Of a DNA stretch of 21,360 nt, positions 1-21,360 are shown one piece after another; positions within the stretch are counted from its first letter, which is position 1; each line of letters starts with the position of its first letter. A program made the position numbers and the translations under genes. This DNA is from Candidatus Heimdallarchaeota archaeon (lineage in GTDB: Archaea; Asgardarchaeota; Heimdallarchaeia; JABLTI01): positions 1 through 21,360 of the forward strand of contig JAHLVW010000011.1 in assembly GCA_019058275.1 (NCBI GenBank), read 5' to 3'. A model generated the notes under the pieces. It did no database searches. It saw only the letters and a list, made by a program, of their open reading frames with translations, and had not been told where the DNA came from.

Positions 1-5
1 AACTT

Positions 6-2387
6 ATGATAATCGGTATGTGGCCAAGATATATTGATATTGAGAAGGGTAAAGTCCTTGAAACTAAAGAAATTAGAAAAATAGTAGATTGGTTGAAGAA
101 AGATGTACAAAAAGAATCTACAAATTTTAACCACTTAACAGGAGATATTGCTAGTGGAAAATCTACTATAGCTTCTTTATTAGGTTTTGAAATTGATAAT
201 GAAAATGAAGATTGGCTTGTTTATTTCATGAGAAAAGGAGCTTTTACATCTTTATCAAAATATAATGAAGTAATAGATAAACTGGGAGCTCTAAAAACAT
301 ATTGCCAAAAAAATTATGTAAAATCAATGATTATTTGTGAAGATATACATCTTAGTGTGTATAACTTTGAATCCTTAATAAGAGCGAGTAGCAAATTTAA
401 TCCTGAGATACATTTCGTTTTTATAGCTAGAAACATTTTTTGGGACTTACTTGGGAAATTACAAACAAGAAATCAGCTTATTAGACTTAAAGATCGCTTT
501 TCTGGTACCCAAAGGTTACTAAATATTGATGAATTAAGGGATAAAAGGGGGATTACTATTGCTGAAGATATTTGGGAGAATACAGCTGAGAAATTAATTT
601 CCTATTCCCATAAAGCAATAAAAGAAAGATATCCAAAACTATCAAGAAAAGAGATAAAGAAATTCGTTTTTAGTCTGAAAAATAATAAATTGTTTTTGAA
701 AAATAAACAAAGTAATCTATATTATGTGAAATTTGCCTTAATGACAATAGAAGAAAAAGGTGAGCTGAATGAAAACTTGCTCTATGATAGAGTTATAAAA
801 CATCTCTTACATAACACTGAGATTTTATTCCTCTTGTCAAGAAATCAATCAAGAGAACATCTTATAAAATTAGAAAAAGACATGATTTTATTATTTGTCT
901 TATTATCTGTATTTACAAAATATGAGATTGCTTTGAAAATTGAATTCTTAATTAGTTTAGAGTTCACAAAAGATCTAATCACTAATCTAATCAGTATGGG
1001 TTTAATATTATCTAATATAGAAAGTGTTATGTTAATACATCCAGCAATAGCCCAACTAGTTTTAAATGCGGTAAATAACTATAAGTTAAGAGATAAAGGG
1101 CAATATCCAGAAGAAAACAGCAATATAGTAAACATCGAAGATGATCTAAGAAATCTAATAATAATTCAATCTAAAAAAATCGAAAAAATCAATTCAATAA
1201 TAGATATAGAACAGTTATGTATGATATTAATATTCTTACATAACGAGAAAAAATATGGCGAAATAATTCAACTAATAAAAAGGACAGATATAGATAATTT
1301 CATGGTAGTAATTGACTTCATAGGCATTCATATATTTGAGCACATTATGAAAGACATTCAAGATACAAATCAAGGTATTGAGCAATTTAGATTATTTCTA
1401 ACTTCCTTGATATCTCCTTATGGTTCACTAGAAATTGATCAAAATATCATTAAATCATTATTTCAAGTTATTTTACCATTTTTAAACAATAACAAAAGAA
1501 GTTTAATACAAAAGATAAACAATGTAAGTAATTTTGAAGAGAAGTTAAGTTTACTGAATATGTTACTAATAATTTCAAAGAATTTGACATTTAATTTGAT
1601 TAACAATATATCATTTGAAAATTTAACATATATAGTTGGCTATTATTTAGCTTCGGATATCTATTTTTTTATCAAAAGAATCTCAGAAATTGATGAACCA
1701 ACAGCTAAAAAAGTAATGACAAAGATTTCTGATTTATACATTAAGAAAATCTCTACTTTAGGTTTTCATTCTCAAATTGCCTGGTCACTTCAAACTATAA
1801 ACAAATTAGATAGCAAATTGGCATATAAAATAGTGAATTCCTTGAAAGAAAACTGGAAACAATTGGTGGCTAAAACTGAATCATTTTATTCATTTATACA
1901 AATGTTTGAAACAATTGGAGAAATATCCAGTCAAATATTGAAGGAAATACTTGTAGATACTTCTGCAGATATCGAAGAATTGTATAGTAAAGCAATGTTT
2001 GAAATGGATTGTTGGCAGTTTCTAAGCTCTATGTCTAAAATCTTCCCTAATTACATACTTGAATTACTAAAAAGAAATCTTAAACACACAATTGAGAGAT
2101 ATAATAAAGATGATAATTACAAGCATGTTGTGGATTTGCTTAACAAAATTGAGGAAATTAACGAATCTGAGTGTCATAAACTAATAACTGAAATTGATAA
2201 AGAGATTGGTAATACACATTATGAAATTCATACTAGGGATTATTATGAGTATTTAGATGAACTGTATGCAAATGATCCAGCTTCTTTGGAATATCATGAG
2301 GAACAAGATGAAAAAGATAAAGCTTTTCTTCAACAAATACTGAGCAATATTGAAAATGAAGTATTAGAAGATATAGAAGAAGAATAA
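6..2387 (+). CDS. P-loop NTPase (STAND-like) with long helical C-terminal region; probably 5'-truncated by the window
   Basis: Walker A HLTGDIASGKST and Walker B MIICEDIH, followed by a hydrophobic strand ending in ...FIARN (sensor-1-like). A later wHTH-like segment (LISMGLI...IHPAIA), a helical repeat-like C-terminal half and an acidic tail follow. The frame is open at the window start, so the true start may be upstream. Confidence 0.6.
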   Translation: MIIGMWPRYIDIEKGKVLETKEIRKIVDWLKKDVQKESTNFNHLTGDIASGKSTIASLLGFEIDNENEDWLVYFMRKGAFTSLSKYNEVIDKLGALKTYCQKNYVKSMIICEDIHLSVYNFESLIRASSKFNPEIHFVFIARNIFWDLLGKLQTRNQLIRLKDRFSGTQRLLNIDELRDKRGITIAEDIWENTAEKLISYSHKAIKERYPKLSRKEIKKFVFSLKNNKLFLKNKQSNLYYVKFALMTIEEKGELNENLLYDRVIKHLLHNTEILFLLSRNQSREHLIKLEKDMILLFVLLSVFTKYEIALKIEFLISLEFTKDLITNLISMGLILSNIESVMLIHPAIAQLVLNAVNNYKLRDKGQYPEENSNIVNIEDDLRNLIIIQSKKIEKINSIIDIEQLCMILIFLHNEKKYGEIIQLIKRTDIDNFMVVIDFIGIHIFEHIMKDIQDTNQGIEQFRLFLTSLISPYGSLEIDQNIIKSLFQVILPFLNNNKRSLIQKINNVSNFEEKLSLLNMLLIISKNLTFNLINNISFENLTYIVGYYLASDIYFFIKRISEIDEPTAKKVMTKISDLYIKKISTLGFHSQIAWSLQTINKLDSKLAYKIVNSLKENWKQLVAKTESFYSFIQMFETIGEISSQILKEILVDTSADIEELYSKAMFEMDCWQFLSSMSKIFPNYILELLKRNLKHTIERYNKDDNYKHVVDLLNKIEEINESECHKLITEIDKEIGNTHYEIHTRDYYEYLDELYANDPASLEYHEEQDEKDKAFLQQILSNIENEVLEDIEEE

Positions 2388-2454
2388 TCTGAGCACTTCT
2401 CAATGAAAGCTATTTATCTATTTCTAAATGCTATACCTTTTTCTTCCTTAGGCA

Positions 2455-2605
2455 ATCATGGTCTCCTGTAAGCTTTGTTTCTTTTTATCGTCTACATCAA
2501 AATATTCCCGACGACAAAATAAAGAGACCACAGAGATTCTTTTATCTTTTTAATAATTTGGAAATTTACGTTTACTATTTGTGTACTATACTAGTAATCG
2601 ACTTA
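2455..2605 (-). pseudogene. Probable decayed C-terminal fragment of an IS200/IS605-family (Y1) transposase tnpA
   Basis: Minus-strand translation across shifting frames gives KSITS...RKFP / IIKKIKESLWSLYFVVGNILM*TIKR. This resembles the TnpA C-terminal consensus K(S/G)..(S/A)R..R..FP..KK....LWS..YFV.TVG.VS.ETIKRYI. It contains frameshifts and stops. Confidence 0.4.
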
Positions 2606-2748
2606 GAAAAATCAAAGCGATTTAAATTGAAAAGCTCATAAAAAAATGAAATATGAATAATTTACGACATCGATATAGTATTATTTAGATAAATGGCTCA
2701 TTAATCCCAAATTGTAAACCCACCTGCTAAATTCTATAAAACTTTAAG

Positions 2749-5700
2749 TTAATTGAATGCTCTATATCTATATTCACCTTTTACTTCAATTTTCTGGTTT
2801 TCATTAATATAATAAAGTGATAGTTTCTCCCATTCATTACAAAAAATCTCAGCATAATCCTTAATTAATTTTGAATTCTCTAAGATGTCATAATCATCAG
2901 ATAAATAATCTATTATTTCATCTGAAACGAAAACAATAACCTTTGCTTTTGCTCTAGAAATAGTGACATTAAATCTATTCAAACTCATTATGAATTCATC
3001 CTCATCTCGAATTATATCTGGATCTCCTAAACAATATGATGCTATTATTATATCCCTCTCTTGTCCCTGAAATCTATCAACAGTATCTACAGCATCTCTA
3101 ATTAGAGATGGTTCATAATCTTCTTCTCCCTCAAATGCTCTTTGTAATAGATTAATTATTAAACCTTGTTGTGCTCTGTGTGGCGTAACAACTCCAATTC
3201 CTTTTTCCCAAAATTCTTTGAATGAATATATTTCATTACTTGGTATAATTTCATCATTTGTCAAGGGATTAATTTGATTTAATAAATCCTTTTTTAGATA
3301 ACCATATAAATGACGAATTAATGCTGTTATTGAATTAGCTTCAAATTGATTCCATTGACCACTTCTACCATCAGGATAAACAAAACAAGCAACTGGTTTA
3401 GTTGGATCAAGCAAAAGATTCCATTTATCAGTCCAATACAATTCATCATTCCAATTGATAGGTTTTTCATATGGTAATTCATTAATATTTAACATCAAGT
3501 TAGGTGAAAAGCTTTCTAATCGTTCAAGATAACCCGCATTAAATGAAAAATCGACAATTATTCTATTTGATCTGTAGTTTATATCTAACATTTTCTCTTC
3601 TAAATTGTGATAATCTTTATAGTAAGAATAGATAGAACCTACAAAATTTTCAAAGTCCAAAGGTGGTTTAACTTTGTGTATAGGTGGAAGTTGTTTTAAA
3701 TCTCCAGCAAGAACTAATGAACCTCCATTTGAAACTGAGCATAATGAGAGAATTGCACTTGACACATCCATCTGAGTTGCTTCATCAATTATTATAATGT
3801 CAAATAATTCATTTAAATATCTCTCATTACCTACTTTCATTAAATTGTAAATTTGGCTTGGTGTTGAAGCAATTACATGTATACTATTATTATTCACTAA
3901 TTCATTGAATAGATTTCTCAAGCGTTTTTTGGAACTTTGAGAAGATCCATCATATGCTAAATCAACATCACTTTCCATAGGTGGTTGACTATGAATTGAT
4001 CTTAATCTATATATTTGACAATCAGTTTCAGGTAAATTACTTTTTATAAAAACATTAACATACTTGAAAACATTATCAATCGCTTTGTAATTGGCTGAGC
4101 AGATTAGAATTCTCTTATTTTCGTTTTGGTTATGTGCCAAAATAACAGAACCTATTGCAATTCCTTGTAAAGTACGACTTTTACCTGTTCCAGGTGGTCC
4201 CCATATCAATTGAATTCTTTTGGACATAGCATCTTCCCAAGCTTCCCATTGTGTATTATTTAAATTAAAACTAGAATTCACAATCTGATCTTTTATCATA
4301 GACAAATCTCTTGATAATAAAGTAGTTGCTGTTTCTTGAACATTCCAAATGAAATCGACTGGTGGACTTATCTGAGAAATCCTAGCTCCACGCGTATTTA
4401 TTTGCCCAGTTATTTGTAATAATCTTTCATCTGAATCTCTATATGGTCTTCCAATTGCTCTTAAACAATCTTTTAATTTTCCTGTAAAGAAATCTAGGAA
4501 TTTTGGATCCAGTAAAACATTAATATTTAGGTTTGCTAGATTATAATTCTCAATCTCATCCAGAGAAATTCCTCTATTGTTATGTTCAACTACAATGATT
4601 AGATTTTCTCGATCTATGGCTTTTATTGTAACTCCAGTTAAATCTTCCATTCGAGAATTCAATAAACGATTATCAAAAAGACTCATTAATGTTTGATTAC
4701 CATGAATAAATCTAATTAACTTACTATTAAGAAAACTTTGATTATTTTCCGGTGCTAGGGCAAAATTAAAGTCACCTTCACGTAGTTTAACTTCTTTTGA
4801 AGTTTCTCTCATTCTATAAATTCTTATGTTTTCATTTTCTTCTATCTGTAATTCCTCAAGAATTATATTAGCTTCTCTACCAACTATTCTATTAACTAAT
4901 CTAGCACTTCGAAATTTAGCTTCTCGCATATGAGGTGGCATTGCTCTAATTCTATGTACCTCTAATTCATTGAAGGCATAATTCAATTTTTGATGTAAGA
5001 ACCAAAGATTGCCCTCAGGACTCATTCTTGGTATTGTTCTTGGAGGACGAATTGCTATTGTTGGAGCTTTTTGATATAGTGTTTGTCTTATATCAGTTTC
5101 CAATCGAGAAACAATAGTTTCCAAAGCTGATATCTTTTTAGTTACAGTTTCTCTAACTATATCTAATTGATTAGCCCAATATGGTTGAATTGTTCTGGTC
5201 CAAATTTCATGTGCTCTCTCTGATGGTATTTGATTGCTAAGGGGGTCTTCAAATAATGGATGTACTCTAAAACGAGCAATGTTTTCAGAAAGATCATGTC
5301 TATGATAATTCCTTGCTGTATCAAAGATATTATAATAATGAGGAATTGGTACCGCAAGATGTGAATTTATAACATCGGATAAAATTGTTAGGGGGGATCT
5401 TCTTGTTACAGTCTCCCAATTTTGTAATATTTCTTCAGGAGGAAACAACCATAAAAGATTATTCAAACCGTCTTGATTCATTAAAGCATCTAAATGTCTA
5501 CTTATTATTCGAGTTAAATGATTATATTGTGTTTTATCCCAGATGTAAATTTGATATGTGGTATCTTGATTAAATCTTCGAGCTTCAGATAATATATTAT
5601 CTAAAGTATCTAGAAAATTTATAAATTCTCTTCTCTCAATATTGGTATCTCTCTGGTCTATTCTAAAGACATGAGCTCCTCGTTGTGGCCATGAATGAAA

Positions 5701-7080
5701 ATTTTCTGTACTTTGTCCATATTCCGTAGGTTCTCTCCAAAATGCTTTCAAACCTATTGCAAAAGTAATTGCACTGGAAATATCAAAATCTATCGAAATA
5801 TAGATTCGCAAGTCAGCCCATTTAGGCATTTCAGCAGAGCTTCTATTTTCCATAACAATATTGATTTCATTGTTTTCTAGTGATGAAGCTCTTGCGGGAA
5901 TTATATCTCGATTTTCTCTCAATTTTTGATGTAATTTGTAGATTTCATCCTCACCTTCTCTCTCTAATAATTCACTTACATTACTAATATCAGTATCCTC
6001 TTCCAATGACTTTCTCGCTCCTACAGAAATCCCAAATATTCTTGAAAGATGATTTTCATTCTTTGCTTTAATTAAACAGTGATTATCATTGTATATTGGT
6101 TCACTTTTCCATGAAAAGCCAAGGTAATTACAATTTTTACATCTATTATCAACATGATAGTCTAAATCTTCCCAATTTGTAATTATAATATCAGGTAAAT
6201 CTTCAAGGAAAAATTTTTTTATTCTGACTGCAAAAACCTCAAATGGTACAATTTCTAAATCCTCTTCAAAAGCTGCGTATAGTTCCTCATAGTTCGGCTG
6301 TCTACCTTCTTCATCAATAATTCTTATTCTACATTTAATCAAATTAGAAGCTTCATGGGATCCAGACCATATTGAACCTTCAGGTATTACAACAAATTTA
6401 TCATCCAAATTATTATCAATAAGCCAACCAGATAAAGCCATCATATAGTAAGCTACTTCAGCAAGATAACTTTTAGAAGGATTTGCAGTTACTTTTATAT
6501 CAATTACTCTTAATTGCAATCTATCATCATTTTCTTGTAATCTTTTAACCTCACCATTTGGTGTAATGTACCTTTTGTAAGTACCTGCTGAAATTATATG
6601 TATGATATCTGGTCTAATTTCACTAAAATCTAAATTGAATAATTCTTTATAAGAAGATATTCCTAAGTCATCAAGAAATTTCTGTGATACGTCAAATTGT
6701 TGCTCTACTAAAAAAAGATCAGCACTTGCATTAGTTAATCCTATTTCTAATTCCATTTTATTATATTTGATTTCATTTTCTTCGATAGTTGCTGGATTTC
6801 CAATAATCTGTTCAGATCCAAATATTTCTCTCAAATCTGCTAATTTAGCTATCTCCCATCTTTTACCCTCTTTTCGAAATTGATCTAATCCTGGTCTTGG
6901 ATCTTGTTCAGGAGGTATTCCTTGTGTTTCTCTTTCATGTCTATATTTTTTATTATTTGGTGACAGATTGAATTTTAGTTGTCTTTTGCATTCAGTTCTT
7001 AAGTATTTTGATAAACATTCTTTCCTAAATAATGGCATAAAACTACTTCCATTTCCTTTTCTAATGATAATAATATTCAT
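2749..7080 (-). CDS. Cas4/RecB-like PD-(D/E)xK nuclease fused to Dna2/Upf1-type superfamily 1 helicase (TM0106/Dna2-like architecture)
   Basis: N-terminal IRPDII...VIDIK...EVAYY nuclease motifs with Cys residues (ECKRQ...CKNC...HC) in the Fe-S staple layout. A central RNase H-like segment (IYISIDFD) follows. SF1 motifs are complete: Q-motif LNNTQ, GPPGTGKS, IIIDEATQ, GDLKQLPP, NYRS, VTPHRAQ, TVDRFQGQERD, RFNVTISRAK. An alternative start is the ATG at 7038 (MPLFRK), preceded by AAGGAAATGGAAG. Confidence 0.88.
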   Translation of the reverse strand: MNIIIIRKGNGSSFMPLFRKECLSKYLRTECKRQLKFNLSPNNKKYRHERETQGIPPEQDPRPGLDQFRKEGKRWEIAKLADLREIFGSEQIIGNPATIEENEIKYNKMELEIGLTNASADLFLVEQQFDVSQKFLDDLGISSYKELFNLDFSEIRPDIIHIISAGTYKRYITPNGEVKRLQENDDRLQLRVIDIKVTANPSKSYLAEVAYYMMALSGWLIDNNLDDKFVVIPEGSIWSGSHEASNLIKCRIRIIDEEGRQPNYEELYAAFEEDLEIVPFEVFAVRIKKFFLEDLPDIIITNWEDLDYHVDNRCKNCNYLGFSWKSEPIYNDNHCLIKAKNENHLSRIFGISVGARKSLEEDTDISNVSELLEREGEDEIYKLHQKLRENRDIIPARASSLENNEINIVMENRSSAEMPKWADLRIYISIDFDISSAITFAIGLKAFWREPTEYGQSTENFHSWPQRGAHVFRIDQRDTNIERREFINFLDTLDNILSEARRFNQDTTYQIYIWDKTQYNHLTRIISRHLDALMNQDGLNNLLWLFPPEEILQNWETVTRRSPLTILSDVINSHLAVPIPHYYNIFDTARNYHRHDLSENIARFRVHPLFEDPLSNQIPSERAHEIWTRTIQPYWANQLDIVRETVTKKISALETIVSRLETDIRQTLYQKAPTIAIRPPRTIPRMSPEGNLWFLHQKLNYAFNELEVHRIRAMPPHMREAKFRSARLVNRIVGREANIILEELQIEENENIRIYRMRETSKEVKLREGDFNFALAPENNQSFLNSKLIRFIHGNQTLMSLFDNRLLNSRMEDLTGVTIKAIDRENLIIVVEHNNRGISLDEIENYNLANLNINVLLDPKFLDFFTGKLKDCLRAIGRPYRDSDERLLQITGQINTRGARISQISPPVDFIWNVQETATTLLSRDLSMIKDQIVNSSFNLNNTQWEAWEDAMSKRIQLIWGPPGTGKSRTLQGIAIGSVILAHNQNENKRILICSANYKAIDNVFKYVNVFIKSNLPETDCQIYRLRSIHSQPPMESDVDLAYDGSSQSSKKRLRNLFNELVNNNSIHVIASTPSQIYNLMKVGNERYLNELFDIIIIDEATQMDVSSAILSLCSVSNGGSLVLAGDLKQLPPIHKVKPPLDFENFVGSIYSYYKDYHNLEEKMLDINYRSNRIIVDFSFNAGYLERLESFSPNLMLNINELPYEKPINWNDELYWTDKWNLLLDPTKPVACFVYPDGRSGQWNQFEANSITALIRHLYGYLKKDLLNQINPLTNDEIIPSNEIYSFKEFWEKGIGVVTPHRAQQGLIINLLQRAFEGEEDYEPSLIRDAVDTVDRFQGQERDIIIASYCLGDPDIIRDEDEFIMSLNRFNVTISRAKAKVIVFVSDEIIDYLSDDYDILENSKLIKDYAEIFCNEWEKLSLYYINENQKIEVKGEYRYRAFN

Positions 7081-7146
7081 TAATATTAGAAATCTTTCCT
7101 TTTAATAGATAAAAATCTTTAGAAATGTAAATTGGAATGTAGATTA

Positions 7147-8883
7147 TCATAACTCATTATAAAAATCAATTAAATCAGGAATTTTTTCCATTAATTCAAA
7201 ATCTGATTTGCTTATATAAGTGTTAGTATTTACTGTAATTGTATCCTTTTTTCTTTCAGAAAACACAAATAACAGATCTAAATATATTTTTCTTTTAGAA
7301 ATTTTACCACTACTTTCTCCCATTACAGGATAAATACAATCTAGATTATAATCTAGTGTTTTGAATATCTCAAGGAAATTTCTAATTATGTAGAGATTTG
7401 TATGATGATAAGTAACTATGATTTGACTATCATAAGAAAGCTTGGTTTTAATTTTTGAAAAAATCTCTGTTAGCATTAGTTTATATTTATCTAGGGATTT
7501 TTTATCTCTCATTACTACTTCTTTTTCTACTAAATTGTTCAAACCTTCTTTATCAACTTCTCTTAATAGTGCAAGATTAAATAATGATAAATCAGAGTAA
7601 TATTGGAAATCTGCATAAGGAGGATCTGTGAATACAATATCGAATTTCACATTAATATCATTTAGAATATCTTGTGAAGGTCCATGAAATAGATTAAAAT
7701 TAAAGTTATATTCTTCCGAATTCATTTTGGCTTTTACTATTTTGTTAAAAGCTGAAATTATATTCCCTCTTCCTAAAGGTTGAAGCTTGTTTTTTACAAT
7801 ATATGAATTTGGATTCAATTCAGTTGGTTGTTTTGGTAACCAATAACTCTTAATTGTAAATCCTGGTATTATTTTTCGATAAATGTTTGAATAATAAGCT
7901 AAAAAAGAACATGATCTTAATGCATTTGAAACAACAATCCTTGATATTTCTCTATAAGGGGTTTTATCAAAGTAATCCAAAAATTGTTCAAATGTTATCT
8001 TTTGCCTATTAGATAATAATTCTCCGAAATCGTTGAATCCATGTTTCAATAGTCTATTTGTTTCATTTAAATTGGGAATTTCCATAAAATTTTTCTTATA
8101 ATCAAAATCATTACAATAAAATAATAGTGTTTCTTCATCGCTAATTTTCTTAATTTCCCTAGAATTACATTTTGAGCAATAATATTCTATAGCAAAAGGT
8201 ATGATTTTATTATATTCAAAATCTTCATATTCTTTGTTAAATAAATTATCACAAATTGGACATCTTTCTAAATTTATTTGATTTTTAAAAATTCCTTTGC
8301 ATACTTCACAAAAATAAATTGACTCCTTATTTCCCCTTTTAATTTCATTGTATTTGATTTGCATTTCATTATCATTATTAACCCATGATAGAAAAGTGTG
8401 AATTATTGTAGATTCGTGTTCTTTCTTGCATTTTGTAGACCATAACATTTTGTTGTTCAATCTAGAAAAAACTAAAATTTCCCTTTCCAATTCGTTTAGA
8501 TTTATTTTATTTAATTCCTTATAAGAAGAGACAATATTATAAGCTAGTTTGTTTATTTCTATGCCATAAGAATTGAAACCTAGTAATCCACTTTCCAATA
8601 AAATTGTTCCACCTCCACAAAAAGGATCTAAAAGGGTTTTGCTTTTATACTTTGGTGGATTGTAATATTTCTCAGATACAAATTCATTATAATCTGTAAT
8701 TTCCTTTAAGGTTTTTAATTCCATTTGAGAGTATATCAAAAACAATCTAACAATTCCAGAATATCGTCTAGCCCACCATTTGTGAATTTCATAAATGGGT
8801 TTTCTTCTGCTCCACTCGAGATTTTTGGCAAAATCATTTGTAGCATCTAGAAGATTCTTTGGAATTCTGTCAATTATTTTCAT
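7147..8883 (-). CDS. DNA amino-methyltransferase (N6-adenine or N4-cytosine) with Zn-ribbon, DUF1156-like
   Basis: IHKWWARR signature of DUF1156-type methylases, SAM-binding LDPFCGGG, Cys/His pairs (CKKEH, CEVC, CPIC, CSKC) and catalytic FTDPPY. Confidence 0.88.
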   Translation of the reverse strand: MKIIDRIPKNLLDATNDFAKNLEWSRRKPIYEIHKWWARRYSGIVRLFLIYSQMELKTLKEITDYNEFVSEKYYNPPKYKSKTLLDPFCGGGTILLESGLLGFNSYGIEINKLAYNIVSSYKELNKINLNELEREILVFSRLNNKMLWSTKCKKEHESTIIHTFLSWVNNDNEMQIKYNEIKRGNKESIYFCEVCKGIFKNQINLERCPICDNLFNKEYEDFEYNKIIPFAIEYYCSKCNSREIKKISDEETLLFYCNDFDYKKNFMEIPNLNETNRLLKHGFNDFGELLSNRQKITFEQFLDYFDKTPYREISRIVVSNALRSCSFLAYYSNIYRKIIPGFTIKSYWLPKQPTELNPNSYIVKNKLQPLGRGNIISAFNKIVKAKMNSEEYNFNFNLFHGPSQDILNDINVKFDIVFTDPPYADFQYYSDLSLFNLALLREVDKEGLNNLVEKEVVMRDKKSLDKYKLMLTEIFSKIKTKLSYDSQIIVTYHHTNLYIIRNFLEIFKTLDYNLDCIYPVMGESSGKISKRKIYLDLLFVFSERKKDTITVNTNTYISKSDFELMEKIPDLIDFYNEL

Positions 8884-8943
8884 ATTGTTTAATAGAATAT
8901 TATTATAGATTAAATTTTTTACTAGAGTAGCTTGATATAAGTA

Positions 8944-11136
8944 TTATAGAAACCAAGGTTTTTCTACCCATTTTTCTAATGGAGCTGATTCTAGATTAGA
9001 TAATACCAAGCATTTCTCTGCATATTTTAATGTACATGGAAATTTCGATTTTGATTTTGTATAACCCAAATGCATTCGAGATAAAAGAAATGTTGTTTCT
9101 ATATCTTCATGCTCTAGATTAGCATTTACTTTCGTTATCTTTATTGGTTCTGGCATCCTATCCTCAATCATTTCTGATGTAGTAACAAGAATAGCTTTTT
9201 TTCCTGACTCTAGAAATAAATATGTTCCATCATCGGGTTTCTTATTTTCTTTTTGAGAATATATTCTTTCATAATAACTTCGTGTTATAACAAAAACATC
9301 ATTAAACGAATTACAAAACTCATGTTCGAAAGGATACAAAATACCTCTTTTGTGCAGAATGATTTTTTCATTTCTTATTATTGGTCTAATATTACTATTA
9401 TAATTAATTTTCAATTTAGTAATATAATCACTTTTATCTTCAGGATTAAATTTGCCAGTAAAACTACCTCTAAATGATCCTTTAGGTGAAATTAAAATCA
9501 TACTGTAAGTTCCATTCCAGAAATTAGATTGTAATCCTAAAAACCAAGAGTTTAAATCTTTATTTAAAACCCATGCAATTCCTCCAGCTTTTGAATAAAT
9601 ACCAAGTGAAGTTTCATTAATATGATTGCTAAAAGGTATATCTTGATTAACATTTAATCCCTGAACATTGATATTGAGCTTATGGCATTCTCTCTTAATC
9701 TCTCTTAACCACTTATAGTCATCTTCATCATCCATTATTGCTAAAACTATATTCGTTTCTAGTTCTCTTATATCTTTTAGTTTATCAAAGTAATAATAAT
9801 CAGTTTTGACATTAAAATTTTGAATCAATCGATTCTTAATGGAATTAACATATCTTGCTGGATTTTTCGATAAATGTCTTCTACTTTTAATAATTCCTAG
9901 ATTTATATTTGATAACTGGTTATCAAAATCTGAAATTGTGAATCTATTTTTTAAAATGAATTTAAACGGATCTAGCACCTCACTTAGTTTATTATCTATT
10001 TTTATTGTATATTTTGGTTGTTTAATTTTAATTAGTGGTTTTTTAAGAAAAGTCTTTTCAGTGAAAAATCTCATTCCACTGGGCGAAGCAACTAGATTTT
10101 TAAGATTTTCAATACTGTCTTTGTATCTTTTTTTAGGAGTGGCATGCAATATATTTGTAATCTTCTTTCGATCTTCATATTCCCTTATTATTTTCCTATC
10201 TATTTTTATTTGACGTCTAAGTCTTTCGGGTACAAATGTGTAAGTTCCACCTCCTCTTTTGGTTTCAATTAAAGGGGTTTCATTCTTTATTTTTGGTTCT
10301 TGATCTTCTGCTTTTAATTTATTAAAAAAAAGACAATCCTTAAAACTATAATCATAATAATTATGGATTATTCCTTTTCGATCAGTAAAAGTTGCATCTT
10401 TAGGTTTTTCCATTATGAATTTTTCAAACTTATAACCACTTCTTTTGAAATTAATTGGAGACAAAGTACATTCTCCATTTTTTAGAAATAGACATTCATA
10501 TTTGGAACATGTTTGAAATAAATATTCATTCTTGAGATTTCTTTCAAGTGTTTCTAAATCTTCTAACCCGTATTCATTAATTTCATCTCGTAATGTAAAT
10601 TTAGAAAAAAACTTATGACGTGTATCTACAAAAACATAAGGTTCACCATCTCTTCCTTGGTAAACCTTAAACGTAAATCCTGGATAAAGTACTATTTTTT
10701 GAAAAATAATTGGTTTGTGTTGATATACTTCAATATCTACAACTTTTTCTAATTCTTGAGTACTAATAGCGGTTGGACTTCTTCTGCTTGGAATAATATA
10801 GAAATTGGAATTCCTAAGTGAATATTTTAAGCAATTAGTTATAAAATTGATTTTGTTTTCCTCATAATCATAAGGATCCTTTTCTTTTCTCAAGCTATTG
10901 CCTAGAATCTTCCTTATTTCGTCTTCTAAATTTTCAAAGTAATATAGAGTATGTATATGTGTTTGATTATTAATTATAATATCAATTTTGAATCTATCTG
11001 AAATTGTCTTTATTAAGTTTAATCCTTCAGAATAGTCCTTCTGACTAAAATCAAGGAAAAACTTTTTTATTGTTAATCTTTCTACACTAGCAAAATTTAT
11101 TCTGGATGAATTTAAGAATACCATTTCTTGACTCAT
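8944..11136 (-). CDS. ago: Long prokaryotic Argonaute (PIWI-domain protein), predicted catalytically inactive
   Basis: L1-like YPGFTFKV...VFVDTRHKF; PAZ-like NYYDY...PLI...YTFVPERL; MID EIKR...INVQGL...LGIYSKAGGIAWVL; PIWI RIY...PDDGTY, PEPIKI, LLSRMH, FPCTLKYAEK; C-terminal PWFL. Catalytic Asp positions are replaced (GLQ536S instead of GxD; HKR597G instead of HRDG). SD GGGGAG upstream; ATGA overlap with the preceding gene. Confidence 0.85.
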   Translation of the reverse strand: MSQEMVFLNSSRINFASVERLTIKKFFLDFSQKDYSEGLNLIKTISDRFKIDIIINNQTHIHTLYYFENLEDEIRKILGNSLRKEKDPYDYEENKINFITNCLKYSLRNSNFYIIPSRRSPTAISTQELEKVVDIEVYQHKPIIFQKIVLYPGFTFKVYQGRDGEPYVFVDTRHKFFSKFTLRDEINEYGLEDLETLERNLKNEYLFQTCSKYECLFLKNGECTLSPINFKRSGYKFEKFIMEKPKDATFTDRKGIIHNYYDYSFKDCLFFNKLKAEDQEPKIKNETPLIETKRGGGTYTFVPERLRRQIKIDRKIIREYEDRKKITNILHATPKKRYKDSIENLKNLVASPSGMRFFTEKTFLKKPLIKIKQPKYTIKIDNKLSEVLDPFKFILKNRFTISDFDNQLSNINLGIIKSRRHLSKNPARYVNSIKNRLIQNFNVKTDYYYFDKLKDIRELETNIVLAIMDDEDDYKWLREIKRECHKLNINVQGLNVNQDIPFSNHINETSLGIYSKAGGIAWVLNKDLNSWFLGLQSNFWNGTYSMILISPKGSFRGSFTGKFNPEDKSDYITKLKINYNSNIRPIIRNEKIILHKRGILYPFEHEFCNSFNDVFVITRSYYERIYSQKENKKPDDGTYLFLESGKKAILVTTSEMIEDRMPEPIKITKVNANLEHEDIETTFLLSRMHLGYTKSKSKFPCTLKYAEKCLVLSNLESAPLEKWVEKPWFL

Positions 11137-12071
11137 TCAAATTTCTCCCCTTTAATTTCAATGTAATTAACTGGTTTTTCATTATAGTATTCTTCTATAA
11201 TTTTATCTAGTTTTCCTATCATATCATTATCAATTAACCAGTTTTCAATATCAAACAATGAATTCAAAACATCATTATTAGAATTAACTATCAATAGAGA
11301 TTCTCTGATGTCAAAAATAACATTCAGGAAAATCAGCCCAAAAAGCTGCTTTGTTTTTTTCAATTTTCTTATTTGCTCTAATTTTCTATTCAATTCATCA
11401 AAATTTAGTTCTTTAACGAATTTTAAAGATATTATAATCTCTATTATAAGTACATCTGACTTTAATTCTATAATTAATTGTGTTTTGAATAAGTCTTCGA
11501 TATTTAAACTAACATAGTTTTTTATCATTCTTATACAACTAATCTCATCTTCATGCTTTGAGAGAATTGGACTTCTTTTGTAATTCTTCCTTATTAATAA
11601 TTTAATTAATTTTTTTTGTAAATTCACCAATTCTTTTGTTTTATTTTCAAATCTAATTTCTTTAGAGAAGAATAATCCTGGTTCTTTTAAATTTGAACTT
11701 TCATAATAGAAATCAGTAATATATTCTAAAAATAATTCTCCAACTGAAGTAATAATATATTTCTTGATTTTTTTAGAACTATCTTTTTCAGATATTACAA
11801 TCAGTTCTTGGTTCAGTAATTCTCTCAAGTGATAATTCAGCATATTAGCATTAATGCTTTTTAGTTTTGATGTAAAATCCGTTTTATTAATATGATCTAA
11901 TTGAACTTTTCTTTCTATTATCTTAGCCAAATCTTTCGGAGATAAACCTTCATTTTTGCTATTCTTCAAGCTTTTTAAAATTTCAAATCTCCATATAGTG
12001 GATTCGCCACCCAAACTTGAGAATAGTTTTGATATTCTTTGATACATTTTACTACTCAATTCTATTTTCAC
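11133..12071 (-). CDS. Winged helix-turn-helix (ArsR-like) DNA-binding protein with uncharacterised C-terminal domain
   Basis: LFSSLGG...WRFEILKSL...GLSPKDLAK...NMLNYHLRELLNQELI...KKYIITSVGE is an ArsR-type wHTH pattern with an insertion between the helices. The annotated GTG is part of a GGTGA SD-like motif, so the true start may be TTG 12059 or ATG 12047. Confidence 0.75.
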   Translation of the reverse strand: MKIELSSKMYQRISKLFSSLGGESTIWRFEILKSLKNSKNEGLSPKDLAKIIERKVQLDHINKTDFTSKLKSINANMLNYHLRELLNQELIVISEKDSSKKIKKYIITSVGELFLEYITDFYYESSNLKEPGLFFSKEIRFENKTKELVNLQKKLIKLLIRKNYKRSPILSKHEDEISCIRMIKNYVSLNIEDLFKTQLIIELKSDVLIIEIIISLKFVKELNFDELNRKLEQIRKLKKTKQLFGLIFLNVIFDIRESLLIVNSNNDVLNSLFDIENWLIDNDMIGKLDKIIEEYYNEKPVNYIEIKGEKFE

Positions 12072-12202
12072 CTTAAAACTTTATACACAAAATATTTTAT
12101 TGAAAAACTAGAAAATAAATCTTTCGTGAAAATTTTTTCACATAATGCATTTTAATAAAAAGTGATATTGTTATCATAAATAAAGGAGTTGATTGAGTAA
12201 AA
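12072..12202. promoter_or_regulatory. Divergent promoter region with two candidate palindromic operators
   Basis: Perfect inverted repeat GTGAAAA-tt-TTTTCAC at 12126-12141 and TGATA-N4-TATCA at 12163-12176. BRE/TATA-like GAAAGA-TTTATTTT on the minus strand (12125-12112), TTTAATA on the plus strand (12151-12157) and SD AAGGAG at 12183-12188. Confidence 0.6.
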
Positions 12203-14482
12203 ATGTATTCAAATCTCTTCATATCAAAAAGTGAACCATTGAAAGAGCTTGTTGTCGACTACTATCATTTAGTAGGTGAGATTTCTCCAAATGATTTTTA
12301 CCGAATTATAAAAGGAGCAGAGAAGCATCTCTATAATCTTGGATTTTGTGTTTCAACTTTTAAAGATAAATTAGTCTTTTTAGATGAAATGACAAAACGA
12401 CCACCACCAGAATTTAGTATTGGTAGCTATAAATTCAAGTTAGCTAAAGATAAAATGAAACTCACTTCTGACAAACATGCATACCTTTTTTCAAATCTAG
12501 TTTTTTGTTCGCTAAAATTTAGAGCATATAAGAACGGTTATATTGGACCAGAAAGTCAGAAATTCTTTAGAAAACGACCTTTCAAGGTAGATTACTTAGC
12601 ATATCATGATGCTTTTGAATATGATGTAGTGGTTTTTAATGATGGTAGAGTTGGAATTTGGCTTGATCCGACAACTAGATGGAAACAAAGTGTCCAGAAT
12701 TTCCTTACTTGGTCTAAAAAACAGGAATTATCCCAGGATGAAATAAAGGAAGCGCTAATAGGTAAGATTGTAAAATGCCCAAGTCCTGGAAAGAAAGATT
12801 ATAGAGCCAAAATAGTTGATGTTTGTTATAAATCTATAAGTGAGTACAATATAAAAGCTAATGGCATAGAAACAACTGTATATGATTATTGGATATCAGT
12901 TAGCCCTAAACATAAGAATTGGTTAGATAAGAAATCAATACAATTGGATCCTAATGAAAAACCAGTTATAACAGTACAAATGATAGGTTTAGATTTTAGA
13001 CCTTCATTCCCTTCATCATTACTTAATCTCGTAATAGACATAAATGATCCACTTATTCCAAGAACTGCTTTATCTCAAAAGAAAATCTTGAAACCAAGAA
13101 TCCGTATTAATGAAACAAAAAAATTATTTGATTTAATTATCAAAGATGGTTTATTACTAGGAAAGTATAAACTTGATTTTAATCATGAGCTAATTGACTG
13201 GACAAAAAAGGGCAAAGAATATGCTAGAGTAAAACCGTTACCTTCACCTGATATTCAATTTGGAAACGAACAGATTATTAAATCTGATAGCCCATTTCAA
13301 GAGATTGATAGAAAAATTGCTTCTGCATTAAGAGAATATGGACCAGTTTCTCAAATCGAGAAATTATGTATAAATTACATTGTACCTAGTGATATTCAAG
13401 ATAAAATTGAGTCTTTTCATGAGACACTTAACAATGTTAGTAAGGAGTTTAAGCTTGCAGATTTAACACTTGGTGAAGTTAAAGCTATTGATAGACTTCA
13501 TCCTGATAGATATTTGCGAGAATCTAAACAACTAATGAACTCAAATGATCTTACTGTTGTTATACTTCCAGAAACTCAAACGACAAAAGCTTACATTTCA
13601 GCTAAGAGAGGTTTAGGTGAAAAACTAATTAGCAGTCAAATGCTGGAGTTTTCTACATTCAGCAAAATTGTAAGCAATCCTCAAAGTATGAGTTATACTT
13701 TATCAAATATAGTGGCTCAGATATACGATAAATCATTAGATCCTGGTGAATCAATTTGGCATCTTGCTAAACCAGCAGGTAGATTGGATCCAAAGAAAGT
13801 TATCTATTTTATGGGGTTTGATGTTTCAAGAGCTCCAGAAAAACGAAAAGAAGCTGCTGCTTATGCAGCAGTATGTGATCCATATGGTAGAATGCTATAC
13901 AGAAAAGCAATTGATACACACAAAGGTGAAAAAATACAAGCTAAAGTGTTAAGTGATTGGTTTTTTGATGTTGCTAGTTCAACATTTGATGAATCAAAAG
14001 AAACAAAGAAAATTGACTGTTTAATATTGTTCAAAGATGGCCCAATACAAAGTAATCAAGTTATTGATTATAAAAATGGTGCATTAGATGCAAAGAATAG
14101 ACTTGTAAAAGAAGGAATTATGGAAGAAAATTGTGATATAAAAGTTGTTTCTGTTATTAAGAAAGGTCCACATAGAATTTATGGTAAGGAAAGATTTGAC
14201 TATAGTACACAAAACACCTCAGTAATTTGGAATGAAAAAAAAGCCTTAATTGTAACAGCTAAAGCACATCAAGGTACATCTGCAGCAATTAGGATTAATT
14301 TAGATTTTCAAATAAATGAAGATATGATAATCGACCAAGTTATACAAATCTTCAATGATCTTAGATATCTTGATTGGAGTTCGCTTTATAAACAACCAAA
14401 GACCATTCTTCCATTGCACATAGTACAGAACTTAGCGAAGCTAAGTGCACATGATATTAATGTGCCATATATACCTAGGTAG
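12203..14482 (+). CDS. ago: Long prokaryotic Argonaute (N-L1-PAZ-L2-MID-PIWI) with near-intact catalytic tetrad
   Basis: L1 AFEYDV...IWLDPTTR; full PAZ (TVYDYW...IQL..NEKPVITV...FPSSLL); MID 5'-phosphate pocket Y464-K468-Q479-K510; PIWI GFD540VS, GE576K, FKD612G, KKGPHRI, LPLHIVQ742NLAK. Confidence 0.92.
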   Translation: MYSNLFISKSEPLKELVVDYYHLVGEISPNDFYRIIKGAEKHLYNLGFCVSTFKDKLVFLDEMTKRPPPEFSIGSYKFKLAKDKMKLTSDKHAYLFSNLVFCSLKFRAYKNGYIGPESQKFFRKRPFKVDYLAYHDAFEYDVVVFNDGRVGIWLDPTTRWKQSVQNFLTWSKKQELSQDEIKEALIGKIVKCPSPGKKDYRAKIVDVCYKSISEYNIKANGIETTVYDYWISVSPKHKNWLDKKSIQLDPNEKPVITVQMIGLDFRPSFPSSLLNLVIDINDPLIPRTALSQKKILKPRIRINETKKLFDLIIKDGLLLGKYKLDFNHELIDWTKKGKEYARVKPLPSPDIQFGNEQIIKSDSPFQEIDRKIASALREYGPVSQIEKLCINYIVPSDIQDKIESFHETLNNVSKEFKLADLTLGEVKAIDRLHPDRYLRESKQLMNSNDLTVVILPETQTTKAYISAKRGLGEKLISSQMLEFSTFSKIVSNPQSMSYTLSNIVAQIYDKSLDPGESIWHLAKPAGRLDPKKVIYFMGFDVSRAPEKRKEAAAYAAVCDPYGRMLYRKAIDTHKGEKIQAKVLSDWFFDVASSTFDESKETKKIDCLILFKDGPIQSNQVIDYKNGALDAKNRLVKEGIMEENCDIKVVSVIKKGPHRIYGKERFDYSTQNTSVIWNEKKALIVTAKAHQGTSAAIRINLDFQINEDMIIDQVIQIFNDLRYLDWSSLYKQPKTILPLHIVQNLAKLSAHDINVPYIPR

Positions 14483-14494
14483 GAGGAAAAGGAA

Positions 14495-15325
14495 ATGACT
14501 GAAATTGGACTATATATAATGATTTCAATAATTGGTGCTATTGTTATTGGATGGATAATCTATCAATTGGTTCAGCAAAGAAGAACAGAACCAGATGTTA
14601 ACTTTAGTCAACAACTTATGAATACCACCAATTTGATGCGGGATGAAATAAGGAAATTTCTAGATTATCTTCAAATGAAACCTGCTTCTCAAGGGAAGTT
14701 TGGTGAGAATATAGCTGATATCTTGTTATCAAATCTAACAGGAGATTTAATTGAAAAACAATATCAGACTGCAGATATTTCTGGAATAATAGACTTTGTT
14801 GTTAGACTTCCTGATAGTGATTTATTACTACCAATAGATAGTAAGTTTATTTTACCAAAAGAATTCGAAAACTTAGAAACAATAGAACTTGATAAAGATA
14901 CTATAAAGCAATTGAATAAAAAGACACAAGACAGAGCAAAAGAAATTAAAAAATATATTGAATCTAATGAAACTACAGACTTCGTATTGATGTTCATTCC
15001 TGATTTTGTTTTTGCTGTCTTAAATCGTCAGACACTCATTAAATTGTCTGAAATGAAGGTTGTTCCAGCTAATTCTAGTGGTTTACTAAGCACAATTTTC
15101 ATGATTAATATGCAACACCGGTTTACACAGTTGAATAGCTCTGCCTGTAAGTTTACTGATGTGCAGATGAAAGCATGTTTCAATATCACAGAAGCTATGA
15201 ATAAAATGCGAAAGGGTCAAAAACAATTCAGAGCAGGTGTGAAGAATTTTACTGATGCTTATAATATTCTTGACTATGTTAATGTTATGATTAATACACT
15301 AGAAGTTGAGGAGGAGGAAAAATAA
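14495..15325 (+). CDS. rmuC: RmuC-family PD-(D/E)xK nuclease-fold protein with N-terminal transmembrane helix
   Basis: Hydrophobic N-terminus IGLYIMISIIGAIVIGWIIY; RmuC motifs QGKFGE, IDFVVRLP...LPIDSKF and TTDFVLMFIP. SD AGGAGG at 14481-14486; starts 12 nt after the Argonaute stop. Confidence 0.82.
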   Translation: MTEIGLYIMISIIGAIVIGWIIYQLVQQRRTEPDVNFSQQLMNTTNLMRDEIRKFLDYLQMKPASQGKFGENIADILLSNLTGDLIEKQYQTADISGIIDFVVRLPDSDLLLPIDSKFILPKEFENLETIELDKDTIKQLNKKTQDRAKEIKKYIESNETTDFVLMFIPDFVFAVLNRQTLIKLSEMKVVPANSSGLLSTIFMINMQHRFTQLNSSACKFTDVQMKACFNITEAMNKMRKGQKQFRAGVKNFTDAYNILDYVNVMINTLEVEEEEK

Positions 15326-15870
15326 TGGGAATAATTTACTTAGATATTGAAACAACTGGATTGAACTATAATAATGATCAAATAGTAACGATACAATTGC
15401 AAGAAGATAATCAATCGTTGATAATTTTCAAATCATGGGAAAGTAATGAAAAAACTATTTTAAGGAAATTCTTAATGCGTCTTTCTGGGATACAACGCAA
15501 AGGTTTCACAATTTGTGTTGGTTTTAATATTTTAAAATTTGATATTCCTTTCTTGATATCAAGATGTAATTACCATAAGCTATTAACACCAAATGATTTG
15601 ATTGAAATCTTTTATCGGAATCTTGCCCATTGTGATTTACTACAGATTTTATTACCACATCATGATTGGAAGTATAAGGGTTTAACTTGGGATTATGTTT
15701 TACGATTATATGGTTATCAATCAAAGAAAGGTCATGGAAATCAAATTCCAATATGGTTTAAAGAAGGTAAATATGATAAAATAATTGAATATATAGAAAG
15801 TGAATTTCCACCAATGGTGGATATTTATTGGAAATTAAGAAAGAGTGATTTTCGAATAGTAACAACTTAA
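15325..15870 (+). CDS. DEDD-superfamily 3'-5' exonuclease (RNase H-like / PolB proofreading-like)
   Basis: ExoI IYLDIETTG, ExoII GFNILKFDIPFL, ExoIII-like YIESE. TAATG stop/start overlap with rmuC; SD GGAGGAGG. Confidence 0.85.
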   Translation: MGIIYLDIETTGLNYNNDQIVTIQLQEDNQSLIIFKSWESNEKTILRKFLMRLSGIQRKGFTICVGFNILKFDIPFLISRCNYHKLLTPNDLIEIFYRNLAHCDLLQILLPHHDWKYKGLTWDYVLRLYGYQSKKGHGNQIPIWFKEGKYDKIIEYIESEFPPMVDIYWKLRKSDFRIVTT

Positions 15871-15883
15871 AGGAGGTGAATTA

Positions 15884-16111
15884 TTGACAAAAAAAACTTA
15901 CAAGGATAGGAAAGGTTATATTCGCTTTAAGGATTCAGGAAAACGAGTTCATAGATGGGTTGTTGAAAAGCGCATTGGCAGAAAATTGAAATCTCATGAG
16001 GAAGTACATCATCGTAATCGAAATCGTTCTGATAATCGCTCAAGTAATCTATGGGGTTTTCTAGGAAAAACAGGTCGTAAAAAGCATCGCGAATTACATC
16101 GGAAAAGGTAA
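15884..16111 (+). CDS. Small basic HNH endonuclease-motif protein (HNH_3-like)
   Basis: VHRWVVEKRIGRKL...EVHHRNRNRSDNRSSNL...H...H is the HNH beta-beta-alpha pattern. The TTG start is preceded by a strong SD, GGAGGTGA, at 15872-15879. Confidence 0.8.
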   Translation: MTKKTYKDRKGYIRFKDSGKRVHRWVVEKRIGRKLKSHEEVHHRNRNRSDNRSSNLWGFLGKTGRKKHRELHRKR

Positions 16112-16165
16112 ATTATTTTTGTATTTAACTTATCTTCTATCATATATTTTTCATGTCATTTTAAT
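16112..16165 (+). terminator. Possible archaeal-type T-rich terminator after the rightward Argonaute operon
   Basis: Several oligo-T tracts (TTTTT, TTTTT, TTTT) directly follow the HNH stop. This is weak evidence in AT-rich DNA. Confidence 0.25.
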
Positions 16166-16216
16166 ACTGAAGAATAGTTATAGAAAAAATATTTGAATTA
16201 CTAATACTACTTTAAT

Positions 16217-18058
16217 TTGAAAATAGGAACAGGAATTCAAATTATGAATAGCTCTAATGTGGATTTTCTTTGTATAGATAAAACAATTCATATTATTAAT
16301 TTTAGAATTAGATTATATCCTTCTAAACTATGCGATCTTAAAGGGTCACAGGAAATTGAAAACATTTTACCATCTATTAATTTCAAGTATGATATAAAAA
16401 ATGAGAATATTAAATCCTCAAATATAAAGTCTAAGATTTTTGTTCAAAATGATAAATTAGTCTTTGATAAAAAGGAATTAAAGTTTATAAAATTCGGTCA
16501 AATAGAGTTTTGTTGGGAAAGCACTTTTGATGATCAGATTGTAATTATAATGGATATTGAAGTTGTTGATACAATTGAAAATGCTATATCATTTACTAAT
16601 GTAAAAGACTACTTGCTGAAATCTATTAGTGGCTTTCAACAATATGAAAATTTTCGTAAAAATGAATCACACATACATCGATTTCTAAATAAAAACATAC
16701 AAGGAATAAATGCTGACTTAAAGAAAGTCACAGATCCTGTTTCTTTAAACTTCAGAAAAATGGATGAGAATAAGATTAGATTTGTTCAAAAGAGTTCAAA
16801 AATTATTTATGAGGAAGTTATTTCTAATTTTGAACATTATGATAATATATCATTAGAAGTAAAATTCAGAGACCAGTATATTCATTTATATCCAACAGAT
16901 GAATATAATATTTGGACATATGAAAATGGCAAAGGTATAAATCTTCCAAAAAATGGGTTTTTTGAAATTTATCTAATAACTCCTTCTAAATTCAAATATA
17001 ATAAGTCAAATAGAGAGAAAGAATTGCGTACCATGAAATCTGAGTTATACAATATAAGAAATGATTCTAATTCTATAGTTCATGTTAAATTGAGTAACTT
17101 AATCAATGCAGATATGAATAGCACTTATACCTCTCCACTAGATAATTATCAATTATTACTTAATAAAACAAAATATAATGAAATTATAAGAAAATTAGAT
17201 CAAAAGCAACTTAATGCATTGGAAAACATAAATAATAATAAAATATTGGTAATCACTGGTTATGCAGGTTGTGGTAAAACTGAAGTAGGTGTATTAGCAG
17301 CACTACTTAGTAATAAACAAAATTATAGATTACTCGTAACTTCACAAACGAACAAGGCAATAGATAATTTTCTTGAAAGATTGCTAGATTATAAAAAGAA
17401 ATTCCCCAATATAATAGATTTGAAAAATATAGTTAGACTTAGATCAATATATAATAAAATCTATAATAAGAAACTAAGGAAATACAATTTGGAGAATATT
17501 ATTAACAATATTAGAAGTAAAATTAATCGAATCTGTAATAGAGATTTACCTACTTTAGCAGAACAAGAAATGCAACAAGAATTTAAAGATATTTTTACAA
17601 AAGAAATTGTACTATCTGAAATAATTCCTCTTACATTTGATATTGTTTTATCTACATATGGTAAAATTATTTCTAATAGAAGTTTTTTCAGAGATAATCA
17701 GAATTTCTATCTGAATATTACTGATGCTTCAAGTTGTATTTATTTCTCACAATTTATACTAGGCTCGAACAAATCTAACAAATGGCTTATTCTAGGTGAA
17801 GAATTACAGTTACTACCGCAAACAGTTGGTGATTATGTTTTCAAGGAAGACTTAGTTTATCCCGAAGACAAACAGCTTTATGAAGCTATTAGGTATGATC
17901 CCCAAGATTTATCACACAGAAGAAAATTTTCACCTAATTCCAAGAAAGTATACAAGCTTAGCATATTGGAATTCATGCTAAGGATGAAAGATGAGGACTT
18001 GGACACAAACTTATCACATATTCAGTTGAATACACCCAAAATATTCATTCTAAACTAG
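16217..18058 (+). CDS. Degenerate Dna2/Upf1-type SF1 helicase, N-terminal part (first RecA domain); frameshifted
   Basis: LDQKQLNAL (Q-motif), ITGYAGCGKT, SQTNKAIDN. Walker B is degenerate (ITDASS rather than IIDEASQ), as is motif III (GEELQLLP rather than GDxxQLPP). An alternative start is the ATG at 16244 after AGGA. Confidence 0.75.
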   Translation: MKIGTGIQIMNSSNVDFLCIDKTIHIINFRIRLYPSKLCDLKGSQEIENILPSINFKYDIKNENIKSSNIKSKIFVQNDKLVFDKKELKFIKFGQIEFCWESTFDDQIVIIMDIEVVDTIENAISFTNVKDYLLKSISGFQQYENFRKNESHIHRFLNKNIQGINADLKKVTDPVSLNFRKMDENKIRFVQKSSKIIYEEVISNFEHYDNISLEVKFRDQYIHLYPTDEYNIWTYENGKGINLPKNGFFEIYLITPSKFKYNKSNREKELRTMKSELYNIRNDSNSIVHVKLSNLINADMNSTYTSPLDNYQLLLNKTKYNEIIRKLDQKQLNALENINNNKILVITGYAGCGKTEVGVLAALLSNKQNYRLLVTSQTNKAIDNFLERLLDYKKKFPNIIDLKNIVRLRSIYNKIYNKKLRKYNLENIINNIRSKINRICNRDLPTLAEQEMQQEFKDIFTKEIVLSEIIPLTFDIVLSTYGKIISNRSFFRDNQNFYLNITDASSCIYFSQFILGSNKSNKWLILGEELQLLPQTVGDYVFKEDLVYPEDKQLYEAIRYDPQDLSHRRKFSPNSKKVYKLSILEFMLRMKDEDLDTNLSHIQLNTPKIFILN

Positions 18059-18069
18059 TTGCTGCTTTT

Positions 18070-18603
18070 GTGAAGGATAATTCAGATATAAATTATCCAA
18101 ATGATATCGATTTCTTAGATTTCTCACATTTGTCTAGTTTTACTGAGCAAAGTAATCGCATTCAATACCAAAATAACCGTTTAAGTAAAAATGTGATAAT
18201 AAATAATCTTATAGAAAAACTAGGAACCCTTGTAAATGAGATAAATCAAGATTCAAGTACAAGAAGAATAAGTATTGGTGTGGGTTTTGATAATATTGAT
18301 TCTGTAAGATTTGCTATAACACAATTATCAAACATCTTTGAAAAAATTAAAATCAATAAATTCCAAAAAATCATTGAATTTCCTATCGGCAAAATTGATA
18401 TCTTAATTTCATCAATAAAGAATCATCAAGAAAGAGAATATGATATTTTTCTTTTTGGGATTACAATAGCTAATTTGAAATTTAGTGAGGAGCAAATATA
18501 TACTGCTTTAACTAGGGCTGCAAGCTATTTATTCATTTTTGGACCTGACTTCTCAGAAATTAGACCTAAAAGTATGAGAAAAAAAATTGAGAAACTGGTG
18601 TAA
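18070..18603 (+). CDS. SF1 helicase C-terminal part (second RecA domain); probably the frameshifted continuation of 16217-18058
   Basis: ISIGVGF, SSIKNHQEREYD (motif V-like) and YTALTRAASYLFIFG (motif VI). The frame is open from 17995, overlapping the end of the previous ORF, and there is no clear SD before the GTG. Confidence 0.7.
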   Translation: MKDNSDINYPNDIDFLDFSHLSSFTEQSNRIQYQNNRLSKNVIINNLIEKLGTLVNEINQDSSTRRISIGVGFDNIDSVRFAITQLSNIFEKIKINKFQKIIEFPIGKIDILISSIKNHQEREYDIFLFGITIANLKFSEEQIYTALTRAASYLFIFGPDFSEIRPKSMRKKIEKLV

Positions 18604-18608
18604 AATTC

Positions 18609-19802
18609 ATGCAAAAAAGTAAATCTAGTATTGAAAGTATCTTTTCGAGAAATATTGAGATTTATTCACTTATAGGGTGGTTTATAGTAGAAAGAAATCA
18701 TGAAACACTTGATTATATAAGAATACTGTTGGATATTATCAAATATTATGGATCAATATCAGCTAAGCAAATAGCCAGTAAATTTGGTTTGGAAGATCGA
18801 ATCTCTAACAACCTTCTTCTTTCACTTAACAGGACATATCCAAATCTTTTGAGTGTTGAAGAAAAAAACACTCAAAACTATTTTTCGATAAATCAAGATT
18901 ATAAGGAAGATGATTTCAAATCTATTGTTGAAGAAATAGAAATGAAACTTCAATTTGGGATATGTATTGAACCTTTATTTTTCGTTGACAGATTTATACG
19001 TCCAGATAAAGATATTGAGTATAAATCAATTATAGATACAGAACAGATTGTTGATACGCTTAATCAAATTATCTCTAATACAAATAATAATTTAGATGAG
19101 GATTCTATAACTCTACCTGATCATCTTCGATTTCAATCTAATAAAGGTGCATACCTACAAGGTAAAACTATAGGTCAACTTGTTTTTAATGAACAACATG
19201 AGTTTGATGTTTATATAAAAGACAAATTTTTCAATATAACAATAACTAAAACACATCCTGACTATTCAAAATTTATTGAAGAGCTTGAAGAAATAAAAAA
19301 CCAAGCTGATTCAATTGATGCTCAAATTACTAATGAATTAGAGAAAATACTTGGAAAAATAAATTATAATTATAATATTAATTTGGATTCTGGTATTCTT
19401 ATTATTAATATAACAGAGGATAGAAATGAATATATTGGAATAGTCATGAATTTGTTGAAGCTCTATGAACAGAAGATTTTCGAAATTCAATTGAATAATT
19501 ATTGGACATTAAATTTAAACATAGAAGTGAATGTAGAGAACAAAAGTATTCAAAGTACAATTCTGTTTTTTAATATTTTTTTAGAGGATATTGATAAAAA
19601 CTTTGAAAGTATGTTGAAATTGAAACGCAATAAAATTTTGAATTATGTTAACAAGGTTTGGAAAAAATCCAATAAGAATTCAAATTATGTATGGTCTAAA
19701 AAAGCCTTACTTAATCATGTAAAGTTGATACAAGATCAAAATTATTCAATTTTAATGAATTATATTTATGGGAAATTTATGGAGGAAATTATTTTTGTCT
19801 AA
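18609..19802 (+). CDS. Uncharacterised protein with probable N-terminal winged-helix domain
   Basis: Long ORF 5 nt after the helicase stop. ILLDIIKYYGSISAKQIASKFGLEDRISNNLLLSL is an HTH-like pattern. Confidence 0.55.
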   Translation: MQKSKSSIESIFSRNIEIYSLIGWFIVERNHETLDYIRILLDIIKYYGSISAKQIASKFGLEDRISNNLLLSLNRTYPNLLSVEEKNTQNYFSINQDYKEDDFKSIVEEIEMKLQFGICIEPLFFVDRFIRPDKDIEYKSIIDTEQIVDTLNQIISNTNNNLDEDSITLPDHLRFQSNKGAYLQGKTIGQLVFNEQHEFDVYIKDKFFNITITKTHPDYSKFIEELEEIKNQADSIDAQITNELEKILGKINYNYNINLDSGILIINITEDRNEYIGIVMNLLKLYEQKIFEIQLNNYWTLNLNIEVNVENKSIQSTILFFNIFLEDIDKNFESMLKLKRNKILNYVNKVWKKSNKNSNYVWSKKALLNHVKLIQDQNYSILMNYIYGKFMEEIIFV

Positions 19803-21324
19803 CTATCAACTTGAAGAATTACTTTTTTATCATACTATTTCTTACTCAAGTCAAGTTAAAACTTCAAAATCTCAAAAACTAAATCAATTACCGATTTTCA
19901 ATAAAAATGATAATTTTGAACTTCTGATGGTTCATAAGGATGTTTCTGATGAAAGGTCATTATCAGCCAGTATTTTTAAAATGATTGATTTAGCTATTGA
20001 AAACGATAGTTTTCTCTTAATATCTAGTTACTATTTCAATAATTATGAAATAATCAATGCTCTAAAGCAAGCTTGTATTAAACTTAAAGGTAAAATCTAC
20101 ATTCTTGTTGGAGATGAATATGCTTTAAATGATTCAATAAATAGAGAAGGCGAGATCATACCAGAAGGCTTGATTGATTTAGCTAGAAATGGTGCACAAA
20201 TTAGAAAGAAAGTCGGCGCTCATCTAAAGTTTATTGTTTCTGGTGAAAAATGTATAATCATGTCTACAAATCTTACAACTGAAGGATTATTTGTGAATCC
20301 TGAATATGGAATTGTAATTGATAAGAATAATCCAATATTTGAATCATTAAAAATTTTATTTTCCAATTTATGGCATCAAAAAAGTGAGGTTTTACTAAAT
20401 GATAGGGGATGGATTAATGCTCCAAACTGGAATGTATATGGAAAAAAACTATCTAAAATAAAACCACTTTTTCCAAAACTTATTCTTTCATCAAATAGTA
20501 TCATTAATGAAATAAATTCCTATTCTGAAATTGTAAATCCTAATAGCTTATTCGATGAAATCACTTCGCTTCTTATAAATGCGAATGAATTAATAGAAAT
20601 TTCAATATATTCTTTGGTTAATAAACCTGATAATCAAATAAACAAGATATATGAAATCTTAATAGATAAATCTGGTAAAATCAATGTTCACATTCTTGTT
20701 CCTCAAATAAAATTACGAAATCAAAGATCACAGAAGATGTTGGAAGCTCTAGATAAACTGCTTGATGCTGGTGCTGAAATTCGATTTTATAGAGAGTTAC
20801 ATGGAAAAATAATTATTGTAGATAAAAAAGAAGCATTATTTCTAACAGGGAACTTAGATGAATATTTAGTGGAAGATAACTCTTATGACATTGGTTGTTT
20901 TTTAACTAATCATATTCTTGTTGACAATATAAGGAAATTGTACAATCATTTATGGGAAGAAGCTTCAGACTTAATTGAACCTAACAGAAATCTAAAGCTA
21001 AAAGTAAATTTAGTAATAGAATCCCAAGATTATCTCAGTTCCATTAAACCAATTCCTGTTTTTGAATTAGAAAATAGAATAAAGAAAAGTCCACTAATCA
21101 GATTATTCTATACTGATGAAAAATCTTTGCTTCAAATAACGGATAAAAAAGGTGGTAGCTACTCAATCGAAATCTTACATTCTGAGGAAAAAAATATTGA
21201 TGGTGAATTTATTTTTATTAAAGGAGTAATAAATCAGAAATGGAGTAAATTCAATAAAAGGAATTCTAAAGAGTATATATTGGAACAATTAAGATTAAAC
21301 ATGTACTGGAAGGATATTGTATAA
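19768..21324 (+). CDS. Phospholipase D-family nuclease with two HKD-type domains
   Basis: HLKFIVSGEKCIIMSTNLT and HGKIIIVDKKEALFLTGNL, each preceded by an ISxY strand (ISSYYF, ISIYSL). The likely true start is TTG at 19795 after SD GGAGG (19781-19785), overlapping the upstream stop. Confidence 0.85.
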   Translation: MGNLWRKLFLSNYQLEELLFYHTISYSSQVKTSKSQKLNQLPIFNKNDNFELLMVHKDVSDERSLSASIFKMIDLAIENDSFLLISSYYFNNYEIINALKQACIKLKGKIYILVGDEYALNDSINREGEIIPEGLIDLARNGAQIRKKVGAHLKFIVSGEKCIIMSTNLTTEGLFVNPEYGIVIDKNNPIFESLKILFSNLWHQKSEVLLNDRGWINAPNWNVYGKKLSKIKPLFPKLILSSNSIINEINSYSEIVNPNSLFDEITSLLINANELIEISIYSLVNKPDNQINKIYEILIDKSGKINVHILVPQIKLRNQRSQKMLEALDKLLDAGAEIRFYRELHGKIIIVDKKEALFLTGNLDEYLVEDNSYDIGCFLTNHILVDNIRKLYNHLWEEASDLIEPNRNLKLKVNLVIESQDYLSSIKPIPVFELENRIKKSPLIRLFYTDEKSLLQITDKKGGSYSIEILHSEEKNIDGEFIFIKGVINQKWSKFNKRNSKEYILEQLRLNMYWKDIV

Positions 21325-21360
21325 TGTTATATAATCGATACTATACTGGATTAGCTTAAA

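What the first reader, a model, noticed from the sequence alone, without database searches (positions are those of the whole stretch)
2749..16111. Twin-Argonaute locus: two divergent long pAgos sharing one control region, each with its own effector arm
Seen: two full-length, highly divergent Argonautes transcribed back-to-back from a 131-bp intergenic region with palindromic sites, with a wHTH gene between them. One has lost its catalytic aspartates and is followed by a methyltransferase and a nuclease-helicase. The other keeps D-E-D and is coupled to RmuC, a DEDD exonuclease and an HNH protein. Known: characterised pAgo systems (long-A slicers, long-B with a single effector, SPARTA/SPARSA, SiAgo-Aga1-Aga2, DdmDE) use a single Argonaute. 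Inference: this is a co-regulated two-Argonaute system with division of labour, for example one arm making or trimming guides and the other recruiting effectors. I do not recognise this arrangement as described.
Basis: partly seen in the sequence, partly recalled or inferred. Interest (0 to 1): 0.93.

Follow-up and report, generated by a model that had tools for sequence, protein, structure and literature searches.

The report
Paired Argonautes in an Asgard archaeon
A Heimdall-type Asgard archaeon carries two very different full-length Argonaute genes back to back, one unable to cut and one probably able to. The non-cutting kind almost always sits beside a second Argonaute in other genomes, which points to an undescribed two-Argonaute immune module, although here the cutting arm can clearly also exist on its own.

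Summary
Genes 8944-11136(-) and 12203-14482(+) both fold as full-length Argonautes.

- **AgoL** has lost both catalytic aspartates.
- **AgoR** keeps D540-E576-D612 and is followed by RmuC, a DEDD exonuclease and a small HNH protein.
- A 312-aa weakly wHTH-like gene (X312) overlaps the AgoL start by 4 bp and faces AgoR across 131 bp.

**For a real pairing:**
- 13 of 15 loci holding an AgoL-family gene carry a second Argonaute within about 2 kb.
- In the window's own subclade, 5 of 5 members sit beside a D-E-D Argonaute.
- In one of those loci all the genes form a single operon.

**Against it:**
- AgoR-clade genes stand without any AgoL in 10 of 10 other loci.
- A 99%-identical sister strain has the whole right arm, but with different upstream genes. 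The break lies exactly at the AgoR start.
- The methyltransferase and helicase are not conserved with AgoL. No nuclease domain was found in the helicase protein.
- The palindrome in the spacer is statistically weak.

An independent contig bridges the junction, so a chimera is unlikely.

I found no paper describing paired prokaryotic Argonautes. This scan has already noted related twin-Argonaute loci on other DNA. I rate this a new variant of a known kind.

The parts
8944..11136 (-). AgoL: full-length but catalytically dead Argonaute (730 aa), clade A of the AgoL family
   Evidence: PADLOC PprPIWI 4e-35. The model m621d2664e1e3 matches full-length Agos. Q and R replace the catalytic aspartates. 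The family profile matches long-A pAgos best, CpAgo at 3e-36.
11133..12071 (-). X312: 312-aa gene directly upstream of AgoL with an ATGA overlap. Possibly an N-terminal winged helix. It occupies the position of the conserved 'X' partner of AgoL-family genes.
   Evidence: Overlap and a GGGGAG site read. Only sub-threshold HTH_20/HxlR hits and weak Atlas leads. No significant match to the X-family profile.
12072..12202 (.). 131-bp divergent intergenic spacer between X312 and AgoR, with one perfect palindrome at 12126-12141
   Evidence: The sister strain's sequence diverges completely upstream of 12202.
12203..14482 (+). AgoR: full-length Argonaute (759 aa) with D540-E576-D612 and the MID residues K468, Q479 and K510. 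Probable slicer.
   Evidence: Pfam Piwi 1e-11. The model m108bd6a8b58d has pLDDT 85.6 and TM about 0.69 to CbAgo/CpAgo.
14495..15325 (+). RmuC-family protein, 12 bp after AgoR
   Evidence: Pfam RmuC 2e-19. The same gene follows Argonautes in L001 and L049.
15325..15870 (+). DEDD-type 3'-5' exonuclease (RNase_H_2 / PolB-exo-like)
   Evidence: Pfam PF13482 4e-10. It matches the exonuclease in the second-Argonaute arm of L011 at 3e-59.
15884..16111 (+). Small HNH_3 endonuclease (75 aa)
   Evidence: Pfam HNH_3 2e-9. Homologues sit in the Argonaute arms of L001, L011 and L049.
7147..8883 (-). DUF1156-like DNA methyltransferase, 60 bp after AgoL. Probably a separate defence gene.
   Evidence: Relatives are common in other Asgard families and do not lie next to Argonautes.
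2749..7080 (-). 1443-aa protein with a C-terminal Upf1-like SF1 helicase (DpdJ/MkoA/MkoC-like) and an unassigned 930-aa N-terminal region. Membership in the system is doubtful.
   Evidence: It is absent from other AgoL loci.

Best explanation
The locus is a variant of a recurrent paired-Argonaute defence module of Asgard archaea.

**Right arm (AgoR-RmuC-DEDD exonuclease-HNH).** This is a self-sufficient interference unit. AgoR is a full-length, probably cutting Argonaute that binds 5'-phosphorylated guides. By analogy with APACE1 and with RecBCD/AddAB-dependent pAgos, the three nucleases would make and trim DNA guides from broken invader DNA and help degrade the target.

**Left module (X312-AgoL).** These two genes are translationally coupled. 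AgoL keeps the guide-binding pocket but cannot cut, and X312 is a small, possibly DNA-binding protein. This type of module has no nuclease of its own. In every relative of its subclade it sits next to an active Argonaute-nuclease arm. I therefore read it as a guide-loaded sensor or regulator that works through the neighbouring arm or modulates it.

**History.** In this genome the module arrived by recombination, with a crossover in the first 200-300 bp of AgoR. It replaced the ATPase-wHTH and ~285-aa genes that normally face AgoR.

**What is shown and what is inferred.**
- Shown: folds, catalytic status, synteny statistics and recombination history.
- Inferred: guide type, who makes the guides, and any functional or physical link between the two Argonautes.

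The methyltransferase and helicase are most likely a separate neighbouring system.
For: - Both proteins are full-length Argonautes. AgoL is dead and AgoR keeps D-E-D.
- Exhaustive search and genome scans gave 15 AgoL-family loci. Thirteen have a second PIWI protein within about 2 kb.
- The family tree has a clade A (support 95) made of the window, L010, L011, L049 and L054. All five sit beside a D-E-D Argonaute of three different kinds.
- In L010 the active Argonaute, a Cas4-like nuclease and AgoL form one operon with 3-4 bp gaps.
- The DEDD exonuclease (3e-59), HNH and RmuC (2e-76) recur in the second-Argonaute arms of L011 and L049. L049 is from the same genus.
- X312 and AgoL share an ATGA overlap. 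A roughly 215-270-aa gene with weak wHTH matches precedes AgoL-family genes in 11 loci.
- Divergence from the sister strain falls from 17% to about 2% to about 0.1% along AgoR and beyond. This places a crossover inside AgoR, so the donor already carried an AgoR allele beside X312-AgoL.
- AgoR relatives are followed by NurA-HerA-Mre11-Rad50-SNase or by a Cas4-like nuclease. This fits guide production by end-resection enzymes, as shown for ACE1 in PMC12094033.
Against: - AgoR-clade genes have no second Argonaute and no X gene in 10 of 10 other loci.
- The sister strain (L056) carries the same right arm at 99% identity with other upstream genes, so AgoR does not need AgoL.
- X312 shows no significant sequence match to the X family (hhalign probability 1.7%).
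- AgoL has no close relative anywhere; the best is 28% identity. The exact pairing is therefore seen once, plus one distant case (L054).
- Defence genes cluster, so adjacency alone can mislead.
- No expression or guide data exist.
Confidence: 0.55

Rival explanations
1. Two independent Argonaute systems lie side by side in a defence island. AgoR-RmuC-DEDD-HNH is one stand-alone system. X312-AgoL, perhaps with the methyltransferase and helicase as its effectors in the manner of long-B pAgo systems, is another. Recombination put them back to back without any functional link.
For: - The right arm exists without AgoL in a 99%-identical strain, with the break exactly at the AgoR start.
- AgoR-clade genes are solo in 10 of 10 other loci.
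- The methyltransferase and helicase follow AgoL on the same strand with gaps of 60 and 66 bp.
- Both match anti-phage-associated models: DUF1156, HmaB, MkoA/C, DpdJ.
- The rest of the window is also defence-like: a helicase, a PLD nuclease and an nSTAND-like NTPase.
Against: - It does not explain why AgoL-family genes are next to another Argonaute in 13 of 15 loci, and 5 of 5 in clade A. This holds across three partner clades and in both tandem and divergent layouts.
- Only about one Asgard genome in five has any Argonaute (PMC11217426).
- The methyltransferase and helicase are not conserved with AgoL.
- The elevated divergence in the AgoR 5' end implies an earlier AgoR-AgoL adjacency in the donor.
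Confidence: 0.35
2. X312 is simply a transcription factor for both divergent operons, and AgoL is a decaying or regulatory remnant with no role in immunity.
For: - There are weak wHTH signals in X312.
- AgoR relatives usually face a divergent regulator-type gene, either Csa3/HFX_2341_N-like or an ATPase with a CasR-like HTH.
- One palindrome lies in the spacer.
Against: - AgoL is an intact 730-aa frame. It keeps the conserved MID residues (Q492, K516) and four invariant cysteines.
- The family is conserved across many Asgard lineages, which argues for selection on the protein itself.
- The palindrome is not statistically strong.
Confidence: 0.07
3. The back-to-back layout is an assembly chimera joining two organisms at 12072-12202.
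For: - The sister strain's homology ends exactly at 12202 and that strain is abundant in sibling samples.
- The window is a whole 21-kb MAG contig from a genome with 6.8% estimated contamination.
Against: - A separately built Logan contig covers 10895-12482 with no differences.
- Depth is even across the junction, at 5-9x. The runs may be the source sample, so this is not fully independent.
- The 280 bp of AgoR on that contig carry this strain's own variants, not the abundant strain's.
- The same divergent layout occurs in L011, L049 and L054.
Confidence: 0.03

Closest known systems
APACE1: long-A pAgo plus Argonaute-associated Cas4-family enzyme ACE1 (Bobadilla Ugarte et al. 2025, PMC12094033)
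   Same: An active full-length pAgo is co-encoded with a PD-(D/E)xK-superfamily nuclease. In APACE1 the nuclease binds the Argonaute and processes DNA guides. This is the best working model for AgoR-RmuC, and for the AgoP-Cas4-like pairs in L010, L011 and L049.
   Different: The nuclease here is RmuC-type, not Cas4/ACE1. It comes with a DEDD exonuclease and an HNH protein. The AgoR profile has no sequence-level match to any solved Argonaute. APACE1 has no second Argonaute and no wHTH partner.
Long-B pAgo systems (BPAN/BPAS/BPAM; PMC10620215, PMC13535254)
   Same: A full-length but catalytically inactive Argonaute depends on co-encoded proteins for its effect.
   Different: The AgoL-family profile matches long-A pAgos best, CpAgo at 3e-36; RsAgo, the one long-B structure I know of, is absent from that profile's hit list and scores only about 1e-12 with the broader profile. 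Its constant companion is another Argonaute rather than a single nuclease, SIR2 or membrane effector.
Twin and paired Argonaute operons noted earlier in this scan on other Asgard genomes (e1-5423299, e1-5517661, e1-5497633)
   Same: The same AgoL family and X gene occur with a second PIWI protein and a Cas4-like nuclease. I recovered these independently as clade B (two dead Argonautes) and as clade A with AgoP-long.
   Different: Here the partner is a different, PAZ-containing Argonaute clade (AgoR) with RmuC, a DEDD exonuclease and HNH. That clade is otherwise always solo. The pairing arose by a traceable recombination. Those notes are unpublished AI notes, not literature.
HrAgo1 and HrAgo2 of 'Ca. 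Harpocratesius repetitus' (Bastiaanssen et al. 2024, PMC11217426)
   Same: An Asgard archaeon has two very different Argonautes from Asgard-specific clades.
   Different: Those two are described as lying in separate operon-like clusters with other partners: RNase III and a helicase for one, transposition and replication genes for the other. They are not adjacent and not proposed to cooperate.
AfAgo/AfAgo-N and SiAgo-Aga1-Aga2 (PMC10954474, PMC11788926)
   Same: An archaeal inactive Argonaute works as a complex with a small co-encoded partner. This is a possible model for X312-AgoL.
   Different: Those Argonautes are short or split and the partner supplies missing domains or a membrane effector. 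AgoL already has all the domains.

Membership tests
Long Argonaute (N-L1-PAZ-L2-MID-PIWI) | Full-length bilobed Argonaute fold | tested here: met
   AgoL and AgoR models align over about 740-850 columns to Siwi, CbAgo, CpAgo, KmAgo, PliAgo and hAgo2 at E 1e-26 to 1e-33.
Slicer-competent Argonaute | DEDX catalytic tetrad in PIWI | tested here: inconclusive
   AgoR has D540, E576 and D612, invariant in its clade. Its fourth position is Q742/N743 instead of D, H or K. AgoL has Q and R at the two aspartate positions and fails the test.
Guide-binding Argonaute | MID pocket residues for the guide 5' phosphate (Y/K, Q, K) | tested here: met
   AgoR has K468, Q479 and K510 invariant, and Y464 nearly so. 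AgoL has Q492 invariant, and Y514 and K516 nearly invariant. This is by alignment only; binding was not measured.
Long-B pAgo system | Inactive long pAgo of the long-B clade with one effector gene in its operon | tested here: inconclusive
   AgoL is inactive. Its family profile scores long-A structures highest, and no tree with reference long-B sequences was built. The downstream methyltransferase and helicase are not conserved partners.
APACE1 | Co-encoded Cas4-family ACE1 nuclease | tested here: not met
   The gene after AgoR matches RmuC (2e-19) and no Cas4 or PDDEXK_1 model. A Cas4-like 474-aa gene lies further downstream only in the sister strain.
Paired-Argonaute module (AgoL family + X + second Argonaute + PD-(D/E)xK nuclease) | A second PIWI protein within about 2 kb of the AgoL-family gene | tested here: met
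   AgoR starts 1067 bp from the AgoL start. The same holds in 12 other loci.
Paired-Argonaute module | X-family gene immediately upstream of AgoL | tested here: inconclusive
   A gene of similar size is present and overlaps the AgoL start. It does not match the X-family profile. Only weak HTH signals are shared.
Paired-Argonaute module | PD-(D/E)xK nuclease directly after the second Argonaute | tested here: inconclusive
   The cluster-2 Cas4-like nuclease is absent and RmuC takes its place. That RmuC carries a PD-(D/E)xK-type nuclease domain comes from general knowledge of the family and was not tested here. L049 has both genes.
Hma / DUF1156-type methylase-helicase defence | DUF1156 methylase with its usual helicase/ATPase partners | tested here: inconclusive
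   Partial matches only: HmaB 1e-10, DUF1156 3e-9, all far below curated cut-offs. The helicase matches DpdJ and MkoA/C only in its helicase core.

The most novel reading that the evidence does not exclude
The two Argonautes form a relay comparable to the ping-pong of eukaryotic PIWI proteins. The cutting Argonaute and its nucleases slice invader DNA. The resulting 5'-phosphorylated pieces load the dead Argonaute, which together with its winged-helix partner holds the memory or signals a second response. This would be a prokaryotic two-Argonaute pathway in the archaeal lineage closest to eukaryotes.
Probability: 0.12. Interest if true: 0.92.

Novelty: new variant of a known kind. Interest (0 to 1): 0.68.

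Why it matters
All characterised prokaryotic Argonaute systems use one Argonaute. A conserved module in which a dead Argonaute always accompanies a second one would add a new layout to Argonaute immunity.

It would also do so in Asgard archaea, where the roots of eukaryotic multi-Argonaute pathways are being sought.

This locus is useful because nature has supplied the control. A near-identical strain carries the cutting arm without the dead Argonaute, so the contribution of X312-AgoL can be measured directly.

It also shows that such modules are exchanged by recombination inside the Argonaute gene itself.

Tried and rejected
- **Complex prediction.** AgoR(290-759) with AgoL(310-730) gave no verdict. 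Full-length chains exceed the size limit.
- **Sequencing runs.** No RNA holder is listed for this stretch, so nothing can be said about expression.
- **Related-locus searches.** The search for related loci with the AgoL-family alignment failed because no conserved stretch was available. With the AgoP-long alignment, the genome and metagenome scans only re-found L049 and L011.
- **AgoL word-based search.** It returned only the protein itself.
- **PDB sequence searches.** Neither single protein reached E 0.01 (AgoR: no hit; AgoL: only KmAgo at E 0.1), and the AgoR profile found nothing.
- **X312.** It gave no significant Pfam, PADLOC or NCBIfam hit, no hhalign match to the X family, and only Atlas leads below 0.9.
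- **Helicase N-terminal region.** The 930 residues were scanned in two pieces and no domain was found.
- **Literature.** Searches for second, tandem, paired or dual pAgo, for 'PprPIWI', and for Argonaute + Asgard + Cas4 returned nothing. The main pAgo surveys report strains with two pAgo genes but no adjacent pairs.
- **Rejected idea: the methyltransferase and helicase are AgoL's effector arm.** They are not conserved with AgoL.
- **Rejected idea: the downstream helicase-PLD genes form a Mokosh-type link to the Argonaute.** The PLD protein matches DrmC rather than MkoB, and these genes are absent from other AgoR loci.
- **Not done.** No tree with reference long-A, long-B, short and eukaryotic Argonautes was built, because no reference sequences were at hand.

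Full report
**Gene map.** The window is a complete 21,360-bp contig (C103) of a 4.1-Mb MAG that is 92.8% complete with 6.8% contamination. Its genus also contains a MAG deposited as Candidatus Heimdallarchaeota. The GC content is about 27%.

The genes of interest, from left to right:
- 2749-7080(-), 1443 aa.
- 7147-8883(-), 578 aa.
- 8944-11136(-), 730 aa, called AgoL here.
- 11133-12071(-), 312 aa, called X312 here.
- A 131-bp spacer.
- 12203-14482(+), 759 aa, called AgoR here.
- 14495-15325(+), 276 aa.
- 15325-15870(+), 181 aa.
- 15884-16111(+), 75 aa.

**Are there two Argonautes?** Yes.
- AgoR matches Pfam Piwi at 1e-11. AgoL matches no Pfam model, but both match PADLOC pAgo models at 4e-35 and 3e-39.
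- Neither single protein reached E 0.01 against any solved Argonaute by sequence: AgoR had no hit, and AgoL's only hit was KmAgo at E 0.1. The two cannot be aligned to each other by BLASTP.
- AlphaFold models have pLDDT 69.5 (AgoL) and 85.6 (AgoR). Both align over their whole length to full-length Argonautes such as Siwi, CbAgo, CpAgo, KmAgo, PliAgo, HrAgo1 and hAgo2, at E 1e-26 to 1e-33.
- Alignments show AgoL with Q and R at the two catalytic aspartate positions. Its MID residues Q492, Y514 and K516 are conserved.
- AgoR has D540, E576 and D612 and the MID residues K468, Q479 and K510, all invariant in its clade. Its fourth tetrad position is Q742/N743 rather than D or H.
- I therefore call AgoR a probable slicer, not a proven one.

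**The other genes.**
- The right-arm genes are RmuC (2e-19), a DEDD exonuclease of the RNase_H_2 / PolB-exo type (4e-10) and HNH_3 (2e-9). They are spaced by a 12-bp gap, a 1-bp overlap and a 13-bp gap.
- The 578-aa protein is a DNA methyltransferase with partial DUF1156/HmaB-like matches.
- The 1443-aa protein has an Upf1-like SF1 helicase at residues 930-1410. No recognisable domain, nuclease or otherwise, was found in the first 930 residues.
- X312 has only sub-threshold helix-turn-helix matches and weak Atlas leads to HTH families.
- Its stop codon overlaps the AgoL start (ATGA), with GGGGAG ten bases upstream. This points to translational coupling.
- The spacer has one perfect palindrome, GTGAAAA-TT-TTTTCAC at 12126-12141, unique in the window. 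Loose matches arise by chance in a third of shuffles.

**Relatives of AgoL.**
- A word-based search found nothing. An exhaustive HMMER search found distant relatives, the best at 28% identity.
- Their contigs, plus a profile search of 400 Asgard genomes, gave 15 loci with an AgoL-family gene.
- All-against-all clustering and HMM searches show a second PIWI-domain protein within about 2 kb in 13 of the 15.
- The two exceptions are a 5.6-kb contig and a locus cut by a contig end.
- The usual partner is a family I call AgoP. It comes in a 705-711-aa form that keeps D-E-D and a 590-630-aa form that has lost the catalytic residues.
- AgoP is followed in 9 loci by a Cas4-like PD-(D/E)xK nuclease.
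- A gene of about 215-270 aa with weak winged-helix matches (family X) precedes the AgoL-family gene in 11 loci.

A tree of the family (quick IQ-TREE search, SH-aLRT support) resolves three groups:
- **Clade A** (support 95): the window, L010, L011, L049 and L054. All five sit beside a D-E-D Argonaute.
- **Clade B** (support 99): ten loci, nine with the dead AgoP form.
- **Third group:** includes a Nitrososphaera viennensis gene that has an X-like neighbour but no second Argonaute.

Two clade-A loci are especially telling.
- In L010 the active AgoP, the nuclease and AgoL form a single operon with 3-4 bp gaps.
- In L049, from the same genus as the window, the layout is X-AgoL facing AgoP, a Cas4-like nuclease, RmuC and HNH. 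Its RmuC matches the window's at 2e-76.
- The window's DEDD exonuclease matches the one in the AgoP arm of L011 at 3e-59.

Only about a fifth of Asgard genomes have any Argonaute (PMC11217426). This degree of adjacency is therefore not chance.

**Relatives of AgoR.** The picture is the opposite.
- The clade has seven metagenomic relatives at 38-69% identity and four full-length genes in the Asgard genomes searched.
- In all ten other loci examined there is no second Argonaute and no X gene.
- The gene is followed by RmuC-HNH (L001), by NurA-HerA-Mre11-Rad50-SNase (L002, L006) or by a Cas4-like nuclease (L008).
- It usually faces or follows a ~370-aa P-loop ATPase with a CasR/Csa3-like C-terminus and a ~230-285-aa protein.
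- Those two partner genes were not found in this genome with the queries used.

**The sister strain.**
- Laying public contigs on the window gave two results. In two runs that may be the source sample, a separately assembled contig covers 10895-12482 with no differences, and depth is even at 5-9x. A chimera is therefore unlikely.
- In two sibling samples a 135x-deep contig matches only 12202-17000.
- I retrieved that contig as L056. It is 99% identical to the window from 12202 to the contig end.
- Upstream of AgoR it carries the clade's usual ATPase (371 aa) and a 285-aa gene instead of X312-AgoL.
- Divergence between the two strains is 17 differences per 100 bp in the first 200 bp of AgoR. 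It falls to about 2 per 100 bp in the rest of AgoR and about 0.1 per 100 bp further on.
- The simplest reading is a homologous crossover inside the 5' end of AgoR. That means the donor DNA already carried an AgoR allele next to X312-AgoL.

So the right arm is autonomous. The left module is a swapped-in unit, and the AgoR-AgoL adjacency existed in at least one other lineage.

**What it most likely is.** I read the locus as a member of a recurrent paired-Argonaute module family.
- The AgoR arm is a stand-alone interference unit. Its nucleases plausibly make and trim guides and help degrade targets. The models are the experimentally characterised APACE1 system and the dependence of other pAgos on RecBCD/AddAB (PMC12094033).
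- X312-AgoL is a guide-binding, non-cutting add-on with no nuclease of its own. It is always found next to an Argonaute-nuclease arm, so it probably acts through that arm or regulates it.
- The functional link is inferred from synteny only. A complex prediction for the two MID-PIWI lobes gave no verdict, and no RNA data are available.
- The main rival is two independent systems juxtaposed in a defence island. It keeps substantial weight because AgoR is otherwise always solo.
- The methyltransferase and helicase look like a separate system. Relatives of the methyltransferase are common in other Asgard families and are not next to Argonautes. Other clade-A loci have different or no such genes.

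**Comparison with what is known.**
- The AgoL-family profile matches long-A pAgos best, CpAgo at 3e-36. The AgoR profile matches no solved Argonaute by sequence.
- The closest characterised systems are APACE1 for the active arm, and long-B, AfAgo and SiAgo systems for a dead Argonaute that depends on partners. None has two Argonautes.
- The large pAgo survey reports 57 strains with two pAgo genes but does not describe adjacent pairs.
- The Asgard Argonaute papers describe HrAgo1 and HrAgo2 in separate clusters. They do not mention pairs.
- Targeted literature searches found nothing. The library is incomplete, so a description elsewhere cannot be excluded.
- Earlier AI notes of this scan describe related twin-Argonaute operons in other Asgard genomes. 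I reached the same families independently. This window adds a third partner type and the natural with/without comparison.

**Verdict.** This is a new variant of Argonaute-based defence. I put moderate confidence (0.55) on the two arms working together.

Noticed in passing
window 16217-18603 (indel at about 18037-18039): The MkoA-like SF1 helicase is split into 613-aa and 177-aa frames by a 13-nt difference from the sister strain, where it is one 790-aa gene (L056:6263-8635). This is either a recent frameshift (pseudogene) or an assembly error.
   Followed up: partly
L002:10001-18806, L006:6226-14002, L059: AgoR-clade Argonautes are followed by a dedicated NurA-HerA-Mre11-Rad50-SNase set. This suggests that archaeal end-resection enzymes are recruited as Argonaute accessories in place of bacterial RecBCD/AddAB.
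   Followed up: partly
L056:74-2049 (also L058, L059, L060): A ~371-aa P-loop ATPase with a CasR/Csa3-like C-terminal region and a ~270-285-aa protein of no known family are the usual divergent neighbours of AgoR-clade genes. Neither was found in this genome.
   Followed up: partly
window 8944-11136, AgoL residues C210, C215, C223, C268: Four cysteines are invariant across the AgoL family, in what the model shows as the PAZ region. This suggests a zinc-binding insert that AgoR lacks.
   Followed up: no
L010:9300-10841, L011:15621-16445, L049:2100-2924, window 7147-8883: A DNA methyltransferase, of three different families, lies within a few genes of the 3' side of AgoL in four of the five clade-A loci. 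In L011 and L049 it comes with a DUF87 ATPase. This may be coincidence or a self-marking component.
   Followed up: partly
L063:9102-16257 (Nitrososphaera viennensis, CP007536.1): A thaumarchaeal relative of the AgoL superclade keeps the first catalytic aspartate. It has an X-like gene directly upstream and a 1120-aa SMC-like protein downstream, but no second Argonaute. The X-Argonaute pair therefore looks older than the twin layout.
   Followed up: partly
L056:11467-12891 and L011:3546-4970: A 474-aa Cas4-like protein just beyond the window's right end in the sister strain matches (E 5e-237) a gene inside the second-Argonaute arm of L011. Accessory genes are therefore shared between otherwise different Argonaute arms.
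   Followed up: no
window 16217-21324: Downstream of the HNH gene lie a helicase, a 397-aa protein of no known family and a two-domain PLD nuclease with DrmC-like matches, all on the same strand. This is probably another defence system.
   Followed up: partly
window 12203-14482: A profile of the AgoR clade finds no solved Argonaute by sequence at E 0.01, although the fold match is excellent. The clade also ends in a conserved Y-I/V-P-R C-terminus. It is a deep, unplaced Argonaute lineage.
   Followed up: partly

Follow-up and report, generated by a model that had tools for sequence, protein, structure and literature searches.

Among the described systems closest to the locus studied here are the BREX-related defences centred on DUF499 (Hma, with type 2 corresponding to MANTIS/Gao_RL), which combine a DUF499 ATPase, a DUF1156 N6-adenine methylase and a helicase-nuclease. 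Canonical DUF1156 methylases serve as the protective methylase of such systems beside helicase-nuclease effectors (PMC12839542; MANTIS preprint 10.64898/2026.09.23.753747), and in MANTIS the methylase MtsC is unable to bind DNA by itself and depends on the DUF499 ATPase (10.64898/2026.09.23.753747). We compared these systems with a window of 21,360 nucleotides from Candidatus Heimdallarchaeota archaeon (the whole stretch analysed, contig JAHLVW010000011.1), in which four genes lie on the minus strand throughout, with gaps of 60–108 nt or smaller. In order of reading, they encode a 312-aa protein (U312, 11133..12071), a 730-aa long Argonaute (AGO730, 8944..11136), a 578-aa methylase (MT578, 7147..8883) and a nuclease fused to a helicase (HEL1443, 2749..7080).

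The methylase of the window is homologous over its whole length to that of Hma/MANTIS (hhalign E 2e-67), and the logic of a protective methylase with a motor-nuclease is common to both. Unlike Hma/MANTIS, the window contains neither a DUF499 ATPase nor a DUF3780-type co-regulator, MT578 has no C-terminal HTH-like triad, and in place of an SF2/SNF2 helicase with PLD the effector combines a Cas4/Dna2-like nuclease at the N-terminus with an SF1 helicase. The explanation we favour is that MT578 and HEL1443 probably constitute a chimeric, restriction-modification-like two-gene module, located beside a separate unit with a dead Argonaute.

A compact DUF1156-like methylase and the partners of its clade

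MT578 is encoded by an intact ORF (7147..8883, minus strand). Behind a helical N-terminal domain, motifs I and IV flank a beta-rich insert for which two Zn sites are predicted. The N-terminal HKWWARR sequence, motif I (DPFCGGGT, 86-93), motif IV (TDPPY, 419-423), the Cys pairs C192/C195, C208/C211 and C236/C239 located between the two motifs, and the residues C152 and H156 are invariant or nearly so across 31 relatives, and MT578 keeps all of the 80-plus invariant columns of its clade. With the single sequence as query, Pfam PF06634 stayed short of the E 0.01 threshold. Profile-profile comparison by hhalign with 17 PF06634-bearing proteins gave a match to canonical DUF1156 with a probability of 100% (E 2e-67) over 540 columns, beginning at column 12 and placing the motifs and Cys pairs in canonical columns. 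This alignment stops at about position 654 of the 878-column profile, indicating that the C-terminal part of the canonical proteins is missing from MT578. A single-sequence PDB search was uninformative; the core of the AlphaFold model (pLDDT 90) matches the N6-adenine DNA methylases CamA, M.TaqI and HsdM and the tRNA m6A methylase TrmM. MT578 is, by its sequence, a compact homologue of the DUF1156 methylases and an N6/N4 amino-methyltransferase. The preliminary description had placed such an enzyme 60 nt downstream of a dead Argonaute, and the ORFs and the catalytic positions bear this out. The 60 nt that separate the Argonaute stop codon from the start of MT578 (8884..8943, minus strand), read directly, are A+T-rich, contain no T5 run and carry AAAAAATTTAAT about 25 nt ahead of the MT578 ATG, a sequence from which an internal archaeal promoter is predicted as a possibility.

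The useful methylase loci came from a metagenome scan; the scan of the genome collection gave just seven. The tree places MT578 inside a compact clade (support 100), to whose members it is 41–56% identical, and the methylases that usually accompany HEL1443 homologues form a separate clade (support 100), with 21–23% identity to MT578. The compact archaeal methylases (575–590 aa) belong to a cassette, DISARM-like or minimal BREX-related, that also encodes an SF2 DrmA/DpdJ-like helicase-PLD protein and a 450-aa protein. MT578 is a member of this clade, yet the window contains neither partner gene (hhalign probability <5%), and tblastn searches of the rest of the genome gave no match for the 450-aa protein and generic matches only for the SF2 helicase. 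The search for DUF499 (PF04465) found nothing either in the window or across the genome, which is 92.8% complete, with the control matching in Thermus and Thermotoga, and the window has no SNF2 gene, as the preliminary description had stated. Its remark that the methylase stands without its usual partners is correct as to their absence, but the partners of the compact clade are the SF2-helicase-PLD and 450-aa proteins and not DUF499 and SNF2. Similarly, its report of no classical restriction endonuclease in the window holds only with a qualification, since HEL1443 has a PD-(D/E)xK domain and a PLD protein is encoded at 19768-21324.

The nuclease-helicase and its recurrent pairing with methylases

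HEL1443 (2749..7080, minus strand), whose true start is likely M15 (window 7038), combines a Cas4/Dna2-like PD-(D/E)xK nuclease with an SF1 helicase. The nuclease residues D158 and D194-x-K196 and four cysteines (Cys31, 314, 317 and 335) are invariant in nine sequences of the family. Sequence searches of Pfam and PDB with the N-terminus found nothing, also when a nine-sequence profile was used, and Foldseek gave weak matches (best E 0.012); the coherent list on which the nuclease assignment is based came solely from an exhaustive structural aligner, with Cas4 (Z 8.9 and 8.1), MGME1, Dna2, Exo5, RecE and AddB as top matches. The C-terminal helicase is assigned to SF1 by its AAA_11/AAA_12 match (E 1e-21) and is Upf1/Dna2-like; its Walker A, Walker B and motif VI are intact. 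The region between them is conserved, with DxD and YxWD motifs and no assigned fold; residues 300-520 of the model are of low confidence, and the region is a candidate RNase H-like domain. The family comprises more than 140 clusters at 38–47% identity over the N-terminal 930 aa and is known chiefly from metagenomes and a few bacteria, in homologues of 1420–1470 aa. Over residues 9-1440, HEL1443 is 45–47% identical to the proteins of L097, L099, L100, L131, L132, L138 and L139.

A DUF1156-type methylase lies directly upstream of the HEL1443 homologue in seven of eight independent loci from bacteria and metagenomes. Full-length MT578 homologues (E 1e-27 to 1e-31) are found just upstream of the helicase in L097/L098, L100, L132, L138, L139 and L140; the upstream methylase of L099 is present but broken, and L131 has a 305-aa N6_N4 methylase downstream instead. 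The usual partner is a methylase of 690–800 aa from its own DUF1156-type clade. All nine HEL1443-family loci fetched have a methylase and none has a detected long Argonaute, and in the genome of Rubrobacter marinus, which contains the pair, no Piwi-family gene and no AGO730 homologue were found, with the Piwi control matching in Thermus and Methanocaldococcus. In the window, MT578 occupies the same place on the same strand, 66–108 nt upstream of HEL1443, as a DUF1156-type methylase of another clade. Since the pairing recurs in unrelated bacteria without a detected Argonaute, MT578 most likely belongs with HEL1443; and since it comes from another, archaeal clade, the pair in the window appears to be a chimera that keeps the methylase-then-nuclease-helicase layout. 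The preliminary description had proposed that methylation provides self-marking for the Argonaute or for the nuclease-helicase, and these data support the second part of the proposal; the first part gained no support.

The bacterial pairs, for example that of R. marinus (CP045121, L100), resemble the pair of the window in their orthologous nuclease-helicase (45–47% identity, full length) and in the same-strand methylase directly upstream, and differ in the clade of the methylase (21–23% identity), the shorter spacer and the host, which is archaeal here. Methylase and helicase genes abut or overlap in the homologous loci, versus a spacer of 108 nt in the window (7039..7146, minus strand; 66 nt if HEL1443 starts at 7080). 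This spacer contains a T5 run and a TATA-like sequence, and given the gap and the T5 run the two genes may be transcribed separately.

In the module we propose, MT578 would recognise one short, fixed motif in the host DNA and mark its adenines (or cytosine N4), and HEL1443 would travel along DNA on ATP and cut unmarked DNA with its Cas4/Dna2-like nuclease domain. The scheme would resemble a type III or BREX-related (MANTIS) system that uses an SF1 nuclease-helicase where the SF2-PLD effector would stand, with the compact archaeal-clade methylase filling the slot of the 690–800-aa enzyme. Type III restriction-modification (Mod then Res) likewise shows the methylase before the motor-nuclease and a PD-(D/E)xK nuclease, and hemimethylation of an asymmetric site is a plausible mode here as well. 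Unlike type III, the motor is SF1 and not SF2, the nuclease is N-terminal, Cas4-like and has four Cys, and the methylase is of DUF1156 and not Mod type. Besides the long spacer with its T5 run, further points count against the module. MT578 is outside the methylase clade of the HEL1443 family, so that the functional match of the two proteins is an assumption; no DUF499 partner is present, so that MT578 may rely on some other loader, or may have no activity on its own; and a dead Argonaute normally needs an effector, for which MT578 and HEL1443 are the sole same-strand candidates.

The foreign clade of MT578 and the failure to find its usual partners in the window (hhalign probability <5%) or the genome also fit a different explanation, namely that it is an orphan or decaying remnant of a lost SF2-PLD cassette, which acts alone (for example in anti-restriction or regulation) or does nothing and has no tie to either neighbour. 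We consider this distinctly unlikely: the gene is intact and every invariant residue is kept, MT578 sits exactly in the slot held by a methylase in seven of eight homologous loci, and toxicity would be expected if a nuclease-helicase from a family linked to methylases had no protective methylase.

Linkage of the inactive Argonaute

Over positions 106-755, the AGO730 family profile (gene at 8944..11136, minus strand) matched CpAgo (E 3e-82) and CbAgo (E 2e-80), and the protein has the MID-PIWI core with N and PAZ-like regions of the solved long Argonautes. Of the four catalytic positions, three were compared, and AGO730 reads GLQ, HKRG and YAEK where active relatives have GLD, HRDG and YADK; with Q, R and E at these positions it is predicted to be catalytically dead. 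The family is rare, with 15 representatives among 1.84 billion proteins in an exhaustive search; a word-indexed protein search returned the self-match only. The two Argonautes of the window show no similarity to each other in a pairwise comparison, and single-sequence PDB searches with both were uninformative. The PADLOC model name PprPIWI did not occur in the literature searched.

U312 (11133..12071, minus strand) has an N-terminus of winged-helix appearance, and its stop and the start of AGO730 share 4 nt. A 231–269-aa DUF7347-like gene occupies the equivalent position beside AGO730 relatives; comparison of U312 with these genes by hhalign gave a probability of 8.5%. In the explanation we favour, AGO730 and U312 would be a separate unit of a twin-Argonaute locus, adjoining the MT578-HEL1443 module because both are part of a proposed archaeal defence island. 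GC3 is uniformly low across the window (0.165–0.24) and so cannot tell separate acquisitions apart, neither repeats nor a tRNA at the flanks mark an insertion, and no orthologue of AGO730 or HEL1443 was found in 400 genomes of the host phylum, which means that no sister locus shows the state before insertion.

Genes downstream of the AGO730 family vary, being a primase, a 599-aa protein with Cas4, or none. In L092, the locus of the closest dead relative with sufficient flanking sequence, no gene follows on the same strand, and Cas4-like nucleases lie downstream of the relatives in L091 and L095. None of the eight other loci of the family has a same-strand methylase directly after the Argonaute. 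The methylases near L091 and L092 are in convergent orientation and belong to families unrelated to MT578; the former was tried as an MT578 relative and rejected, with just the AdoMet-binding region in common. Conversely, the Argonaute HMM detected no Argonaute in the 20 methylase-clade loci (181 kb). This count is a lower bound on the true content, since the HMM failed to pick up two known cases, a weak Piwi protein in L092 and a pPIWI-RE in L099.

These counts bear directly on the second proposal of the preliminary description, that the non-slicing Argonaute guides DNA methylation. Guide-loaded AGO730 would be the missing DNA loader, directing MT578 to guide-complementary sites; the adjacency of the two genes on one strand, 60 nt apart, would suit such a role, as would the absence of DUF499 from the genome, given that the related MtsC needs a partner for DNA loading. 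We regard this as extremely improbable, because the expected synteny with Argonautes was not seen from either side, the conserved partners of the methylase clade are the helicase-PLD and 450-aa proteins, and the helicase-partner methylases likewise have no DUF499 and no Argonaute nearby. The broader claim that AGO730 is a loader or targeting subunit for both MT578 and HEL1443, with guides setting the sites of methylation or cutting, we also find very improbable; if true, an archaeon of the Asgard lineage would have guide-programmed restriction-modification, a counterpart among prokaryotes of DNA methylation directed by small RNAs.

The proximity of AGO730 to a nuclease-helicase also recalls DdmDE of Vibrio cholerae, where a catalytically inactive Argonaute-like protein, DdmE, is likewise encoded near a helicase-nuclease, DdmD. 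By this analogy the four genes would form one system, in which guide-loaded AGO730 recruits the nuclease-helicase to invading DNA and the methylase adds a second layer of self-protection. Such a system would explain the close spacing on one strand (gaps of 60–108 nt or smaller) and would provide the effector that a catalytically dead Argonaute needs; nuclease, helicase and methyltransferase genes are among those enriched near Argonaute genes (PMC6299218), and Cas4-like nucleases follow the AGO730 relatives of L091 and L095. We nevertheless judge it unlikely. A methylase lies between the two genes in the window, unlike in DdmDE, and the HEL1443 family is linked to methylases and not to Argonautes: in nine of nine loci its members have a methylase beside them but no detected long Argonaute, and one genome with the pair has no detected Piwi gene. 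In addition, L092 lacks any same-strand downstream gene, and with downstream genes varying across the AGO730 family the four-gene arrangement was seen once. Ddm models were absent among the PADLOC matches of AGO730 and HEL1443 at E 0.01 (sequence models alone).

A proposed methylation-based defence with an SF1 motor

Argonaute-directed methylation loses most of its support through these results, and MT578 has a better-explained partner in HEL1443; in the proposed scheme the pair would be independent of AGO730. In a scan of HEL1443 and MT578, no PADLOC/NCBIfam model matched either over its full length, and no description of a methylase with a Cas4-like-nuclease/SF1-helicase was found in the literature searched. 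The data point to a widespread module made of a DUF1156-type methylase and a fusion protein that joins a Cas4-like nuclease of the Fe-S type with an SF1 helicase. Different DUF1156 clades can fill the same slot, which is relevant to the matching of self-marking with restriction components, and the MANTIS work raises the question of which factor brings a DUF1156-type methylase onto DNA in systems without DUF499. The module would extend the BREX-related/MANTIS methylation-based defences to an SF1 motor operating without a DUF499 ATPase.

Gene layout and the compact methylase

The window corresponds to the complete contig C103 (21,360 nt) of a 4.1-Mb archaeal metagenome-assembled genome, with a completeness of 92.8%, a contamination of 6.8% and a full-length archaeal SSU rRNA; the GC content of the contig is 27.8%, vs 32.4% for the genome. 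Four consecutive genes lie on the minus strand: U312, coding for a 312-aa protein (11133-12071), whose stop overlaps by 4 nt the start of the second gene, AGO730, a 730-aa inactive long Argonaute (8944-11136); MT578, a 578-aa methylase (7147-8883), after a gap of 60 nt, as had been described from the sequence; and HEL1443, a nuclease-helicase (2749-7080), after a gap of 66 nt. The spacers of 60 nt and 66-108 nt are A+T-rich and TATA-like, and the latter contains a T5 run. A divergent second Argonaute operon starts at 12203, with AGO759, RmuC and a DEDD-type exonuclease, followed by a helicase-like protein and a PLD nuclease. Paralogues of RmuC (51% identity) and of the exonuclease EXO181 (43%) were found elsewhere in the genome, in C96:47583-48326 and C98:113011-113535, and Pfam Piwi had zero matches in the source genome beyond the window.

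MT578 carries HKWWARR near the N-terminus, DPFCGGGT as motif I and TDPPY as motif IV, with a beta-rich insert between the two motifs that holds the Cys pairs 192/195, 208/211 and 236/239 plus C152 and H156; these motif and insert residues are invariant or almost so among 31 relatives. Pfam recognized generic methylase motifs only, and a profile-profile comparison with 17 PF06634-bearing proteins gave a probability of 100% (E 2e-67, 540 columns). Since this alignment ends around position 654 of 878, MT578 is, judging from sequence, a DUF1156-type methylase of compact size that lacks the HTH-like region described at the C-terminus of BREX-related methylases (PMC12839542). AlphaFold models MT578 with confidence (pLDDT 90.2, pTM 0.88), and the Rossmann core of the model resembles, over ~200 columns only, the N6-adenine DNA methylases CamA, M.TaqI, HsdM and M.BseCI and the tRNA m6A methylase TrmM. 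Because the core matches N6-adenine DNA methylases, the predicted substrate is likely DNA N6-adenine.

Some 50 clusters are 41-56% identical to MT578, and the named ones are from archaea (Nitrososphaeria, Aenigmatarchaeota, Methanomassiliicoccales and Pyrobaculum). The compact methylase is flanked by two genes in 14-16 fetched loci, one for a ~1590-aa DEAD/DrmA/DpdJ-like SF2 helicase with a C-terminal PLD nuclease and one for a protein of 440-466 aa that neither Pfam nor PADLOC assigns to a family. This three-gene cassette (L013:1982-9885; also L002, L008-L015, L018 and L019) lacks DUF499 and resembles a BREX-related or MANTIS-like system reduced to a minimum; in L010 and L004/L022/L023 its helicase gene is divided into two. 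With hhalign, no homologue of either partner was detected in the window (probability below 5%), and tblastn on the source genome gave no match for the 450-aa partner and generic SF2-helicase matches only for the large one.

A conserved pair with a nuclease-helicase

The SF1 helicase of HEL1443 is intact (residues 930-1400; GPPGTGKS, DEATQ, VDRFQGQERD), and the N-terminal 930 aa are the hallmark of a large family, with over 140 clusters (1420-1470 aa, 38-47% identity); the few that are named come from bacteria (Rubrobacter, Phycisphaerae, Gemmataceae). As 8/8 homologues start with MP(x)L at that column, translation probably begins at M15 (window 7038), and the 14 codons that precede it in the listed ORF (within 7038-7080) are likely untranslated. 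D158, D194-x-K196 and Cys31/314/317/335 are invariant in a nine-sequence alignment. Residues 70-300 were modelled with confidence, and an exhaustive structural aligner placed Cas4 at the top (Z 8.9 and 8.1), followed by MGME1, Dna2, Exo5, RecE, archaeal Cas4 proteins, AddB and AdnAB. The Z values are middling, yet the list is coherent and in line with the motifs. This agreement qualifies the earlier statement that no classical restriction endonuclease is present in the window, since HEL1443 is a predicted restriction-type nuclease fused to a motor. No orthologue was found among 400 genomes of the same phylum, which is consistent with arrival by horizontal transfer.

Nine HEL1443-family loci were fetched, eight of them independent. 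A homologue of MT578 is located directly upstream of the helicase gene, on the same strand, in seven of the eight (broken in L099); full-length homologues abut or overlap it in L097/L098, L100 (Rubrobacter marinus), L132, L138, L139 and L140, and the eighth locus, L131, has instead a 305-aa N6_N4 methylase immediately downstream. The R. marinus genome gave zero Piwi-family matches, with positive controls in Thermus and Methanocaldococcus, and no AGO730 homologue, so the pair can exist with no Argonaute present. The helicase-partner methylases are 60-73% identical among themselves and, in a quick maximum-likelihood tree, form a separate clade among canonical DUF1156 proteins (support 100), and MT578 is nested within the compact archaeal clade (support 100). 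Given these different clades, the tree indicates that the window pair is a chimera, which keeps the methylase-then-nuclease-helicase layout with a methylase from another clade.

In L099, a complete pPIWI-RE module (7303-14347; REase, pPIWI_RE_Z helicase, MID/PIWI and RNase H parts) is convergent to the HEL1443 homologue, a second instance of this nuclease-helicase near a PIWI-family system and probably a case of defence-island clustering.

The Argonaute and its neighbours

AGO730 had no match in a single-sequence Pfam search; PADLOC Argonaute models match it, and a profile built on the 11 members of its family hits CpAgo (E 3e-82) and CbAgo (E 2e-80). Its inactivity was confirmed, with GLQ, HKRG and YAEK replacing the GLD, HRDG and YADK of active members at three catalytic positions, and the two closest relatives are likewise degenerate there. 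The family is rare (15 representatives in 1.84 billion proteins), with no relatives found in the 400 genomes of the same phylum. A Cys cluster in the N-terminal half, at 10333-10509 (residues ~208-268; consensus D-x-C-P-x3-C ... C-x-L-x-G), is conserved family-wide, with D208 and C268 nearly invariant, and may be a metal site peculiar to this lineage.

A 231-269-aa DUF7347-like gene usually precedes the relatives of AGO730. The genes that follow vary: PrimPol-like in L094, L142 and L143, a 599-aa protein and Cas4 in L095, and no same-strand gene in L092. The DUF7347-like winged-helix gene, the Argonaute and the PrimPol-like (DNA_primase_S) gene form a recurrent trio (L094:694-4570, L142:2370-6239, L143:852-4691); Argonaute-associated PrimPols are known for bacterial long-B Argonautes (PMC11724360). 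The Argonaute HMM identified a second Argonaute gene beside the AGO730-type gene in the window (8944-14482), L091 (2254-7453) and L141 (2407-6557), and a weak Pfam Piwi call alone suggests one in L092 (6336-12250), so the twin-Argonaute layout is recurrent. The exonuclease of L092 is 47.5% identical to EXO181.

Methylases within 10 kb of AGO730 relatives, in L091 and L092, are members of unrelated families in convergent orientation, as would be expected of a defence island, three loci being too few for statistics. The linkage of the methylase subfamily to Argonautes that the preliminary description had raised was not observed: an Argonaute HMM that picks up both window Argonautes detected none in 20 methylase-clade loci (181 kb in total).

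A proposed methylation-based restriction module

We propose that the locus is a methylation-based restriction module, in which MT578 would mark host DNA and HEL1443 would degrade DNA without the mark, the same logic as in type III and BREX-related systems. Of the self-marking suggested earlier, the part concerning the nuclease-helicase is supported by the upstream methylase in seven of the eight independent loci, and the part concerning the Argonaute found no support. In MANTIS, a type-2 BREX-related system, asymmetric 6-bp sites are hemimethylated, restriction proceeds via a helicase-nuclease, and the methylase is unable to bind DNA without the DUF499 ATPase (10.64898/2026.09.23.753747). DUF499, noted before as missing from the window, was not found in the source genome either, and for this reason HEL1443 would be the simplest candidate loader of MT578, if a loader is needed. 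Speculatively, the dead Argonaute could be the loader, and therefore Argonaute-guided methylation, the other reading offered earlier, retains a very small probability.

Neither the nuclease-helicase nor the methylase of the window was matched full-length by any model in PADLOC or NCBIfam, and no description of the two-gene module was found in the papers searched. The module underlying this locus is widespread, and it is this module, rather than the Argonaute link, that is worth following.

Follow-up and report, generated by a model that had tools for sequence, protein, structure and literature searches.

The analysed stretch of DNA from a Candidatus Heimdallarchaeota archaeon (the window, 21,360 nucleotides) holds four closely spaced genes on its forward strand. 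The first gene (12203..14482) encodes a long prokaryotic Argonaute of 759 amino acids with N-L1-PAZ-L2-MID-PIWI domain order, assigned by a Pfam Piwi match, a predicted model and alignment to TtAgo. A spacer of 12 nt (14483..14494), with the Argonaute stop codon placed inside the Shine-Dalgarno site of the next gene and with the same layout and length as in locus L001, leads to the gene for a short RmuC-family PD-(D/E)xK nuclease of 276 amino acids (14495..15325; Pfam PF02646), which trees place in an Argonaute-linked RmuC subclade. By a 1-nt TAATG overlap follows an accessory RNase_H_2/DnaQ-like 3'-5' exonuclease of 181 amino acids (15325..15870; Pfam), and 13 nt further a mini HNH_3 protein of 75 amino acids with a TTG start (15884..16111; Pfam and motif). 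All four Pfam matches were above cut-off (Piwi 1.2e-11, RmuC 2.1e-19, RNase_H_2 3.8e-10, HNH_3 1.7e-9). In the T-rich intergenic region of 132 nt behind HNH (16112..16243, same strand) the transcription unit is likely to end by archaeal oligo-T termination. On the other side lies a divergent control region (12072..12202, unstranded). This region marks where an exchangeable left arm breaks off: identity to L088 starts at 12202, and two populations that are 99% identical to the right have swapped left arms precisely at the Argonaute start codon.

The preliminary description had regarded the four genes as one operon. Coordinates, gaps, overlap, ribosome-binding sites and domain calls all hold and support one transcription unit. 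An assembly artefact is ruled out because a second, independent sediment population (L088/L089, Logan contigs with a depth of ~135) carries the same four genes with identical spacing. A sigma-70 promoter scan of the locus gave chance-level results with a model unsuited to archaea. A search for RNA holders of the stretch listed none, a result without bearing on expression. The contiguous match to AGGAGGTGA upstream of the genes had a length of 6 for RmuC, 6 for the exonuclease, 9 for HNH and 5 for the Argonaute, whose ribosome-binding site reaches 8/9 if one mismatch is allowed. Among 2752 long open reading frames of the genome, a rough baseline since each was taken from its first ATG, a match of at least 6 occurred in 4.3%, of at least 5 in 18.6% and of 9 in none. 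Based on these frequencies the sites of RmuC, exonuclease and HNH are strong and the Argonaute site is only moderate. Thus, the strong Shine-Dalgarno sequence previously claimed for every gene applies to the three downstream genes, but not to the Argonaute.

The predicted model of the Argonaute aligned over residues 1–750 to PliAgo, CbAgo, PIWI and AGO structures, with PliAgo as best structural match (Z 28.8, rmsd 7.6, 683 aligned). Together with a weak Pfam match to PAZ (residues 173–230) this alignment revealed the full N-L1-PAZ-L2-MID-PIWI architecture. The MID pocket residues Y464, K468, Q479 and K510 align with R418, K422, Q433 and K457 of TtAgo and represent the 5'-phosphate motif (Y/R-K-Q-K). 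The tetrad positions D478, E512, D546 and D660 of TtAgo correspond to D540, E576, D612 and Q742, the latter in two alignment modes. Accepted fourth residues are D, H, K and N, and Gln is not among them (PMC11291487, PMC6299218); with its Gln the protein lies outside the canonical DEDX definition (X = D/H/K/N). The D-E-D-Q combination, which the preliminary description did not mention, was found in 22 of 29 clade representatives. Placement in the long-A clade is tentative; the nearest annotated plasmid matches are DEDD haloarchaeal Piwi proteins (~22%). Judged by sequence, the Argonaute is a member of a horizontally spread archaeal clade that combines a non-canonical D-E-D-Q tetrad with a canonical 5'-phosphate pocket. 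A literature search that took in few subscription papers yielded no paper on DEDQ and Argonaute, the supplements of PMC6299218 contained neither RmuC, NurA nor DEDQ, and the viral contigs searched held no relatives of the Argonaute or of RmuC.

The RmuC protein matched PF02646 with 70.2 bits at a cut-off of 26, and E71, D100, D115 and K117 were invariant in 22 homologues; profile and motif together assign it to the RmuC family. Fold matches to PD-(D/E)xK nucleases were weak (best E 2.7e-3), and among solved structures there was no sequence match for its nuclease core or for the exonuclease. A single N-terminal hydrophobic helix (residues 4–22, mean hydropathy 2.5) precedes basic residues and corresponds to helix 2–30 of the predicted model. 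This putative membrane anchor agrees with the one transmembrane helix noted before. The little coiled coil noted at the same time is true of the N-terminal part, but not of the C-terminal part, which forms a 75-residue helix (residues 194–268) in the model. A complex prediction for the Argonaute with RmuC residues 36–270 gave a score of 0.00 and was uninformative in either direction. All Heimdallarchaeia RmuCs are short (251–288 amino acids), which excludes the short form as an Argonaute-specific adaptation. The Argonaute-linked RmuCs of the window lineage, L001 and G010:C28 grouped together as a clade in each of four careful trees (96/86, 90/89, 92/90 and 92/87) and in a quick tree with only 49% support, and share 7 rare residues. 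In two genomes the linked copy is an extra paralogue, since the host genome G000 and genome G010 each contain an ordinary RmuC elsewhere. A third protein search queried with these three proteins produced no further subclade member.

In the exonuclease D7, E9 and D73 are present, and the ExoIII motif reads Y156-x3-E160, with Glu160 in place of the usual Asp as also in close homologues. Its initial classification as a DEDD enzyme is consistent with the RNase_H_2 match and the first three residues, but stays tentative given Glu160. The gene occurs at this position only in the window lineage and is absent there in L001 and L044. The mini HNH protein is very basic (net +20) and its HH-x-N...DN...NL...H motif is intact. 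It is 50–66% identical to stand-alone Asgard HNHs and only 36–37% to those of L001 and L044, for which an orthology test gave a p-AU of 0.69. The mini HNH is a member of a widespread stand-alone family.

Argonaute, RmuC and mini HNH form a recurrent core in three Heimdallarchaeia lineages. In L001 the Argonaute is 69% identical to that of the window, the 12-nt gap is the same, and RmuC and HNH follow without an exonuclease between them. G010:C28 has the order Argonaute, Cas4-like, RmuC, HNH, and its Argonaute is unrelated to that of the window (no significant BLAST alignment, E 0.048, and separate tree positions). The flanks of the core otherwise differ between these two loci. The RmuC link probably arose once across the three lineages. 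Since there are only three, probably of one origin, shared descent explains part of the recurrence. All four genes together were found only in the window and in the 99% identical L088/L089, and in no other species. The preliminary description had proposed a dedicated four-gene guide-biogenesis module and had suggested neighbourhood conservation of the Argonaute homologues as a check. The outcome spoke largely against such a module: RmuC is absent from 12 of 13 informative neighbourhoods, the exonuclease is absent from the closest locus of another species, and exonuclease and HNH each have closer relatives among stand-alone genes. What the window shows is a locally assembled set of four genes rather than a fixed machine. 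For the pairing of Argonaute, RmuC and mini HNH we found no report within the literature search described above, in line with the earlier statement that no characterised system of this kind is known.

A coupled nuclease gene accompanied the Argonaute in 11 of the 13 informative core-clade neighbourhoods; one of the others carried UvrD and one none. For comparison, the published figure for long-A operons that bear a tetrad is 45% (PMC6299218); because the 13 loci are kin, this is no statistical test. L011 and L019, whose sequences stop at the Argonaute, were left out as uninformative; L025 was excluded because it is probably a chimeric fragment, its next open reading frame resembling a piece of an outer-membrane receptor. 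The neighbours were NurA-like, with or without HerA-Mre11-Rad50 or OLD (L003, L007, L008, L136), Cas4/PD-(D/E)xK (L012, L018), NYN plus PD-(D/E)xK (L017), Mre11-Rad50 (L138), a DEDD exonuclease (L002), GIY-YIG by a faint match (L141) and RmuC (L001 only). Behind the Argonaute of L141, a 412-amino-acid gene contains motifs in an RmuC-like order; it was rejected as RmuC (hhalign E 0.024, probability 2%, score below the best shuffles, no homologues found). AddA and RecB had no match in the host genome, which is 93% complete.

Among characterised systems, cyanobacterial APACE1, a long-A pAgo with the Cas4-family nuclease ACE1 (PMC12094033), resembles the window operon in three respects: a PD-(D/E)xK nuclease is encoded together with a long pAgo that has a 5'-phosphate pocket, the host shows no RecBCD/AddAB matches, and guide generation or trimming is proposed. 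It differs in that here an RmuC-family protein bearing a membrane helix takes the place of Cas4, HNH and exonuclease are additional, the tetrad is DEDQ and the present system is known from genes alone. A Cas4-family nuclease, as in APACE1 and APACE2, is not among the four genes and is present in L012, L018 and L044. The Asgard HrAgo1, likewise a long Argonaute, has a nuclease gene with a putative role in guide production at its side, but is an RNA-guided RNA slicer with a DEDH tetrad and RNase III and helicase neighbours (PMC11217426). Structurally HrAgo1 is no closer to the window Argonaute than other Argonautes are (Z 25.4 versus 28.8 for PliAgo). SiAgo-Aga1-Aga2 works through a membrane effector. 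In that system (PMC11788926) the Argonaute likewise adjoins a membrane-linked partner, and in the long-B system EcBPAN (PMC13535254) it adjoins a nuclease partner. These Argonautes lack the tetrad, whereas the window protein keeps D, E, D and a conserved Q as well as a full PAZ domain. AmAgo-Agap (PMC11162769) and haloarchaeal APAP (PMC11442185) combine an active-type long pAgo with a tightly coupled nuclease, which makes guides in the former and strengthens interference in the latter (AgaP), but the partners are a HEPN RNase and a PLD protein. A PLD gene does lie 3.7 kb downstream of the window operon, but is absent from L001 and from the stretch of G010 examined. ShdA of Pseudomonas Shield (PMC10270631) shares an N-terminal membrane anchor and RmuC nuclease domain in a defence setting; the window RmuC is shorter (276 versus ~520 amino acids), archaeal and follows an Argonaute. 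No ShdB-E-like gene was recognised in the operon, nor a peptidase by Pfam, and PADLOC gave no match for RmuC with a 2023 library that may or may not hold Shield models.

Our analysis tentatively favours RmuC as the occupant of the Argonaute-adjacent nuclease slot, where it may supply fragments or guides as ACE1 or Agap do, because the Argonaute clade habitually adjoins DNA-end-processing nucleases. ACE1 acts in guide trimming and enhances interference (PMC12094033), Agap is a guide producer (PMC11162769), and the DNA-degrading activity of RmuC domains is restrained by a membrane anchor (PMC10270631). The system would consist of a long Argonaute directed against invaders and an accessory nuclease cassette whose slot is filled by interchangeable end-processing nucleases, and one Heimdallarchaeia lineage would have recruited an extra membrane-anchored RmuC copy and a mini HNH into it. 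The observed gene coupling suggests co-expression of the four genes. By analogy with ShdA, RmuC held by its anchor would cut double-stranded DNA near the membrane non-specifically. Products of PD-(D/E)xK nucleases carry 5'-phosphates. They might be cut or trimmed further by HNH, in the window lineage also by the 3'-5' exonuclease, and would be loaded into the observed MID pocket. The guided Argonaute would then bind and probably cleave matching invader nucleic acid, slicing by the Gln tetrad being suggested by its conservation alone. Such coupling would be loose and functional rather than an obligate complex. The cutting at a DNA entry site and the 3' trimming proposed before stay hypothetical. 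Unlikely is the broader proposal that the archaeal clade, hitherto undescribed, slices via D-E-D-Q and recruits interchangeable end-processing suppliers, the RmuC paralogue of Heimdallarchaeia leading to guides made at the membrane, the site of foreign DNA entry. This would amount to guide biogenesis localised in space within prokaryotes closely related to eukaryotes.

Several observations speak against a supplier. An unrelated Argonaute took the place of the original one while RmuC and HNH were retained, a pattern equally compatible with a hotspot and with a generic feeder, and the NurA of the host could provide fragments. The link is limited to three lineages, with no Argonaute in the vicinity of ~20 further Asgard RmuC loci; the exonuclease is confined to one lineage, and Gln is outside the accepted fourth residues.

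It is doubtful that the partners are merely co-regulated passengers that accumulated downstream of the Argonaute promoter in a defence hotspot and share regulation but not mechanism, with RmuC as a stand-alone defence nuclease like ShdA. ShdA alone does protect (PMC10270631), and RmuC, exonuclease and HNH occur mostly alone in Asgard genomes. The locus is also a patchwork: the left arm is swapped at the Argonaute start, L001 runs on into a Pycsar-like cyclase, and the Argonaute of G010:C28 is replaced. However, the linked RmuC represents a separate, additional paralogue, and each of its three known members is part of an Argonaute operon. Its position was kept across 44–48% protein identity while other neighbours turned over, and ordinary Heimdallarchaeia RmuCs sit among peptidase, DegV and transporter genes.

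A sensor-effector arrangement, in which the D-E-D-Q Argonaute has little or no slicing activity and its recognition of a target activates membrane-bound RmuC or HNH to destroy the invader or kill the cell, appears improbable. Its models are the long-B nuclease systems and the PLD partner of APAP, where an active-type Argonaute depends on the catalytic centre of the partner against plasmids (PMC11442185). Moreover, anchorless ShdA could not be cloned and appears toxic (PMC10270631). Because the tetrad is non-canonical, with Gln at the position of TtAgo D660, an effector role for RmuC, which the preliminary description had left aside, keeps some weight. Against it, D, E, D and Q are conserved to ~24% identity with a fourth column alternating with H and D, whereas a second, dead Argonaute in the same window has lost its tetrad residues (Q536, R597). 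An allosteric partner would also be expected to co-evolve, yet members of one RmuC subclade stand behind two Argonautes that are unrelated to each other, and RmuC is missing from most of the Argonaute clade. Least probable by far is a role in genome maintenance, with Argonaute and nucleases acting at the membrane on host DNA that is broken or has not segregated. Relatives do adjoin NurA-HerA-Mre11-Rad50, AddAB-like and UvrD genes, and E. coli RmuC was originally tied to inversion control (PMC10270631). But the Argonaute is very patchily distributed, with no close homologue in 10 other genomes of the genus, genes of defence surround it (methyltransferase, PLD, Pycsar-like, second Argonaute), and the host keeps a separate NurA of its own.

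The guide source of Argonautes in organisms without RecBCD/AddAB is an open question (PMC12094033). The present clade offers a natural swap experiment, testable gene by gene, as one Argonaute family stands beside NurA-HerA-Mre11-Rad50, Cas4-like, exonuclease or RmuC genes. If Gln can serve as the fourth catalytic residue, many archaeal Argonautes scored inactive by the DEDX rule are not. If RmuC indeed supplies fragments or guides, this would provide a function for a poorly understood family and connect Argonaute immunity to membrane nucleases of the Shield type.

The four ORFs at 12203-16111 (+) were found with the coordinates and junctions first described (12 nt, a 1-nt overlap and 13 nt), and their products matched the Pfam families Piwi, RmuC, RNase_H_2 (exonuclease) and HNH_3, each above cut-off. 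A strong Shine-Dalgarno site, proposed in the preliminary description for every gene, was present before RmuC, exonuclease and HNH (6, 6 and 9 contiguous bases; at least 6 occur in 4.3% of the long ORFs of the window genome), while that of the Argonaute was only moderate. The gap 3' of the HNH gene is T-rich. The window corresponds to contig C103 in a 4.1 Mb genome (G000, 93% complete), and the nearest named homologues come from Candidatus Heimdallarchaeota. The four genes recur in a second sediment population (L088/L089), whose sequence is 99% identical from 12202 to the window end. Thus, the operon is no artefact. In L088 the left arm is swapped exactly at the Argonaute start codon for an AAA-ATPase gene and a 285-aa gene. 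Differences between the populations are concentrated in the first 100 Argonaute codons (window 12203-12500, L088 2222-2520), which hold 22 of the 38 amino acid changes; 34 bases differ within the first 240 nt. This clustering at the 5' end suggests recombination entering with the left arm. The 613-aa helicase and 177-aa ORF at 16217-18603 form a single 790-aa gene in L088/L089; in the window strain a 13-nt deletion at ~18035, between short direct repeats, shifted the frame. Since the deletion is also visible in the source-like sequencing runs X1 and X2, this break is real at strain level.

The predicted Argonaute structure is that of a full-length long Argonaute, with PliAgo as top structural match (Z 28.8, rmsd 7.6, 683 aligned) by a small lead over PIWI, CbAgo and HrAgo1. 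When aligned with the TtAgo reference sequence from plasmid pTT27, Y464, K468, Q479 and K510 of the MID domain corresponded to the 5'-phosphate pocket and D540, E576 and D612 to D478, E512 and D546, with Q742 at the position of D660. Glutamine lies outside the accepted fourth tetrad residues (PMC11291487; PMC6299218). DEDQ was unchanged in all eight closest homologues and was shared by 22 of 29 representatives, with identities reaching down to ~24%; H and D alternate with Q in this column. This points to a maintained variant site that is probably catalytic. Named members of the clade belong to Heimdallarchaeota, Bathyarchaeota and Micrarchaeota, and 10 further genomes of the genus gave no close homologue; the Argonaute is a patchily distributed, mobile gene. 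Divergent to it, at 8944-12071 (-), lie a wHTH gene and a second long Argonaute whose catalytic site is gone.

The gene neighbourhood was read at 13 informative loci of the Argonaute clade outside the window's own lineage. RmuC followed Argonaute in only one, L001, so that a conserved RmuC neighbour was not borne out. The L001 Argonaute is 69% identical, the 12-nt gap to RmuC is the same and the stop codon lies within the Shine-Dalgarno site. HNH directly follows RmuC and the exonuclease is absent. A Pycsar-like cyclase and a multi-TM gene lie 3' of this operon (L001 9925-11319). The remaining loci held NurA-like proteins with or without HerA-Mre11-Rad50 or OLD nuclease (L003, L007, L008, L136), Cas4-like nucleases (L012, L018), NYN and PD-(D/E)xK (L017), Mre11-Rad50 opposite AddAB-like genes (L138), an exonuclease that overlaps from upstream (L002), a faint match to GIY-YIG (L141), UvrD (L140) or nothing clear (L014). 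A coupled nuclease was thus seen in 11 of 13 neighbourhoods, a count from kin loci that is set only informally beside the 45% published for long-A operons that bear the tetrad (PMC6299218). DEDQ Argonautes directly precede NurA-HerA-Mre11-Rad50 or Mre11-Rad50 at L003 12304-18491, L008 8534-14002 and L138 9355-13264, a pairing for which our literature search found no paper. At L141 5852-7090, 3 nt 3' of an Argonaute 36% identical, a 412-aa coiled-coil protein shows an RmuC-like motif order (E...PD...DxK), no membrane helix and no significant profile match. The slot 5' of the clade Argonautes is also swappable and of regulator type (HFX_2341/CARF-type, AAA ATPase or wHTH). A 370-aa AAA-ATPase/wHTH-like gene recurs there (L003 8180-9995, L007, L008, L122, L125, L136), often joined by a 230-290-aa gene without assigned function; one such protein, of 232 aa, has a structural neighbour resembling RdgC (TM 0.71).

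The window RmuC has a membrane helix at residues 4-22, an intact E71/D100/D115/K117 motif and a PD-(D/E)xK-like fold with a long C-terminal helix. It is short, as initially described, but normally so among its Heimdallarchaeia relatives. A profile search of 400 Asgard genomes gave ~22 RmuC loci in 20 genomes and Piwi in 68 genomes; both shared a contig only in G000 and a second Heimdallarchaeia genome, G010, with some RmuC matches lying at contig ends. The G010 contig (C28, read as L044) has the order Argonaute - Cas4-like - RmuC - HNH. Its rightward Argonaute is unrelated to the one in the window operon and carries a DEDE tetrad; opposite, at L044 742-3796, lie a wHTH gene and a 26% homologue of the window's dead Argonaute in the same arrangement. 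A weak SMODS nucleotidyltransferase is found 3' of this operon (10227-10853). The three Argonaute-linked RmuCs formed one group in four careful trees (support 96/86, 90/89, 92/90 and, without the first 45 residues, 92/87) and with a support of only 49 in a quick tree; seven rare residues are common to all three, and their ribosome-binding regions are similar. G000 and G010 each possess an additional, ordinary RmuC amid peptidase, DegV and transporter genes.

The closest relatives of the window exonuclease are free-standing (42-45% identical). DnaQ-like exonucleases adjoining Argonautes in L002/L015/L016, L014 (opposite strand) and L053 are distant from it. The HNH protein, its motif intact, belongs to a common free-standing family (matches in 64 of 400 Asgard genomes, best identity 50-66%) that adjoined Argonaute or RmuC in none of 29 family loci read. 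Since the HNHs of L001 and L044 are only 36-37% identical to it, the window HNH may be an in-place replacement; the HNH tree is compatible with replacement and orthology alike. The simplest history would be a single recruitment of an extra RmuC copy and mini-HNH behind an Argonaute, with later Argonaute replacement in G010 and exonuclease insertion in the window lineage. A dedicated four-gene module is not supported by the homologues.

As to function, all of which we infer, Cas4-like or end-resection enzymes mostly occupy the slot beside clade Argonautes; in bacteria, guides are supplied or trimmed by activities of this kind (PMC12094033; PMC11162769). AddA and RecB gave no match in the 93% complete G000, and RmuC domains degrade DNA non-specifically, held in check by their anchor (PMC10270631). 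For these reasons we tentatively favour RmuC as a loosely coupled supplier that would provide DNA fragments to Argonaute. The main rival, a co-regulated passenger resembling the membrane-anchored RmuC defence Shield, appears less probable; it draws on the patchwork nature of the locus and on the occurrence of each partner alone. Shield has a peptidase partner, and the ordinary RmuC of the genus repeatedly adjoins a subtilase (S8) gene in varied orientations (L039, L040, L041 on G000:C96, L043), but this subtilase is not operonic. That RmuC is an effector triggered by Argonaute would accord with the odd DEDQ tetrad and the APAP precedent (PMC11442185), but fits poorly with its retention behind two unrelated Argonautes and is rather unlikely.

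Active-type long Argonautes with accessory nucleases are already known (APACE1, Agap, APAP). RmuC as an Argonaute partner was not reported in the searchable literature, in agreement with the preliminary description, nor was a DEDQ tetrad in an Argonaute. The three-gene core of Argonaute, RmuC and HNH occurs in three lineages, probably with one origin, and the wider undescribed Argonaute clade around it may be the more interesting object.
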